Below, in pieces: positions 1 to 64,000 of a DNA stretch of 64,000 nucleotides; position 1 is the stretch's first letter, and every line of letters begins with the position of its first letter. A program made the position numbers and the translations under genes. The notes under the pieces were generated by a model. That model was given only the letters and a program-made list of their open reading frames with translations, ran no database searches and was not told the origin of the DNA. Origin of the DNA: an uncultured Dehalococcoidia bacterium (lineage in GTDB: Bacteria; Chloroflexota; Dehalococcoidia; Lucifugimonadales; GCA-2712585); the NCBI GenBank assembly GCA_964418665.1, contig CAYQLZ010000008.1, positions 29,924-93,923 of the forward strand, written 5' to 3'.

Positions 1-1
1 A

Positions 2-568
2 CTCTTCAGCCGCGAGAACCACGACCGGCCCCTCTACCTCCGGTCCGAGAAGGAGCGCAACAATTTCTTCTCCCACTATGAGCAGATCATCCTCAAGGGC
101 GCCGGGCTGGACGTGAGCCTCGCCCTCGCCGAAAGCGTCTGGCGCGTGGGCGCATCCGTCCCCAAGAGCTTTGCCCTCTTCAACGACGTAGCGCCGACCC
201 TCGCTCGACTCAAGGAGATGGGCCTCGCCACCGGCGTCCTCTCTAACCTGACGGAAGACCTGGCTCTGTTGGTGGAGGAGTTGGGCGTCGCATCAAACCT
301 GGACGTTCTCGTCACCTCGCTGGAAGTGGGAGTGGAAAAACCCGACCCCCGCATGTTCAACGCCGCCCTTGAGAAAATCGGCGTATCCCCTGAGGAAGCC
401 GTCCACGTCGGCGACCAGTACCACTCTGACGTCGGCGGCGCCAGGGGCGTGGGAATGCACGCCGTACTGCTGGACAGGGGAAACTGGCATCCGGAAAGGA
501 CCGATTGCCCGCGGGTGGCCAGCCTCACGGAACTGACAGCTCTGTTGGAATCGAATGCTCTCTCCTAG
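2..568 (+). CDS. HAD-superfamily hydrolase, 5' end outside window
   Basis: The frame is open from the window edge to TAG at 566-568. The C-terminal half shows HAD-like motifs (GVLSNL, VEKPDPRMF, HVGDQYHSDVGGARGVGM). Confidence 0.6.
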   Translation, partial: LFSRENHDRPLYLRSEKERNNFFSHYEQIILKGAGLDVSLALAESVWRVGASVPKSFALFNDVAPTLARLKEMGLATGVLSNLTEDLALLVEELGVASNLDVLVTSLEVGVEKPDPRMFNAALEKIGVSPEEAVHVGDQYHSDVGGARGVGMHAVLLDRGNWHPERTDCPRVASLTELTALLESNALS

Positions 569-577
569 GCGTACGGC

Positions 578-3500
578 TTACACCGAACCCACGGGCAGCA
601 GCGACAGCTTCTCCTGGAATTCCTTCAGCCGTTGCAGCGTTACGTCCAACACCGCCTTCCATTTCGCCCCCATCACCCCCCGGTTCAGCCGGATCTGCCG
701 GTTTCCCACCGATGCCCATCCCCCCAGCGAACGCTCCAGTACCAGGCGTGCGCCGCCCACCCCGTCCCTCAGGGTGATGTTGATCTCCGTCTCCGACGAC
801 GCTATGGACTGGATCCCCATATCCCGCGCCATGATCTTGAGAGATACCAGGTATAGAAGGTTGTCCACAGCCTTTGGCATCCGGCCAAACCGGTCCCGCA
901 GCTCCTCCCGCATGTCCTCTATCTGTTCCTGCTTGCGAAGGTCCATCAGCCTCTGGTAGATGTTCAGCCGCACCGGCAGATGCCCGATGTAGTCGTTGGG
1001 AATGTGGGCCGAAAGCGGCAGGTCCACCCGCACGTCTTCCTTCGCCTCGACCGAAGCCTGATCCCCTTCGCCTTCCCTCTCCTCCCGGAGCTCCTGCACC
1101 GCCTGGTTGAGCAGTTTCGTGTAAAGCTCGAACCCGATGGCGTGGATGTGCCCGCTCTGCTCAGCCCCTAGGATGTTCCCTGCCCCTCGTATCTCCAGGT
1201 CGCGCATGGCTATGCGGAACCCCGACCCAAGCTCGGACGCCTCCAGGATAGCCTGCAGCCGCTTCTCCGCCCCCGGGGTGATTCTCTTCCCCCGCGGCAC
1301 CAGCAGGTAGGAATAAGCCCGGCTGCTGCTGCGCCCGATGCGCCCCCGCAGCTGATACAGCTGCGAAAGTCCGAACTGGTCCGCCCGGTCCACTATCAAC
1401 GTGTTGGCGTTGGGTATGTCCAGCCCAGACTCGATGATGGTCGTGCACACCAGCACGTTGAATTCCCCCTCGCTGAAGGCCAGCATCACGTCCTCCAGGC
1501 GGGACTCATCCATGCGCCCGTGGGCCACGGCTATCCTTGCCTGCGGCGCCAGTGTGCCCAGTTCGGCCGCCACCCGGTGTATCGACCGGATACGGTTGTG
1601 CAGGAAGAATACCTGCCCACCCCGGTCCAGCTCCCGCTTTACCGCTTCCTGGATTATGTGGTCGCTGTACTCCCCCACGTACGTCTTCACCGGATACCGC
1701 TCCTCCGGCGGCGTGTCCATTGCGCTCATGTCCCGCACCCCGGACAGCGCCATGTACAGCGTGCGCGGTATCGGCGTCGCGCTCACCGTCAGAAAGTCCA
1801 CCTCCCGGCGCAGCTTCTTGATGTGCTCCTTGTGAGAGACTCCAAATCGCTGCTCCTCGTCGACTACCACAAGCCCCAGGTTTCGAAACCTCACATCCTT
1901 CTGGATGAGCCTGTGCGTCCCGATGATGATGTCGATGGCCCCCTTCCGCAGGTCTTCGATTATCCGACGCTGCTCCTTCTGCGTGCGGAACCGGCTCAAA
2001 ACGTCCACCCGAATCGGATAGGGGCTGAGCCTGTCGACAAACGTCGCGTAGTGTTGCTGCGCCAGAATCGTCGTCGGCACCAGCAGCGCCACCTGCCGCC
2101 CGTCGTTAACCGCCTTGAAGGCGGCCCGGAGGGCAACCTCCGTCTTCCCGTAGCCCACGTCCCCGCACACCAGCCGGTCCATGGGCCGCTCGTCCTCCAT
2201 GTCCACCTTCACCTCGTCGATCACCCGCGCCTGGTCCGGCGTCTCCTCATAGGGGAAGGCGTCCTCCATCTCCCGCTGCCACACCACGTCTTCAGAGAAT
2301 GCGTGTCCCTTTGCCACCCGCCGGTTCGCGTACAGGTCGAGAAGTTCCTTCGCTAGCTCCCGGGTGGAGGCCTTCACTCGCTCCTTCGCCCGCGCCCACT
2401 CGCTGCTGCTCAACCGCGTCAGCGTTGGCGGGCGATCGCTCGTGCCCACGTAAGGGTAGATCCGGTCCAGGTGGTCCGTTGGCAGGTACAGCTTATCCGA
2501 TTTCGCATACTCCAGGACCAGGTACTCGCGGCTCTCCCCGTTGGATTCCATGCTCGTTGTGCCGGAGAAGCGGGCCACCCCGTGGTCTTCGTGCACCACG
2601 AACGTCCCCGGCTCCAGCTGCGACAGGAACAACGATTTCTTCACCGTCCTCTTGGGCCGGCTGCGTCGCTCCTTCGCCGTCCCAAATATCTCCAGGTCCG
2701 TCAGAAGCAGTATCTCCCCCTCCGGCAGGGTCAGTCTCCAGCCCTGCTCCAGCGATCCTGGCACGATGACCACCCGACCCGGCTGCAGATTTGGATTCCT
2801 GTCGTCCATGAGCACGGAGCCGATGTCCGCCTCCGACAGAATCTCAGCCAGCCTGCGGGCGTGTCGACTGGCAAGGACGACAATCTTACCCTCCCGCAGC
2901 TCCGTCTCTACCTCCGCGTTGAACCTGTCGATTCGTCCGTAGAAGGAAGGTGCGCTGCGAAACTCGAATCCCACCCCCTCCGTGTTCCACGGCGTCACAT
3001 CCAACACCGGCCTGTCGGCCAACCCCTCAGCGAACTCCTCCCACCCCAGCGTGGAAGTGGGAAAATTCCCCGGAAGCTCCCCCCGGGCCACCTGACCCCG
3101 CCGCATCCGCTCCACGTGCTCCTCCAGCGACTCGCCTTCCTGCTCAACGTAGCTCCGCTGCAGAAAGACCACTATCGCGTCCTCCGTCAGATGCTCCAAC
3201 ACCGACGACTGGTTGATCAGTCCGTGGTAGTAGTCCATCTCGTCCCAGTTGGCTCCGGCGAATATGTCCGCCAAATCTTCCTGAAACCTCTCCTGCACCC
3301 CTTCGGGGCAATCCCCGAAGTCCAACTCCGAAGCCAGCAGGTCCACGCATTCCCGCTCCACGTGCAGGGGCAGAGACTCCTGCGCCGGTATGATCCGCGC
3401 CCTCTCCACGGACTTCATCGACCGCTGCGTCAACGGGTCGAAAAGCTGCAGGCTGTCAATCTCGTAGCCGAACAGGTCCAGCCGGAGGGGCAGTTCCGAG

Positions 3501-4072
3501 TTTGGCGAAAACACGTCCACTATGCCGCCGCGGATGCTGAAGGACCCGGGAATCTCCACCGAGTGCTCCCGCCGGTAGCCCATGTTCACCCAGGCTTCTG
3601 CCAGATCCCCCATCCGTACCCTCTGACCCGTCTCCAGCGTCACCGCCGTCTGCCGGAACGTCGTTCTGGGGAGCGTCTTTCTGAGCGCCGCCGCCAGCGA
3701 AGCCACAACTATAGGCGGGTTTTCGGGCGAGGAGTAGGAGAGGGCGTTTATAGCCATCAGCCGCCGGTTGTTGGTGGATGCGTCCACCGTCATCCGCTCG
3801 AAGGGAAGCACGTCCGGTTCCGGAAGCGGCAGGACGTCGTCCTCGCCCCCCAGATACAACGAAAGCTGGTCCAGCAGACGCCGCGCATCGTCCTGACGCG
3901 GCGCTATCACCAGCATCGGACGTTTCAGCTCCTCTCGAAGCGACGCCAGAAGCAGCGCTGTCCCACCCGTGGACACCGACGCAGTCACGCTTCCACCGCC
4001 GGCCAGCCCTTCGGACAATCCGCCAAAGGCAGGGTGGCTCGACAGAAGGGGCAGCAACGCTCTCAGGGACAA
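578..4072 (-). CDS. mfd: transcription-repair coupling factor
   Basis: 1164-aa ORF with SF2 helicase motifs GDVGYGKTEVA, VVDEEQRFGV and SATPIPRTL, plus a CarD-like segment and a TRCF C-terminal domain. TTG start. Confidence 0.95.
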   Translation of the reverse strand: MSLRALLPLLSSHPAFGGLSEGLAGGGSVTASVSTGGTALLLASLREELKRPMLVIAPRQDDARRLLDQLSLYLGGEDDVLPLPEPDVLPFERMTVDASTNNRRLMAINALSYSSPENPPIVVASLAAALRKTLPRTTFRQTAVTLETGQRVRMGDLAEAWVNMGYRREHSVEIPGSFSIRGGIVDVFSPNSELPLRLDLFGYEIDSLQLFDPLTQRSMKSVERARIIPAQESLPLHVERECVDLLASELDFGDCPEGVQERFQEDLADIFAGANWDEMDYYHGLINQSSVLEHLTEDAIVVFLQRSYVEQEGESLEEHVERMRRGQVARGELPGNFPTSTLGWEEFAEGLADRPVLDVTPWNTEGVGFEFRSAPSFYGRIDRFNAEVETELREGKIVVLASRHARRLAEILSEADIGSVLMDDRNPNLQPGRVVIVPGSLEQGWRLTLPEGEILLLTDLEIFGTAKERRSRPKRTVKKSLFLSQLEPGTFVVHEDHGVARFSGTTSMESNGESREYLVLEYAKSDKLYLPTDHLDRIYPYVGTSDRPPTLTRLSSSEWARAKERVKASTRELAKELLDLYANRRVAKGHAFSEDVVWQREMEDAFPYEETPDQARVIDEVKVDMEDERPMDRLVCGDVGYGKTEVALRAAFKAVNDGRQVALLVPTTILAQQHYATFVDRLSPYPIRVDVLSRFRTQKEQRRIIEDLRKGAIDIIIGTHRLIQKDVRFRNLGLVVVDEEQRFGVSHKEHIKKLRREVDFLTVSATPIPRTLYMALSGVRDMSAMDTPPEERYPVKTYVGEYSDHIIQEAVKRELDRGGQVFFLHNRIRSIHRVAAELGTLAPQARIAVAHGRMDESRLEDVMLAFSEGEFNVLVCTTIIESGLDIPNANTLIVDRADQFGLSQLYQLRGRIGRSSSRAYSYLLVPRGKRITPGAEKRLQAILEASELGSGFRIAMRDLEIRGAGNILGAEQSGHIHAIGFELYTKLLNQAVQELREEREGEGDQASVEAKEDVRVDLPLSAHIPNDYIGHLPVRLNIYQRLMDLRKQEQIEDMREELRDRFGRMPKAVDNLLYLVSLKIMARDMGIQSIASSETEINITLRDGVGGARLVLERSLGGWASVGNRQIRLNRGVMGAKWKAVLDVTLQRLKEFQEKLSLLPVGSV

Positions 4073-4263
4073 TCCGTTTCCTTTCGCACAACAGACATTT
4101 GGCCTGGCTGCGGTCAGCCAGACCTTCCGCCTATTCTATTCCCTGCAGCCCTCCCATTCAACGCCACCCACCACCCTTTCCTCCCCCTCCTACTAGCAGC
4201 CGCCCATATTCCCCACACCCAATCACTGCAGAACTTGCCGTCACGCTGCGACCCCAGCCGTTC

Positions 4264-4292
4264 TTGTTGGCCTCTATGCCCCCTGATATAAT
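4264..4292 (+). promoter_or_regulatory. candidate sigma70-type promoter for proBA (extended -10)
   Basis: TTGTTG (4264-4269), 17-nt spacer, TGaTATAAT (4284-4292). It lies 37 nt upstream of the proB start. Confidence 0.4.
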
Positions 4293-4328
4293 GAATCTTC
4301 CAAACGTTTCAGGCAGCCTTAACCTCAA

Positions 4329-5492
4329 ATGACCAGAAGCACCGCCCCCGAAGCCCTCAAACAGAAACGCTCCGAACCCTCCCGGCAATACCAACGTATC
4401 GTCGTCAAGGCAGGCACGGGTGTCCTCACCGGCGGCACCGACCGGCTTCACGCCCCCACCATGCAGTCTCTCGTCGCCCAGATTGGCCAACAATACGGCC
4501 AGGGAAGAGAAATGCTGCTGGTCACCTCCGGGGCCATCGCCGCCGGCATGAACTACCTCGGCATCTCCGAGCAGGCCCGCCAGGTCTCCTTCCGGCAGGT
4601 GCTCGCCGCCGTCGGCCAGAACCACCTCATGCACGCCTACAGCTCCCTGTTCGAACAACTGGAAATCCCCGTGGCCCAGGTGCTCCTCACCCGCCGCGAC
4701 CTGGAGGACAGGCAGGGCTACCTGAACGTGCGAAACACCATCCTCTCCCTGCTGCAGCGTCGCGTCGTGCCCATCATTAACGAAAACGACGTCGTTGCAG
4801 TCGACGAAATCGGCCCCGTTTTCGGCGACAATGACACCCTCTCAGCCCTCGTCGCCAACCTGGTCGACGCGGACCTCCTCATGGTCCTCACCGACATGGA
4901 CGGCCTCTTCACCGCCGATCCTCGCCGCAACCCCAACGCCACCCTGATTCCCCGCGTCGAGCGCATCGATGCAAACGTCGAGTCCCTCGCCGGCAAACAC
5001 GTCAGCAGCTGGTCCAGGGGCGGCATGTCCTCCAAGCTCCAGGCCTGCAAGGTCGCCACCCGCTCCGGCGTCCCCGCGGTTATCTGCAACGGCCGGGAGC
5101 CGGACATCATCAGCCGCGTCGCGAGCGGCGAGGACGTGGGCACCTATTTCGCTGCCTCCGTCAGCAAGATTGAAAGCCGCAAACGGTGGATGCTTAGCGG
5201 CCTCTCCCTCCACGGCGACATCATCGTAGACTCCGGCGCGGAAGCCTCGCTGCGACGCAGGCACGGCAGCCTGCTCCCCGTGGGCATCAGGCAAGTGAAA
5301 GGCCCCTTCGAACGCGGCGACATAGTTTACATAAGCAACGCCGAAGGACAGCGATTCGCCTGCGGCCTCGTCAACTACAGCTCAGACCAGGTCGACGCCA
5401 TCAAGGGCAAGCGCTCCGACGGAATCCCGGACCTCATCGGGTGCAGCTACGGCCAGGAAGTCATCCACCGCAACAACCTCGCTCTGATATAG
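4329..5492 (+). CDS. proB: glutamate 5-kinase (with C-terminal PUA domain)
   Basis: 387-aa amino-acid-kinase fold (VVKAGTGVLT, INENDVVAVDE..GDNDTLSA) with a PUA-like C-terminus. Directly followed by proA. Confidence 0.9.
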   Translation: MTRSTAPEALKQKRSEPSRQYQRIVVKAGTGVLTGGTDRLHAPTMQSLVAQIGQQYGQGREMLLVTSGAIAAGMNYLGISEQARQVSFRQVLAAVGQNHLMHAYSSLFEQLEIPVAQVLLTRRDLEDRQGYLNVRNTILSLLQRRVVPIINENDVVAVDEIGPVFGDNDTLSALVANLVDADLLMVLTDMDGLFTADPRRNPNATLIPRVERIDANVESLAGKHVSSWSRGGMSSKLQACKVATRSGVPAVICNGREPDIISRVASGEDVGTYFAASVSKIESRKRWMLSGLSLHGDIIVDSGAEASLRRRHGSLLPVGIRQVKGPFERGDIVYISNAEGQRFACGLVNYSSDQVDAIKGKRSDGIPDLIGCSYGQEVIHRNNLALI

Positions 5493-5569
5493 TAAGTAGC
5501 GTCGGAAAGTATGGAGATAGTCGACGGCGACGGAATGTCTCTACCCTCATTTGAGAAAGCGTACACAGC

Positions 5570-6844
5570 ATGATTACAGCCACGGACACCATCATCACCC
5601 AGGGAAAGCAGGCCCGTCAGGCCGCCAGGGAGCTCGCCCGCTCCTCCACGGCCCAGAAGGACCGCGCCCTTCATAACATCGCCGACGCCCTCCTCGATAA
5701 CTGCCCGGCCATCCTCGCCGCAAACGAGCTCGACATCGAAGCCAGCCGCGACATGGGCCTCTCCGATTCCCTCCTCGACCGCATCCTCCTCACCGGCCCC
5801 CGGCTGGAGTCCATGGCCGCCGACGTCCGTTCCGTAGCCACGCTCCCCGACCCCGTCGGCCAGTTGATTGAAATGCACACCCGCCCCAACGGCCTGCAGG
5901 TGGGCAGAAAGCGCGTCCCCCTCGGCGTCATTGGTTCCATATATGAAAACCGTCCCAACGTGACCATAGACATCTCCGCCCTCTGCCTCAAGTCCGGCAA
6001 CGCCTGCATCCTGCGCGGCGGCAAAGGAGCCGTCAACTCCAACAGGCTCCTTGCCCGCCTCGCCCAGGACTCCATCGAAGCCGCCGGTATCCCCCGCAAC
6101 GCCGTCCAGCTAATAGGCGACACTGACCGCAGGCTCGTATCCACCATGCTTAAGATGGACGAGTACATCGACCTGATGATCCCCCGCGGCGCCGCCGGTT
6201 TCATCCGCTTCGTCTCCGAAAACGCCACCATGCCTGTGGTGGCCGGTGGCGTCGGCGTCTGCCACACCTACCTGGACCGCTCCGCCTCCCTCGAAAAGGC
6301 CGTTGCCATCGCCAACAACGCCAAGACCCAGCGGCCCACCGTCTGCAACGCCCTGGACACCCTGCTGGTCCACGCCGAAGTAGCCGCCACTCACCTCCCC
6401 GCCGTCGCCCGCAAATGGTCTGAGGTCGGGGTGGAGATGCGCTGCGACGAACGTTCAATGAGCCTCCTCGCACCCCTGGAGGGCCTCAAGCTCCGGCTGG
6501 CCGAACCAGAAGACTACGGCACCGAGTTCCTTTCCCTGGTGGCGGGCGTGAAGATTGTCGACACCCTGGACGAAGCCCTGGAGCACGTGGACGCCCACGG
6601 CTCCGGCCATTCCGAAGCCATAGTCACCGAGGACTACTCCGCCGCAACCCGCTTCCTGGACGAAGTGGACGCCGCGGCCGTATTCGTCAACGCCAGCACC
6701 TACTTCTGCGACGGCGCCCAGTTCGGCCTCGGCTCCGAGGTTGGCATCAGCACCCAGAAGTTCCACGCCCGCGGGCCCATGGGCCTGCAGGAACTCACCA
6801 CCTACAAATGGATAATCCTCGGTAACGGCCAGGTCCGTACCTGA
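5570..6844 (+). CDS. proA: gamma-glutamyl phosphate reductase
   Basis: 424-aa ALDH-type protein with the catalytic Cys context RPTVCNALDTLLVH. Synteny with proB. Confidence 0.92.
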   Translation: MITATDTIITQGKQARQAARELARSSTAQKDRALHNIADALLDNCPAILAANELDIEASRDMGLSDSLLDRILLTGPRLESMAADVRSVATLPDPVGQLIEMHTRPNGLQVGRKRVPLGVIGSIYENRPNVTIDISALCLKSGNACILRGGKGAVNSNRLLARLAQDSIEAAGIPRNAVQLIGDTDRRLVSTMLKMDEYIDLMIPRGAAGFIRFVSENATMPVVAGGVGVCHTYLDRSASLEKAVAIANNAKTQRPTVCNALDTLLVHAEVAATHLPAVARKWSEVGVEMRCDERSMSLLAPLEGLKLRLAEPEDYGTEFLSLVAGVKIVDTLDEALEHVDAHGSGHSEAIVTEDYSAATRFLDEVDAAAVFVNASTYFCDGAQFGLGSEVGISTQKFHARGPMGLQELTTYKWIILGNGQVRT

Positions 6845-6858
6845 GAGGACGGAGCGCC

Positions 6859-7176
6859 TTGGGAGAATTCACCTTCGAAAGAGACTGTCGAACGCCCTAT
6901 TCCGAGTCCTTCGTCATCGTCGGCGACGACGACCGCATGATTGCCAGGGTTGAGCTTCACTACATGACCTCCGTCGTCCACGGCACCCTCTGCATCACGG
7001 AAGAAGTCGGGCCGGAGGAAACACGGGAGCTTGTACGCGCGATCGACGAAGAGATAGTCTCCACCGCCGGCGTTGCCCGGCAGGAGCTGATCTTTCACGT
7101 TTTTCAGGGACGTGAAATCGGCGTCATCGGCGACAACAGCTTCGACCAGAACGGCAACGGACTCGAGCGAATATGA
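6859..7176 (+). CDS. hypothetical small acidic protein
   Basis: 105-aa ORF in a host-like composition, wedged between proA and recR. No motif recognised. Non-ATG start in the ORF track. Confidence 0.35.
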   Translation: MGEFTFERDCRTPYSESFVIVGDDDRMIARVELHYMTSVVHGTLCITEEVGPEETRELVRAIDEEIVSTAGVARQELIFHVFQGREIGVIGDNSFDQNGNGLERI

Positions 7177-7237
7177 ACGGTAAGTGTAAGAACGCAAGCA
7201 GTCAAAACGGCAGAGACCGGGTCGGAAACGAATCAAA

Positions 7238-7852
7238 GTGAATATGAGCGGAAAAATTCCGGCTCCACAGCCGGTCGTTCGCCTCATCACCGAGCTTCAC
7301 CGCCTCCCCGGCGTCGGCCCCAAAAGCGCCCAGAGGCTCGCTTACTTCATCATCCGCCAGTCGGAGGAGGAAGCTCAGGAGCTTGCCGAAGCCATCATCG
7401 GCGTCAAGGAGCGCATCATCTTCTGCTCCGTGTGCCAGAACCTCACCGAAATCGACCCCTGCGACCTATGCAGCGGCCCCCAAAGGGACAGGTCCCAGGT
7501 CTGCGTCGTGGAAGAGCCTCTCGATGTCCTCGCCCTGGAACGCGCCGGCTTCTACAAGGGCCTCTACCACATCCTCCACGGCGTCATCTCCCCCATGAAT
7601 GGCGTCGGCCCCGAAGACATCCGCATTCGCGAACTGCTGCCCCGCCTCCGGGACGGCTCCGTCAAGGAGGTCATCATCGGCATCAACCCCACCCTGGAGG
7701 GCGACGCCACGGCCATGTATCTCCACGGCCTCATCCGCCCCCTTGGCATCAAGGTCTCAAACCTGGCCAGGGGCCTCCCCGTGGGCGGACACCTGGAGTA
7801 TGCCGACGAAATCACTCTCAGTCGCGCCTTCCAGGGTCGGCAGGAGTTGTAA
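7238..7852 (+). CDS. recR: recombination protein RecR
   Basis: HhH (GPKSAQRLAYF), C4 zinc finger (CSVCQNLTEIDPCDLC) and a Toprim-like core. The exact start (7238 or 7244) is uncertain. Confidence 0.92.
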   Translation: MNMSGKIPAPQPVVRLITELHRLPGVGPKSAQRLAYFIIRQSEEEAQELAEAIIGVKERIIFCSVCQNLTEIDPCDLCSGPQRDRSQVCVVEEPLDVLALERAGFYKGLYHILHGVISPMNGVGPEDIRIRELLPRLRDGSVKEVIIGINPTLEGDATAMYLHGLIRPLGIKVSNLARGLPVGGHLEYADEITLSRAFQGRQEL

Positions 7853-8730
7853 TGCCCGCCCCCCGCCTCTTCAAGACGGAAGGCATCGTCCTCAAGGCGG
7901 ATGCCTACGGAGAAGCCGACCTGGTGGTCACTCTCATCACCCGGGAAGGCTCGAAGCTGCGCGCCATGGCCTACGGCGCCCGCAAGATGACCAGCCGCAA
8001 GATAGGCCACCTGGACTCCCTCACCCGCGTCGATCTGGACCTCTACCGTGGCCCCGGCATCGTAAGCATCCGGCAGGTGCAGAACCTGGAGGCCTTCATC
8101 GGCCTAAAAAGCCGCCTGGACGCCACCGCCCGCGCCTTCTACCTGGCGGAACTCGTCGACGGGTTCGCCGTCGAAGCAAGCCCCAACCCGGACCTCTACT
8201 CCCTGTTTCTGGATACCCTCCGTTTGGTCCAGGATTCCCCGGAGGACAACGAGCCGATTCTCCGGTTCCAATTGGAACTGCTCCAGGTCAACGGATTTAT
8301 GCCGGAGCTCTACCGGTGCGTGGAATGCCGCAAAGACGTCGAACCCGGACGGCACCGCTTCGTCGTGAGCCTTGGCGGGGTGATCTGCACCGATTGCTCA
8401 GCGAAACGAGAAGGCGCCTCTCCCCTGTCCCTCCCCGCCCTCAAGACCCTCCGACACTTCCACAGAAACGGGGAAAACGGCGCGTCCACCGTTCGAATCC
8501 CGCCCGACCTCTACGAAGAGGTCCGCTCCGTTCTCGACAGGGCCATCCGCTACTGGCTGGACAGGGACGTCCGATCCCGTAGATTCGTTGTCCAGGTCCA
8601 GCGCCAGAAGGCCTGGGCGGCATCAGACCGTCACGCCGCGCCAACCCCTCATCCCGGCGAAAACCCCAGCCCAACCCGTCCCGTCATCCCGGCGCAGGCC
8701 GGATCCAGTAACCCCCCACCAAGGGCTTAA
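7852..8730 (+). CDS. recO: DNA repair protein RecO, with repeat-derived C-terminal extension
   Basis: The ATG at 7852 overlaps the recR stop (TAATG). MPAPRLFKTEGIVLK... is a typical RecO OB-fold start, and the zinc motif is CVECRKDV..CTDC. The last ~45 codons run into a hairpin-repeat cluster. Confidence 0.85.
   Translation: MPAPRLFKTEGIVLKADAYGEADLVVTLITREGSKLRAMAYGARKMTSRKIGHLDSLTRVDLDLYRGPGIVSIRQVQNLEAFIGLKSRLDATARAFYLAELVDGFAVEASPNPDLYSLFLDTLRLVQDSPEDNEPILRFQLELLQVNGFMPELYRCVECRKDVEPGRHRFVVSLGGVICTDCSAKREGASPLSLPALKTLRHFHRNGENGASTVRIPPDLYEEVRSVLDRAIRYWLDRDVRSRRFVVQVQRQKAWAASDRHAAPTPHPGENPSPTRPVIPAQAGSSNPPPRA
8648..8715. repeat. hairpin-repeat modules (family E: GTCATCCCGGCGcagGCCGGATCC type)
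   Basis: ctcatcccggcgaaaacccc and gtcatcccggcgcaggccggatccagtaacccc. Related copies sit at 27309, 27489, 28135 and 34491. Confidence 0.7.
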
Positions 8731-8783
8731 TTTCAAACCCGTCCTCTCTCCAAACCGAAACGTGTATAATTGCCGGAGCAATC

Positions 8784-10327
<1,544 letters not shown>

Positions 10328-10331
<4 letters not shown>

Positions 10332-10753
10332 AAGAGGTCAGAGTCAAGATAGGGGATCGGTGGTACACCGTTGAGGTCGAAGAACCCATCGGCTCCCCCG
10401 CAAAGGTCACCGTCGAAGGGGAGACCTTCCTGGTGGAGGTGGACAGAAGCGCCCCCCGCAGTCCCCGAGCGCAGACCTTCCGCCCCGGTGTCCCTGCTCC
10501 CGCATCACGAACCTCTGCCCCCGCTCAGAGCGCCGCCAACGACGGAATAATCAAGTCGCCCATGTCCGGCAAAGTCCTCGCCATCCGGGTCAAGCCCGGC
10601 GCCAAAGTCGCCTCAGGCGAAGAGGTCTGCGTCGTCGAGGCAATGAAGATGGAGCAGAGCATCAGGGCTCCGAGGGCCGGGACCGTCAAGAAAATCCACG
10701 TCAAACCCCTGGAGCAGGTCCAGATCCACGCCCCCCTCGTAGAACTAGACTAA
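10328..10753 (+). CDS. biotin carboxyl carrier / biotin-lipoyl domain protein
   Basis: 141 aa with the biotinyl-lysine motif EAMKMEQ. The TTG start overlaps the accC stop (TTGA). Confidence 0.8.
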
Positions 10754-10756
10754 CCC

Positions 10757-11701
10757 CTACCCCTGCCGCACCAGCTTCTGCAGGCTCCGCATCTCCCGCG
10801 GCGGCTCCAGCGTACGACCCATCATCGTCCACGAGACCTCCCCCACGTACACGTCCCCGTGGGAATCCAGGCAGATCCCGTGCGGACTGACGAACTGTCC
10901 CGGGTCCTCGCCCCAGTACGCGTCCCCCAGCACCGCCAGCCGGTTCCCCGACGTGTCATACACCGTCACCCGGTGCCCGAAGTTCGGAGCGTCGCTGTAG
11001 TACGCGTCCGCAATCAACTCCGCCACGTACACGTTCCCGTCCGCTCCCACGCGGATGCCGGAGGGCTTCCAGATGTTGTTCCACATCGCCTCCAGCTTCC
11101 CGTTGGCGTTGAAAACCTGCACCCGGTGGCACTCCCTGTCCGCCACGTAGATATTGTCGTCCTTGTCCGTGGCCAGGTTGTGTGGAATCACGAACTGTCC
11201 CGGCCCGATGCCCGCCTCGCCCCACGACATTATGTGCTCGCCGTCGGAGCTGTACTTGTGAATCCTCGAATTGCCGTAACCGTCGGAGACGAACAGGTCC
11301 CCCGTCTCATTCGATACTGCAAGACCGGTGGGCAGGTTGAAAGCGTCGCCGCTGAACCTGGGCGAAGGCTTGTCCTTCGTACCCAGCGTCATCAGCAGCT
11401 CTCCGTCAGTCGAGAACTTCCTCACCGTGTGGTCCCCGTTGTCCACGCAGTACACCGCGTCGTCGGGCCCGATGCAGATGCCGTGGGCGTTTCCGAAGAT
11501 GTCCGCCCCCCACGAATTCAGATACTTCCCCTCCCTGTCGAACACCACCACCCCGTGTTCTCCCCGAGAGAAGGCGTACACGTTGTCCTTGCTATCCACC
11601 GCCACGTCCGGCGTCTCCTTCAAAGACATGCCGTCCGGCAAAGTGCCCCATCCCTCCGCCACCTCGAAGCTCAAACCGCCGCTGCCCACTACTGTAGTCA
11701 T
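10757..11701 (-). CDS. NHL-repeat beta-propeller protein
   Basis: Repeated blades of the form D..GN(I/V)YV(A/S)D. ATG at 11701 preceded by AGAGGAGG. The ORF-track start at 11746 is probably an over-extension. Confidence 0.7.
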   Translation of the reverse strand: MTTVVGSGGLSFEVAEGWGTLPDGMSLKETPDVAVDSKDNVYAFSRGEHGVVVFDREGKYLNSWGADIFGNAHGICIGPDDAVYCVDNGDHTVRKFSTDGELLMTLGTKDKPSPRFSGDAFNLPTGLAVSNETGDLFVSDGYGNSRIHKYSSDGEHIMSWGEAGIGPGQFVIPHNLATDKDDNIYVADRECHRVQVFNANGKLEAMWNNIWKPSGIRVGADGNVYVAELIADAYYSDAPNFGHRVTVYDTSGNRLAVLGDAYWGEDPGQFVSPHGICLDSHGDVYVGEVSWTMMGRTLEPPREMRSLQKLVRQG

Positions 11702-11767
11702 GGAGTGCCTCCTCTGGTGTATTCGGGCCAATGCTATGACCGGCACGGATTCTTGTCAAACCGTCCA

Positions 11768-12120
11768 CGCATTCCTGTTCCTGCGCAGGCAGGAACCCAC
11801 CCTCAACCCACGTCCCACCCTCCGCAATGGCTGCTCCCTCCCCCTCCCTGACCCCCGTAGGGGCGGTTCGTGAACCGCCCTCCCCCTCACCTCAACCATC
11901 CCGGTAGGGGCAGGTTTCAAACCTGCCCTCCCCCACACGTTATTCCAAACAAATCGAAGAATCTCGCCCCCTGTATGGAGTATGATACAGATAACCTCAG
12001 CCGAAGAGATTACACACAAAGCCCCCAACCAGGGAGAACCCCTCTTGCCTCTTCCCCCTTCATGGGGGAAGATTGAGCCTGTCCCGAGCTTGTCGAAGGG
12101 ATGGGGGTGATCCGGGTGGC
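11768..12120. repeat. mosaic cluster of hairpin repeats (families F, A, A, B)
   Basis: TTCCTGCgcagGCAGGAA (11774-11797). GTAGGGGCGGTTCGTGAACCGCCC (11857-11885). GTAGGGGCAGGTTTCAAACCTGCCC (11903-11933). CTTCCCCCttcatGGGGGAAGattgagcctgtcccgagcttgtcgaagggatgggggtgat (12050-12118). Confidence 0.85.
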
Positions 12121-12175
12121 GGGTCGAGAGGATCGGGAAGCTAACCCAACAGTCTCCATTAAAGGAGGTGACGAC

Positions 12176-12994
12176 ATGGATCTGGGACTCACAGACAAGA
12201 AAGCAATTGTGGCCGGCGGTGGCCGTGGCATCGGCAAAGCCATCGCCATGGAACTCGCCCGCGAGGGCGCCGACGTGGTCGTCGTTTCCCGCACCCAGGA
12301 TGAACTTGACCTTACCGCCCGCGAAATCGCCGACGAAACAGGAAGGCTCGTCTACCCCCTCTCCTTTGACGTCACCAACACCGAGCAGGTGAACTGGGGC
12401 GTCAAGCAGGCCGCCGCCGCCCTCGGCGGACTCCACATTCTCGTCAACAGCGCCGCCCTTCCCGGCGGCTCCCCGGAGGCCATCGGCCCCGTCGAAACCG
12501 TCGACGAAGAAATCCTCAAGTGGGACTTCGACGTCAAGTACGTGGGCGCTCTCCGGCTTGCCAAGGCCGCCATCCCCTTCCTCAAGGAAGCCGGCTGGGG
12601 ACGCATCATCAACATCAGCGGCGGCAACGCCCGCGCCGCCGGCAACCTCAGTGGCGGCGCCCGCAACGTCTCCCTAGTCCACTTCACCAAGTCCCTCTCC
12701 ATCCAGTTGGGACGATTCGGCATCACCGTCAACTGCATCCACCCGGGCACAACTCGCACCGAACGCACTCCCGTAATGTTCTCCGAACGAGGCGCGGAAC
12801 TCGGCGTCGACGCCGAAGAAGTGGAACGCAGAGACTTCGCCGAAGGTTCTCCCGCCGCCAACGCCATCGGCCGCATGGTCGACGCTCAGGAAGTCGGCTA
12901 CGTCGCCGCCTACCTCGCTTCCGACAAAGCCTGGGCCGTCACCGGCGAAGTCCTCGCCGCAGGCGGCGGCGTCGGCACCGCCGTCTACTACTAA
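12176..12994 (+). CDS. short-chain dehydrogenase/reductase (SDR) family oxidoreductase
   Basis: ATG at 12176 preceded by AAAGGAGG. Rossmann motif IVAGGGRGIGKAIA and an SDR-like length (272 aa). Confidence 0.85.
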   Translation: MDLGLTDKKAIVAGGGRGIGKAIAMELAREGADVVVVSRTQDELDLTAREIADETGRLVYPLSFDVTNTEQVNWGVKQAAAALGGLHILVNSAALPGGSPEAIGPVETVDEEILKWDFDVKYVGALRLAKAAIPFLKEAGWGRIINISGGNARAAGNLSGGARNVSLVHFTKSLSIQLGRFGITVNCIHPGTTRTERTPVMFSERGAELGVDAEEVERRDFAEGSPAANAIGRMVDAQEVGYVAAYLASDKAWAVTGEVLAAGGGVGTAVYY

Positions 12995-13009
12995 CCCCCA
13001 GCAGACCGC

Positions 13010-13440
13010 ATCGTCCGCCGTAGGGACACAAGCCTCCTCCATCTTGTTCCTGCGAAGGCAGGAACCCATATTCTCCCTCCGCCATTCTATGAGAAAGTTG
13101 GGATGGGTCGTTATTTCCCCTCTTGTTCCTCCGAAGGCAGACCTTTGAATTACCCTTTCGCGATCTCCTCAAAACTCTTCCCCCTTGATGGGTGTAGATT
13201 AGGATGAGGGTCATTGGGGTGACGGTTGGGCTGTTCGATTCGTTACGCAAAGGTCTCCAAAGGCAGCAACCCACCCCCCCTCCACCCAATCCTCCGTAGG
13301 GGCAATCCCTTGTGGTTGCCCTATTCCTTTCCTCACTCCCCCAACCGTCATTCCGAGCGCAGCGAAGCGAAGCCGAGGAATCTCCACGCCCGTAATCACC
13401 CGTCTCCCCAACGCCTCATTCCTCCTTCTTACACCCCCAT
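13010..13440. repeat. mosaic cluster of hairpin repeats (families F, F', B', G, A, D)
   Basis: cttgTTCCTGCgaagGCAGGAAccc (13043-13067). A degenerate F copy at 13122. A degenerate B copy at 13176-13228. gttacgcaaaggtctcc (13243-13259). GTAGGGGCAATCCCTTGTGGTTGCCC (13296-13324). gtcattccgagcgcagcgaagcgaagccgaggaatc (13347-13385). Confidence 0.8.
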
Positions 13441-13452
13441 CGGCCAGTCCAC

Positions 13453-13481
13453 TTGACAGCCCCAGAGAAAGACGCTATTCT
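13453..13481 (+). promoter_or_regulatory. candidate sigma70-type promoter at the left edge of the low-G+C insert
   Basis: TTGACA (13453-13458), 17-nt spacer, TATTCT (13476-13481). It lies about 210 nt upstream of the first cassette gene. An alternative is TTGCAA (13489) with CATACT (13512). Confidence 0.35.
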
Positions 13482-13499
13482 ATCGCGCTTGCAACTAAT

Positions 13500-13569
13500 G
13501 ATAGCCAGTATCATACTATAAGTAGCAAACTAACCGAATTACCCCCAAGAAACGATAGGACATATCATA
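13500..13569 (+). promoter_or_regulatory. direct repeats GATAGnnnnTATCATA (possible operator/iteron)
   Basis: GATAGCCAGTATCATA (13500-13515) and GATAGGACATATCATA (13554-13569), 54 nt apart. Partial copies are tGATATCAT (13579) and cGATAGaaattcg (13608). Confidence 0.35.
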
Positions 13570-13698
13570 AGGTTGGGTGATATCATTTCCACACTGCGAA
13601 CAAGGTCGATAGAAATTCGTCGCGATTGAAGTCTACGAACCGAAAACTGAAAGTCCATTGGCGAATTTGAGCTTGAACATCAATGCACGAGGTGAAAC

Positions 13699-13893
13699 AT
13701 GGAATTCTATAACGTGAAGACCAGGCAAAAGGTGGACATACCGGAAAGCGGCCTCAAGAAACGTACCATGGTGCAGAAGAACGGCAGGCAGACCTATGCC
13801 GTTACCGGCGAGGAAAACGGCACCCGGCTGGTTAGGTTTGTCAGCAAACAGCAGTATGATGCCTTGCAAGTGCCAGAGGTTGAAGGCTCCTAG
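13699..13893 (+). CDS. small protein resembling a Cys-less zinc-ribbon (DUF5679-like) protein
   Basis: 64 aa with SD GAGGTG upstream of the ATG. MEFYNVKTRQKV...MVQKNGRQTYAVTGEENGTRLVRFVS follows the Y-C-V-K-C-R-x-K...MKNGR-x-A-x-G-x-C-P-x-C-G-T-K-x-x-R-I pattern I recall for DUF5679. All four Cys ligands are replaced. Confidence 0.55.
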   Translation: MEFYNVKTRQKVDIPESGLKKRTMVQKNGRQTYAVTGEENGTRLVRFVSKQQYDALQVPEVEGS

Positions 13894-13902
13894 GGAGACG
13901 TT

Positions 13903-14427
13903 ATGTGGTGGTTCAAACGCGCGGTACTACGTCCGGTATTCGCTGAAGTCCAGGCGATGCACCCCTGGTTCCTGGACTACGACCAGTTGGAACCGGGGGT
14001 CAGGGATCTGGTGTGGTCACTAAACCAGACCGACCTTGTTGAGACCCTCACCTCCTGTGAAGGTCACCCGGAACTGCCCTATTGGTGGGAGACCACCGGT
14101 GGCACGGCTTACGTTCTCTATCTGGTGACCAATCCCGGCCGGTGGGACCGCGTGTTGGACCGGTTGCGGCAGATGGCCCAGGACTGGAAGGATGTCCAAT
14201 TGATAGTGCGCGGCGAGCGGGAGCAATGGATGGGGTTTCAAGTCAGTCATGGCCCCACGGAATCTGACCGAAATGCCTTGGACGAGGCCATTCGCCAGAC
14301 TAGCGAACTGCTCAAAGAACACATAGACCATGATGTTGTTGCCCTGACCTCAGCCCTGCGTGAGCAGGAGAATCAAGGCCGCCAGAATGGTCCTCCACGT
14401 CTCGTCACAGGACTGGGGCAAGACTGA
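13903..14427 (+). CDS. hypothetical protein (174 aa), no family recognised
   Basis: SD GGGAG is 6 nt upstream of the ATG. There is a conserved-looking block LEPGVRDLVWSLNQTDLVETLTSCEGHPELPYWW. The gene sits between the two small paralogues. Confidence 0.55.
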   Translation: MWWFKRAVLRPVFAEVQAMHPWFLDYDQLEPGVRDLVWSLNQTDLVETLTSCEGHPELPYWWETTGGTAYVLYLVTNPGRWDRVLDRLRQMAQDWKDVQLIVRGEREQWMGFQVSHGPTESDRNALDEAIRQTSELLKEHIDHDVVALTSALREQENQGRQNGPPRLVTGLGQD

Positions 14428-14459
14428 GAGAAAGACCAACAGATCGACGGAGGTGTCCC

Positions 14460-14645
14460 TTGGAAGGACTAACTGCTTACTGCTTGCCACTGCGCAGGAG
14501 ATGCGAAATTCTGGAACCCCGTGTTATAACCATGAAGAATGGACGTAAGGCGGTACGGGGCAAGGCCAAAGATGCTCCCCAGTACACCGTTTTCCGAATC
14601 TTGAGCGACGCCGAAGCGAAGCAGCTGGAGTCCACCCCCGGCTAA
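14460..14645 (+). CDS. second DUF5679-like small protein (paralogue of 13699..13893)
   Basis: TTG start preceded by GGAGGT. TAYCLPLRRRCEILEPRVITMKNGRKAVRGKAKDAPQYTVFRILS keeps the MKNGR-x-A-x-x-G...(F/V)R(I/F)(L/V)S core. The second Cys pair is lost. Confidence 0.5.
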   Translation: MEGLTAYCLPLRRRCEILEPRVITMKNGRKAVRGKAKDAPQYTVFRILSDAEAKQLESTPG

Positions 14646-14712
14646 CAAAACAAGATCCCGGAGTACGCCGAATCCCACCATTCGCCCAGCTCCCCACCCA
14701 TAACCGCACCCC

Positions 14713-14936
14713 CCGTAATGTTCGCCGCACGAGGCGCGGATATGTGCATCGAAGCTGAAAAAGTGGGACGGTGCGACTTTGCCTCGGGTTCTCCCTCCGC
14801 CTTCGCCAGCCTCCGCATAGTCCACGCTCAGGAAGTAGGCTACGTCGCAGCCTACCTCGCCTCCGACAAAGCCTGGGCCGTCACCGGTGAAGTCCTCGCC
14901 GCAGGCAGCAGGGTCGGCAACGCCATCTACTACTAA
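14713..14936 (+). pseudogene. orphan duplicate of the 3' end of the SDR gene (12771..12994)
   Basis: 224 nt collinear with no indels against 12771-12994, at a constant offset of 1942. The last ~110 nt look about 90% identical by eye. Both copies end in ...YLASDKAWAVTGEVLAAG...YY-TAA. Confidence 0.85.
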
Positions 14937-14991
14937 TCCATGCACACTCCCCCTCGGCACAATTCGCGTAGGGGCGATTCGCGAACCGTCC

Positions 14992-15543
14992 TCAGGGTTT
15001 GAGGCCCTCTACAACTGCCTCGGGATTCTCTCGGTCCAATTCCCACTTCAGCGGGTTTTCTACAATATATTCCCTTGCCTGACTCAACTCATTCTCGTCA
15101 CGGATAACCCGCTCGTAATAATTCCGCTGCCACAGACGCCGGGAGGGAGAACCGCAAGAAAGATTGATCCGCTTGGTGCTTACAGTCTTGAACGCGCCAA
15201 TCAGACGCCCCAGAGGCTTCCGGCAGTTTTTCGTAGGGGCGGTTCGCGAACCGCCCTGACTTGGGATTGTGTCTAACACGATGATGCCATGCAAATGATT
15301 CGGCATTACTACGTATTCGTCTAACGAGACGTGAGGATATCGTATCCCCAGCCATTCCCAATATGTTGCAACTATTCGCCCCTCATCGTTCAACTCCATT
15401 TTCCCATCTATAATTTCGCCGAAACGGAGACTTCGGTCCCTAACTACTACGGTTACGAAATACGCTCCCGCGCGGGTGTAGTCATATCCTCTCAATCTGA
15501 TAGACCTGCGCCGATGAATGTCGGGATTGTAGCGTTGGTTCAA
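14992..15543 (-). CDS. REP-associated tyrosine transposase (IS200/IS605 Y1 family, RAYT)
   Basis: RLRGYDYTRAGAYFVTVV, the HUH motif MPNHLHGIIVL, and the catalytic Tyr context LWQRNYYERVIRDE. Likely TTG start at 15543. The ORF-track extension to 15753 runs through a REP and is rejected. Confidence 0.8.
   Translation of the reverse strand: MNQRYNPDIHRRRSIRLRGYDYTRAGAYFVTVVVRDRSLRFGEIIDGKMELNDEGRIVATYWEWLGIRYPHVSLDEYVVMPNHLHGIIVLDTIPSQGGSRTAPTKNCRKPLGRLIGAFKTVSTKRINLSCGSPSRRLWQRNYYERVIRDENELSQAREYIVENPLKWELDRENPEAVVEGLKP
15233..15258. repeat. REP palindrome (family A) embedded inside the RAYT coding sequence
   Basis: GTAGGGGCGGTTCGCGAACCGCCCTG, read on the minus strand, encodes ...QGGSRTAPT... 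in the loop between the HUH and Tyr motifs. Confidence 0.8.
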
Positions 15544-15619
15544 TGGTGCATCTCTAGCAAAATATGTACCGTTCCACGTAGGGGCGGTTCGCGAACCGCC
15601 CCTACAAAGGACGACGACC

Positions 15620-15868
<249 letters not shown>

Positions 15869-15963
15869 TCAATTGTCCCACTACAAGCGCAATTATTGAA
15901 GCCCGGTTCGTATCCTCAATCCAACCACGATGGTTGCCTTTGAGTAGGTTTCGGTGCTGATGG

Positions 15964-16395
15964 TCAAGATACCCTCAGTACGATGTCAGTAACGATACTG
16001 ACCAACAAGCTTCCAATCGCTATCCCAACCGCCATTTTGGCTAGTCGGTGTGTCTGGCTTTGTCTTGCATCGTCGTTTCGTAGCTTGTGAAGTGCGCGTG
16101 CGCCCTGATTGGACATTCCTTCATGCACTTCAACGAAGAAGCACCGGTCTTCCCTATCTTGTGTAAGCACTTCCTTCAGGCGAGGCTTTAAATCTGGATC
16201 AATTCCTGTGCTCCAAATCCCCTCGGAGCATTCTGCTGCCCACGGTGCAGGCAAGCTGAGACTCTCACGCTCATCCTTGTTCCAAGATAACGGCCTCTTC
16301 TCAATATCAGCGGCAATCATGGCGAATTCAGATAGAAATTGACAATTCTTGCAGCAGTGTTTCATTGATGTCGTCCTAAGTGCCTCCCCCCTCAC
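15964..16395 (-). CDS. hypothetical tail-anchored membrane protein with N-terminal CCxxC
   Basis: 143-aa ORF. GTG at 16395 is preceded by GGAGGTGGGG (alternative ATG at 16365). It has MKHCCKNCQF near the N-terminus and a single C-terminal TM (MAVGIAIGSLLVSIVTDIVL). G+C is lower than in the flanks. Confidence 0.45.
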   Translation of the reverse strand: MRGEALRTTSMKHCCKNCQFLSEFAMIAADIEKRPLSWNKDERESLSLPAPWAAECSEGIWSTGIDPDLKPRLKEVLTQDREDRCFFVEVHEGMSNQGARALHKLRNDDARQSQTHRLAKMAVGIAIGSLLVSIVTDIVLRVS

Positions 16396-16408
16396 ATCCC
16401 CACCTCCC

Positions 16409-16512
16409 TCAACCGCAGTTCATCCCCCTCACCACATCCAAATTATCTCCCGTCCACAGAGTCCGGCTGGAAAAATCAGGAGCGGTCCTTTGCCTTCAAT
16501 CTCTATTTCTCC
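16409..16512 (-). pseudogene. frameshifted N-terminal fragment of a DNA methyltransferase (paralogue of 20642..22078)
   Basis: The minus strand reads EIEIEGKGP, then a frameshift, then DFSSRTLWTGDNLDVVRGMN, then a stop. The intact gene has TIEVEAVGEPNFASRTLWTGDNLDVLRGMN. The DPPF motif and everything after it are missing. Confidence 0.7.
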
Positions 16513-16548
16513 GCATATCCCCCGTCCCCAGCCTCCGGCTGGCACGAA

Positions 16549-16764
16549 TCAGACCGGCACGCTCACATGGTACACCACGTCTGCGTCCTTCGGCGCATCC
16601 ACCCCATCGTCCCTCAACGTTTCGAGATACAACCCTATGGCTTCTTTGACGTTTTACAGCGTCTCGGGAATCGACTCGCCCTGAGAGTAACAGCCGGGCA
16701 GCGCGGGCACCTGCACCCAGAAACCGCCTTCCTCCGCTTTGTTTATAGCCACTGAGTATTCCAT
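16549..16764 (-). pseudogene. HicB-family antitoxin-like gene interrupted by an in-frame TAA
   Basis: MEYSVAINKAEEGGFWVQVPALPGCYSQGESIPETL-TAA-NVKEAIGLYLETLRDDGVDAPKDADVVYHVSVPV. The stop is at 16654-16656. No hicA was seen next to it. Confidence 0.65.
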
Positions 16765-16983
16765 CTCATGTACTCATTGCAGGGGACTACGGGCAGCCGA
16801 AGCATCTCTGCAAATCGGCGTGATAGCAAGAATTTGATACATGGACAACACTGATGCAGGCAGCATAGCCGTTTCGTCACAAGATTCGCCAGCCACTCCC
16901 CCCACCGTCATTCCGGCCCCCTTTCTCCGTACTCCCGCGCTCAGTCAAAGTCCCCCTCCCCCTTCCCTTCCCTACCATCAACA

Positions 16984-18069
16984 ATGTACCCTCACAACAT
17001 GTGGCGCCTCACCGAACACCACCTGCAGTCCATCGCCACCGGCGCCGCCATCCTCGGCACCGGCGGCGGCGGTAACCCCTACGTCGGCATGCTCCGCGCC
17101 CGCGAGGCCCTTCGACGCTACAACCCCGTCGACGTGCTCACCCCCGAGGAACTGGGCGAAGACGCCCGCGTCGTCTGCGTCGGAGGCATCGGCGCCCCCA
17201 CCGTCGGCATCGAAAAGATGCGCGACATCCAGGCTTACCACGCCCTCCGCGCCATCGAAGACTTCGTCGGCGAAAAGGCAACCGCCCTCATCTCCAACGA
17301 AATGGGCGGCAGCAACTCCCTCGAACCCATCATCCCCGCCTCCATCGCCGGACTCCCCATCGTCGACGCCGACGCCATGGGCCGCGCATTCCCCGAACTC
17401 CAGATGAAGACCTTTTTCATCTATGGCGTCCCCTGGTATCCCCTCGCCCTCGCCGACGAAAAGGGCAATACCAGTATCTTCCCCAAGGCCGTCACCGCCA
17501 CCTGGATGGAGCGCATGGCCCGCGCCGTCACCATCCAGATGGGCTGCATCGCCTGCTACGCCCTCCACCCCATGTCCGCGGATGAAATCCGACGCACCGC
17601 CGTCCCCCACACCCTCTCTCTCGCCCTGAAATTGGGCAACGCCGTCAAGCAAGCCCAAATGAAGCACGAAGACCCCATCGAAGCCATCATGTCCGTATAC
17701 CCAGGCAAGGTCCTCTTCCAGGGCAAAATCGTCGACCTGGAACGTCGCACCACCACCGGTTTCGCCCGCGGCAAAGTCGTCATCGACGGCCTCGGCGAAT
17801 TCGCCCCCGGCCTCATGTCCATCGAGTTCCAGAACGAAAACCTTATCGCCTCCATCGACGGTCAGGTCGTCTGCCTCGTCCCTGACCTCATCTGCGTCGT
17901 CGACTCCGAACGCGGCGAACCCATCACCACCGAGCTCCTCCGCTACGGCTTCCGCGTCACCGTCCTCGGCTTCCCCGCCCACCCTCTGCTCAAGTCCCCG
18001 CAGGCCCTGGAAGTGGTCGGCCCCAGAGCCTTCGGCTACCCCCACCAATACGTCCCACTGGAGGTGTGA
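16984..18069 (+). CDS. DUF917-family protein (hydantoinase-associated)
   Basis: 361 aa. The N-terminal AAILGTGGGGNPY motif and the pairing with a hydantoinase/oxoprolinase gene are typical of DUF917. Confidence 0.75.
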   Translation: MYPHNMWRLTEHHLQSIATGAAILGTGGGGNPYVGMLRAREALRRYNPVDVLTPEELGEDARVVCVGGIGAPTVGIEKMRDIQAYHALRAIEDFVGEKATALISNEMGGSNSLEPIIPASIAGLPIVDADAMGRAFPELQMKTFFIYGVPWYPLALADEKGNTSIFPKAVTATWMERMARAVTIQMGCIACYALHPMSADEIRRTAVPHTLSLALKLGNAVKQAQMKHEDPIEAIMSVYPGKVLFQGKIVDLERRTTTGFARGKVVIDGLGEFAPGLMSIEFQNENLIASIDGQVVCLVPDLICVVDSERGEPITTELLRYGFRVTVLGFPAHPLLKSPQALEVVGPRAFGYPHQYVPLEV

Positions 18070-18113
18070 AATGAACCCAAACTCCCAATCGCCCCTCCGC
18101 CATTCCAATTCTC

Positions 18114-18155
18114 CTCTTCCCCCTCGATGGGGGAAGATTGAGATGGGGGTGAACA
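18114..18155. repeat. hairpin repeat, family B
   Basis: CTTCCCCCtcgatGGGGGAAGattgagatgggggtgaa. The same unit occurs at 12050, 23448, 27338, 28165 and 34192. Confidence 0.85.
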
Positions 18156-18180
18156 TCCAACCCGCCAGGAACCACCCACA

Positions 18181-19728
18181 ATGCTGACCAGAATCGGCGT
18201 CGACGTCGGCGGCACAAACACCGACGCCGTCCTGATGCGCGGCGACGAACTCCTCGCCCAGGCGAAGGTACCCACCACCCCTGACGTCACCTCCGGCATT
18301 GAAGCGGCAATCGAAGCCGTCATGGCCGGTGCCGGCGACAGCATCCAGCCCTCGGCGGTTATGCTCGGCACCACCCACTTCACCAACGCCCTACTGGAGC
18401 GCCGTGGGCTCGCGAATACCGCCATCCTCCGACTCTGCCTCCCCGCCACAACTCTGTTGCCACCCCTCTGCGACTGGCCTGAACCCCTCAAGCGGTCCAT
18501 CGGCGGACTCAGCTACATGGTCCACGGCGGCCACGAGTTCGACGGACGCGAAATCTCGCCCCTGGATTCTGCGGAGATTCGCAACATCGTATCTCAGATG
18601 CGGTCCGAGGGAATCAAAGCCGTCGCCGTCAGCGGCGTCTTCTCCCCCATCGACCCTTCCCACGAGGAACGCGCCGCCGACGTTATCCGCGATGCAGCCC
18701 CGGACCTGCGCGTCACCCTCTCCCACCAGATAGGACGCGTGGGCATCCTCGAGCGCGAGAACGCCGCCGCCCTGAACGCCGCCCTTTCCGTCGCCGCCGA
18801 ACGCATCATCCCCCGCATCCGCGAGTCGTTAGACAGCCTCGGACTCAACGTCCCCCTCTACCTGAGCCAGAACGACGGCACCCTCATGGACGCCGAATTC
18901 GCCACCCGCTATCCCGTCTTCACCATCGCCTCCGGCCCCACCAACAGCATGCGCGGCGCCGCCTTCCTCTCCGGCGTCCGAAACGGCATCGTCATGGACA
19001 TCGGCGGCACCTCCACCGACGCTGGTGCGCTGGTCAACGGCTTCCCCCGCGAGGCGTCCGTCTCCGTGGAAATGACCGGCGTCCGCACCAACTTCCGCAT
19101 GCCCGACGTCATCAGCGTCGCCCTCGGCGGCGGCAGCATCGTCGAGACAGATCCCCTCCGCATCGGCCCCACCAGCGTCGGCCATCGCCTGACAACGAAA
19201 GCGCGGGTCTTCGGCGGACGAACCCTGACCGCCAGCGACATTGCGGTAGCAGGCGGTCTCGCCAGCATGGGCGACCCCGACGCTGTAAGGGACCTGGACA
19301 CAGGCATCGTCGACGAAGGTCTAACCCATATCCGAAGAATGCTGGAAGACGTCATGGACCGGGTGAAACTTACCCGCGGCGACGTCCCCCTCGTCTTGGT
19401 TGGTGGCGGCAGCGTCCTCGCCCCCACCCCGCTGACGGGCGCGTCGGAAATCCTACGCCCTCCCCACGCCGAGGTCGCCAACGCCATCGGAGCCGCCATA
19501 GCCCAGGTCGGCGGTCAGACCGAAAAAGTCTACTCCCTCGACCGTATGACCCGCGAAGAAGCCCTCGCCGACGCCCGCTCAACCGCCACCCAACAGGCCA
19601 TCGCCGCCGGCGCCAACCCCGACACCATTGAGATCGTCGAAGTCGAAGAAATCCCCCTCACCTACCTCCCCAGCAACGCCACCCGCATCCGCACCAAAGC
19701 CATCGGCAACCTGGGCATTGGAGAGTAG
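18181..19728 (+). CDS. hydantoinase/oxoprolinase family protein
   Basis: 515 aa. N-terminal IGVDVGGTNTDAV (ASKHA-type) and a second DIGGTSTD phosphate motif. Confidence 0.85.
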   Translation: MLTRIGVDVGGTNTDAVLMRGDELLAQAKVPTTPDVTSGIEAAIEAVMAGAGDSIQPSAVMLGTTHFTNALLERRGLANTAILRLCLPATTLLPPLCDWPEPLKRSIGGLSYMVHGGHEFDGREISPLDSAEIRNIVSQMRSEGIKAVAVSGVFSPIDPSHEERAADVIRDAAPDLRVTLSHQIGRVGILERENAAALNAALSVAAERIIPRIRESLDSLGLNVPLYLSQNDGTLMDAEFATRYPVFTIASGPTNSMRGAAFLSGVRNGIVMDIGGTSTDAGALVNGFPREASVSVEMTGVRTNFRMPDVISVALGGGSIVETDPLRIGPTSVGHRLTTKARVFGGRTLTASDIAVAGGLASMGDPDAVRDLDTGIVDEGLTHIRRMLEDVMDRVKLTRGDVPLVLVGGGSVLAPTPLTGASEILRPPHAEVANAIGAAIAQVGGQTEKVYSLDRMTREEALADARSTATQQAIAAGANPDTIEIVEVEEIPLTYLPSNATRIRTKAIGNLGIGE

Positions 19729-19733
19729 GTGGA

Positions 19734-20597
19734 CTAAAACGCATCTCTACCTATATTGGTTGACGGGTTTTGAACAACTTTGTTTACCCATTTTGCCTTT
19801 TTGTGGAAGTAAATCCAGTTTTCCGCTGCAGATACGATGTGTCGGTTAAACTCCTTGGTGAATCGCGAATTAGCAGATTGGAAATCGAGTTCTCCCGGAG
19901 TAAGTTTCCAATTCCCTACCAGTGCAATGTCGGAAGCCAGGGCAAACATAAATTCTGCATTTTCATGTTTTAGTCCAGCCGTCTTGGAAACAAAAACTGG
20001 ATGGTCACTAGTCAAAAATCCATCAGCTGTGTCGACAGTGAAAACTTGCCAGTTCATTCTCATAATGTGATCGAGCACACCTGGCAACCCCAAAACATGG
20101 CGCAGTGCAGGCTCTTTCGTTCGAAGTGGATCACCTTGCATGCTATCTTCAATTCGAAGCAAGCTCATATACATGGGGGCAATTGGCAGGTTCCATTTTC
20201 TAGCGGCTTCCTCGGGATCTTGCAGTGCTTCTCCAATATCCTGAGACAGTGAATCGGCCATCCTCATTCTCATACGCTCTGTTCTAGCAATCATTACAGT
20301 TACATATCGTGCTACTGCAAGTCTTCCAGCCATATCAATGCATTGTTTCTCACGCAACTTGTTGAGGTGGGATATTGCGGGTCCCTCGACCTTCTCGCTT
20401 AGGAGTTGCTCTAATTCGGGAGGAAAAAAGTCTTTCCTCTGACCTGCTCTCATGATGGGAAGCTCTTCCCAAGTGCCCTTGCGTATGTTGAATCGCCAAA
20501 TCAAGTCTGGATTGTGTTTTGTGGCGAAGTGTTTAAGGTACTCCTGTGGAGTAATGTGATTGTGAATTTTCATCGTCTTAATAATACGCGCTATCAT
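19734..20597 (-). CDS. DUF4238-family protein
   Basis: 287 aa, clearly AT-richer than its neighbours. N-terminal HNHITPQEYLKHF and the internal LTSDHPVF fit the DUF4238 signature (H-x-V-P-Q-x-Y-L..F, SDNP) as I recall it. Confidence 0.7.
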   Translation of the reverse strand: MIARIIKTMKIHNHITPQEYLKHFATKHNPDLIWRFNIRKGTWEELPIMRAGQRKDFFPPELEQLLSEKVEGPAISHLNKLREKQCIDMAGRLAVARYVTVMIARTERMRMRMADSLSQDIGEALQDPEEAARKWNLPIAPMYMSLLRIEDSMQGDPLRTKEPALRHVLGLPGVLDHIMRMNWQVFTVDTADGFLTSDHPVFVSKTAGLKHENAEFMFALASDIALVGNWKLTPGELDFQSANSRFTKEFNRHIVSAAENWIYFHKKAKWVNKVVQNPSTNIGRDAF

Positions 20598-20641
20598 TGC
20601 TGTTCTTGCGTATGACCTTTAGGTTGCCCTTCCTAACTTCC

Positions 20642-22078
20642 TCACATCCCCATCTCCCGCAGCCGCGCCACTAGGTACTCCTGCGGCCTATCCCCCTTCA
20701 GCGAATTGCACGCCCCGCACAGAAGCTGAAGGTTGTCCAGGTGGTCCGTACCACCCCTGCTCTGCGGCACAATATGGTCGATGGTGAAGTTGCGGAATGG
20801 GAACATCACCCTGCAACCCGCGCACAGCCCTTCCTGCTTGCCGAACAACTCGTGTTTCCTCTTGCGATAAGGAATGGGAACGTCAATATCCGTCCGCCTG
20901 GGTATGTCCGTCCGTGACGTCACGTAGCCCGCATGAAACAGGCTCCCCATCGACTGGCGTAGCCGGTCGTTCACCTGCCTGATGGCGTTGGGCGAAATGT
21001 CGATACCCACCCACTGACGCTCCAGCCTGTCGGCGGCGACGCACGTGGTAGCGCAGCCGCAGAAGGGGTCAAGCACCATGTCCCCTTCGTTCGACGAAGC
21101 CTTGATGATCCGCTCCATCAAGGCCAACGGCTTCTGCGTGGGATATCCCGTCCGCTCACTTCCAGCAGCAATCGGTATGTCGTTCCACGTATCGCTAACG
21201 GGAATGCCTGGTTGTTCGTCGAGATACCGTTTGAACCGTGGGACGCCCTTCCCACCGCGAGGAACTACAATCAAGCCCTTCCGGTCCGCTTCTTCCATCC
21301 GTTCCCTTGTCCATCTCCAAACCCTTGTCACACCCTTGAACTCATACGTCAAATTCGGCCTGTCGGGATTTGGATTAAGCAGACTGGTCAACTGATACCT
21401 GCGCCCTGTCTCTTCTTCAATCTGCCGATATTGCTCATGCGCACGGGGATTCTCTACAAATATCGAGTTCCAAGTTGTCTTCCCATCACTCCCGTAAGCA
21501 AGAATCACATCATGATTGGAAGCAAAGCGGGTAAAGGCCAAGCCTTTGGGGTGGGAACGCCTCCATATGACCTCATTCCGAAAATTTCTTGCGCCAAATA
21601 TGCTATCCATCAATAGCTTATGATAATGACTGGCCGTTGGGTCGCAGTGCAGGTAGATTGACCCTGTAGGCTTCAACACTCGCTGCATCTCCAGCAACCG
21701 AACTGCCATCATGCAGAGATACGATTGCGTACTCTTGCCGTGGGTAGTTCTTGCCGTCTCAATCACTCTGTACATGGCGGGATGCACATCGGCAACCAGG
21801 CCCATCCATGCTACGTCCAGGTCCGACAGCGTCCACGTGTCCTTGAAAGCGGCGCCCGCAGCCTTGCTCCCGATAGGCGCAGCGTAGTTGCGGTTGGAGT
21901 TGAAAGGTGGGTCCAGGTAGATGAGATCGGCGCAGTCGCTGTTCATCCCCCGCAGCACATCCAGATTGTCCCCAGTCCACAACGTCCTGCTGGCAAAATT
22001 CGGTTCACCCACGGCCTCAACCTCTATCGTGGTCTTGCCAACACTTGTGTCATCGCCCCCAATGGACGAGCAACGCAA
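20642..22078 (-). CDS. DNA methyltransferase (N6-A/N4-C, beta-class order) fused to a C-terminal HNH nuclease domain
   Basis: Motif IV LIYLDPPFNS is near the N-terminus and motif I MVLDPFCGCATTCVAA near residue 340. The C-terminal ~70 aa read CAGC...FTIDHIVPQSRGGTDHLDNLQLLCGACNSLKGDR (HNH). The start codon is uncertain. Confidence 0.85.
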   Translation of the reverse strand: MRCSSIGGDDTSVGKTTIEVEAVGEPNFASRTLWTGDNLDVLRGMNSDCADLIYLDPPFNSNRNYAAPIGSKAAGAAFKDTWTLSDLDVAWMGLVADVHPAMYRVIETARTTHGKSTQSYLCMMAVRLLEMQRVLKPTGSIYLHCDPTASHYHKLLMDSIFGARNFRNEVIWRRSHPKGLAFTRFASNHDVILAYGSDGKTTWNSIFVENPRAHEQYRQIEEETGRRYQLTSLLNPNPDRPNLTYEFKGVTRVWRWTRERMEEADRKGLIVVPRGGKGVPRFKRYLDEQPGIPVSDTWNDIPIAAGSERTGYPTQKPLALMERIIKASSNEGDMVLDPFCGCATTCVAADRLERQWVGIDISPNAIRQVNDRLRQSMGSLFHAGYVTSRTDIPRRTDIDVPIPYRKRKHELFGKQEGLCAGCRVMFPFRNFTIDHIVPQSRGGTDHLDNLQLLCGACNSLKGDRPQEYLVARLREMGM

Positions 22079-22100
22079 ATGCCAATAGAATCATTGTGCC

Positions 22101-22129
22101 AGTGTACCCTAAGCGAGTATCATCAACAA
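22101..22129 (-). promoter_or_regulatory. candidate promoter of the MTase-HNH/DUF4238 pair
   Basis: On the minus strand: TTGTTG (22129-22124), 17-nt spacer, TACACT (22106-22101). Confidence 0.3.
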
Positions 22130-22148
22130 GAGGAGTACCCCCTCCCCC

Positions 22149-23420
22149 CTAAACCCCAAAAACCTCCCGAAACCGCTCGTCACTCTCAAACGGCCCCACC
22201 ACCGCCAGGTTCAGCCGCCTCTCGTCCACCAGCTCCCGCGCCACCCGGTTCACGTCGTCCAGCGTCACACCCTCGATGGCCGAAACCACCTCGTCTACCG
22301 TCGCCACCCGGTTAAGCAGCAGTTCCTGCCCCCCCTGCCACATCGCCACGCTGCGAGTGTCCTCCATCCGCAGCATGATCCGACCCTTCGAATACTCCCG
22401 CGCCTTCTCCAACTCCCGCTCCGAAAACCCCTCCCGCATGGCCGAAAGCTGCCCCATTATCGCCTCTAACGACTTCTGACTGCGTGAAGGCTCCGACCCG
22501 CAGTACACCACCAGCGACCCGCAGTCCCGGTACTGGCTCAGCGAGCTGTGAACGTCGTACGCCAACCCCTGCTTCTCCCGCACCTCCAGGAACAGCCGGC
22601 TGCTCATCCCCTCGCCCAGCATGATGTTCACCAGGCTCTGCGCGTACCTGTCCGGGTGGTCCAGCGCCGCCGCCGGCATCCCCACGCAGATGTGCGCCTG
22701 CTCCGCCTCCTTGTATTCCAGCCGTAATGCGGCATCCTCCTGGTCAACCGACACCGGCGACCACAACATCGTGTCGCGTGGCTTCCAGCCCTCCGTAGCG
22801 CCGACTACCTCCTCCAGCACCTCTTCTTGGGAGACGCCCCCGGCCACGGAAATCACCACGTTGGAAGGCCCGTACTGCCGCTGCATCAACGCCACCAGGT
22901 CGTCGCGGGTGATGGCGTCCACCGACTCAGGCGTGCCCCCCACGTCCCGTCCCATCGGCTGGTCGGGCCACAGCATCTCGTCGATGAGCAGGTCCACCCG
23001 GTGGGTGGGATAGTCGTTGCTCATCCGAAGCTCTTCCTGGATGACCTGCCGCTCCTTCTCCATCTCCTCCTGGTCAAGAAGCGGATTCAACACCATGTCC
23101 AACAGCACCGCCAGCGCCCGCCTGAAATGGGGCTTCGCCACCTTGCACCAGTAGATCGTGATCTCCCTGTCCGTGCTGGCGTTCATCACGCCTCCCACGC
23201 CCTCGATGGCCTCGCTGATGTCCTGCGCCTTCGGCCAGTTCTTGGTCCCCTTGAAAAGCAGGTGCTCCAGGAAATGGGTGGAACCCGCCGTTTCGTCGGG
23301 CTCGTAGCGGGACCCCACGCCCACAAACAGGGCCAGGGTAACGGAATAGGTGTGAGGCATGGTGGAGGTGAGGACACGCAGTCCGTTGTCCAGTGTTGTA
23401 CTGTTGTGGTCTAGACTCAT
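22149..23420 (-). CDS. M16-family (pitrilysin-like) zinc peptidase
   Basis: 423 aa with the inverted zinc motif HFLEHLLFKGT. Confidence 0.88.
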   Translation of the reverse strand: MSLDHNSTTLDNGLRVLTSTMPHTYSVTLALFVGVGSRYEPDETAGSTHFLEHLLFKGTKNWPKAQDISEAIEGVGGVMNASTDREITIYWCKVAKPHFRRALAVLLDMVLNPLLDQEEMEKERQVIQEELRMSNDYPTHRVDLLIDEMLWPDQPMGRDVGGTPESVDAITRDDLVALMQRQYGPSNVVISVAGGVSQEEVLEEVVGATEGWKPRDTMLWSPVSVDQEDAALRLEYKEAEQAHICVGMPAAALDHPDRYAQSLVNIMLGEGMSSRLFLEVREKQGLAYDVHSSLSQYRDCGSLVVYCGSEPSRSQKSLEAIMGQLSAMREGFSERELEKAREYSKGRIMLRMEDTRSVAMWQGGQELLLNRVATVDEVVSAIEGVTLDDVNRVARELVDERRLNLAVVGPFESDERFREVFGV

Positions 23421-23447
23421 GATGTGTTTAGCCGCCTGCCAATTGGT

Positions 23448-23490
23448 CTCTTCCCCCTTGATGGGGGAAGATTAAGATGGGGGTGATTCC
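23448..23490. repeat. hairpin repeat, family B
   Basis: CTTCCCCCttgatGGGGGAAGattaagatgggggtgattcc. Confidence 0.85.
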
Positions 23491-23532
23491 CCTTATGTCG
23501 ATAACGCATAATGGGAGCTACGCAAATGTGCC

Positions 23533-24177
23533 CTAGCTGCTTAGCCAGGCTATTTCGCCATGAATATCTTCAGGATGGGACTTGGAAGCGAAGACGGCGT
23601 ATTCTTCCTTGGCCGCGCCGATGGTCGTGTCTCCCCCATGTCCGGGATACACGTGGGTGTCGTCCGGCAGCGTCAGCAGACGCGAGGTGATGCTCTCCAC
23701 CAGCTGCTGAAAGGCCTCCGGCGACCGGCTGAAGCCGGGTCCGCCCGGAAACAGCGTGTCTCCCGAAAACAGGTGCTTGCCCGTGTGCAGGCAGACCGCG
23801 CCCGGTGTGTGGCCCGGCGTGAACATCACCTCCAGCGAGATGTCGCCAACCTGAATGGTGTCGCCGTCTTTCAGATAGAAGTCCACGTCACCCGCAGACA
23901 GGTTCGGCTCGTCCTGCTCGTGGATGCCAAGTTCCTTGCCCGTTCCGCCCTTGATTTCGCGCACCCCTGCAATGTGGTCGCTGTGCCCGTGGGTGATGAG
24001 AATCGCCTTGATCTTGGCGTCGCCAATCTCGTTCAGCAGCTTCTCCGGTTCCCCGGGAGCGTCGATGATTATCGCCTCGCCGGTGTTGGGACAGCGCACA
24101 ATGTATCCGTTGTTGTCCATATATGTCATGTGGGGTACCTTGATAATCTGTACCTCGCCGTCGTAGTGCAGGGGCAT
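23533..24177 (-). CDS. MBL-fold metallo-hydrolase (glyoxalase II-like)
   Basis: ATG at 24177 preceded by GGGAGGAAAC. Motif ITHGHSDH. The ORF-track start at 24261 is rejected as an extension. Confidence 0.85.
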   Translation of the reverse strand: MPLHYDGEVQIIKVPHMTYMDNNGYIVRCPNTGEAIIIDAPGEPEKLLNEIGDAKIKAILITHGHSDHIAGVREIKGGTGKELGIHEQDEPNLSAGDVDFYLKDGDTIQVGDISLEVMFTPGHTPGAVCLHTGKHLFSGDTLFPGGPGFSRSPEAFQQLVESITSRLLTLPDDTHVYPGHGGDTTIGAAKEEYAVFASKSHPEDIHGEIAWLSS

Positions 24178-24462
24178 GTTTCCTCCCGATTCAGGACTTT
24201 CGATTATCCTAGCAAATAGGGGCCGGAATTGAAACCGCGGCATCTCCCGAATCCCACCCAATCTTTCTAAGCGTCGCCCGGCCCCTAGCGTCTCCGGTCA
24301 CCAATGACACCCTCTGCTTGTCGGAAGGCAATCTACCTGCTACCCTTTTCCCCATGAATAGAACATTATCTCGTACAAATCCAGCCTCAGTCGCCCTACA
24401 CCTGCCCTTTATGCGACATAGTATCACATTAGCCGCCATTTTCCTCCCCATTTTTTCGGGAA

Positions 24463-24603
24463 ACGAATGCCAGACCTTTCAGGCCCCCGATTCGTGCCTG
24501 ATACTTTACATAAAATGGACACAGACCCCTTTATTCGTAAAGCAAGTCGAATGCAACCCACGCCTGCCCGACCCGAAACGAATAGCAAACGAACCCATTC
24601 GTT
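24463..24603. promoter_or_regulatory. array of ACGAAT/ATTCGT hexamers including a palindrome AACGAAcccaTTCGTT
   Basis: Perfect hexamers at 24463-68 (+), 24490-95 (-), 24533-38 (-), 24578-83 (+) and 24597-602 (-). The palindrome is at 24588-24603. Near-copies are at 24547, 24589 and 24632. Confidence 0.4.
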
Positions 24604-24647
24604 CCAGAGAGTCCGTCCCAGAAATTAATCCCCGAATCCCCTTCCGC

Positions 24648-24677
24648 TTGACACCCCCAAATCACCCTACCTAAGAT
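24648..24677 (+). promoter_or_regulatory. candidate sigma70-type promoter of lysA
   Basis: TTGACA (24648-24653), 18-nt spacer, TAAGAT (24672-24677). AGGAGG follows at 24691 and the ATG at 24704. Confidence 0.5.
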
Positions 24678-24703
24678 TGTTGCACCATTTAGGAGGAACG
24701 CCC

Positions 24704-26017
24704 ATGTTTCCCCGGAACGTCTTTCCCACCACCACCGAGGTCAACGAAGCCGGCCATCTCGTCATCGGCGGCTGCGATACCGTAGACCTGGCCTCCCGGT
24801 TCGGCACCCCACTCTACATCTTCGACGAGGCCACCCTCCGTGGACGCTGCAGAGGCTTCGTCCAGGAGTTCACCAAGCGCTACCCCAACACCCTCGTCGC
24901 CTACGCCAGTAAGGCATACGTCAACCCCGCCGTGGCCCGCATCTTCGCCGAGGAGGGCCTCGGGCTGGATGTCGTCTCCGGCGGAGAATTGGCCGTCGCC
25001 CAGGCCGTCGACTTCCCCAGGGAGAAGGTCTACTTCCACGGCAGCAACAAGACCGCCGCCGAGCTCAAGCAGGCCGTGGAGTGGAACATTGGCCGCATCG
25101 TCATCGATAGCTTCCACGAGCTCGCCCTCCTTGAAGAGGTGGCCGCCGCCGCGGGCAAGTCCCAGGAAGTCCTCCTCCGAGTCTCCCCCAGCATCGACCC
25201 CCACACCCACGAAAAAACCACCACCGGCGTCCTCGACAGCAAGTTCGGCTTTGCCATCGAGACCGGTCACGCCGCCGAGGCTGTCCGGCAGGCCGTCGCC
25301 GCCCCCCACCTGGACCTCAAGGGTCTCCACTTCCACCTCGGCTCCCCCATCTTCGAGCTCCAGCCCTACCGCGACGGCGTAGAAGTAGTCCTCGAATTCG
25401 CCGCCAGTATGCGCGAAGAAGGTCTGAAACTCGAGGAATTCAGCCCTGGCGGCGGTTTCGCCATCGCCTACAAGGGAGACCAGAACCCGCCCACCGACGC
25501 TGACTATGCGGACGCAATCATCGGCACCATGACCGCCGAGTGCGACCGGCTCGGCCTCGAACTTCCCCTCCTCACCATCGAACCCGGACGTTCCGTCGCC
25601 GGTCCCGCTGGCGTCGCCCTCTACCGCGTCGGCGCCGTCAAGGAGATCCCCGGCGTCCGCCGCTACGTCTCCGTCGACGGTGGTATGGGCGACAACATCC
25701 GCCCCGCCCTCTACGACGCTGCCTACGAAGCTGTCGTGGCCAACCGCGTCAACGACAGGGGCGAGCAGGTGGCGACCATCGCGGGCAAGTATTGTGAGTC
25801 CGGGGATGTCTTGGTGAAGGACGTTCTCCTCCCGGCCATCGATGGCAGCGGTAAGGACCTCATCGCCATCCCCGCCTCCGGCGCCTACTGCATTCCCATG
25901 GCCAGCAACTACAACCTGAATCCCAGGCCCCCCATCGTCCTCGTCAACGAAGGTCACGCTCGCCTCATCCGCCGCCGCGAGACCTTCCAGGACCAGATGC
26001 TCCTGGACGTTGCCTAA
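24704..26017 (+). CDS. lysA: diaminopimelate decarboxylase
   Basis: Orn/DAP/Arg decarboxylase fold: YASKAY (PLP Lys), SPGGGF, EPGRS, YCESGD. ATG at 24704 with AGGAGG upstream. Confidence 0.9.
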   Translation: MFPRNVFPTTTEVNEAGHLVIGGCDTVDLASRFGTPLYIFDEATLRGRCRGFVQEFTKRYPNTLVAYASKAYVNPAVARIFAEEGLGLDVVSGGELAVAQAVDFPREKVYFHGSNKTAAELKQAVEWNIGRIVIDSFHELALLEEVAAAAGKSQEVLLRVSPSIDPHTHEKTTTGVLDSKFGFAIETGHAAEAVRQAVAAPHLDLKGLHFHLGSPIFELQPYRDGVEVVLEFAASMREEGLKLEEFSPGGGFAIAYKGDQNPPTDADYADAIIGTMTAECDRLGLELPLLTIEPGRSVAGPAGVALYRVGAVKEIPGVRRYVSVDGGMGDNIRPALYDAAYEAVVANRVNDRGEQVATIAGKYCESGDVLVKDVLLPAIDGSGKDLIAIPASGAYCIPMASNYNLNPRPPIVLVNEGHARLIRRRETFQDQMLLDVA

Positions 26018-26035
26018 CCACATCGTCGACAATGG

Positions 26036-26156
26036 CGTAACGCCGGTGCGCGAACCGCCCTCCCTTTCCACAATTACCGCGGTAGGGGCAGGTTTCAAAC
26101 CTGCCCTCCCCTTCTACATGTCATTCCGAGCGCGGCGAAGCGGAGTCGAGGAATCT
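26036..26156. repeat. hairpin-repeat cluster (families A', A, D)
   Basis: gtaacgccggtgcgcgaaccgccc (26036-26064). GTAGGGGCAGGTTTCAAACCTGCCC (26082-26111). gtcattccgagcgcggcgaagcggagtcgaggaatc (26119-26156). Confidence 0.85.
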
Positions 26157-26191
26157 TGTTGCCCACCACTGCCGATCTCCCCCCATAACCC

Positions 26192-27208
26192 ATGTGGCAC
26201 GTAGCAGGACAGGAAAACGCCATCCGCATCCTGGATGCCAGCCTCGCCGCGGGCCGGGTCTCCCACGCCTACCTGTTCGTCGGCCCTCCCCACGTGGGCA
26301 AGACCACCCTTGCCCTGGACCTGGCCTGCGCCGTCAACTGCGTCGCAACCGAAGGCCCCCTCCCCTGCCAGAACTGCGCCCAGTGCCGCCGCGTCGCCGG
26401 CGGCCATCACGCCGACGTCCGAATCATCGGCCTCCGACGGCAGGAGGAAGGTTCCAGGCGAAGGGAGTTGGGCATCGGCGAAATCCGCTCCGTCACCAAC
26501 CAGTCCCACCTCAAGCCCTACGAAGGCGCCTACCGCGTCTTCATCTTCGAGGACGCCGAGACTATGAGCGAGGAGGCCGCCAACGCCCTCCTCAAGACCC
26601 TCGAAGAACCCCCCGCCCAGACCCTGCTCATTCTCCTGACCTCTCAGGAAGACCGGCTCCTGCCCACCATCCGCTCCCGGTGCAGCCGCGTCGAACTCAA
26701 GCCCATGGCCGAATCCCCCCTCGCCCGCTACCTCGAAGAAAACCACGGAGTCGACGCCGACCAGGCTCAGCTGCTGGCCCGCCTGTCCAAGGGCTGTCTC
26801 GGCTGGGCCCTGACGGCCCTCGAGGACCCGCTGCTTCTCGAACGACGCACCACCGAGCTCGACCGCCTCATCGGGCTGCTGGCAGCCTCCATTGAGCAGC
26901 GCTTCCACGCCGCCTCCGACGTGGCGAACCTCTACTACCGCGACCGGGATGAAGCCCTCGAAACCCTCGATATCTGGCTGAGTTGGTGGAGGGACCTGCT
27001 GGTCCTCCGCGAAGCGGGCCCCGAGTGGGTCTACAACAAGGACTATGCTGAACAGCTGGAAGAGTGGAAGTCCGCCTACTCCCCCGCCCAGATTGTCGGC
27101 TTCATCGGGTCAATGGGCAAGACCATCGAGGCGCTGAATAGCAACGTCAACGCCCGACTCGGCATGGAAGCCCTCATGCTCTCCCTTCCCGTCCCCGCCT
27201 TCCCCTAA
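26192..27208 (+). CDS. holB: DNA polymerase III subunit delta'
   Basis: 338 aa. HAYLFVGPPHVGKTTLA, a zinc module CQNCAQCRR, and an AAA+ clamp-loader layout. Confidence 0.85.
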   Translation: MWHVAGQENAIRILDASLAAGRVSHAYLFVGPPHVGKTTLALDLACAVNCVATEGPLPCQNCAQCRRVAGGHHADVRIIGLRRQEEGSRRRELGIGEIRSVTNQSHLKPYEGAYRVFIFEDAETMSEEAANALLKTLEEPPAQTLLILLTSQEDRLLPTIRSRCSRVELKPMAESPLARYLEENHGVDADQAQLLARLSKGCLGWALTALEDPLLLERRTTELDRLIGLLAASIEQRFHAASDVANLYYRDRDEALETLDIWLSWWRDLLVLREAGPEWVYNKDYAEQLEEWKSAYSPAQIVGFIGSMGKTIEALNSNVNARLGMEALMLSLPVPAFP

Positions 27209-27221
27209 TCCCCCACCCCTC

Positions 27222-27520
27222 TTGCCCCTCTCCCGTCCTGGGAGAGGGTTGGGTGAGGGTCTCCCCAATCCTAATTCCTGCGAAGGCAGGAACCCACCCG
27301 CCCCCACAGTCATTCTGGCGAAAGCCGGGGCCAATCTTTCCCTTTCCCCTCGACGGGGGAAGGTTAGGATGGGGGTGATTCGGGTGGTCGCGGGTTGCGA
27401 CCTGCAGTTACACAAAACTTGCCTAAGGCAGGAACCCCCCAGAATCCCCCAACCACCCCCAACCCCGAACGCATCACCCTCCCCAACCGTCATTTAGGCG
27501 AAAGCCGGAATCTAGTCCCC
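27222..27520. repeat. mosaic cluster of hairpin repeats (families C, F, E, B, G, F, E)
   Basis: CTCTCCCgtcctGGGAGAGggttgggtgagggt (27222-27265). TTCCTGCgaagGCAGGAA (27271-27295). gtcattctggcgaaagccgg (27309). CCCCtcgacGGGGgaaggttaggatgggggtgat (27338-27390). gcagttacacaaaac (27405). gcctaaggcaggaaccc (27418). gtcatttaggcgaaagccggaatc (27489-27520). Confidence 0.85.
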
Positions 27521-27526
27521 CTCCCC

Positions 27527-28036
27527 TCAGTCAATCTCCCACGGGATGAACTTCTTCCACTCGTCCAGAATCGTCCGACCGTGCAGCACATAATAGGGGC
27601 TGGGATACGGCGCTTTCGGCGCCTTCAACAGCTTCATCCCCGCCTGGTACGGCGTCCTACCAGCCTTTCGGTGATTGCACGGAATGCACGCGCTCACAAT
27701 ATTCTCCCACGTCTGCTTGCCCCCCAGCCGGCGCGGCCTCACGTGGTCCATCGTCAACTCCAGGTTGCGCAGGCCGCAATACTGGCACGTGTGCCGGTCC
27801 CTCAACAGCACTTCCTTCTTTGAGAGCTTCCGCTTTACGAATGGCCGCTTCACCATGTACACAAGCCGGATGATGCAGGGCAGGTCGAAAACCTGCGTCG
27901 CCGACCTCACCTGCCCCCTCCCGTTCTCCAGCAATTCCGCCTTTCCTCGGAAGATCAGCAGCAACGCGCGACGAGCATTGCAGACGTTAATCGGCTCGTA
28001 ATTCAGGTTCAGAACTAGGACTGGGGAACTCAGCAT
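27527..28036 (-). CDS. HNH endonuclease family protein
   Basis: 169 aa. CQYCG...LTMDHVRPRRLGGKQTWENIVSACIPCNHRKAGRTP. Confidence 0.85.
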   Translation of the reverse strand: MLSSPVLVLNLNYEPINVCNARRALLLIFRGKAELLENGRGQVRSATQVFDLPCIIRLVYMVKRPFVKRKLSKKEVLLRDRHTCQYCGLRNLELTMDHVRPRRLGGKQTWENIVSACIPCNHRKAGRTPYQAGMKLLKAPKAPYPSPYYVLHGRTILDEWKKFIPWEID

Positions 28037-28134
28037 TTGAAGCCATTATAGATGCGAAAAGTCCTCTTTTCCACCGCCCGTTTCCCCCTTCCGTTCTTGC
28101 CTCTTCACCCTCGGACGGTGACCGTTACATAACC

Positions 28135-28207
28135 ATCATTCCGGCGAAGATCGGCGTCCGACCCTTCCTTCCCCCTCGATGGGGGAAGGTTAGGATGGGG
28201 GTGAATC
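28135..28207. repeat. hairpin repeats (families E and B) overlapping the 3' end of the PAP2 gene
   Basis: atcattccggcgaagatcggcg followed by CTTCCCCCtcgatGGGGGAAGgttaggatgggggtgaa. Confidence 0.8.
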
Positions 28208-28894
28208 GCCCCTCAACCCGCCAATCGCAGGCAATCCCACCGCCACAATCAACCAGAGAGAGAACCCGCCAAACAGCCACGCCCCCAACACGTCCGTCGG
28301 CCAGTGTGCCCCCACATAAATCCGAGAGTAGCTCACTACAACAACCGCAAATGCACAAAACGCCAGAAGTGCGAATCGAGGCTTCCAACGCCGCACGTAA
28401 GCAAGGCTCAGATACCCCAAAAAGCCGAAGAACAACATCCCGTGCAGCGTCGTCCCGCTCGGAAATCCCGGACTCGGCCTCACGGTGGTCCATTCCTGCA
28501 AAGTAAACATCGGCCGCTCCCTTCCGATCACCTCCCGCACTCCCAACGTCATCAGCTCCAGCGGCAAGATCAGCAGGCAGGCCACAGCCTCCCGGCGCCG
28601 TCCTCGCACCCACAGCGCACCGCTCAGTCCCAACACTGACGCGACGATAACCCACCTGTTCCCCACCCAGTCCACCAAATCCGATATCCCGTCCAGCAGC
28701 GGCGCGTCCGTACTCCGCACCATCTCCACCATCGCCTCCTCACCCGAGAGAATGGGTACGAAGTGCACCAGCGCCGAAAGCCCCGCCGCCGCTGCCGCAA
28801 GCCCCAGCGGAATAAGCAACCCGCCCTTTGACCTGATTCTCTGCACGTTCCAACCCAAGATCGTCTTAAGCGCCTCCGTATCCGGTTCTGGCAC
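28190..28894 (-). CDS. PAP2-family membrane phosphatase
   Basis: Multi-TM protein with GFPSGTTLHG (PSGH-like) and SRIYVGAHWPTDV (SRxxxxxHxxxD). The last codons lie inside a family B repeat. Confidence 0.8.
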   Translation of the reverse strand: MPEPDTEALKTILGWNVQRIRSKGGLLIPLGLAAAAAGLSALVHFVPILSGEEAMVEMVRSTDAPLLDGISDLVDWVGNRWVIVASVLGLSGALWVRGRRREAVACLLILPLELMTLGVREVIGRERPMFTLQEWTTVRPSPGFPSGTTLHGMLFFGFLGYLSLAYVRRWKPRFALLAFCAFAVVVVSYSRIYVGAHWPTDVLGAWLFGGFSLWLIVAVGLPAIGGLRGDSPPS

Positions 28895-28928
28895 GCCTGG
28901 CCAAATGCTATAATAACCCCCACAGCCC

Positions 28929-29618
28929 TTGCCATCTCACACTGCGAAAACCCTATTGTCCAAACCGAACCTGATAGCCATCGACGGTGCCGTGGCGTCT
29001 GGCAAAAGCGTGGTTGGGCGTAGATTGGCGAAACGGCTGGGCTTCCGCTTCCTCGACACCGGCGCAATGTACCGCGCCGTCACCTGGCTGGCAATGCAGC
29101 GCGGCGTGGACCCCGAAGATGAAACCTCCCTCGCGGAACTGGCCGCTACCGCCCATTTCACCATGTCGGCGGATGGCGATGACCTCCTCGTCGACGGCCT
29201 CACCCTCCCTCTGGAAGAGCACCGCGCCCGCATCGACCAGCTGGTCTCCCCCGTCAGCAAGCTCCCAGGCGTTCGCGACGCCCTCGTCATGAAGCAGCGC
29301 GAAATGGCGTCCGAGGGAAACATCGTCATGGCCGGGCGCGACATCGGCACCGTCGTTGCCCCCCATGCTCCGGTGAAGCTCTACCTCCGTGCCGCAACCT
29401 CCGAGCGGGCCAGGAGGCGACACCAGGAGCTTGTCGAACAGGGAAAGTCCATCGAATTCGCCCAGGTGCTCCGCGACCTGGAGGCCAGGGACAAGCTCGA
29501 CTCGGAACGCGCCCACTCCCCCCTCAGACCCGCCGCCGACGCCTGCATCATCGACAGCGATCGTCTTACCGTGGAGCAGGTGACCCGGCGGGCCCTGTCC
29601 ATCATCAAGGAGCGGTAA
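28929..29618 (+). CDS. cmk: cytidylate kinase
   Basis: IAIDGAVASGKSVVGRRLAKRLGFRFLDTGAMYRA. The start codon is uncertain (TTG). Confidence 0.9.
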   Translation: MPSHTAKTLLSKPNLIAIDGAVASGKSVVGRRLAKRLGFRFLDTGAMYRAVTWLAMQRGVDPEDETSLAELAATAHFTMSADGDDLLVDGLTLPLEEHRARIDQLVSPVSKLPGVRDALVMKQREMASEGNIVMAGRDIGTVVAPHAPVKLYLRAATSERARRRHQELVEQGKSIEFAQVLRDLEARDKLDSERAHSPLRPAADACIIDSDRLTVEQVTRRALSIIKER

Positions 29619-29622
29619 GCCG

Positions 29623-30285
29623 GTGCTCTACGAACTGGGCACTGGGGTCGCGCGAATGCAGTTCTCTCTGTTCGCTCGCTGGAAGGTCGAAGGCCGGGAG
29701 TCCATACCCCCCAGGGGCCCGCTCATTGTCGCCGTCAACCACCTCAGCAACGCCGATCCCCCCGTCGTTGTCGCCAGCGCAAACCGAAAGCTCCATTCCC
29801 TCGCCAAGGAGGGCCTGTTCAAGAGTGCCGTGGGAAACTGGTTCTTCTCCCGGTGTCATGCCCACCCGGTCAGGGAAGACGGGGTGGACCGCACCGCCCT
29901 GCGCTGGGCCCTCAGGGTGCTGGAAAGGGATGGCGCGGTCCTCATGTTCCCGGAAGGCAGAAGAAGCCTCACCAGGAAGCTCCAGCCTGCCAGGCCCGGC
30001 ATCGGGTTCCTCGCCTTCAAGTCCCAGGCCCCTGTCCTCCCCGTGGCCGTCACCGGCACGGAGCACATCCCCGGCTACTGGAGAATCGCCTTCCCCTTCT
30101 GCAGGATGACCGTGCGAATTGGCGAGCCGTTCACGCTGCCCGCCATCGAGGGCCGGCTCAGCCGCGAAATTCTCCAGCAGGGCTCGGACATGGTAATGCA
30201 GAGAATAGCCCAGCTCCTGCCCACCGAATACCGCGGCCACTATTCCACCGGGGGCGGCCCGGCAATGGACCGTCCGCAGACCTAG
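29623..30285 (+). CDS. plsC: 1-acyl-sn-glycerol-3-phosphate acyltransferase
   Basis: HX4D motif VNHLSNADP and FPEGRRS. Confidence 0.85.
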   Translation: MLYELGTGVARMQFSLFARWKVEGRESIPPRGPLIVAVNHLSNADPPVVVASANRKLHSLAKEGLFKSAVGNWFFSRCHAHPVREDGVDRTALRWALRVLERDGAVLMFPEGRRSLTRKLQPARPGIGFLAFKSQAPVLPVAVTGTEHIPGYWRIAFPFCRMTVRIGEPFTLPAIEGRLSREILQQGSDMVMQRIAQLLPTEYRGHYSTGGGPAMDRPQT

Positions 30286-30318
30286 AGGATCGGACATTTT
30301 CAGCCGAAGGGAGAATCG

Positions 30319-30717
30319 ATGAGGATATATCTGGCAGGTAACATGCACACCGATTGGCGGGAAAGAATCGCCTCCGCCATCAGCGGCTGCGAGTTCCTTT
30401 GGCCCCACAAATACCCCAAACACGGCGGATCCAGGGGCAAGGGCGCCGACGTATTCTTTCCGAGGGACGTTACCTTGCTCAAGTCGGCGGACCTGGTATT
30501 CTGCGTAATCGAGAATGAGGGAAGAAATATCGGCACCGCCGCGGAGGTCGGCATGGCCTACGCGTGGAACAAGCCCGTGGTCCTCGTGAACCTGTGCCCG
30601 GAAATTCCCAGTTTCTACTTCCTGGAGAAGGCTTCCACCACCGTTTGCTACACAATGGACGACGGTCTCGAGATTCTGCGATTCCTCACCCTGGACCGTC
30701 CCATTCCCTCCCCCTGA
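30319..30717 (+). CDS. nucleoside 2-deoxyribosyltransferase-like (YtoQ-like) protein
   Basis: 132 aa. MRIYLAGNMHTDWRE..., SADLVFCVIE and GTAAEVGMAYAWNKPVVLV resemble the NDT-like Rossmann family. Weak call. Confidence 0.4.
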   Translation: MRIYLAGNMHTDWRERIASAISGCEFLWPHKYPKHGGSRGKGADVFFPRDVTLLKSADLVFCVIENEGRNIGTAAEVGMAYAWNKPVVLVNLCPEIPSFYFLEKASTTVCYTMDDGLEILRFLTLDRPIPSP

Positions 30718-30826
30718 GCCACCGTCCCCGTCACAGTCTTACACCTTGAGCCATGGTATACAATTGACTGCACATAACGTAAGGTAGCTCCCATCCCATT
30801 TGTGAAGGCAGGCTTGATCCAATCCC

Positions 30827-32605
30827 ATGACCGTCGTTGATGACATAAAGGCCAAGCTGGACGTTGTAGACCTCATCTCCGGCTATCTCTCCCTCCAGAA
30901 GTCCGGCGCCAGCTTCAAGGGCCTCTGCCCCTTCCACTCGGAGAAGACCCCCTCCTTCTTCGTCTTCCCCAACCGCCAGAGTTGGCGCTGCTTCGGGGCC
31001 TGCGCCACCGGCGGCGACGTCTTCTCCTTCTACATGCAGCGTGAGAACGTGGACTTCCGGCAGGCCCTCCAGGACTTGGCTCGAATGACCGGCACTGAGC
31101 TTCCGTCGAAACAGCGGCGCAAGAGCGAAGACCCCCTCTTCAAGCTCACGGAGGCCGCCGCCAAATTCTTCACCCGCAATCTGGCATCCTCCGGGGGCGC
31201 CGAAGCCCGCGCCTACATCGAAGACCGCGGTATCACCCCCGAAACCGCAGCCAAATTCCAGCTCGGCCTCAGCCCCAACGACGGCTCGGCCATGCGCCGC
31301 CACCTCCTCTCCCTCGGCTACACCGACAGCCAGCTCTCCCTCGCCGGGCTGGTTTCCCAGCCCCAGGATGGCGCCGGCCAGGACCTCTTCCGCCGCCGCC
31401 TCATCTTCCCCATCTGGGACGCCGAAGGCCGCATGGTTGGCTTCGGTGGCCGTGCCCTCGACGATTCAATGCCGAAGTATCTCAACTCCCGGCAGGGTCC
31501 CATCTTCGACAAGAGCAAGATACTCTTCGCCTTCCATCTCGCCAGAAACGCCGTCAGAAACGGCGGCTCGGCGGTGGTCGTCGAAGGTTACATGGACGCC
31601 ATCATGGCCCACCAGAACGGCTTCGACAACGTCGTCGCTTCCATGGGCACCGCCCTCACAAGCTACCAGACGGACCTGCTGCGCTCCGCCTCCGAAGTGG
31701 TCATGGCCCTCGACCCAGACGCCGCCGGGCAGGAGGCCACCCTCCGCAGCATGGAGACCTCCTGGAAGGTGATGCAGAAGCAGGAGGTGTCCCGCTCCCA
31801 GCGCGCCTCCGTGTACCGTCGTCCCGGCGGCCCCACCCTTAAGATCGCCCCCCTGCCCGCTGGCAAGGACCCCGACGACATCATCCGCGAGGATAAGGCC
31901 GAATGGGAGCGCCTCATTCAGAATCCCCTCCCCGTCTTCGAATTCCTCCTGCAGGCCTACTCGCGTCGTTTCGACATCGAAACCCCCCAGGGAAAGTCCG
32001 ACATGGCCGGCGCCGTCTCCCATCTCGTCTATGCGGCGGACGACCCCTTCGAGCAGGACAGGCACGTTCGAGTCCTAGCCGAGGTCCTGGGCGTACCCGA
32101 ATCGACCCTCAGAATCAGAATAGACCGTCCCCGTCCTCAGCGGCCCCAACGACGGGCCCCCCGTCGCGATGTGGCCCCCGCCACCCCATTCAAGCAGCTT
32201 GAGCGCGACCCCCTTGAAGAGCACTGCCTCGCGCTGCTGCTGCAAAACCCCGAAATGGCGGATTCTATCAACGGACTCCGCTCGGAAATGTTCCAGAGAC
32301 CGGAGAACCGCGAACTGTTTACAAACTGGCTGCGAGGCATCACAATAGAGCTATTGGACGAGGGTATTCGCAGCCATCTAGACTATCTCGCCGCCAAGCC
32401 GCTCCCGCCCGCCGACCCTAAGGAAAAAGAGGCGGACCTGTCTCAGTGTATTCAGCGCCTGCAGGAACGGCGGCTTCGTCAATTGAAGATAGAAGAGGGC
32501 CTGCGTCTATCCGATGTCGACCATGAAGAATTCAGCCAGTTTGAGGACGAGATACTGAAAGTTAACAGCGATATGGATGCTCTCTTTAGAGCCAGGAGCG
32601 TGTGA
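30827..32605 (+). CDS. dnaG: DNA primase
   Basis: Zinc finger [14 protein letters not shown]...CFGC and Toprim VVVEGYMD. Followed by rpoD. Confidence 0.93.
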
Positions 32606-32609
32606 ATAT

Positions 32610-34172
32610 ATGGTAAGCACCAGAAAAACCCGGGGAACCCGCAAGGCAGACGAAGAATATCTGGAGTCCGTCGCCAATGGCTCGGAAGTTAGTGAAGCTG
32701 CCAGCCTGCTAGGCGTCGACAGCGCCGCCGCCAAAGCCCTGGAGGTTATCCCCACCGCCATAACAACCGCCAACGTGGACTCAGGCGACGACTCCCTCGA
32801 AGGCGGCGCAGGCCCCCTCAAGGTGGTCGTGCCCCCTTACGCCGTACAGATTCAGGCCGAAGACCCCGATTGGGAGCCGGACCTGGAGGGCGCCGAGGTC
32901 CTGGACGACCCCGTCCGGATGTACCTCCGTGAAATCGGCCGGGTCCAGCTGCTCACCTCCGAGGACGAGCGCGTCCTCGCCCGCAGTATGGAAGGCGGCA
33001 AGCACCTGGACGAGCTCGAAGAGGAGCTCAGCGAAGGCTCCGGCCGTCCCGTCCCATCCTGGGAGATGAGCATCGCCCTGTTGAAGAGACTGGTCGAAGC
33101 GGAACCCTTGGTGAACTCCCTCGGTCGTCGACTCGGCATCTGCCACGAGCTGACCCTGTTTGCAATCATCACCAACCGCGAAGTCCGCGACGCCATCGAC
33201 GTACTGCTGGACCCCGAACTCATGGAAAGGGTTGCCGGTGACTTGGACTGGGAAATGGCGGACGTGGAGAAGGCCATCATCCGGCTTTCCCTGGATAGCT
33301 GGGTCCTCCCCCCGGAAAGCGCCAACGTTCTCGGCGACTGCAGGCTGAGCGTGCTTCGGACCAAGCTGGAGGACGAGGCCAGCGCCGTCCGGCTCAAGCG
33401 TGTGGACACCCGCCTCCGTTACCATATCATCCGCATCCGGGCGGAAGCCTTCCGGTCCCAGCAGCACCTCACCGAGGCAAACCTGCGGCTGGTCGTCAGC
33501 GTGGCCAAGAAATACATCGGTCGCGGCATGTCCCTCCTGGACCTCATCCAGGAAGGCAACATCGGCCTCATACGCGCCGTGGAGAAGTTCGACTATCGCA
33601 AGGGCTACAAGTTCAGCACCTATGCCACCTGGTGGATCCGACAGGCCATAACCAGGGCCATCGCCGACCAGGCCAGGACCATCCGCATCCCCGTCCACAT
33701 GGTCGAGACCATCAATAAGCTCATGCGTCACAACCGGCGCCTGCTCCAGAACTTCGGAAGGGAACCCAGCCCGGAGGAGATTGGCCGCGAGATGGACCTG
33801 ACCCCGGAGCGCGTCGAGGAGATCATCAAAATCTCCCAGGAACCCGTCTCCCTCCAGACCCCCATCGGCGAGGAGGAGGACAGCCACCTCGGCGACTTCA
33901 TCGAGGACCAGAGCGCCCCCGCACCCTCCGACGCCGCCTCCTTCCAGCTGTTGAAGGAGCAGATCAACGACGTTCTGCACACCCTCACAGACCGGGAGCG
34001 ACGCGTGCTTCAGCTGCGCTTCGGACTCGAAGACGGACGCAGCCGCACCCTCGAAGAGGTTGGCCGAGAATTCGGCGTCACCCGCGAGCGCATCCGCCAG
34101 ATCGAAGCCAAGGCCCTCCGCAAGCTTCGTCACCCCACCCGCTCACGGCGCCTCAAGGACTTCCTGGAATAA
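32610..34172 (+). CDS. rpoD: RNA polymerase sigma factor RpoD (sigma-70 family, primary-like)
   Basis: ATG at 32610. Region 2 is [32 protein letters not shown] and region 4.2 is [28 protein letters not shown]. Confidence 0.93.
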
Positions 34173-34191
34173 CCCCCCTCCTTCCCCTCCC

Positions 34192-34625
34192 CTCTTCCCC
34201 CTCGACGGGGGAAGATTGAGCCTGTCCTTAGCCTGTCGAAGGGATGGGGGTGATTGGGGTGGTGCGAGGAAGGGAGCCTGTAGTTACGCAAAGGTCCCCA
34301 TCCTGGGACAGGATTGAGCCTGCCCTGAGCTTGTCGAAGGGGTGAGGATCATCTGGGTGGCTATGAGTCTGAGGGGTGCGTTATGCAAGGGATTCCACCC
34401 CCAGAGAGGCCTCCCGATCTTACCCTCTCCCGTCCTGGGAGGGGGTTGGGTGAGGGTATCCTCCTCCCTCTGACGGACACCCTTGCATAACCGGCATTCC
34501 GGCGGAAGCCGGAATCCAGTCCCCTATTCCCTCCTCTCCCGTCCTGGGAGAGGATTGAGGTGAGGGTGGCTCCCCCTGCTCCCCTCTACGGGAAAGAGTG
34601 AGCCTGTCCTGAGTCTTTCGAGAAG
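34192..34625. repeat. largest mosaic cluster of hairpin repeats (families B, G, B', G', C, E, C, B')
   Basis: CTTCCCCCtcgacGGGGGAAGattgagcctgtccttagcctgtcgaagggatgggggtgat (34192-34262). gtagttacgcaaaggtcccc. gattgagcctgccctgagcttgtcgaagggg. TACCCTCtcccgtcctgggagggggttgggtGAGGGTA (34421-34462). ATTCCGGCggaaGCCGGAAT (34496-34515). ctctcccgtcctgggagaggattgaggtgagggt (34528-34570). gagtgagcctgtcctgagtctttcgag. Confidence 0.85.
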
Positions 34626-34675
34626 AAGGGGCGAATTCCCACGCCAACCTCCCCTTGGGCGTCCCTTGTGTGCCC

Positions 34676-36754
34676 CTAGCCCCCGCCCACCGTCACCGTG
34701 TAGCTGGCCGGCTGCCGGCTGTGTTCGGCAAGGCTGCCCACCACCAGCGCCACCTCTTCCGCGCCCGAAATGTCAGCCACCGACACGCTGGCTCGGTAAT
34801 CGTCGTCAAGCGTAACCGGAGTGACCCTCACGTCCTCGCCCCGGATCTCAATCAGGTGTAGGACAAACCTCTGCGGCACCCGGCTGTCCGTCCGGTAGAA
34901 CCCCTCCGGTGTCCATCCCCGGTCGACCGACGCATCATCGTAGAAGCCCAACTCCGGCACCGCCACCGAGTCCACGCAGATCCCCTGTCCCGTGATCGCA
35001 TCGTCCGTCACATAGTGGAACCGCACAAGCACCGAACGTCCCGTGTACGCCGAAAGGTCCACCGAATCCGAAACCCAGCCTCCGCTTTCGCCGGTGTATC
35101 CCGGCCCGTAGGCGTTCAGCGAAGGGTTGTCCGTGGACGCCAGCGCTCCCTGCAGCACGTCCCACGTGGACCCGCCGTCGGTGGAGACCTGTACGTAGGC
35201 GTAGTCCCAGTCCTCCTCGATGGAATACCACGCCGTGAAGCTCAGGGTGGCCTGCTCCAGGCCGGAGAGGTCGAATTCCCTGGTAAGAGTCGTGCTGATG
35301 ATGTCCCCGTAGTTGCCCCACCAGCAATGCCCGCCCGTGGGCGGCGCGGTGGGCACAAGTCCCACGCTCCCCTCAGCGGCGAAACTCACCTCGACGGTCT
35401 CCGAATCCATCTCCAGCGCCAGGTATCGGGCGGAAAACTGGGGCTGGCTGAAACTGTAAGTCCCCTCGTCGCCCAATACGTCCGTTGCATCCACGGAGGG
35501 CCACCATCTTTCGTAGCCCAGCGGCCCCCCATGGCTTCTCTCCGACAGATATGCCGCTACTGTCCAACGCCCAAACACAGTCTCGAAAGTCTCCCCCTCC
35601 CCCAAAGTATCCAGGTACGCATTCACCGCCTGTATTCCCCTGTGGTCGGCTCGCAGCAGGGGTTCCAGGCTTTTGGGAGAACCTACCTGTTCGACCAGAA
35701 ATTGGCTGAACATGAATCCGCTCCCATAGTAGGGTCGTGAATCCCGGAAGCTCAAAGGCCAGTACACAAGGGACGTGGGCGCCGAGTGCACGAACGCCTC
35801 AACCGTGGGTGGGCGCCATCCCAAACGGTTCTCAGCCACCTGCGACAGTCCCTCGTTGAGCCAGGTGCTCTGCCCTCCATTCAGGTTCCAGTTCACCGCA
35901 TGCTGCAGCTCGTGGGCCAGCACGGATAGGTATCCCTCCGTGCCAATCCGCAGGGCCGAAGGATTGATGTATATCATCTTCCGCTGGTTGCTGTTCTCGT
36001 GTACCTGCACCGGATACTCGTCGGCGGAACTGTAATAGCCCCCCAGCCCCCGCGTCGGCGCATGAAGGATGGTCAACCGCTGCCCCGCCGGGTCCCCAGC
36101 CCCCCAGAGCGGCCCAAACGCCGACTTAAGCCCGGGCAGAATGTGCCCTTCGAAGGCGTCCGCCGAATCCCTCAGTGCATCGTCGCTGAACCTGAATCCG
36201 TCCTGCACGTACCAGTAGGCGTTTGCGGAAACGTGCTCCAGCGTCGCCTCAATCTCGCGAAACTCCACGGGCTCTATGTTGGAAAGTACCTTGAAGGTAT
36301 CCACCTGCCCCACCTTCAAATCCGACGGCGCCGCGCTCCCCAGACGGGGAATAGGCTCCTGTGACTTCAATCGCAGGGATCGGGCCAGTTCGTACAGGTC
36401 CCGCCGCGGCGCCACCGGTATTCCTTCAACCTTGCCGGCTGTTTCGTTTGACGATGCAGCCGCTGTGGCAGCCGGCGTGGGAGATGTTACGGCGACCTTG
36501 GTGGCAGAGGAGGCTCCTGGCGAGGGCGATGGCTCTGCCGTAGCCGTAAACCCCGCGGACATTGCCTCGGCTTGCGTGGGACTTCCGGTGGACTCGATGG
36601 CCGTGGCTGTGGCCCCCTCGGTAGTCACGGCAGTCGCGGCGGGCAGGGAAGGATTCGACTGCGTTGGCGATTCGTCATCGGTGCACGCGCTCGCCAGAAA
36701 CAGGCCCGCCGCCAAAGCTAAAAGGCCCACAACCGCAAGGGGGCTAAACATCAA
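34676..36754 (-). CDS. secreted/lipoprotein zinc metalloprotease, immune-inhibitor-A (M6)-like
   Basis: Lipobox LFLASAC and zinc motif LAHELQHAVNW...NEGLS. The C-terminal domain (WDYAYVQVSTDGGSTWDVL) resembles InhA-type proteases. The family call comes from memory of motifs. Confidence 0.6.
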   Translation of the reverse strand: MMFSPLAVVGLLALAAGLFLASACTDDESPTQSNPSLPAATAVTTEGATATAIESTGSPTQAEAMSAGFTATAEPSPSPGASSATKVAVTSPTPAATAAASSNETAGKVEGIPVAPRRDLYELARSLRLKSQEPIPRLGSAAPSDLKVGQVDTFKVLSNIEPVEFREIEATLEHVSANAYWYVQDGFRFSDDALRDSADAFEGHILPGLKSAFGPLWGAGDPAGQRLTILHAPTRGLGGYYSSADEYPVQVHENSNQRKMIYINPSALRIGTEGYLSVLAHELQHAVNWNLNGGQSTWLNEGLSQVAENRLGWRPPTVEAFVHSAPTSLVYWPLSFRDSRPYYGSGFMFSQFLVEQVGSPKSLEPLLRADHRGIQAVNAYLDTLGEGETFETVFGRWTVAAYLSERSHGGPLGYERWWPSVDATDVLGDEGTYSFSQPQFSARYLALEMDSETVEVSFAAEGSVGLVPTAPPTGGHCWWGNYGDIISTTLTREFDLSGLEQATLSFTAWYSIEEDWDYAYVQVSTDGGSTWDVLQGALASTDNPSLNAYGPGYTGESGGWVSDSVDLSAYTGRSVLVRFHYVTDDAITGQGICVDSVAVPELGFYDDASVDRGWTPEGFYRTDSRVPQRFVLHLIEIRGEDVRVTPVTLDDDYRASVSVADISGAEEVALVVGSLAEHSRQPASYTVTVGGG

Positions 36755-37005
36755 GCGTATGGTAGCGATGGTGTACCTTCCTGTTCTCCGTCATCCAGCC
36801 TGGCTGGAAGTCGGTGCAATCTGCCGACCTGGTAGTCAACAAGCCTCTTGGAAGTAATACGCTGCCAAAGACACTCCAGATTGACTGAGACCGTTGTTGC
36901 TTGCGATTGTGCCAAAATGCCCCTTGTAACTTCTGTGGGAAACGCTAAACTAGTGTGTACGCAGTGTGCCCCGCCGCACTCGAGAAACGCAGAAACGAAC
37001 GAGGG

Positions 37006-37230
37006 ATGATGAGTAAGGAAGAAAAGGAAAAACAGTCCACTGGAATGACTCGCCGCGGCTTTCTGGGCCGGATGTCGTTGGGCATAGCCGCCGCCGCCGC
37101 GTTGACTCTTCCCGTTCGCAATCTACTATCCCCGGATTCATCCCAAAACGATCCCTCCGAAGGATTGCCCGAAGACTCCATCTACCGTCCCCGCGACAAC
37201 TCGCGCGACGGCGGTTCCATGAACGCCTAG
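37006..37230 (+). CDS. small protein with a twin-arginine (Tat) signal peptide
   Basis: MMSKEEKEKQSTGMTRRGFLGRMSLGIAAAAALTL, followed by a ~35-aa Pro/Asp/Ser-rich tail. Confidence 0.5.
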   Translation: MMSKEEKEKQSTGMTRRGFLGRMSLGIAAAAALTLPVRNLLSPDSSQNDPSEGLPEDSIYRPRDNSRDGGSMNA

Positions 37231-37253
37231 ATTTATTCGATTCCCAAATCGAA

Positions 37254-38951
37254 TCAGCTGCGGCCAAACTGTCGCTCCAGGTTCTGTGAACTCAGATGTA
37301 GCATCGTCGGACGCCCGTGCGGGCACGAATGCGGGTTCTCCACCTTCTCCAGCAGCCTGATTATCTCCCGCATCTCCTCCAGGTCCAGGCTCATCCCCGC
37401 TCGCACCGAGCTGTGGCAGGCGATGGACGCCGCCAGGGCCTCCCGGGTCCCCCCCAGGGAAGCCCCGTCCCTCTTTATCATCTCCAGCACCTCCAACAAG
37501 GCCTCCGCCGGGTCGCCGCGCCTACAGACCGCCGGCACCGCCCTCAGCACGTAGGAATCTTCCCCGAAGGTGTCCAGGTCAAAGCCGTAGGCCCTCATCG
37601 CCTCGGCATCGTCTCTCACCAACTCCTGGTGTTCCGGCGAAAGCTCGATTGGGACAGGCTCCAGCAAGGCCTGTACCGACGGGCTTCCCTGCTTCATCTC
37701 GGCAACGATTTTCTCGTACAGCACCCGCTCGTGGGCCGCGTGCTGGTCCAACAGGAATATCCCGTTCGGCCCTTCCGCCACAATGTACGTATTCGACGCT
37801 TGCCCCAGCACCCGCAGCGCAGGAGATTGCACCTCCTGCGTCTTCACGCCTGCCGGAGGCGGCGTAGCCGATGGCCGCGACGCTAGCGGCGAAGCCACGA
37901 ATGAAGGCTGGTATGCTTGCACGCTGTCCGCAGGCGCTATGTGAATCTGTGGCACCGGCGCCGACGCCACAAGCACTGCTCGGACCGCTCTCTGCAACGA
38001 GGCGAAGACCTGCGCCTCCTTTCGAAACCGCACCTCCGCCTTCGTCGGATGCACATTTACGTCCACGTCCTCGTAGGGCAAGCTGATGTTGACTGCGGAC
38101 ACCGGATGCCGCCCCTGGGGCAGCAACCCGTGATAGGACTCCTCCAGAGCCACGTTCAGCATCCGGCTCATCACCCAACGTCTGTTGATGAAGAATGTGA
38201 TGTGACGCCGGTTGGAGCGGTGCAGCGAAGGTGGCCCCACGAAGCCCTTCACGGCGATCTCACCCGTAGGGTCCTCCCAGTCCACCGAAAGCGCCTCCTT
38301 GGCCACCTCCGGGCCGTAGACTGCGGCGAGAGCGTCTTCAGGGCGTCCGCTGCCCGAGAAGTTGACCGCCTCCCGCCCCTCTATCGTCAGGCGGAATGCC
38401 ACTCCCGGGAAGGCAAGTATCAGCCGGTAGACCAGCGCCCGAATCCGACCGGCCTCGGCGGCGGTGGACCTCAGAAACTTCCGGCGGGCCGGCACGTTCT
38501 CGAACAACCCGGTCACTGTGATCATGGTCCCGGGCGCACACCCCACCGGCCCCTGCCGCTCCGTGCGTCCCCACTTCAAATCCACCTCCCATCCCGTGGG
38601 CGAAGACTCCTGTCGACTGACGAGCTTCACCTCCGCCACCGAAGCGATGCTGGGCAGGGCTTCGCCCCTGAAACCCAGCGTTCCGATATTGTCCAGCCCC
38701 GAAACGTCCGCCAGCTTGCTTGTCGCGTGCCTCTGGAATGCCAGCGGAATCTCCTCCGGCTCCATGCCGGATCCGTTGTCCACCACGCGGATGAGTTCAA
38801 CTCCACCGCCCTTCACGTCCACACTCACCCGCGTTGCCCCCGCGTCCAGGGAGTTCTCGATCAGCTCCTTCACCACGGATACAGGCCGCTCCACCACCTC
38901 CCCTGCGGCGATCTTGGCAGCCAGCTGCTCTGAAAGTAGCCTTATTGCCAT
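37254..38951 (-). CDS. mutL: DNA mismatch repair protein MutL
   Basis: GHKL ATPase motifs VVKELIENSLDAGA and DNGSGM. 565 aa. Confidence 0.93.
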   Translation of the reverse strand: MAIRLLSEQLAAKIAAGEVVERPVSVVKELIENSLDAGATRVSVDVKGGGVELIRVVDNGSGMEPEEIPLAFQRHATSKLADVSGLDNIGTLGFRGEALPSIASVAEVKLVSRQESSPTGWEVDLKWGRTERQGPVGCAPGTMITVTGLFENVPARRKFLRSTAAEAGRIRALVYRLILAFPGVAFRLTIEGREAVNFSGSGRPEDALAAVYGPEVAKEALSVDWEDPTGEIAVKGFVGPPSLHRSNRRHITFFINRRWVMSRMLNVALEESYHGLLPQGRHPVSAVNISLPYEDVDVNVHPTKAEVRFRKEAQVFASLQRAVRAVLVASAPVPQIHIAPADSVQAYQPSFVASPLASRPSATPPPAGVKTQEVQSPALRVLGQASNTYIVAEGPNGIFLLDQHAAHERVLYEKIVAEMKQGSPSVQALLEPVPIELSPEHQELVRDDAEAMRAYGFDLDTFGEDSYVLRAVPAVCRRGDPAEALLEVLEMIKRDGASLGGTREALAASIACHSSVRAGMSLDLEEMREIIRLLEKVENPHSCPHGRPTMLHLSSQNLERQFGRS

Positions 38952-39009
38952 AACGGCGGTATTTTCTCATCCCCGCGGTTGGGCCACTCCTTCATTGCCA
39001 GAGGCCCAT

Positions 39010-39453
39010 TCATGCGCTCACCAGGGGCCGCAGATCTCCCCTGGCGCGAAAATGGGGGTCGCTGGACTGCCCACTCTCGGCAAACGCCTCTATCGAGGCC
39101 AGTACCCTCGACATCGCTCCGTCATCGTCGCCCTGCTTGTAGTATGGCCGCACCCAGAACCCGCCGAAGGCCGATACCAGCTGCGGGTCGTCGTCAACCA
39201 CAAAGTCCGGCGCGAAAGGCACCTGCAGTTCCTCCAGCCGCTCCTGGTAGTCATAGAGTGGCTTCTGATACAGACCGGAAACCAGCTCTTCCAACCCGTG
39301 CCTGCGAACCGTCTCCCGCCTGATACCCATGCCCGACCAGACATAGACCCGGTGGCCCGATTCATTCAGCGTGGTCATCGTCTCCAGGACGCCGGGGCGA
39401 AGGGAATTGTCCATCCCCAGGATGGTCTGGTCTACGTCGAAGAAGATGTTCAT
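39010..39453 (-). CDS. HAD-like hydrolase (small, single-domain)
   Basis: N-terminal FFDVDQT (DxDxT) and FVVDDDP. The start overlaps the stop of the upstream ArsC-like gene (ATGA). Confidence 0.6.
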   Translation of the reverse strand: MNIFFDVDQTILGMDNSLRPGVLETMTTLNESGHRVYVWSGMGIRRETVRRHGLEELVSGLYQKPLYDYQERLEELQVPFAPDFVVDDDPQLVSAFGGFWVRPYYKQGDDDGAMSRVLASIEAFAESGQSSDPHFRARGDLRPLVSA

Positions 39454-39821
39454 AGACCTTCGTGCTGTGCCGATGAGATGACACTTTCGATGGCCTTCTT
39501 CCCGCCTCCCACAACCAGCTTGTCGCCCACCCGGAACATGGGACGCCTGATAAGCCGCGGTTCCTCGGCCATGAGCCGGACCAGGTCCTGGGGTTCAAGC
39601 GAATCCTTGTCCACGTCTAGCTTGCGGAAGCTCGGGCTTCGCCACGAAAACACCTCGGAAGGCGGCGCCAGCGTCAGAAGCTCCTCGATTTCAGCCTTGC
39701 TGAGCGTGTCCTTGAAGAAGTCTCTCTCCTCGAATTCCAGGCCCTGCTGCGAGAGCAACTCTCTCGCCTTGCGACAGGAACTTCAACGGGCCCACCAGTA
39801 TAGGGTTATTGCCTTTGCCAT
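39450..39821 (-). CDS. ArsC/Spx-family thioredoxin-fold protein with in-frame TGA (candidate selenocysteine, U-S-S-C motif)
   Basis: ATG at 39821 preceded by AAAGGAG. It reads MAKAITLYWWAR-TGA(39785-39783)-SSCRKARELLSQQGLEFEERDFF...LIRRPMF. The TGA aligns with the first Cys of the family CxxC motif. The ORF track sees only 39450-39758. Confidence 0.7.
39743..39778 (-). other. SECIS-like stem-loop downstream of the in-frame TGA
   Basis: The mRNA reads CCUG-ucgcaag-GCGAGAG-AGUUG-CUCUCGC-ag-CAGG. The 7-bp perfect upper stem starts 15 nt after UGA. Confidence 0.5.
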
Positions 39822-39865
39822 GTTTTCTCCTTTAGGAATTGATTGTGCTGTCCGAGTTGGATTGT

Positions 39866-42499
39866 CTACCCCGCCTCCCTGGCCATCGACTGCAACTCAT
39901 ACAGCTTGTTGATTGCCTCCAGGGGTGTCATGTTTGTCACGTCAAGTTTGAGCAGCTCCTCCACCAGCGGTGGGGTGAGGGAGAATAGCGGAATCTGCTG
40001 CTGTTTTTGTAATGGCGGCCCACCGCCGTTGATAGCCTTGGCCTGCGGCAGCGATTCAAGCGCCTCCAGAATCTCCCAGGCCCGGTGGACCACGGTTTGG
40101 GGCAACCCCGCAAGCTGCGCCACGTGCACACCGTAGCTCCTGTCTGCGCCGCCGGGAACTATCCGGTGCAGAAACACCAGCTGCCCGCCGCTTTCGCTCA
40201 CGGCGACGGTGTGGTTCTGCACCCTTGGAAGAGTCTCAGCCAGCTGGGTAAGCTCGTGATAGTGGGTGGCAAACAGGGTGCGGCACCCCATCTTGGGATC
40301 GTTGTGAATGTGCTCCGCGACCGCCCTTGCGATGGACAGGCCGTCGTAAGTGCTCGTTCCTCTGCCTATCTCGTCCAGAATCACCAGGGAGCGTTGGGTG
40401 GCCTGGTTGAGAATTGCAGCAGTCTCCACCATCTCCACCATGAATGTCGATTGACCGGCCGCTAGGTCGTCCTGCAGTCCCACCCTGGTGAAAATACGAT
40501 CCGCAAGCCCAATGGTGGCCGAATCCGCGGGCACGAAGCTGCCGATCTGCGCCATCAGCGTTATCAGGGCGGCCTGACGGATATATGTCGACTTGCCGGA
40601 CATGTTCGGGCCTGTGATGAGGAGAAGCTGTGTATCCTTCGAGGATAGCTGCAGGTCGTTGGGCACGAACGCCCCGGCAGGCAGGATCCTCTCCGCCATT
40701 GGATGCCGTCCCCCCCTGACGTCCAGGACCGGTTCTTCCACCAGTTCAGGCTTCACGTAACCATGGCTGTCCGCCGCCTCCGCGAATGAGGCCAGCACGT
40801 CAGTCAGGGCGATTCCGTCAGCCAGTTCCAGTATCCCTCTCGCATCCTGCCCCACCTGTGCGCAAATCCGGGAGTAAAGGTCCTGCTCCAACCGCTGGAT
40901 CCGCTCCTGTGCGTCCAGAATGCGAGCCTCGTACCCCTTCAACTCTGGAATGACGAAGCGTTCGCCGTTGGTTAGGGTCTGACGTCGCTCATAGCTGCTG
41001 GGCACCTGGTCAAGATTGGCCTTTCGGACCTCTATGTAGTATCCGAAGACCCGGTTGTATCCCACCTTCAGGGTGCGGATGCCCGTGGATTCCTTCTCGC
41101 GCCGCTCTAGACTGGCAATGAACTGCCGTGCCTCGCGCACCGAAGATCGCAGTTCGTCCAACTCGTCGGAAAAGCCTTCCTTCAGCACCTCGCCGTCTCC
41201 GGGACTGCCCGTAGCGCTTTCCTTCAGAGAACTCTCCAGCAGCTCTTCCAGGGCGTCGAATGAACGCACCCGCTTCCTTAGCCATGCCGCTGCTCCGTCC
41301 CCGTCCAAATGTGGCGAAATGGCTGAAGACGCCCGTAGACTTTCTTTCAGGGCCAGCAGGTCCCGTGGCGGTGCCGCTCCCAGCCGCACGCGGCTCATTA
41401 TCCGCTCGAGGTCGGATATCCGCGATAGCAGGGAGCGGACTTCCTGCCGCCGCAGCAAATTCGAGTGAAAGTAACTGGTCCCCTCCAACCGTCGGTTGAG
41501 GTTGTCCATGTTGAGCAGCGGCTGCCCAATCCAACGTCGAAGAAGCCTTGCTCCCATGGCCGTCCGGGTGAAATCCAGGGTCCCGAGGAGAGAATGCCCT
41601 CCCTCTCCCCAGCGCCCCCCGTCGAAGAGTTCCAGGTTGCGCCGGCTCTGTGGGTCTAGCGTCATATACTCGGAGACGGAGTAAGTCTTCAGGTCGGTCA
41701 CCTGGCTCAGAATCTGAGGCTGAGTTTCGCCCAGGTAACCCAGAATGGCACCAGCGCTACCCACGGCTAGAGGCAGATTGTCACAGCCGTACGCCTCCAG
41801 TGTCAGCGCTCCAAAGTGGTCCAGCAACGCTTGACGTCCTCCCGAGGGCTCGAACTCCTTGGACGGCAGCGGAACAGAGACGTCTACGTTCAGCTCGGTG
41901 AAGTCTTTGTCGGCTTTGGGTACTAGCAGTTCGGCGGGCGAAAGACGGTTCACCTCTGCTGGAAGGTGACTCAGAGGCAGCTGCGTTACCGCAAACTCCC
42001 CCGTGGTGATGTCAATATAGGCAAGACCCGCTTCAGGTCCCTCTACCAGCAGTGCCGCCAGATAGTTGTTGCTCTGCTGGTCGAGCATGGAAGGCTCTAC
42101 AACTGTTCCCGGCGTGACCACCCGCACAACGTTCCTGTCTACCAGACCCCTGGACGCGGATGGATCGCTCAACTGCTCGCAGATGGCAACCCTATGTCCC
42201 GCTTCTATCAACCGCGCAAGGTACGACTCCACCGAGTGCGCCGGAATTCCGGCCATTGGCACTCTGACGCCCTTCCCCATGCTCCTGGAGGTGAGAACAA
42301 TGTCCAGTGCCTTGGATGCCAGCTTGGCGTCTTCATCGAAGGTCTCATAGAAGTCGCCCAGGCGAAAGAGAAGGATGGCGTTGGGGTAACGCTGTTTGAT
42401 GCTGAGGTACTGGCGGCGGATGGGAGTCAAAGGTGTATTCCTGTTTGTACTGGCATTGTACCCGAAAGGGAAGTGCGTGGAAACTGTAGGTTCTTTCAC
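39866..42499 (-). CDS. mutS: DNA mismatch repair protein MutS
   Basis: 877 aa. Walker A is GPNMSGKSTYIRQ, and there is an N-terminal mismatch-binding domain (LFRLGDFYETF). GTG start. Confidence 0.95.
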   Translation of the reverse strand: MKEPTVSTHFPFGYNASTNRNTPLTPIRRQYLSIKQRYPNAILLFRLGDFYETFDEDAKLASKALDIVLTSRSMGKGVRVPMAGIPAHSVESYLARLIEAGHRVAICEQLSDPSASRGLVDRNVVRVVTPGTVVEPSMLDQQSNNYLAALLVEGPEAGLAYIDITTGEFAVTQLPLSHLPAEVNRLSPAELLVPKADKDFTELNVDVSVPLPSKEFEPSGGRQALLDHFGALTLEAYGCDNLPLAVGSAGAILGYLGETQPQILSQVTDLKTYSVSEYMTLDPQSRRNLELFDGGRWGEGGHSLLGTLDFTRTAMGARLLRRWIGQPLLNMDNLNRRLEGTSYFHSNLLRRQEVRSLLSRISDLERIMSRVRLGAAPPRDLLALKESLRASSAISPHLDGDGAAAWLRKRVRSFDALEELLESSLKESATGSPGDGEVLKEGFSDELDELRSSVREARQFIASLERREKESTGIRTLKVGYNRVFGYYIEVRKANLDQVPSSYERRQTLTNGERFVIPELKGYEARILDAQERIQRLEQDLYSRICAQVGQDARGILELADGIALTDVLASFAEAADSHGYVKPELVEEPVLDVRGGRHPMAERILPAGAFVPNDLQLSSKDTQLLLITGPNMSGKSTYIRQAALITLMAQIGSFVPADSATIGLADRIFTRVGLQDDLAAGQSTFMVEMVETAAILNQATQRSLVILDEIGRGTSTYDGLSIARAVAEHIHNDPKMGCRTLFATHYHELTQLAETLPRVQNHTVAVSESGGQLVFLHRIVPGGADRSYGVHVAQLAGLPQTVVHRAWEILEALESLPQAKAINGGGPPLQKQQQIPLFSLTPPLVEELLKLDVTNMTPLEAINKLYELQSMAREAG

Positions 42500-42509
42500 T
42501 CAACTCAAA

Positions 42510-42539
42510 ATTGACTTTGGCGGAAACCCGTACCTATAA
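42510..42539 (+). promoter_or_regulatory. near-consensus sigma70-type promoter
   Basis: TTGACT (42510-42515), 18-nt spacer, TATAAT (42534-42539). It would give a leader of about 100 nt before the ATG at 42643. Confidence 0.6.
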
Positions 42540-42642
42540 TGCCTCATCCCCTGAGGAACTTTGCGCCTTCAGACTGTTGCCATTATTGGGATTCTGCTCT
42601 GTAAAGCTGAAGTTTGTTTGAGTATCAGATAGGAGGTAACCT

Positions 42643-43209
42643 ATGGAATTAGTCTTCTTGTTAGTCTTGCCTGCAACTCTTTGGGCCCAGTCCTGGTATT
42701 TCCTGGACCTTTACAACAACACCAAGACTCTTGGCATTATGGCCGCTACTGCGGCTGTAATATTGGGAGGCTTGGTCATCTTCTCGGGAGGCAGCTTCAC
42801 TTCCCTGGTGGGAGGCCCGCCGGAAGTGGCGGACGTGGGCGCCGTCATGTCGACGTTCATAGCTCTCTGGGTTGTCTACCTGGTCATGTTGGCCGGGGTG
42901 CATCTTGGAGGATTTGACGAGCGTACCCTGGGACTCTACGCGCTGTTTCTCTCGGTTGTCTCCATCCTCTACACCGTCTACTTCTTTGCCGGAGGAGAAA
43001 TTCTCGGCGGCGCCCAGGTCGGCTACCTGATGCACTGGCCGCTTGCCATTGTTTCGGCCATGCTTGCCGTCTTCTCCCTGCTGGTATTCTTCCACCTGGC
43101 TCCGCCATACCCAAGGCTCCGTTACGTAACGGGTTGGTTCACTCTGGTGATCTCCATAGTGACCACCATTCTGTTCGGCCTGGTCCTCATGGGAGTTGCC
43201 GTTGACTAA
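42643..43209 (+). CDS. six-TM membrane protein, possibly AmiS/UreI-family channel
   Basis: 188 aa and about 6 TM helices. The block ALWVVYLVMLAGVHLGGFDERTLGLYALFLSV resembles the AmiS/UreI core as I remember it. Weak family call. Confidence 0.45.
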   Translation: MELVFLLVLPATLWAQSWYFLDLYNNTKTLGIMAATAAVILGGLVIFSGGSFTSLVGGPPEVADVGAVMSTFIALWVVYLVMLAGVHLGGFDERTLGLYALFLSVVSILYTVYFFAGGEILGGAQVGYLMHWPLAIVSAMLAVFSLLVFFHLAPPYPRLRYVTGWFTLVISIVTTILFGLVLMGVAVD

Positions 43210-43260
43210 GAATGTCGAATGTAGCTTCGTTGGCCAGAGGGCAGCAGTTTGACGTTAAGA

Positions 43261-43290
43261 GAAGGGGCCTCCGAATTCGGAGGCCCCTTC
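43261..43290. terminator. bidirectional hairpin terminator between convergent genes
   Basis: Perfect 13-bp stem GAAGGGGCCTCCG-AATT-CGGAGGCCCCTTC, followed by TTCGTAATT. It lies between the ends of 42643..43209 (+) and 43313..44044 (-). Confidence 0.6.
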
Positions 43291-43312
43291 TTCGTAATTG
43301 CTGAGAATCTGC

Positions 43313-44044
43313 CTACTGTTTCCAGAATCGCTCTTCTTTGACGGTGAATCCTCTGGGTGTCAGGCGGTCCTTCACGTCCTCTATCATGCCGGGGTGACCG
43401 CAGGCGTAAACCAGGGTCGTGGAGGGATCCAGTCCCAGCCTTTCAATCTGGTCTTCGACAATCTCGTTAGCACGACCTGAAGCTCCCGTCCAGCCTTCGT
43501 TCTTTGGCTCGCCCGGCCGGCTGACAGTGGGTATGAACGTGACCGTGTCCGGGTGCTCGGCAGCCATCTGCTCCAGTTCCTTATCGTAAACCAACTCGTC
43601 CTGGTAGCTGGCCCCTTCCAATACGTAAAAACGGTGTCCCTCCCCCTGGTTGTGGAAGTAATTCCTGAGCATGCTGACGAAGGGCGCCACCCCTGTTACG
43701 GTGGCGACCATGAGATGGGAGCTGAACTTTTCGTCAAAGGTGAAAATCCCCTTGCATCTGGGACGGATCGTCATCGTGTCCCCTTCCTTCATCTTCCACA
43801 TCAGGGGAGTCAGCGCACCGTCGGGATAGGGCACCAGCTCCACGAAGATTTCCAGGTCTTCCTCGTGGGGTGCAGACACAATCGAGTAGGCTCTCTCAAT
43901 GCCCTCCAAGCCCAGGGTGCAGTACTGGCCGGGTTTGAAAGTCATGGCGGTTTCCGGCCTCATCTTGATGATCATCAGGTCTTCGGTTATATCTTTTCGC
44001 TCAACTAGAGCGGCTGTGGGCAGGCTTAACTGTCTGCGCGCCAT
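43313..44044 (-). CDS. ferredoxin-NADP reductase-like FAD/NAD(P)-binding oxidoreductase
   Basis: 243 aa with the FAD motif RAYSIVS and an NAD(P)-binding half (MVATVTGVAPF). Confidence 0.75.
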   Translation of the reverse strand: MARRQLSLPTAALVERKDITEDLMIIKMRPETAMTFKPGQYCTLGLEGIERAYSIVSAPHEEDLEIFVELVPYPDGALTPLMWKMKEGDTMTIRPRCKGIFTFDEKFSSHLMVATVTGVAPFVSMLRNYFHNQGEGHRFYVLEGASYQDELVYDKELEQMAAEHPDTVTFIPTVSRPGEPKNEGWTGASGRANEIVEDQIERLGLDPSTTLVYACGHPGMIEDVKDRLTPRGFTVKEERFWKQ

Positions 44045-44087
44045 TACGTCCCCTTCGGTTCTAGATTCTCCCGCGGTTCCTGTACTT

Positions 44088-46898
44088 CTACGATTCCACC
44101 TTCACAAGCCGGGCGGCAGCGACGTTCAATCCCGCAATCTGAGACATCGGGTCCGGTGATTGGCTGGCTTCCAATTCGACCATTAGCTGCCCGAATAGCT
44201 GGGTTGATGAAACAACTCCTCGTTGCATCCCCTCCCTGAAGGCCACTCTCCCCTGTAGACTTGTTCCGTTGGACTGAATTTCCACCAGATCTCCTTCTCG
44301 GAGTCCCATCACCTGACCATCATCCCGATGCAGCTCGATTATCTCTTCACGCTCTATCCTGTTGGAAAGGCCTTTCAAGACCTTCATCTTCCTTTCGGAT
44401 TGTAGTAGGACGCGACCGGGAGTGAACAGGAGGGGGAAAGCTGCGTCCTCAGCCAACTCAGCCTTGCGGAATTCGGGTATGGGGAGCCGTGGCTTGCCAT
44501 CTCCAAATCCGTCGGCGAATAGAATCTCCACTCCAGGGCTTTCGGCCGTGGGGCAGGGCCACTGGATGCCGTGATATTCCTTATCGGAGTAGAGCACCTG
44601 GGTTGGTAGCGGGTTGCCCACGTCCGGACGGAATACCAGCCGTCCCTCCTTCTCTAACCTGGCATGACTAACCCCACCGTAAATGAGTGAAACGCGGGCG
44701 ATTTCGTCCATGACCGCGGAGGTATCGGGGTATTCAAAGCCTCTGTGTCCCATTCTCTTGGCAAGCTGGCAAATGGCCCACGACTCCGGCTTGGCGTCGG
44801 TGTTCTTGGGCGAAATGGTGGGCCTGACGGTCTGAATCCTGCGCTCCAGGTTGGTATATGTACCCGCCTTCTCGGCAAAGGTGCTGCGGGGCAGAACCAC
44901 GTCCGCTAACTGGGCAGCGTCACCCTGGAAACAGTCTACAACTACCAGGAAGTCCAATGCGTTAAGGGCGCCTAATGTTTGGCTGCTTGAATTTGAGATG
45001 TCCCCGACTAGGAATAGGGCCTGGACTCTTCCCTCGCTTAGGACGGCATTCCGGCTCAGCCCTTCCGACTGAACAATCCTGGCTGACCATTCCTCCTCTA
45101 CCCGTTGGCGCGCTTGGGCGTCGTCCAGGGATGCAAGACCGGGCAGATGATTAGGAACGCAGCCCACGTCCCAGGCCCCCTGGCTGTTCGCCCCCTGCTG
45201 GAGCGGGTATATGCCGGAGGCCGACTTGCCGATGCTGCCGGTCAGCAGCGACAGACCGGCGAGTGCATACACGCAGTCCTTGTGCAGTTCTTCGGGTACG
45301 TTGTCCATACCGTACACAATAGATGAGGGATCAGCCGGGCCGTACAGCCGGACGGCGGCGTCGATCTGGTCATGGGAGATGCCTGTCTGTGCCGAAATGT
45401 CCTCCATTTCCAATTGAGACATCGCCTCCCGCAGGTCGTCGAGGCCGGAGCAGTTCTCGTAGAGCCACTCGCGCCTCTCCAACCCCTGGTGCAGCAATGA
45501 CTTGACCAGCCCGTTCAGAAGCAGTAGCTCGGTGCCGGGCTTCGGGCGGAGCCACAAATCCGCGTAACGGGTTAGTTCGACTTCGCGGGGGTCGACGATG
45601 ACAAGTTTCGCGCCCTCCTTGACGGCCCGCTTGATAGGCACCGCCAGAACGTTGTGCTCTTCGGTAACATTTGCGTTGAAGACCAGGATGCAGTCCGCCT
45701 TCTCCAGGTCCCAGATGGGATTGGTCGCCGCGCCAACGCCCAAGACCTCTTGCAGGGCCTTCACGGCCTCCGGCTGGGTGTTTGTGGCATAGTCCACGTT
45801 ATTGCTGTTCATCACAACGCGAGTAAATTTCTGCGCGAGGTAGTGCTCCTCGTTTGTGCTGTCCGGGGCCGAAAGCATGGCGAAGGAATCACCTAGGTAC
45901 TGGTCCAGCCGGTCCGCGACGTAATTCAGGGCTTCTTCCCAGCTTGCCTTCTCCAGAGTCCCATTGCGTCTGATGAGGGGCGTCTTCAGCCGTTCCTTGT
46001 GGTTCACGAAATCGAGGCCGAATTTGCCTTTGAAGCAGCCCTGACCCCGATTGGCGGGAGAGCTAATCTCCGGCACGGAGCGGACCACTTTGCCGAACCG
46101 GTTCACTTCCAGGTTCAGCTGGCACCCCACCGGACAGTGGGGACAGATGGTGCGCTCTACCTGCTGGGCCTTCTCCCATTTGTGGTCGCTTTCCACCAGG
46201 GCGCCCACCGGGCAAACGTCAAGGCAGGCGCCGCAAAACTCGCAGCCGGATTCCAGCAAGGAGGTGCCATTTGAAGTTCCCACCAGGGCCTGTCCGGCAC
46301 GCTCCGTGAAGGTGATGGCGTTGTCGCCACGCACCTCTTCACACACACGCACACAGCGCCCGCAGACGATGCAGAGATTGTAGTCCCGGTCATAGAACGG
46401 GTCGCCCGTTTCCACGGGCAGATCACGGTACTTGTACTCCAGCGGCGATTCCATCTCCATGCCCAGATAACGCACGGTATCTTTGAGCTCGCACCGCTCG
46501 TTCTTGGGGCAGGTTACGCAGCGGTCGTTCACGGAAACGTGGCGAAGACAAACATCCTGGGGGCCGCAAAGGTCTACCCGGTGACAGGTGAGGCAGCCGT
46601 GGGGGTGGTCCGCTATGAGCAGCTCCATCACGTCTCTGCGTAGTTCGTGCACCTGTCTGCTGGAATTCCGGATCTTCATTCCGTCTGCAACGGGAAGAGT
46701 GCACGAAGCCGGAAGGCCCCGCCCGTTCTCCACCTCCACCACGCACATTCGGCAGGCGGCAAAGGGCTTCATGCCCGGGTGATAGCAGAGATACGGGATA
46801 TAGATGCCCGCCTCGATGGCAGCTTCCAGCACCGTTTGATCGCGGCGTGCCTTGACCTCTACTCCGTCTATTGTGATGGTAATTCGGTCGTCAGCCAT
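44088..46898 (-). CDS. NuoG/FdsA-like Fe-S + molybdopterin-family oxidoreductase subunit
   Basis: 936 aa with an N-terminal 2Fe-2S ferredoxin domain (CRMCVVEV), His-ligated and 4Fe-4S cluster motifs, and molybdopterin-oxidoreductase plus C-terminal MopB-barrel-like domains. No in-frame TGA. I could not find the FDH catalytic Cys/Sec-His. Confidence 0.75.
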   Translation of the reverse strand: MADDRITITIDGVEVKARRDQTVLEAAIEAGIYIPYLCYHPGMKPFAACRMCVVEVENGRGLPASCTLPVADGMKIRNSSRQVHELRRDVMELLIADHPHGCLTCHRVDLCGPQDVCLRHVSVNDRCVTCPKNERCELKDTVRYLGMEMESPLEYKYRDLPVETGDPFYDRDYNLCIVCGRCVRVCEEVRGDNAITFTERAGQALVGTSNGTSLLESGCEFCGACLDVCPVGALVESDHKWEKAQQVERTICPHCPVGCQLNLEVNRFGKVVRSVPEISSPANRGQGCFKGKFGLDFVNHKERLKTPLIRRNGTLEKASWEEALNYVADRLDQYLGDSFAMLSAPDSTNEEHYLAQKFTRVVMNSNNVDYATNTQPEAVKALQEVLGVGAATNPIWDLEKADCILVFNANVTEEHNVLAVPIKRAVKEGAKLVIVDPREVELTRYADLWLRPKPGTELLLLNGLVKSLLHQGLERREWLYENCSGLDDLREAMSQLEMEDISAQTGISHDQIDAAVRLYGPADPSSIVYGMDNVPEELHKDCVYALAGLSLLTGSIGKSASGIYPLQQGANSQGAWDVGCVPNHLPGLASLDDAQARQRVEEEWSARIVQSEGLSRNAVLSEGRVQALFLVGDISNSSSQTLGALNALDFLVVVDCFQGDAAQLADVVLPRSTFAEKAGTYTNLERRIQTVRPTISPKNTDAKPESWAICQLAKRMGHRGFEYPDTSAVMDEIARVSLIYGGVSHARLEKEGRLVFRPDVGNPLPTQVLYSDKEYHGIQWPCPTAESPGVEILFADGFGDGKPRLPIPEFRKAELAEDAAFPLLFTPGRVLLQSERKMKVLKGLSNRIEREEIIELHRDDGQVMGLREGDLVEIQSNGTSLQGRVAFREGMQRGVVSSTQLFGQLMVELEASQSPDPMSQIAGLNVAAARLVKVES

Positions 46899-46903
46899 TC
46901 AGG

Positions 46904-48616
46904 CTACCTCCGTACCCGGGTTGGGGCATGCCAGAGTCCTGGACAGGTGCCCGTCGGGCATTCCTTGTCGTTCATGTGCTGTTCAAATTCTTCCCGGAAG
47001 TAGCGCACCGCCGAAGATACGGGGTTAAAGCCCAGCTGGCCGTGGCCACAAAGGGAACCGGCCTGCATACTGCGTCCCACACGGCCCATGAGCGCCATGT
47101 CTTCAGATGTGCTATCCATCCGGCATATGCGCTCCAGCACCTCCAGCAGATGGGTCATGCCAGTCCGGCAGGGGAAGCACTTGCCGCAAGACTCGTACTG
47201 GCAGAATGCGATGAGGGCGCGCGTCAAGTCCACTACGCAGGCGTCTTCGCTGGCTGCAATCAGACCGCCCGACCCCAGTATCGCCCCCGCCTTGGACATG
47301 GCGTCGAAGTCCAATGCAATGTCTAGCTCCACGGCGCTTAGAACGCCCCCTAGTGGTCCGCCAGTCTGGAGAAGCTTCAGAGACTTGCCGTTGGGTACGC
47401 CGCCGCCAATCTGGTCCACCACCTGCCGAAGAGTCATGCCCATGGGCACCTCGGCCATTCCGGTGTAGGCAAGGTCGCCGGATAGGCAGAGAATGGCGGT
47501 GCCCGTGCTGCGGTCCTGCCCGATTCCCGCAAACCACTGTCCGCCGTTCAGCACAATCTGGGGCACGTATGCCAGGGTTTTCACATTGTTGATATTACTG
47601 GGTTTGCCAAACAGGCCGATCTGGGCCGGGAAGGGAGGACGGTAGCGAGGCATGGCCCTCTTGCCTTCGATGGATTCCATCAACGCCGTCTCTTCGCCCG
47701 CCACGTAGGAGTCGCCCGTCAGAGAAACTTCAATGTCGAAGCAGTAGTTGGAGCCCAGGATGTTTCGCCCCAGAATCCCCAATTGACGCGCCTGTTCAAT
47801 TGCCCGCCAGGTGCGGTCAATGGGCCCGTCGTGCCCATGACGAATGAACACATATCCCATGGTCGCGCCGGTGGCATAACCCGCAAGAATCATCCCTTCT
47901 ATGAGGCTGTGCGGATCGCTTTCCAGAATCCCCTTGTCGTTGAAGGCGCCCGGGTCGCCTTCCTCGCAGTTGACCAGGATGTACTTCACCGGGGCGTTGG
48001 AGCCGGCAAGGAAGTTCCATTTGGTCCCCGTTGGAAATGCCGCCCCGCCCCTTCCCCGTAGTCCCGAATCGCTGACCTCCTGCCGCACCTCGTCGGGCGT
48101 CATTTCAGTGAGGGCTTTGTGCAGGGCAGCGTAGCCGTCATTCGCCACATATTGGTGAATGTCCATTGGGTCAACCTGGCCGGCGTTGCGTAGGGCGATC
48201 CGGCGCTGGGGTTTCATCATTGGATGGTCCCAGAAAGAGGGGATGTCCCCGTTCAGCTTGTTTCCCACGGCTCCCAGGGCCGCTTCGACTAGAGGTTCTC
48301 CATCCACAAGGTGCGTGTCAACTATGCGGGCTGCCAATTCGGGAGTCACGTTGCCGTACACTACGCGCGACCCGTCGGGCATCGATACGTCCACCAGCGG
48401 TTCCGCAAAGCAGGGCCCGAGGCAGCCCACTTCGCTGACCATGGCGGAGACGTGACGCTGATCCATCCGCTCAACGAGAGAGGCTATGACTGCGTCTGCT
48501 CCGGCGGCCTTGCCGCACAAGGCAGTGCCCACTCTTATCCAGGGGCGAGTTCCCTGGGTCAGAACGCGCCATCGTTCCTGGCCCTGGGACTTGATTTCTT
48601 CGAAGCTAGGAGGCAC
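46904..48616 (-). CDS. NuoF-like NADH-binding flavoprotein subunit with N-terminal thioredoxin-like extension
   Basis: GRGGAAFPTGTKW (FMN/NADH) and the C-terminal CGKCFPCRTG cluster. GTG at 48616 preceded by GGAGGG is preferred over the ORF-track start at 48664. Confidence 0.85.
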   Translation of the reverse strand: MPPSFEEIKSQGQERWRVLTQGTRPWIRVGTALCGKAAGADAVIASLVERMDQRHVSAMVSEVGCLGPCFAEPLVDVSMPDGSRVVYGNVTPELAARIVDTHLVDGEPLVEAALGAVGNKLNGDIPSFWDHPMMKPQRRIALRNAGQVDPMDIHQYVANDGYAALHKALTEMTPDEVRQEVSDSGLRGRGGAAFPTGTKWNFLAGSNAPVKYILVNCEEGDPGAFNDKGILESDPHSLIEGMILAGYATGATMGYVFIRHGHDGPIDRTWRAIEQARQLGILGRNILGSNYCFDIEVSLTGDSYVAGEETALMESIEGKRAMPRYRPPFPAQIGLFGKPSNINNVKTLAYVPQIVLNGGQWFAGIGQDRSTGTAILCLSGDLAYTGMAEVPMGMTLRQVVDQIGGGVPNGKSLKLLQTGGPLGGVLSAVELDIALDFDAMSKAGAILGSGGLIAASEDACVVDLTRALIAFCQYESCGKCFPCRTGMTHLLEVLERICRMDSTSEDMALMGRVGRSMQAGSLCGHGQLGFNPVSSAVRYFREEFEQHMNDKECPTGTCPGLWHAPTRVRR

Positions 48617-49157
48617 TTTCGCCCTCCGACGGGCGCCCGTTACTGATCTTTTCGAGGGCGTCACGCGCCCTTTCGGGCGACATTCTACCCATCAGGTGAT
48701 GGTCTATGCTGATGACGGGCCCGTTTGCGCACGCACCCAGGCAGGTATTGAATCTCAGGCTGACATTGCCGTCTTCGGTAGCGCCTTCTTCCTCGATGCC
48801 CAGTGACTCCAGGACCTGTCTAATGACAGGCATGACGCCCTTCACGTGACAGGTAGGGCCCCAGCACACCTCTACACGGTGCCGGCCGGGTGGCTCAAAC
48901 AGAAAGTTGGTGTAGAAGGAGGCCACGCCCCAAACGTCGTTGATCGTTGATCCCGTCGCCCGGGCGACTTCCTCCGCCGCCTCGGGGGGAATGTATCCCA
49001 ACTCGTCCTCCACCGCAAGGAGGCATGATAGTACAGTCACGGTTTCCGGCTTCTGGTCTCGGATGGCCAGAGCGGCGCGCTTACGCAGGGCTTCGGCGTC
49101 TGATGTCACAGGGTCTCCGGGATGATGGATTTGCAGACTATTAGTGGTGTCACGCAA
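48606..49157 (-). CDS. NuoE-like 2Fe-2S thioredoxin-fold subunit
   Basis: VLSCLLAVEDELGYIPPEA...EVCWGPTCHVKG...NTCLGACANGPV is the typical 24-kDa subunit Cys pattern. The start is uncertain (49157 TTG or 49109 GTG). Confidence 0.8.
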   Translation of the reverse strand: MRDTTNSLQIHHPGDPVTSDAEALRKRAALAIRDQKPETVTVLSCLLAVEDELGYIPPEAAEEVARATGSTINDVWGVASFYTNFLFEPPGRHRVEVCWGPTCHVKGVMPVIRQVLESLGIEEEGATEDGNVSLRFNTCLGACANGPVISIDHHLMGRMSPERARDALEKISNGRPSEGESAS

Positions 49158-49284
49158 TCTCCAATTTCGCTAATTGACATATCGCTGGAATGGTAGCACA
49201 GCCTTTTCCAGTGTTCAATTGTGGACATGAAGTGATTGGCTTTCCCTATGCCATCAGGGCCCATGCTGAAACTGCCCGAAATTG

Positions 49285-50610
49285 CTAAAGATGTCCGTGG
49301 TCCTGAATTACCAGGCCCGCCACCTCGCGGCCGAGCTTGACGCTGTAGTTGGTGCCCCTGTCTTCCGGGTATATCTGCGTGGTATTTGCCAAATACAAGC
49401 CCGGGATGGGGGTTCGCAGGTCCGGTATCTGCTGGCCGTAGTTAACGCCGATTATGGGCTGGGCTGCATCCACCTTGTGATGGTGGTAGTCGGTGATCCA
49501 GGAACGGTCAAACTCCGGGTTTATCCGGGAGAGATGGGGGAGATATTCCTCCAGGAGTTCGTTTGGAGTCATCTGGTAGATGGGTTCATCGGTGGCCGGA
49601 TAGTTGGTGAGATATATGACGTGATTGCCGCCGTAGAGTTCGGGTGAGACGAAATTCGTCTGCTCGATGATGCCTACGAAGGGGATGGAGCGGTCAGCAA
49701 TGTTCAACCAGTACTTCTCCGTGAGAGGGCGGTCCAGTACCAAAATGGCAAGCACCGCCGATAGATACGTGACGTTTGAAAGGAGTGCCCGGTAGTCCTC
49801 GGGAAGCATTGGGGCGAGGCGTGTGAACACGTAGGAAGGCGTTGTGGCTATTATGGCGTCGTAGCGTTTGGTTTCCGGTTCGCTGCCACGCGTCTGCACC
49901 TCAAGGCCCACGGCTCGTCCGTCTTCGACGATTACCCGCCTCACTCCGGTGGAGAGGCGCACGTCGCCTCCCAAGCGCTTAATCTCCCTGTCCAGCGCAT
50001 CGAAAATCTCCTCGAAGCTCCCAATGGGGTATCCCAGCTTCTCCTTCTCCCAGATGCGTTCTCTGGAAGCTACTCGGAGGTAAATCTTACCCCAGAGCCA
50101 CGCCATGCTGACCTTATCGTAGTGACGACCGAATTTTCCGCGCAACATGGGCTCCCAGATAACCTCGTACGGGCGTCGTCCGACCCGTCGCTGGAGCCAT
50201 TCCAGAGCGGTCACATCCTCAAAGCGCTGCCAGTTCTTTGTCTTCTGCAGGTACAGGGTGACGAGGCCTAGTCGAATTCTGTCCACGAGGCTGAGAGGCG
50301 AAAAAGTCAGTAGGTCTTTGGGAGAAGCGAAGTTCCAGATTCGGTCGCCGTGAAAGAGGCCGACTTTGGATTCGATCCAGTGCAGTCTGGACCCCAGTCC
50401 CAGCTGGTGTATCAGGTCTACAATGTCGGTGTCGCTCTTGAACAGGTGGTGGTAGCCCTTCTCCAGCAGACCGCCGCCCACCTTAAAGGTCGAAGCCTGT
50501 CCCCCAAGGAATGTAGCCACTTCGAAAACGTCCGTCTTATGGCCCTTCAGTCCGAGTTCATAGGCGGCTGCAAGGCCGAGGGCTCCGCCGCCAATAATTG
50601 CTACCTTCAA
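49285..50610 (-). CDS. FAD-dependent oxidoreductase (amine oxidase / phytoene desaturase-like)
   Basis: N-terminal dinucleotide motif KVAIIGGGALGLAAAYEL. 441 aa. Confidence 0.75.
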   Translation of the reverse strand: MKVAIIGGGALGLAAAYELGLKGHKTDVFEVATFLGGQASTFKVGGGLLEKGYHHLFKSDTDIVDLIHQLGLGSRLHWIESKVGLFHGDRIWNFASPKDLLTFSPLSLVDRIRLGLVTLYLQKTKNWQRFEDVTALEWLQRRVGRRPYEVIWEPMLRGKFGRHYDKVSMAWLWGKIYLRVASRERIWEKEKLGYPIGSFEEIFDALDREIKRLGGDVRLSTGVRRVIVEDGRAVGLEVQTRGSEPETKRYDAIIATTPSYVFTRLAPMLPEDYRALLSNVTYLSAVLAILVLDRPLTEKYWLNIADRSIPFVGIIEQTNFVSPELYGGNHVIYLTNYPATDEPIYQMTPNELLEEYLPHLSRINPEFDRSWITDYHHHKVDAAQPIIGVNYGQQIPDLRTPIPGLYLANTTQIYPEDRGTNYSVKLGREVAGLVIQDHGHL

Positions 50611-50637
50611 CGCGCCTCCTGACTCCCGGTCAACAGC

Positions 50638-51717
50638 TTAAACCTCCTCGCGGCTCAAACGGGGATAGCCCTTTTCATCCCGGCGCATCAGCCGTGAGAG
50701 GGAAAGGTTGCCGAACCAGAGATATATCAGCCCAAGGACGGTTACAGGCAGAAGGGCCGTCACGTGCACAAGGACGGCGTAAGCCCCAGCCACTCCTTCG
50801 CCGCCGCCGGGTCCGCCCCCCAGGCCAACCAGCGCAAGAGCCGCCACAGCTGGCGCCTCGAAGGTGCCGAGAGAGCCTGGTGAAGAGGGTATGGAGGTGG
50901 CAAGGTTGGAGACCGCGGTCACCAGGACGACTACGGGTATTACCATGGCGGCAGGTTCGAAATATGTTGGGAGGTCGAAAGACAGGGCGACAACGAGATA
51001 CATGCTCCCCTCAAGCAACCAAACGGGAAGAGAGAGCAGAAACAGCCCTAGGTGCCTTTTCGGTTCCTTGAGGACGGATAGTCCTTCTATGAACATTGCT
51101 ATCAGTTCGCGGGCCTTGGGCCGTAGAGGCTTGGGCAGCAGGTTTGCCAGCCTTTCGATAAACCCGCTGAAACCTGGATAGAGGGCTATGAGGGTTAGGA
51201 CGACAATCGCGGAGATGAATACGAGGGCTGTGATCCCACCAGCCACTGCCCAGGTGATTTCTGAAGTGGTGCCCGATCCGTCCACGATTCCGCCAAAGAT
51301 AAGGAAGGGTACTGCCAGCGCAACCAGAAAGAGGAGGGTCAAACCGTCGTAGATCCTCTCTACAACGACGGTTGCCAATCCTGTGCTGGTGCTCAGCCCC
51401 TCCCGCCGGCTGAGGTAGTATGCCCTGGCAAGCTCCCCAAGACGGGCGGGAAGCAGGTTGTTGGCCATATAGCCGACGGTCACCACGGGAAATAGGCGCG
51501 CGACGGGAATGCGACTCACCGGCGTAAGCAGGAACTGCCATCGCACGGACCGGAAGAATAGCGCCACGAAATAAAGAGCAATGGCGGGGACAATAAAGCG
51601 GTACTTGGCAGATGCAAGCGCATGTCCCATCTCCCCCAAGTCTACGATCAGGAAGAACAGAAGAACAAAGGCGAGGCTGACCGCGATTCCAAGAACAAAT
51701 CGTCGGCTTGCTAGCAA
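50638..51717 (-). CDS. UPF0104 / lysylphosphatidylglycerol-synthase-TM-region (flippase-like) membrane protein
   Basis: 359 aa and about 8 TM. RWQFLL...GYMANNLLPARLGELARAYYL is characteristic of the flippase-like domain family. Confidence 0.7.
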   Translation of the reverse strand: MLASRRFVLGIAVSLAFVLLFFLIVDLGEMGHALASAKYRFIVPAIALYFVALFFRSVRWQFLLTPVSRIPVARLFPVVTVGYMANNLLPARLGELARAYYLSRREGLSTSTGLATVVVERIYDGLTLLFLVALAVPFLIFGGIVDGSGTTSEITWAVAGGITALVFISAIVVLTLIALYPGFSGFIERLANLLPKPLRPKARELIAMFIEGLSVLKEPKRHLGLFLLSLPVWLLEGSMYLVVALSFDLPTYFEPAAMVIPVVVLVTAVSNLATSIPSSPGSLGTFEAPAVAALALVGLGGGPGGGEGVAGAYAVLVHVTALLPVTVLGLIYLWFGNLSLSRLMRRDEKGYPRLSREEV

Positions 51718-51820
51718 AATGTTTCTCCCCCGTTCATGCCTCTCTCATTCTCATGGCACCGTAAAAGTATAGCCGGGAATAAGCAGTCTGTCTTTAATGT
51801 GGAACTAACCGACTTTAGAC

Positions 51821-54205
51821 TTAAATTTCTCGGGGTCGGTAGTTGTAAAACTTGGAGTCCCACCATTCTTCGTCGATTCTGCGGTAGAGGATGTAGTCCA
51901 GGGCGTCACTCCATGCGACGCGGCGAGGCGCCATATTGACTGCGAACTTTGTGTCCAGCCACAGCTCTTCCAGGAAGTGCTCTTCCTTCCGTCGTTCGCC
52001 GGGTCGCCGGTACACCTCCGGGAACCACAGAAGCTCTCTGAAGGAGCCGTCTCTCTTGTATTCCGATAGATTGTCATGGTACTTGTACCCGTTTTCGTCT
52101 AGAAGCATCAATCCCTGGGCTGTCGGCGGGTCAGAAATCTCCAGGCAGCCAGGTTCGTCGCCATAACAGTTGTATTGGATGAACTCGTCGTCGCGTACAT
52201 ACCAGTTCAGGGGATACCAGAGCTCGTAGTCCACGTGCAGCTTTGCGTCGGGCTCCTGCAGGTATGGTTGTCCGCGGAGATCGTTGGCCACCTCTCGCAG
52301 CTCCGCACTGGCCCCGGCGTACACAATCATTTCTATGGATTCGTCGTCGCTGACCCAGCCTGCACGGAGGGCCACGAAGGCCGTGAAACCGAGTAGCAGA
52401 ACTGTAACTCCGAGGCCTCCGAGAGCAAGTCCGCGCCGGACTCCCAGTTTATCCAGTAATGCGCTGAAGAATAGAGCAAGGACTACGACAGTTGCCAGGC
52501 TCGACCAGCCGGCAATCGTGTTGATGCCTTCGGGATCGAGCAGACGCAACATGAGGTTCACCAAGGCGGCCAGAAGCAGCGGGCCAACGAGGATAATCGC
52601 GCCACGAAGGCTTGGAAAAAGCCTACGCCAGGATAGCCGCTCCAGCGCCTCACCGAGGAATTTGGCCGAGAGAATGATAAACGGCAGCGTGATATTGACG
52701 AGCAGCCAGGGCATCTTTTCGCTGGCCACCGTGTATGCCGCGAATGTGACGAGGGACCAGAATACGAGGAACAACGAGAGACGGCTGCGGTTTCTCAGAT
52801 AGTAGACAATGGCGACCATTCCCACCAGCAAAGGGAGGAACTCGTACACGGAGCCGATGAGCAGGTAGTAGTACCAGGGTTGATTGCCGCGGGCCACCTC
52901 CTGCTGGGCGAGCCAGTAGCCAAGGCCCTGCCAAACGCCGGTAAAAGCCCCGCCGAACCGGGAGCACGCCGATTCTACGGTGTCATTCAAAGCGGACGGG
53001 CACTCCGTGAAGGGACGGCCAAAGGCCCCGAAGACTGCGGTGTAGAAGAATAGCCAGACGGTGTAGAAGATTGCCGCGCAGGCAAGCCACACACGCCATC
53101 GCCACATAATTCCGATGGCCACCGAGACAGCGGAGACCAGGAACAGCACAACGCCTGCGGTGAGATATGTACGGGCAATTTCCAGTTCTGACAAAGACAT
53201 TGCGGCATAGAGCAGCGATATAGCGGCAACGGCGAGGAATGATGCAACGGCATATCTGACGCTGTATCGGGCGAGATATAGGGACGCAAGGGCAAGTGCA
53301 ACGATGGCACCGCGAATTATGTGGTGGAAAAACCCAAGGTCGGCAAATATGCCTAGGTTGACGAAGGGTTCTCCCCAGAGGGGAAGGCCTGTTGGGTTTG
53401 AGGGATCGTCCCCGGAGTAGGCGAGAACCAGGCTTTCGCCAAATAGGCCTTGGAATACGGATACCAAAGCCGCCCACTGGGGCAGCGTCAGTGTGACTAG
53501 AAGTAGAAGAAACACTCCCGGTCGGGTAAGTCGGGACAAGCTGAACCGGTCCATGGCTCCGGAACGCAGGTCGTTTACCGCGAGGATGAAGAGGAAGAGG
53601 CCGAATATGGCCACAATAATGTAGGCGGTCTCCTTGGAAGCGAAGGCCAGCGCCAGCACGGCAGACGCCATATACAGGTACCGGTTTTTCCCTTCCTGCA
53701 AATAGCGCCACATCAGGATGGCGAGGCCCAGGGCAAAGACTGCCATGTAGATGTCGTTGCGGGAGTAGCGGCTGAAGTAGAAGAGAGCCGGCGAAAAGGC
53801 CAGCATTACGGCTGCAAGCAACGCTCCCGTGCGCCCGATGTAGTCGCGGAAGAAGTAGGGAAGTCCGACCAGCGTCACCCCGAAGATTACGTAGGTAATG
53901 CGGACGGTAAAATCGCTGTCCCAGAATATGGCGAATACAGCGGAATTGAGGAAAAACTGCAACGGACCGTGGATCCAGGGTTCGTGACGGTAACCGTCTC
54001 CAACGAATAGCTGCCAGCTGTAGTAAGCGTGGAGACCCTCGTCGTAATGAATAGGTCGGCCTCCAAGATCCCATAGGCGAAGAGCGAGTGCCAGCAGCAT
54101 GATTACGCCGAACGCTGCCATATAGGGGGAGATGCCTAGCTTTTCCAAGGATTCCAGAACTCGCAGCGGCAGGCGAAAAGGGGAAATGGTTGCTGTGCTA
54201 TTCAA
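51821..54205 (-). CDS. GT-C fold (family 39 / ArnT-like) membrane glycosyltransferase-like protein, TIGR03663-type
   Basis: 794 aa and polytopic. The N-terminal loop HYDEGLHAYYSWQ is GT39-like. It is adjacent to a DUF2298 gene, the reported pairing for TIGR03663/TIGR03662. Confidence 0.6.
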   Translation of the reverse strand: MNSTATISPFRLPLRVLESLEKLGISPYMAAFGVIMLLALALRLWDLGGRPIHYDEGLHAYYSWQLFVGDGYRHEPWIHGPLQFFLNSAVFAIFWDSDFTVRITYVIFGVTLVGLPYFFRDYIGRTGALLAAVMLAFSPALFYFSRYSRNDIYMAVFALGLAILMWRYLQEGKNRYLYMASAVLALAFASKETAYIIVAIFGLFLFILAVNDLRSGAMDRFSLSRLTRPGVFLLLLVTLTLPQWAALVSVFQGLFGESLVLAYSGDDPSNPTGLPLWGEPFVNLGIFADLGFFHHIIRGAIVALALASLYLARYSVRYAVASFLAVAAISLLYAAMSLSELEIARTYLTAGVVLFLVSAVSVAIGIMWRWRVWLACAAIFYTVWLFFYTAVFGAFGRPFTECPSALNDTVESACSRFGGAFTGVWQGLGYWLAQQEVARGNQPWYYYLLIGSVYEFLPLLVGMVAIVYYLRNRSRLSLFLVFWSLVTFAAYTVASEKMPWLLVNITLPFIILSAKFLGEALERLSWRRLFPSLRGAIILVGPLLLAALVNLMLRLLDPEGINTIAGWSSLATVVVLALFFSALLDKLGVRRGLALGGLGVTVLLLGFTAFVALRAGWVSDDESIEMIVYAGASAELREVANDLRGQPYLQEPDAKLHVDYELWYPLNWYVRDDEFIQYNCYGDEPGCLEISDPPTAQGLMLLDENGYKYHDNLSEYKRDGSFRELLWFPEVYRRPGERRKEEHFLEELWLDTKFAVNMAPRRVAWSDALDYILYRRIDEEWWDSKFYNYRPREI

Positions 54206-56541
54206 GATTCAGACTTCCTCTCGAATACAACTACGTCGCCGCTTCTGAAATAGACTCGCATGGAGTGCAGAAACTTCTCCTCGTCTACCGGGCCGTAGGT
54301 AGCCCGCTCTCTGGCACCAAGATATACGTATCGAACGTCATATTTGTCAAGGAGATTTGTGAATTCTGATGGGTTGATTGTCTGATAAATGGACGCCACG
54401 TCCTCTTCCCGTCCGGCGAGTGGGAGATGGGAGCCGCGCCACTGAGCTTCGTGCCCAGGCCAGTTGAGGATGGAAGGAAGCCCAGTACTTGAGGCGATGC
54501 GTCCGAATTCTGAATAAGAAGATCCCACGGCTTCCACCAGCACCCCCCTGGGAGCGTTGTCACGTAAGCGCATGATTGCATCGTATTCGTCGGCAGCGTT
54601 TTGTTTGACGAATGCCAATCCATCTAAATTAGCGGGGTCTGAAGAACTCTGAATTCTGTCCAGAGCAGCACCGACGGGATAGTAGAGAGAGCTTAGTACC
54701 AACACTGAGACCAGGCCCACCCAGGCGTAGTCGGCAATTCGCAGGGTAGGGACCTTCGGCAGGGGTTGGGAAAACCAGTAGTAAATGCCAAATGCCGAAG
54801 CAACCGCTAGAAGCAGCCAGGCGTGGTAGTAGAGCTTGAACACAGTGTTCATCCTCAATGGGAAGAAGTCCTCGACGTAAAAGAGTTCTGCACCCATGAG
54901 TAGATAGAGTCCTAGGGCACCCAAGGAAAGACCGAACACCAGGGACACCGAACCTGTTCTGGACCGAGCGAGGGCGCTATAGATTGCAAGTCCAATGAGG
55001 AACATGATAGGGAGCAACTTTGCCAGGCGGGAGCCGACAAGCGTTATGGCGGAATATAGTCCACTGTCGAGTGCTTCGAGAGGTAGCACCACGGCCGCCC
55101 AGATCAGAAATGGGAGTACGGTTATACCTAGGGTGAGTGACAAAAGTGAATGTGCAATTCGTCCAGTGTTCGGGAGGCTCCAGAATTGGCGCAGCAGCAC
55201 CATTGAAATGATGGTGAGAAACAGTCCCCAAATGAGCAGGAAGTGCAGGGGACGGGTGCTGACTTCTCTTAGGGGTACAATGCCGGAGGCTTGGCTTTCC
55301 AGGTTCAGATAGAAGGGGAGGAATAGAACCACGGCGGCGATGAGAATTGGCACACCGACAATAGACGCGTTGAGCAGGGCTGTCCCCAGGCCGGCGCACC
55401 GTTGTTGCAGTCCCGTCAGAAGCAAGGTGGCAAGAAAGAGCACGCCAACAGTCGGAATATCCCACGTATTGATGAATCCGAGGGCGCCAATGGACAGCGC
55501 GAGGGCTGCGCTCTGCCATGGATTGCGACGAAGCCAACCCAGCCCAGGAGGATCTTTGGTGAGTAGAGTATTCAAAATCAGACCCAGAGCGAGGGCGACG
55601 AAAGGCAAAGCCATTACGTGGGCGTGGAGGTCTCCCAGAAGGAAACTGAAAAAGGGAAACTCGGTGATAGTGTAATCCAGGCTTCTTCCGTCAACGACTG
55701 TGTCAATTACCCGAGTGTCACGCCACCACCAGTTGAACTGTTCTGGAAACAGGCCGCCTCCGTGGGAGACCTTTAGATATTTGATGCCAATCCACTCCCA
55801 AAAGTTATGATCTCCCCAGCCTCTGGCCTGAATGAAATGCAGAATTCCTACAAGGTTGCTGAGCATTCCTACGAAGACCGGGCCCACTAACGCTAACAAG
55901 CCCGCCTTAAGACGGGAAGTGCCGGCCAGTCGGATCAAGTTATATATCAATCCATAAACGGCTATTGACGCCAGGGCTGGAATGAGGGGCATTGCAAGGT
56001 TGTAGGTGACGTTGGAGGGCAGGCCGGACAGAATGGTCAACCCGCTCATAGCCAGATGTCCGAAGTGGTAGTAGTTAACGGGGTGGCCGGCAAGCCAGAA
56101 GTCCTCTGGAGGGTAGCTTGAAGCGTGAACAAGGACGTTGAGGAATCCAAAGTCCATGGGCTTTTCTGTGTGATTGATGGCCGGGACTTGCGCCGCGACA
56201 AGAGTCCAACCGATAAGTATGGCGATGAATAGGGCTTCTGATGCTAGCAAGTGCCATTTTTGCCCCTTTACGAACTTCAACAGCTCGTATCGACGGCGCC
56301 AGGCTAGCCAGCCGGACGGTGCGGCTATTGCAAACAAGGCCACCGCGACCGCGACGTGAGAATTGGGAGAAATGCCTGCGAGTCCGACCAGCCAAAGGAG
56401 ATAGCTGAAAAGCAGAATGCCCAGGATCTTGCTGAAAGTTGCTCCCCTATCAGGGAGCCGTTTGAACAGCCCGTGGGCGAGAGGAAAAGCAAGAAGGCCC
56501 AGAAGCTCCACCACCAGGAGCCAGATTAGGAAGCTACTCAC
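54202..56541 (-). CDS. DUF2298 (Chlor_Arch_YYY, TIGR03662-type) polytopic membrane protein
   Basis: 779 aa and more than 15 TM. The HPVNYYHFGH motif is present. The stop overlaps the start of the next gene (ATGA). Confidence 0.6.
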   Translation of the reverse strand: MSSFLIWLLVVELLGLLAFPLAHGLFKRLPDRGATFSKILGILLFSYLLWLVGLAGISPNSHVAVAVALFAIAAPSGWLAWRRRYELLKFVKGQKWHLLASEALFIAILIGWTLVAAQVPAINHTEKPMDFGFLNVLVHASSYPPEDFWLAGHPVNYYHFGHLAMSGLTILSGLPSNVTYNLAMPLIPALASIAVYGLIYNLIRLAGTSRLKAGLLALVGPVFVGMLSNLVGILHFIQARGWGDHNFWEWIGIKYLKVSHGGGLFPEQFNWWWRDTRVIDTVVDGRSLDYTITEFPFFSFLLGDLHAHVMALPFVALALGLILNTLLTKDPPGLGWLRRNPWQSAALALSIGALGFINTWDIPTVGVLFLATLLLTGLQQRCAGLGTALLNASIVGVPILIAAVVLFLPFYLNLESQASGIVPLREVSTRPLHFLLIWGLFLTIISMVLLRQFWSLPNTGRIAHSLLSLTLGITVLPFLIWAAVVLPLEALDSGLYSAITLVGSRLAKLLPIMFLIGLAIYSALARSRTGSVSLVFGLSLGALGLYLLMGAELFYVEDFFPLRMNTVFKLYYHAWLLLAVASAFGIYYWFSQPLPKVPTLRIADYAWVGLVSVLVLSSLYYPVGAALDRIQSSSDPANLDGLAFVKQNAADEYDAIMRLRDNAPRGVLVEAVGSSYSEFGRIASSTGLPSILNWPGHEAQWRGSHLPLAGREEDVASIYQTINPSEFTNLLDKYDVRYVYLGARERATYGPVDEEKFLHSMRVYFRSGDVVVFERKSES

Positions 56542-56574
56542 TGGAACTTGTGCGGGAGAAACCGCATGGTGACG

Positions 56575-57531
56575 TTAGTCGGCGGGGGCCAGTAGAGCTT
56601 CTACGAACTCACGGGAATTGAAGGGCGCCATGTCTTCGACCCCTTCGCCGGTGCCGATGTAGCTGATGGGGATGCCAAGCTCACGGGTAATGGCGAGTAC
56701 AATGCCTCCACGGGCGGAGCCGTCGAGCTTGGCGAGGAATACCCCAGTGCAGCCGAGGGCGTTGGTGAAAGCCTGGGCTTGGCTCAGGCCGTTATGTCCC
56801 GTGGTAGCATCAAGTGCCAGGAGGACCTCGTGGGGGGCGGTGGGATCCAGTCGGCGAATGACGGAGTGTATCTTCTTGGCCTCGGCCATCAGATTGGTCT
56901 TAGTATGGAGGCGGCCCGCGGTATCGATGATCAAGGTGTCGGCGCCGCGGGCGCGAGCTGCCTGAAAGGAGTCGAAGGCGACTGCACCCGGATCGGCGCC
57001 CTGGGAGTGGGCCACAACGTCGACGCCAACACGTTGTCCCCAAATCTGAAGCTGGTCAATGGCGGCGGCGCGAAAGGTGTCGGCGGCGGCCAGGAGGACC
57101 TGGCGTCCATCTTCCTTATAAGCATGAGCCAGCTTTGCGATGCTGGTGGTCTTTCCCACCCCATTCACGCCAACAACCAGTACAACATAGGGTGACTTTG
57201 CCGCAGGTGTTGGGAGACCGTTTGAGCCTTGGTTGGATGAATTGAGGAGGGCTACAAGTTCTTCCTTCAGGGCGTCGAAAACCTGTCCCGGCTCTTGCAG
57301 CGATTCATTACGAGTGCGCCGCCTGAGATCTTCGACCAGTTCGAGGGATGTTTCGACTCCGACGTCTCCCGAGATGAGCATCTCTTCCAGCTCTTCCCAG
57401 ATACTTTCGTCGAGACGGGAGCGTTGAAAGACTTCGCGAATGCGTCCAAAGAGGCCGCGGCGGCTGCGTTTGACCGCGGATTCAGTTTTGGCCTTGTTCT
57501 CACCGGCTTTCCTGCGTAGAAACTTGAGCAT
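56575..57531 (-). CDS. ftsY: signal recognition particle receptor FtsY
   Basis: NG domain: VGVNGVGKTTSIAKLA, DTAGRLH, TKLDGSARGG. Confidence 0.93.
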   Translation of the reverse strand: MLKFLRRKAGENKAKTESAVKRSRRGLFGRIREVFQRSRLDESIWEELEEMLISGDVGVETSLELVEDLRRRTRNESLQEPGQVFDALKEELVALLNSSNQGSNGLPTPAAKSPYVVLVVGVNGVGKTTSIAKLAHAYKEDGRQVLLAAADTFRAAAIDQLQIWGQRVGVDVVAHSQGADPGAVAFDSFQAARARGADTLIIDTAGRLHTKTNLMAEAKKIHSVIRRLDPTAPHEVLLALDATTGHNGLSQAQAFTNALGCTGVFLAKLDGSARGGIVLAITRELGIPISYIGTGEGVEDMAPFNSREFVEALLAPAD

Positions 57532-57536
57532 CGCCC

Positions 57537-58250
57537 TTAATCCGAACCTGCAGTTTCCAGGGTTGGTAGGGTCTTCAATGCCTTTGCGGCCGCCTTGCGT
57601 TCGGCATCCACTTTCCGGCTGGCGACACCAACGCCGGCGATCCGGTTGTCCAGGAGCACCTCGACAATGAAGGTGCGGCGGTGGTCAGGTCCGCGCTCGT
57701 CTACCACGCGATACTGGGGCAGGGAATCATGGCGAGCCTGGACCACCTCCTGCAGGTGAGACTTGGGATCCAGAGGGGCGTGGCCCATCCGTTTAATCAG
57801 CTTGATTTCGGGAGAGAGGAGATTCAAGATTAGGCTTCTTGCCGCCTCTGGACCCTGGTCCAGGTAGGCTGCGCCGATTATGGCCTCCACAGCTGCCGCC
57901 AGATTTGAACTGCGTTCACGTCCCCCGTTGGCTTCTTCACCGCGGCCCATGTGAAGCAAGTTTCCCAGATCGAGTTCCTCTGCGGCGGCGGCCAGAGTTC
58001 TCTCCTGTACCAGATGGGCGCGGAGTTTGGTAAGTTCACCCTCGTCCAGTGTGGGGAAGCGTTGGTACAGTTCCGACGCCGCAACGTATCCAAGGACGGC
58101 ATCTCCCAGGAACTCGAGGCGCTGGTAGGATGCTCTGGAAGCATCCGGGGTTTCATTGAGGAAAGAAGGATGGGTAAGGGCTTCAATGAGCAGATTGGGA
58201 CTGTCGAAAGACAGTCCCAGCCTGTAAGTCGCCCACTGTACCTCGGACAA
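57537..58250 (-). CDS. rnc: ribonuclease III
   Basis: LLIEALTHPSF...YQRLEFLGDAVLG is the signature, with a C-terminal dsRBD. The TTG at 58250 preceded by GGAGG is preferred. The ORF-track start at 58334 would overlap the upstream gene by 70 nt. Confidence 0.88.
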   Translation of the reverse strand: MSEVQWATYRLGLSFDSPNLLIEALTHPSFLNETPDASRASYQRLEFLGDAVLGYVAASELYQRFPTLDEGELTKLRAHLVQERTLAAAAEELDLGNLLHMGRGEEANGGRERSSNLAAAVEAIIGAAYLDQGPEAARSLILNLLSPEIKLIKRMGHAPLDPKSHLQEVVQARHDSLPQYRVVDERGPDHRRTFIVEVLLDNRIAGVGVASRKVDAERKAAAKALKTLPTLETAGSD

Positions 58251-58264
58251 CTTGCCTCCGGAAG

Positions 58265-58900
58265 CTACGCTGCGGGAGTGACACCCGCCGGCCATGGAGG
58301 CTGCGGGCGCTTGATCTCGCCGATGTTGACCCATTGGGACATCATCTTCACGAGGCTGTCGTACATCTCGGCCGCGTCATCCTGGGACGGGTAGAACATC
58401 TTGAGAAATACTGAGCCGCCGTTGTCGAAAGCGAAGGTAGGTACGCCAAAGGCTCCGTATTTCTGGGTGGCTTCAGTGTGACTCTCGCCAATGGTAGTCA
58501 GGATGGAGGGGTCCTTCATGTCTTCTTGCAGGCGGCCCACGTCCAAACCAGAGTCCTTGGCGATTTCCAAGAGTACGTCGGGTTCGTCCAGATTCCTTCT
58601 GTCCACATGGCGGGCGTGAAGTAGGCCATCATGGAAGGCGTCGTAGAGTATCTTCCCCTGGCGCATGGCGGCGATTCCGGCAATGTGGGCCAGCATTCCC
58701 CTGACTTTCTCGTCAGCGGGGCGCTCCCAAGCCTTCCAGTCGGAACTCTCTTTGCTGTTGGCCTGAGCCAGAACGAAAGGACGCCACCTTATGTTCTGCC
58801 TCTCGCCCTTGTCTTCCTCTACTCTTCGCAACCAGACCGTTGCGTTGTAGACGAAGGGTCAAGTGTAGTCGTAGAAAACTGTGATTTCTTCCTTACCCAT
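58265..58900 (-). CDS. DsbA/FrnE-like thioredoxin-fold protein with in-frame TGA (candidate selenocysteine, T-U-P-F motif)
   Basis: ATG at 58900 preceded by AAAGGAGG. It reads MGKEEITVFYDYT-TGA(58861-58859)-PFVYNATVWLRRVEE..., with the cis-Pro loop GAFGVPTFAF. The TGA sits where the family has the first Cys of CP(W/F)C. The ORF track sees only 58265-58831. Confidence 0.7.
58824..58856 (-). other. SECIS-like stem-loop downstream of the in-frame TGA
   Basis: The mRNA reads CUU-cgucuacaa-CGCAAC-GGUCUG-GUUGCG-AAG. The 6-bp upper stem starts 14 nt after UGA, and the loop begins with GGUC as in the E. coli fdhF SECIS. Confidence 0.5.
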
Positions 58901-58920
58901 AGCGCCCTCCTTTAGGTGAA

Positions 58921-58949
58921 ATTCTAGCCAGCAAGGGGCCGAAAGTCAA
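58921..58949 (-). promoter_or_regulatory. near-consensus sigma70-type promoter of the dsbA-like(Sec)-rnc-ftsY unit
   Basis: On the minus strand: TTGACT (58949-58944), 17-nt spacer, TAGAAT (58926-58921). It lies 20 nt upstream of the ATG at 58900. Confidence 0.6.
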
Positions 58950-58986
58950 AGAATTTGGCCACAACAGCGGGAATTCCATTGCTTCA

Positions 58987-58995
58987 TGCTATAAT
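58987..58995 (+). promoter_or_regulatory. extended -10 element placed 6 nt before the cca ATG (leaderless transcript candidate)
   Basis: TGcTATAAT (58987-58995), then gcgatt, then the ATG at 59002. There is no SD. Confidence 0.4.
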
Positions 58996-59001
58996 GCGAT
59001 T

Positions 59002-60264
59002 ATGATGCGTGCTGCGCCCATTTCGACACCAATTGATAGCCTCTTTGACGAATTGCAACGCTCAGAAGATGGGGATGCCGCTCTCCTCCTTGACGCGAGT
59101 CGGAGGGAAGCCAAAAGTCTTGATGGCTCCCTTTATTTGGTAGGAGGGCCGGTGCGGGACCTTATGCTGCGTCGCAAGTGTCAGGACGTGGACCTGGTTA
59201 CGGAGGGCGACGTGGACGCTTTGGCGATGGGAATTGCGGAAGCCGTCGGGTCTAAGCCGGTTCTCCACAGAAGGTTTGGGACCGCCACGGTGAAGCTGGG
59301 AGAGACGCGCTTGGATCTGGCTATGGCGCGCAAGGAGAAATACGTTAGTCCAGGGGCACTTCCGGCGGTGGCGGCCGGAACGATTGAAGAGGACCTGCTA
59401 CGGCGGGACTTCACCATCAACGCCATGGCATTGGGGCTGACTGGACGTCATGAGGGACGGTTTTTGGACCCCAGTGGGGGAATGGCGGACCTTTCCCGGG
59501 GTGAAGTGAGGATTCTGCACAAGAAGAGCTTCGTTGACGACCCAACGCGAATCTTCCGCGCCATCCGGTATGAACAGCGGTTGGGGTTCCATCTGGATTC
59601 CAACACCCTTGAGAACCTTGCTGAAGCCCTGACTGGTGGGGTGTTGGCAACGGTAAGTGCGGACAGGCTGCGACGTGAGTTGGAGCTAATTATGGAGGAG
59701 GAGCGACCTGTAAGGACCCTGATGCGAGCGGGAGAGTTGGACGTGCTGCGCAGCCTATTTCCACCTCTGGGAGAAGTGGAATGGATTCAAGCGTTTGATG
59801 AAGATGTGGAGTCGCTAACACTGGTTGCGGCACTGGCATTTCGCATGAATCCTGAGGAGGGTCTAGGTTTGGTTGCTCGGTTGAACATGCCGCCGGCTTG
59901 GTCGGAGGCGGTGACCGGGATGGGGCGCCTGAAATCACTAATGCCCGATCCGGAAGAATCAGAAATGACTCATTCAGAGCTATACCGGATGTTGGAAGGT
60001 TGTCCAATATCCAGCATAGACGCACTACGATATCTGTCTCCCAATGAGATTGTGAGGGGACGACTAGACCACTTCATGACAAGCCTGCGGTATGAGAAGC
60101 CCATTCTGCGAGGTGGAGAACTGATTGAGTTAGGAGTGTCCCAGGGGCCAAAGGTGGGGAAGATTCTGCGAATGATACAGGACGCTCGGTTGGATGGAGA
60201 GGTGGCGTCACGTGAGGACGAACGTACGTTGGTCCGAAGATTGTTGAAAATGGGGAGTGTCTAA
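59002..60264 (+). CDS. cca: tRNA nucleotidyltransferase (CCA-adding enzyme / poly(A) polymerase family)
   Basis: LYLVGGPVRDLML...DVDLVT, RDFTINA, and a long head-neck-body layout. 420 aa. Confidence 0.85.
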   Translation: MMRAAPISTPIDSLFDELQRSEDGDAALLLDASRREAKSLDGSLYLVGGPVRDLMLRRKCQDVDLVTEGDVDALAMGIAEAVGSKPVLHRRFGTATVKLGETRLDLAMARKEKYVSPGALPAVAAGTIEEDLLRRDFTINAMALGLTGRHEGRFLDPSGGMADLSRGEVRILHKKSFVDDPTRIFRAIRYEQRLGFHLDSNTLENLAEALTGGVLATVSADRLRRELELIMEEERPVRTLMRAGELDVLRSLFPPLGEVEWIQAFDEDVESLTLVAALAFRMNPEEGLGLVARLNMPPAWSEAVTGMGRLKSLMPDPEESEMTHSELYRMLEGCPISSIDALRYLSPNEIVRGRLDHFMTSLRYEKPILRGGELIELGVSQGPKVGKILRMIQDARLDGEVASREDERTLVRRLLKMGSV

Positions 60265-60336
60265 AGATTGGTGCCGGCGAGCAAAGATGCGGTCTAATTT
60301 GGAAAAGCCAATATCATGCTGGGGAACGAGGCAAGA

Positions 60337-61374
60337 ATGAGAGCAGTGTATATCGAAAGCCACGGAGGGCCTGAGGTGTTGCAGTATGGAGAACGGCCTG
60401 AACCCTCGCCCATGGCCGGCGAGGTGAAGGTACGGGTAGAGGCGTCTGCATTGAACCGTTTGGATACCTATGTGCGTACAGGTCGGCGCGGGCAACGTCG
60501 GAACTTTCCCCCGGCGCATATCCCCGGGGGAGATTCCGCAGGTGTGGTGACTGAGGTGGCTTTCGGCACGGACACCGGCCTCGTGGGGCGTAGGGTAGTT
60601 ATCAATCCACGCATCCCTTGTGGGACCTGCGAATTCTGCATTGACGGAAACGATGATGTCTGTCCAAGGTTTCGATTTCTCGGTAGCAATCGTGATGGCA
60701 GCTATGCGGAATATGTTTGCCTGCCTGCGTCTAACGTGCATTTGCTGGATCAGAGTGTGGCTTTTGAGACTGCTGCAGCCACGCCCACGGTGTATCTGCC
60801 GACATGGAACATGCTCATCCGAAAGGCCCAGCTGAGGCCCTGGGAAACGGTACTCATTCTTTCTGCGTCAGCCGGTGTGGGCACGGCGGCGATTCAGGTG
60901 GCTAAGTCCGTGGTAGGAGCAACGGTGATAACCACAACCAGTAGCGCTAAGAAGGCGGAAATGGCGAGGGAAATCGGTGCGGACCACGTGATTGACTACA
61001 CCAAGGAGAGTATTCCCGATAGGGTAAGGGAGCTTACAGGGGGTCGGGGCGTCGACGTTGTGGTGGATCACGTGGGCGCGCAGTTCTTCGAGGATGCCTA
61101 CAATTCTCTAAAGCGGGGCGGGCGTTATGGCCTGTGTGGAGTCACTTCAGGTTACCTGGCGAACCTGCAACTGGGTACGCTTTTCACAAAGCAGTTGCGG
61201 GTGTTTGGAGTGTTCATGGGTTCCAGGGCGGACATGGCCCAAGTCACTCAGATGTTGAATCAGGGAAGGATTCGGCCCACCATCCACCGGGTCTTTCGAC
61301 TGGAGAAAGCTGCAGAAGCTCACAGGGTGATGGAGGAGCGGAATTTCTTCGGAAAGTTGGTGCTTAAGACCTAG
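60337..61374 (+). CDS. zinc-binding alcohol dehydrogenase / quinone oxidoreductase family protein
   Basis: MRAVYIESHGGPEVLQYGERPEP is a Qor-like start, with a GroES-like domain and Rossmann motif SASAGVGTAAIQVAK. ATG at 60337 is preferred over 60316. Confidence 0.8.
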   Translation: MRAVYIESHGGPEVLQYGERPEPSPMAGEVKVRVEASALNRLDTYVRTGRRGQRRNFPPAHIPGGDSAGVVTEVAFGTDTGLVGRRVVINPRIPCGTCEFCIDGNDDVCPRFRFLGSNRDGSYAEYVCLPASNVHLLDQSVAFETAAATPTVYLPTWNMLIRKAQLRPWETVLILSASAGVGTAAIQVAKSVVGATVITTTSSAKKAEMAREIGADHVIDYTKESIPDRVRELTGGRGVDVVVDHVGAQFFEDAYNSLKRGGRYGLCGVTSGYLANLQLGTLFTKQLRVFGVFMGSRADMAQVTQMLNQGRIRPTIHRVFRLEKAAEAHRVMEERNFFGKLVLKT

Positions 61375-61407
61375 TAGCCACCGCGCAACCGATGGTCTTG
61401 GAAGGGA

Positions 61408-62433
61408 TTATCGGAGAATTCGCTCCACCAGTTGCTGAATTCTGAGGGCGGCTTCGAAGTTAGGAAGCTCGTGGTGTTCTCCCCGGACCATTGCCGCAAG
61501 GGAGTCCAGTTGGCCCTGAACGTTGTCCCATTTATCCAAGGATACGGGTTCCCAACTCTGCGCAATTTTTTCCTCCAGGTTGGCCCAGTTGAGAATTCGG
61601 TAAGTCTGGCGACTTCCATGCAGGGTCCAGGTGAGGCAGTCCTCCTTAACCTCACCGACTCGCCCTTCCAAAGTGATAGGAATGTTTCCGGTGCTCATTT
61701 GGGAGAAAACCCTTGATTCTGCGAGGTCAGAATCTTCGGGATACACCGTTAGGGTGTTGTTCACCACTGGCACTCCGAATAGCTTGCTTGTCAGGAAGGC
61801 AAAGTGAGAGAAGACCTCCCGAACGAATCCACCTTCCTTGCGGTATGCGAGCCAACCTGCGGCGTCTCTCTGCCAGCCTCGTGGCCATTCGGCGAAGTTC
61901 AAAATTATCTCAACCTTCAGGGGGTCTCCCACGAGTCCTGTGGCTATAGCGTTTCTGAGGGCGTTGTAAATTGGGCCGGTGGCGTAGCTAAAGTTGACGG
62001 CGTTTGGAATTCCTGAGAGCCTGGCGTCTTCGACTAGTCCGCGAGCCTCTTCGAGATTGATGGCAAGAGGTTTCTCGCAAAGGACCGGTTTGCCCATTTC
62101 CAATGCCAGTTCGGAGTACTCCACGTGGCTGGATGGAGGCGTGGCGATATACACAAGATTAATGTCGTCGAAGGACACCAACTCTTCGGCACTCCGGGCA
62201 ATCTGGATCCTGGGATAGGAGCTCCAAACCTTGTGGCACTGAAGCACATTTGCGTCCCATGCATAGCGAACGTCGAATTCTGTGTGACCGTTCATGGACT
62301 CCAGCATTCGTTGTCCCATGGTGCCCAGTCCGATGATCCCGACGCCCAGCGATTGATCGTGTTTGAACACGGTCCGGACCATTCTCCATCGGCTGGATTG
62401 AAGGGACGCCACGTCTAACGGGACCTCCTCCAT
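61408..62433 (-). CDS. Gfo/Idh/MocA family oxidoreductase
   Basis: GVGIIGLGTMGQRM Rossmann start and EKPLA motif (CEKPLAINLEEA). The start is uncertain (62433 or 62382). Confidence 0.85.
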   Translation of the reverse strand: MEEVPLDVASLQSSRWRMVRTVFKHDQSLGVGIIGLGTMGQRMLESMNGHTEFDVRYAWDANVLQCHKVWSSYPRIQIARSAEELVSFDDINLVYIATPPSSHVEYSELALEMGKPVLCEKPLAINLEEARGLVEDARLSGIPNAVNFSYATGPIYNALRNAIATGLVGDPLKVEIILNFAEWPRGWQRDAAGWLAYRKEGGFVREVFSHFAFLTSKLFGVPVVNNTLTVYPEDSDLAESRVFSQMSTGNIPITLEGRVGEVKEDCLTWTLHGSRQTYRILNWANLEEKIAQSWEPVSLDKWDNVQGQLDSLAAMVRGEHHELPNFEAALRIQQLVERILR

Positions 62434-63173
62434 TGTTCGTAGCGTGCTTGCAGGTCAGGGGGCAAGTCTCCGTGGACCTGGTTGACAGAATATCCCTCTT
62501 CCAAAAGGGTGCGGGTGAAGGTTTCCTCAATCTCCTGTGCGATTGCCCATTCGATAACTTCTTCAGCGATGGCTTGGGGGCATACAACCACGCCGTCATC
62601 GTCCCCAACAAGTAAGTCACCTGGATAGACTGTGACGTTCCCACAATCCACGGGCAATTGAACGTCCGCTGCCCAGTGCTCCGACATGTGACCGTATCCG
62701 TGGGGGGCTCGGACGAAGACGGGAAAGTCCTGATCTTTCAGGTAGGGAACGTCGCGAATGGCGCCGTCAGTGACCAAGCCGGAGGCTCCAAGGTAGTGCA
62801 TTCGGGCGACCAGCCGGTCTCCGAAGATTCCGGCGTGAATGTTGCCTCGGGCGCTTACGACCAGGACGTCTCCCGGCCCGACGGATTCGACGGCGACATG
62901 CTCGGGATAGAGGTGACGGGCCTCCATCGGAATGGGGAACATGGGATGATCTTCACGCCGGGGCAGGTAGCGTAGGGTGTAGGCGCGGCCAGAAAAGACG
63001 GAACCTGCCTTCAAGGGAAGTACGCCAGCCATGTAGACGAAGCGGAAACCGCGCTTGTTCAGTTCCCAGGATATGGTGGCTGAACTGGCCAGTTTAGCCT
63101 TTTCCAGGAATTCGTTGGAGAGGTGTTTTACAGGTGGTCTGAGCGGGGAAGAGTCATTGTCATTGGTATCCAT
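62415..63173 (-). CDS. RraA-family protein (RraA-like / HMG-CHA aldolase-like)
   Basis: GDVLVVSARGNIHAGIFGDRLVARMHYLGASGLVTDGAIRD. Confidence 0.75.
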   Translation of the reverse strand: MDTNDNDSSPLRPPVKHLSNEFLEKAKLASSATISWELNKRGFRFVYMAGVLPLKAGSVFSGRAYTLRYLPRREDHPMFPIPMEARHLYPEHVAVESVGPGDVLVVSARGNIHAGIFGDRLVARMHYLGASGLVTDGAIRDVPYLKDQDFPVFVRAPHGYGHMSEHWAADVQLPVDCGNVTVYPGDLLVGDDDGVVVCPQAIAEEVIEWAIAQEIEETFTRTLLEEGYSVNQVHGDLPPDLQARYEQWRRSR

Positions 63174-63190
63174 GGCTCTGTCTCCCTTTC

Positions 63191-63820
63191 CTAGTCTTGG
63201 ATGTCGTTATGACGGTCCCAGCCATCCCAGAAAGTCACATCGTCGACTGAGCGCCGACTGGTGGGACCGTATCCGTAGCCCTCAGATATGTACCCGATGG
63301 GCAGCAGGGCGGCAGTCTCGACATTATCCGGGATGTTGAGCAGGGCCTTGATTTCGTCTTCGAATCCCTTGTGAAGAGTAGTAAGAGCGCTGCCCAGGCC
63401 GAGACCTCTGGCTGCGAGGAGGATGTTTTGGACGGCGGGATAGATGGAGGCGCCGCGACCCATGGCGGAGGGGCCGCCGTTGTGCTGAATGCAGGCAAGT
63501 ATGAGGGCTGGGGCAAGGTGCATTTTCTCGGCGAGATGGGTGGCGGACCGCCTAACCCTCGGAGCAAGGGGAGGAGGAGAAATTGCCTGGGCGCCGTACA
63601 CTTTCTCCCATGACTGACGGTAGTAGTCAGCGATTTTCTTCTTGAGGCCCGTGTCTCGGATGATGAGGAACTTCCAGGGTTGGCTGTTGCCTCCACTTGG
63701 AGCCCTGATAGCGGCTTCGATCAGCCGGGTGAGGACTGAGTCGGGTACCGGATCTGGCTTGAGGTGTCTTACCGCACGCTGGCTGTATATGGCTTCGAAA
63801 AGCCCTATATCTTCACTCAT
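63191..63820 (-). CDS. nitroreductase family protein
   Basis: RAVRHLKPDPVPDSVLTRLIEAAIRAPSGGNSQPWKFLII. Confidence 0.85.
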   Translation of the reverse strand: MSEDIGLFEAIYSQRAVRHLKPDPVPDSVLTRLIEAAIRAPSGGNSQPWKFLIIRDTGLKKKIADYYRQSWEKVYGAQAISPPPLAPRVRRSATHLAEKMHLAPALILACIQHNGGPSAMGRGASIYPAVQNILLAARGLGLGSALTTLHKGFEDEIKALLNIPDNVETAALLPIGYISEGYGYGPTSRRSVDDVTFWDGWDRHNDIQD

Positions 63821-63881
63821 AAGTTCACTTAGCCGGAGATGTTCGTTTCAGCCCGTGTTCGGGCTTTTGGTCCGAAATGCC

Positions 63882-64000
63882 TCAGGTGTTGGGGAGGCCG
63901 AGGCCGTAATCATTGGTTGCGTCCAAGGTACTCATAGTTTCGTGAACGAGGCGGCTTGTGTCAACGATAAACTGTCGGTGTTCCATTGCATCCAACATGC
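63882..64000 (-). CDS. 3' end of an unidentified gene (5' part outside window)
   Basis: The minus-strand frame is open from the window edge (...MLDAMEHRQFIVDTSRLVHETMSTLDATNDYGLGLPNT) to TGA at 63884-63882. It is too short to classify. Confidence 0.3.
   Translation of the reverse strand, partial: MLDAMEHRQFIVDTSRLVHETMSTLDATNDYGLGLPNT

Follow-up and report, generated by a model that had tools for sequence, protein, structure and literature searches.

A UGA-Interrupted Gene between mutS and mutL

We analyzed a 64,000-nt stretch of DNA (the window), whose minus strand carries, between mutS and mutL, a reading frame interrupted by an in-frame TGA. The features of this interval are as follows:

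39866..42499, minus: mutS, with Pfam MutS domains I-V, directly upstream (44-nt gap from its stop to the ATG of the next gene)
39827..39833, minus: Shine-Dalgarno-like AAAGGAG, 5 nt 5' of the ATG, read from the sequence
39821-39819, minus: start ATG, read from the sequence
39450..39821, minus: full coding sequence of the candidate selenoprotein, from translation; 123 sense codons, stop TGA at 39452-39450
39783..39785, minus: in-frame UGA, predicted to be read as Sec; invariant in 78 orthologues, with Cys at this position in the homologues P0046 and L009, in Spx (C10), and in ArsC (C12)
39768..39782, minus: 15-nt spacer between UGA and hairpin, encoding S-S-C-R-K
39749..39767, minus: SECIS-like hairpin GCGAGAG-AGUUG-CUCUCGC, within the coding sequence, encoding A-R-E-L-L-S(-Q), with covariation among orthologues
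39010..39453, minus: HAD-like ORF of 147 aa, with an N-terminal DxDxT (HAD-type) motif
37254..38951, minus: mutL, downstream, with Pfam MutL_C, DNA_mis_repair, and HATPase_c_3

The ORF tool returned only 39450..39758 (minus strand), a frame of 102 aa that starts at an internal TTG, just as an earlier note on this DNA had remarked. The same note had claimed that an in-frame ATG preceded by AAAGGAG lies upstream at 39821, and that the TGA at 39785-39783 occupies the first Cys position of a CxxC motif; the former was borne out by the sequence and its translation, and the latter by alignment, in which the Cys of homologues, Spx C10, and ArsC C12 fell on the TGA. Conceptual translation from the upstream ATG gave MAKAITLYWWAR, then the TGA at 39785-39783, then SSCRKARELLSQQGLEFEERDFF..., which places the candidate Sec at codon 13 in the motif U13-S-S-C16. 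In the closest relatives, GGAG-type or purine-rich codons precede the ATG as well (translations ..KGEN-M and ..GGI-M).

Conservation of the UGA Codon and Its Flanking Frame

The TGA was retained at exactly codon 13 in approximately 95 species-level genomes, mainly of Dehalococcoidia and also of Deltaproteobacteria, Binatia, and Bacillota, and in these genomes the frame encoded the strand x-T-L-Y-W-W-x-R 5' of the TGA and the motif x-x-C-[RK]-[KR] 3' of it. Among 78 distinct orthologues from Dehalococcoidia and Deltaproteobacteria, the codon was invariably TGA and never TAA or TAG, and the flanking codons varied synonymously, mainly at the third position; 5' of the TGA, third-position entropy exceeded first- and second-position entropy, which is a coding signature. 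In one scan, all of the best 80 genome loci had TGA in a single alignment column, inside U-x-x-C-[RK]-[KR] (80/80); 9 loci of an earlier scan and 13 further loci of a scan started from a Cys form had it there as well. Bacillota relatives also showed U-x-x-S or U-x-x-A. The Cys-containing orthologues that the earlier note had suggested looking for do carry Cys opposite the TGA, namely P0046 (CSTC) and L009 (CTTC).

Truncation of the Family in Public Gene Calls

Mis-annotation as a truncated ORF, which had been anticipated for the window gene, turned out to apply to 115 of 117 database homologues. These were N-terminally truncated calls with 50-85% coverage and inconsistent starts, which fell at differing points just past the TGA (MLSQQ.., MKAELSQ.., MRASLLQ.., VRAWLLQ.., and MSCRK..). 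The orthologues thus did not share an internal start codon, and the strand upstream of the TGA was conserved in the approximately 95 genomes. The single seemingly full-length call, P0031, had 'W' at the site; its DNA there reads TGA and the entry fails to translate under code 11, and therefore this 'W' is a gene-calling artefact. Because the calls are truncated, selenoproteome counts and functional predictions omit the family unless dedicated tools are used. The chief value of the present analysis is accordingly a practical one: what is very likely a widespread selenoprotein family has been systematically mis-annotated, as truncated products without the active site, in Dehalococcoidia (including marine SAR202), several Deltaproteobacteria, Binatia, and Bacillota lineages.

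A SECIS-Like Hairpin at a Fixed Distance from the UGA

The perfect 7-bp stem GCGAGAG/CUCUCGC that had been described 15 nt past the TGA was located at 39767-39749. This 15-nt spacing was identical in 82 of 82 distinct sequences, which formed a gap-free stack, and the spacing, the position of the hairpin, and its loop were also the same in a more distant subfamily, from Binatia and Deltaproteobacteria. The stem comprised 7 bp; in many orthologues it was lengthened to 8 bp, which left a G-U-N loop of 3 nt. In the upper 7-8 bp helix, 90.4% of cells were paired, compared with 33-68% in slid controls, and five of the eight pairs changed on both sides (53 cells vs 19.4 in shuffles, a value that 0 of 500 shuffles matched). 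These compensatory changes altered the encoded amino acids (Ala/Ser to Val/Leu). The hairpin proposed from the window sequence was therefore conserved in related genomes, with its position kept, five of eight pairs covarying, and the first loop base invariant. In the Cys forms, of which just two were compared, the corresponding segment was weak, at -2.8 and -4.2 kcal/mol, compared with a mean of -10.2 kcal/mol in the 82 Sec forms.

The CCUG/CAGG extension of the stem, which had been noted together with it, occurs in the window sequence, yet it lacks conservation: paired cells made up 56.5%, inside the slid-control range, and the lower stem was thus ruled out as a conserved feature. The fold of the single sequence (66 nt, -25.2 kcal/mol) was not statistically unusual (z = -1.69; 9 of 200 shuffles equaled it), whereas the hairpin covaried at a fixed place across genomes, and the significance of this putative element derives solely from cross-genome comparison. 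No Rfam family matched the hairpin at either the gathering or permissive thresholds.

SelB recognizes the loop G/U of the bacterial SECIS, and in the present family the first loop base (G30) was invariant, with G-U in the window and in most orthologues. As in the bacterial SECIS (E. coli fdhF type; bSECISearch model), the candidate is a stem-loop within the coding sequence that follows the UGA directly and carries a conserved G in its small loop; for bacterial SECIS elements, a conserved G in a small apical loop right after the UGA has been described (PMC1088965). It differs from the fdhF type in that most family members show no evident bulged U, the helix is short (7-8 bp), there is no conserved lower stem, and no Rfam model covers it.

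Decoding of the UGA

Searches for the Sec machinery covered the window and the loci fetched. NCBIfam models gave no match to selA, selB, or selD among the 20 window ORFs of suitable size; no tRNA-Sec was found in the 64-kb window (tRNA scan) or in the 110 loci fetched (ARAGORN), and SelA/SelD motif searches returned nothing in the latter. When homologues of E. coli selA were searched for, the best 120 matches were all enterobacterial, with no Dehalococcoidia SelA among the matches listed. Within the class, selC, selA, selB, and a Sec-type selD are present in Dehalogenimonas (PMC4918011), and Dehalococcoidia MAGs have been listed with 46-49 selenoproteins (PMC13326102). We also screened the window for a second selenoprotein gene: a motif screen around every TGA yielded pure noise in this 60% GC sequence, and a codon-usage screen gave two matches only, both antisense to proB; the latter screen missed the known gene because its upstream arm has just 12 codons.

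Two readings without selenocysteine had to be weighed. The TGA might be a true stop, in which case the 12-codon upstream frame would be a leader or meaningless and a product of approximately 100 aa would be translated from the internal TTG, or else the gene would be a pseudogene. ORF finders and public annotations call the downstream part alone, and TGA terminates other genes in the window, as this reading would have it; however, judging from the P0046 model, the fold is compact, and such a product would lose beta1 and the active-site motif together with roughly half of alpha1; the called starts also differ between orthologues. In addition, the 12 upstream codons are conserved as protein and are followed always by TGA in 78 distinct sequences, a covarying hairpin stands at a fixed distance, and a pseudogene would not persist in this state in approximately 95 species, all of which makes a true stop extremely improbable. 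We find it equally hard to credit that the TGA is decoded as one of the standard amino acids (Trp, Gly, or Cys), whether by reassignment or by hairpin-stimulated near-cognate suppression. The database entry of P0031 with its 'W' would favor such decoding, but that residue is the artefact described above, and TGA is an ordinary stop elsewhere in the window, ending 17 of the 55 ORFs of a crude gene set (including mutL, dnaG, proA, and accC), and is thus not reassigned. Moreover, the position is that of the family's catalytic or redox Cys, a classic site of Sec/Cys exchange, the hairpin bears bacterial SECIS hallmarks (PMC1088965), and Sec use is documented for the class (PMC4918011, PMC13326102).

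The comparative sequence data thus strongly support selenocysteine decoding, and we infer that Sec is inserted at UGA codon 13. The mutS-mutL interval very probably holds a gene for a Sec-containing redox protein, the UGA of which gene finders take for a stop. In full, we are confident that the product of 39821-39450 (minus strand) is a cytoplasmic selenoprotein 123 residues long, that it falls in the ArsC/Spx branch of the thioredoxin-like fold, that its UGA is recoded via the hairpin, and that it belongs to the published 'Arsenate reductase 2 (UxxC)' family. Translation would begin at the ATG at 39821, and the UGA at codon 13 would be recoded to selenocysteine when the 19-nt hairpin, starting 15 nt 3' of the UGA, recruits SelB carrying Sec-tRNA(Sec). 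In the predicted protein, Sec13 and Cys16 would cap the N-terminus of alpha1 right past beta1, comparable to C10-x-x-C13 of Spx and C12-x-x-S15 of ArsC, and would probably alternate between the selenol/thiol and selenenylsulfide states. The protein may act as a small redox enzyme or a redox sensor, and its gene is presumably co-transcribed with mutS, the HAD-like gene, and mutL.

Protein Family and Fold

With U replaced by C, the protein matched Pfam ArsC PF03960 at 58.4 bits (cutoff 24; E 9e-16), from residue 8 to 112 and over profile positions 1-77 of 79, in agreement with the ArsC/Spx fold to which the gene had been assigned at first sight; Glutaredoxin PF00462 was matched as well. Among PDB sequences, Spx matched best (E 4e-18); its C10 aligned with U and its C13 with C16, so that U13-x-x-C16 occupies the position of the Spx-type N-terminal CXXC switch. 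The best NCBIfam model was TIGR01617 (Spx/MgsR family); the window protein, at 74.3 bits, fell just below its cutoff of 75.05, which several orthologues exceeded. The Cys homologue P0046 stood in for the window protein in structural modeling; its AlphaFold model (pLDDT 86; beta1 at residues 4-8, alpha1 at 13-24) had Spx as the best structural match (TM ~0.8). The protein is therefore closest to Spx by sequence and by the predicted fold of the modeled homologue.

Gene Neighborhood

The order of genes around the Sec gene was widely conserved: mutS adjoined it in 53 loci, the HAD-like ORF was conserved beside it in 49, and mutL was conserved in 48. The ATG of the HAD-like ORF overlaps the stop of the selenoprotein gene (ATGA). 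The sole match of this ORF was a weak N-terminal one to an NCBIfam Cof-type HAD model (E 1.9e-4), with no match in Pfam or PDB. A promoter and terminator scan of the mutS-mutL interval on the minus strand returned nothing above chance. In the contexts examined, ars genes (arsR, arsB, and acr3) were never adjacent, the neighbors being mutS, the HAD-like gene, and mutL, or unrelated genes. In other lineages, the neighbors were heterogeneous and gave no common functional hint, bar a Fur-family regulator that lay directly upstream in two Bacillota MAGs.

Possible Functions

Three more specific functions were considered for the selenoprotein. The least improbable on our reckoning, and still quite unlikely, is that of an Spx-type regulator, in which oxidation of U-x-x-C would control binding to the RNA polymerase alpha-CTD and thereby transcription. 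B. subtilis Spx (PDB 1Z3E, 3GFK, 6GHB, and 7F75) is the nearest solved structure by sequence and, for the P0046 model, by fold, and it leads the NCBIfam comparison through TIGR01617; its redox motif lies at the same position (C10-T-S-C13-R-K-A-R vs U-S-S-C-R-K-A-R here), and the family keeps both the RRP motif and an equivalent of R60. At the DNA contacts of Spx (R60, K62, R92, and the RPI motif), 73 of 82 sequences had R/K in the R60 column, and R92 and P93 did not vary, but the K62 column was Pro throughout. The alpha-CTD contacts described for Spx are Gly52, R47, T53, D54, V71, E72, M74, L76, Q77, L79, and Y80 (PMC8501982); most are not conserved here, the G52 column being mostly Pro/Ser (Gly in 7 of 82) and others having changed (R47 to G/T, T53 to P/L, D54 to S/A, V71 to R/K, L76 to D/E, and Y80 to I/V/L), with only the M74/L79-type hydrophobics kept. 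Furthermore, the orthologues end approximately 18-25 residues past RRP and nothing aligns with Spx beyond about residue 110, so that the C-terminal helix (119-131, which contacts sigma-A) and the YjbH/ClpXP (degron) region are absent. Sec replaces Cys10, the host belongs to Chloroflexota rather than Bacillota, and the alpha-CTD partner residue Y263 has been described as characteristic of low-GC Gram-positive bacteria (PMC8501982).

It is highly unlikely that the protein is an arsenate reductase (ArsC) coupled to glutaredoxin, with Cys12 exchanged for Sec. The literature name of the family, 'arsenate reductase 2', and the Pfam ArsC match would suggest it, and in a MAFFT alignment with E. coli ArsC, the C12 column is Sec and R94 is conserved; however, the Arg60/Arg94/Arg107 triad is broken, as R107 is replaced by A/G/T/S, and less certainly at Arg60, which is unaligned (the R60 column reads S/A, with a placement uncertain by about two columns). 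The arsC equivalog model TIGR00014 gave 48 bits against a cutoff of 106, E. coli ArsC was not among the PDB sequence matches at E <= 0.01 and ranked under Spx and YffB in the fold search with the P0046 model, and ars genes were not adjacent in the contexts examined. Very unlikely, too, is a redox switch or enzyme based on selenium and operating alongside DNA mismatch repair, a reading that leans on the mutS/Sec/HAD-like/mutL order across a deep Dehalococcoidia clade and on the stop-start overlap; such a protein might sense oxidative stress, or might act on MutS, MutL, or the HAD-like partner by reducing or activating it. If true, it would represent an Spx-fold protein with Sec outside Bacillota and with a new client. 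The protein resembles Spx more than ArsC but is without the defining functional residues of both; we read it as a probable U-x-x-C redox protein.

Comparison with Published Selenoprotein Families

The 2008 GOS selenoproteome (Zhang and Gladyshev, PLoS Genet) contains 'Arsenate reductase 2 (UxxC, cd03032 ArsC_Spx)' in its Table 2 and Dataset S1 (PMC2398784). In BLASTP, the window protein aligned gap-free with two of its members, JCVI_READ_1318105 (41% identity, E 1e-30) and JCVI_READ_1095390070075 (45% identity, E 2e-29). Like them, it has a U-x-x-C motif in the same place, here U-S-S-C with U first, and the blocks Y-[YT]-W-x-[KR]-U-x-T-C-[RK]-K, ERD[FI]F, RSP[SA].KK, and EEPRLIRRP. Since cd03032 denotes, within ArsC, the Spx subfamily (PMC8755942), the published classification agrees with Spx and TIGR01617 as the best matches found here. 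The window protein thus belongs to this already published family and is not new. The published members are anonymous marine reads, whereas the present gene is a complete one from a Dehalococcoidia-type genome and lies in a defined, putative operon; the published supplement also mixes in a second, distinct group (..GUT[ST]C[TK][KR]AS.. / ..GNLRAPT..).

Two further selenoproteins of the ArsC superfamily are more distant. NF041106, the 'ArsC family (seleno)protein' (ArsC_rel_Se_1), which a 2026 review lists as 'Arsenate reductase-like protein, UxxC' (PMC13188914), shares the superfamily and the UxxC motif, but the window protein scored 33.5 bits against its cutoff of 85. For six relatives in other subfamilies, the result was 27-46 bits or no match, and the window protein and all six scored higher on TIGR01617 than on NF041106. 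Arsenate reductase (ArsC) 1, the UxxS protein of the Sargasso Sea study of 2005 (PMC1088965; TIGR00014 type), likewise carries Sec at the ArsC Cys12 position; it represents another subfamily, with the motif HNPRU..SR.. in the GOS supplement, and the window protein remained well below the TIGR00014 cutoff, as given above.

The biological gain is accordingly small, as the family, its UxxC motif, and the SECIS-type hairpin were all published in 2005-2008. The minor new points are the near-universal truncation of the public calls and the mutS-Sec gene-HAD-like-mutL order, widely conserved in Dehalococcoidia; the embedding of a Sec gene in the putative mutS/mutL operon of many Dehalococcoidia may be noteworthy in itself. 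The same may hold for the near-total dominance of Sec over Cys forms in this subfamily: Sec forms far outnumbered Cys forms in the genome set searched, whereas the broad GOS family comprised 238 Cys and 42 Sec forms (PMC2398784).

A TGA-Interrupted Gene between mutS and mutL

The ORF tool reported only a frame beginning at an internal TTG, as the earlier note had described. Reading the sequence directly, we also found the other elements claimed there, namely an in-frame upstream ATG preceded by AAAGGAG and a TGA followed 15 nt later by a 7-bp hairpin. The gene delimited in this way (39450..39821, minus strand; hereafter the Sec gene, Sec being selenocysteine) is flanked by mutS and mutL, with a HAD-like ORF before mutL:

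39450..39758, minus strand: ORF-tool call for the Sec gene, 102 aa, TTG start, the sole ORF listed there
39821-39819, minus strand: ATG start of the Sec gene, same frame as the 102-aa ORF
39833-39827, minus strand: AAAGGAG, 5 nt upstream of the ATG
39785-39783, minus strand: in-frame TGA, the single internal stop in the translation from the ATG
39767-39749, minus strand: hairpin GCGAGAG-AGUUG-CUCUCGC, starting 15 nt past the TGA
39866-42499, minus strand: mutS, stop codon 44 nt upstream of the Sec gene ATG
39010-39453, minus strand: HAD-like gene, 147-aa ORF with a DxDxT motif, its ATG overlapping the Sec gene stop (ATGA)
37254-38951, minus strand: mutL, same strand as the other three genes

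Translation from the ATG gives MAKAITLYWWAR before the TGA and SSCRKARELLSQQGLEFEERDFF...HEGL after it. With the TGA set to Cys, the protein matched the Pfam families ArsC (PF03960, E 9e-16), as the earlier note had anticipated, and Glutaredoxin. TGA is not reassigned in the source genome, because it is the normal stop for 17 of 55 ORFs in a crude gene set of the window, including mutL, dnaG, proA, and accC.

Conservation of the TGA across Genomes

A protein search returned 117 homologues (P0001-P0117), 115 of which cover just 50-85% of the query because their gene calls begin just after the TGA; the suspected mis-annotation as a shortened ORF is thus widespread. The alternative that orthologues genuinely start at an internal codon was not borne out: the called starts disagree (MLSQQ.., MKAELSQ.., MRASLLQ.., VRAWLLQ.., MSCRK..), and about 95 distinct loci, obtained from three scans of one-genome-per-species contigs, conserve both the strand x-T-L-Y-W-W-x-R before the TGA and x-x-C-[RK]-[KR] after it. 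All of these loci carry TGA at the same column except one from Acidobacteriota (L009), which reads CTTC. Only two database homologues extend to the N-terminus. One, P0046, reads CSTC at the equivalent site; the other, P0031, has a Trp there, the underlying DNA is TGA, and the entry fails to translate under code 11, so that the Trp apparently reflects translation under genetic code 4. A Cys therefore aligns with the TGA, as had been expected of orthologues, in P0046, in L009, and at Cys10 of Spx. Among 78 distinct sequences, the eight codons ahead of the TGA varied chiefly at third positions, with Tyr(-5) and Trp(-3) near-invariant; the stop was TGA in 78/78, and the Cys codon three positions on switched between TGC and TGT.

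The majority of carriers are Dehalococcoidia, SAR202 included; the others are Deltaproteobacteria, Syntrophales, Thermodesulfobacteriota, Binatia, and three Bacillota MAGs. The Bacillota proteins read U-T-T-S or U-T-T-A, without the resolving Cys, and have the hairpin at the same place. A second Sec subfamily has the motif KF[YI]YKAT-U-TTC-RKARSF...NELYRARNMKQKPP, of which the Acidobacteriota gene (L009, 6001-6246) appears to be the Cys counterpart. These relatives are located as follows:

L006, 2727-3056; L008 and L010, around 6001-6340: Bacillota relatives
L102-L109, around 3001-3300: second Sec subfamily, in Binatia, Thermodesulfobacteriota, and Deltaproteobacteria

Covariation of the SECIS-Like Hairpin

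By itself, the window hairpin was not exceptional in fold energy (z = -1.69), and the case must therefore rest on cross-genome comparison. The earlier note had asked whether the hairpin is conserved in related genomes, and its position proved to be fixed: 82 distinct sequences stacked without gaps, and the helix started exactly 15 nt past the UGA in 82/82. In an alignment of 69 rows, the 8-pair helix was paired in 90.4% of cells, compared with 33-68% when the partner was slid by 1-3 columns. Changes on both sides occurred in five of the eight pairs and numbered 53 cells against 19.4 ± 3.0 in shuffles, none of 500 shuffles equaling the observed two-sided changes or covariation score. The first base of the loop is G without exception, most often with U next to it. 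Such compensatory changes alter amino acids, for example from GCG..UCG (Ala..Ser) to GUA..UUA (Val..Leu), one swap of several, which argues that RNA structure was selected over peptide sequence. The CCUG/CAGG extension of the lower stem is present in the window as described but is not conserved (56.5% paired).

The distant Sec subfamily of Binatia and Deltaproteobacteria forms a hairpin of different sequence (GCAAGA-AGUU-UCUUGC), likewise 15 nt past the UGA. Whereas the 82 Sec forms averaged -10.2 kcal/mol, the equivalent segment of two Cys forms folded at -2.8 and -4.2 kcal/mol, which is suggestive of a weaker hairpin in Cys forms, two being compared. No Rfam family matched the hairpin, as is expected for short bacterial SECIS elements. 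Taken together, we consider it very likely that, as the earlier note proposed, the TGA encodes Sec in place of the first Cys in the CxxC motif of an ArsC/Spx-fold protein and is served by a SECIS element.

Selenocysteine Machinery

The 64-kb window contains no tRNA genes, and none of its 20 size-suitable ORFs matched SelA, SelB, or SelD; tRNA-Sec and the SelA and SelD motifs were likewise not found in the retrieved loci. A search for homologues of E. coli SelA gave only enterobacterial proteins among the matches listed. The literature supports the Sec trait at the class level: selC, selB, Sec-synthesis genes, and a selD that itself contains Sec are present in Dehalogenimonas alkenigignens (PMC4918011), and BSepDB credits Dehalococcoidia MAGs produced by the same type of assembly project with 46-49 selenoprotein genes (PMC13326102).

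Genomic Context and Other Genes of the Window

mutS is followed by the Sec gene, the HAD-like gene, and mutL in about 48 of 90 loci (L001-L090, a few duplicates among them), an order (37254-42499, minus strand, in the window; L001-L004 and L011-L088) that persists where MutS/MutL identity is as low as roughly 50%. In the other Dehalococcoidia subgroups, and in other phyla, the neighbors are unrelated. A minus-strand promoter and terminator scan inside the cluster gave nothing above chance. We know of no functional link between the embedded Sec gene and mismatch repair. Among the Bacillota, two MAGs (L008 and L010) have a Fur-family regulator gene (PF01475) immediately 5' of the Sec gene and in the same orientation, a weak hint that the Sec protein may act in oxidative or metal stress.

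Several other genes of the window deserve mention. A three-gene cluster (44088-49157, minus strand) resembles formate dehydrogenase and encodes a NuoE-like 2Fe-2S ferredoxin (183 aa), a NuoF-like subunit (586 aa), and a 936-aa molybdopterin oxidoreductase with a NuoG-type N-terminus, whose expected catalytic Sec/Cys region (..NNVDYATNTQPE..) contains neither residue and no in-frame TGA. The 478-aa ORF at 20642-22078 (minus strand) is probably a methylase-HNH fusion, in which residues about 302-376 form a DNA adenine-methyltransferase domain and a C-terminal part (about 406-472) matches the HNH region of IscB and Cas9d models. The RecO match of the 432-aa ORF at 7432-8730 (plus strand) spans residues 148-388 only, and the frame is open for 85 further codons upstream, to a TGA; probably the annotated start is too far upstream or the protein has an N-terminal extension. 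At the thresholds used, two ORFs, 24689-26098 (minus strand, 469 aa) and 10859-11851 (plus strand, 330 aa), matched neither Pfam nor NCBIfam.

Comparison with Known Families

A 2005 study of the Sargasso Sea described ArsC-type selenoproteins (UxxS, COG1393; PMC1088965), and the 2008 table of Global Ocean Sampling (GOS) selenoproteins places "Arsenate reductase 2, cd03032, UxxC" among previously described families and gives it 42 Sec sequences (PMC2398784); cd03032 is the ArsC_Spx subfamily (PMC8755942). Under that heading, GOS Dataset S1 contains JCVI_READ_1318105 (MIYYTWNKUSTCKKTRELLLQ..ERDIF..RSPSVKK..EPRLIRRP) and JCVI_READ_1095390070075 (PMC2398784), with ungapped identities to the window protein of 41% (E 1e-30) and 45% (E 2e-29), respectively, the level of many Dehalococcoidia orthologues. 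The window protein thus joins, as a new member, a selenoprotein family already published in 2008; an explicit link between Spx and selenocysteine was not found in the literature searched. Added here are the systematic mis-annotation of the family, nearly all of whose public gene calls are truncated (P0001-P0117; L111, 295-648), and, as by-products, a clean data set on covariation in its SECIS and the conserved context within a predicted mutS/mutL operon.

The nearest solved structures by sequence were Bacillus subtilis Spx entries (E about 4e-18). The top NCBIfam model, TIGR01617 (Spx/MgsR family), scored 74.3 bits, below its cutoff of 75.05; the arsC equivalog (48 bits, cutoff 106) and NF041106 "ArsC family (seleno)protein" (33.5 bits, cutoff 85) were also below threshold. 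Relatives from other subfamilies showed the same pattern, several exceeding the TIGR01617 cutoff. The Cys homologue P0046, modeled from a 41-sequence alignment as a stand-in for the window protein (pLDDT 86.4), has beta1 at residues 4-8 and alpha1 at 13-24, and the redox residue caps this helix. In a fold search with this model, Spx ranked first (TM about 0.8); YffB and ArsC-related proteins came next, and E. coli ArsC stood lower.

USSCRKAR of the window protein aligns with CTSCRKAR of Spx, U13 falling on Cys10 and C16 on Cys13. Shi et al. 2021 (PMC8501982) list the functional determinants of Spx. Of these, the redox and RRP motifs are retained in the family, and the R60 column is R or K in 73/82 sequences; the Gly52 column is Pro or Ser (Gly in 7/82 sequences), the Lys62 column is an invariant Pro, the majority of alpha C-terminal domain contact residues are changed, and the C-terminal helix (119-131) is lacking. 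From E. coli ArsC, Cys12 (as Sec) and Arg94 are retained, whereas Arg107 is not and Arg60 probably has no aligned equivalent; ars genes were not found beside the Sec gene in any lineage whose neighbors were inspected. That the protein is a canonical arsenate reductase or a canonical Spx regulator is thus improbable. We conclude that it is a predicted U-x-x-C redox protein that contains Sec and is built on an Spx-like scaffold; it would use selenenylsulfide chemistry, judging from the motif position and from thioredoxin-fold CxxC/UxxC proteins. It resembles Spx more than ArsC, yet is without the functional hallmarks of either.
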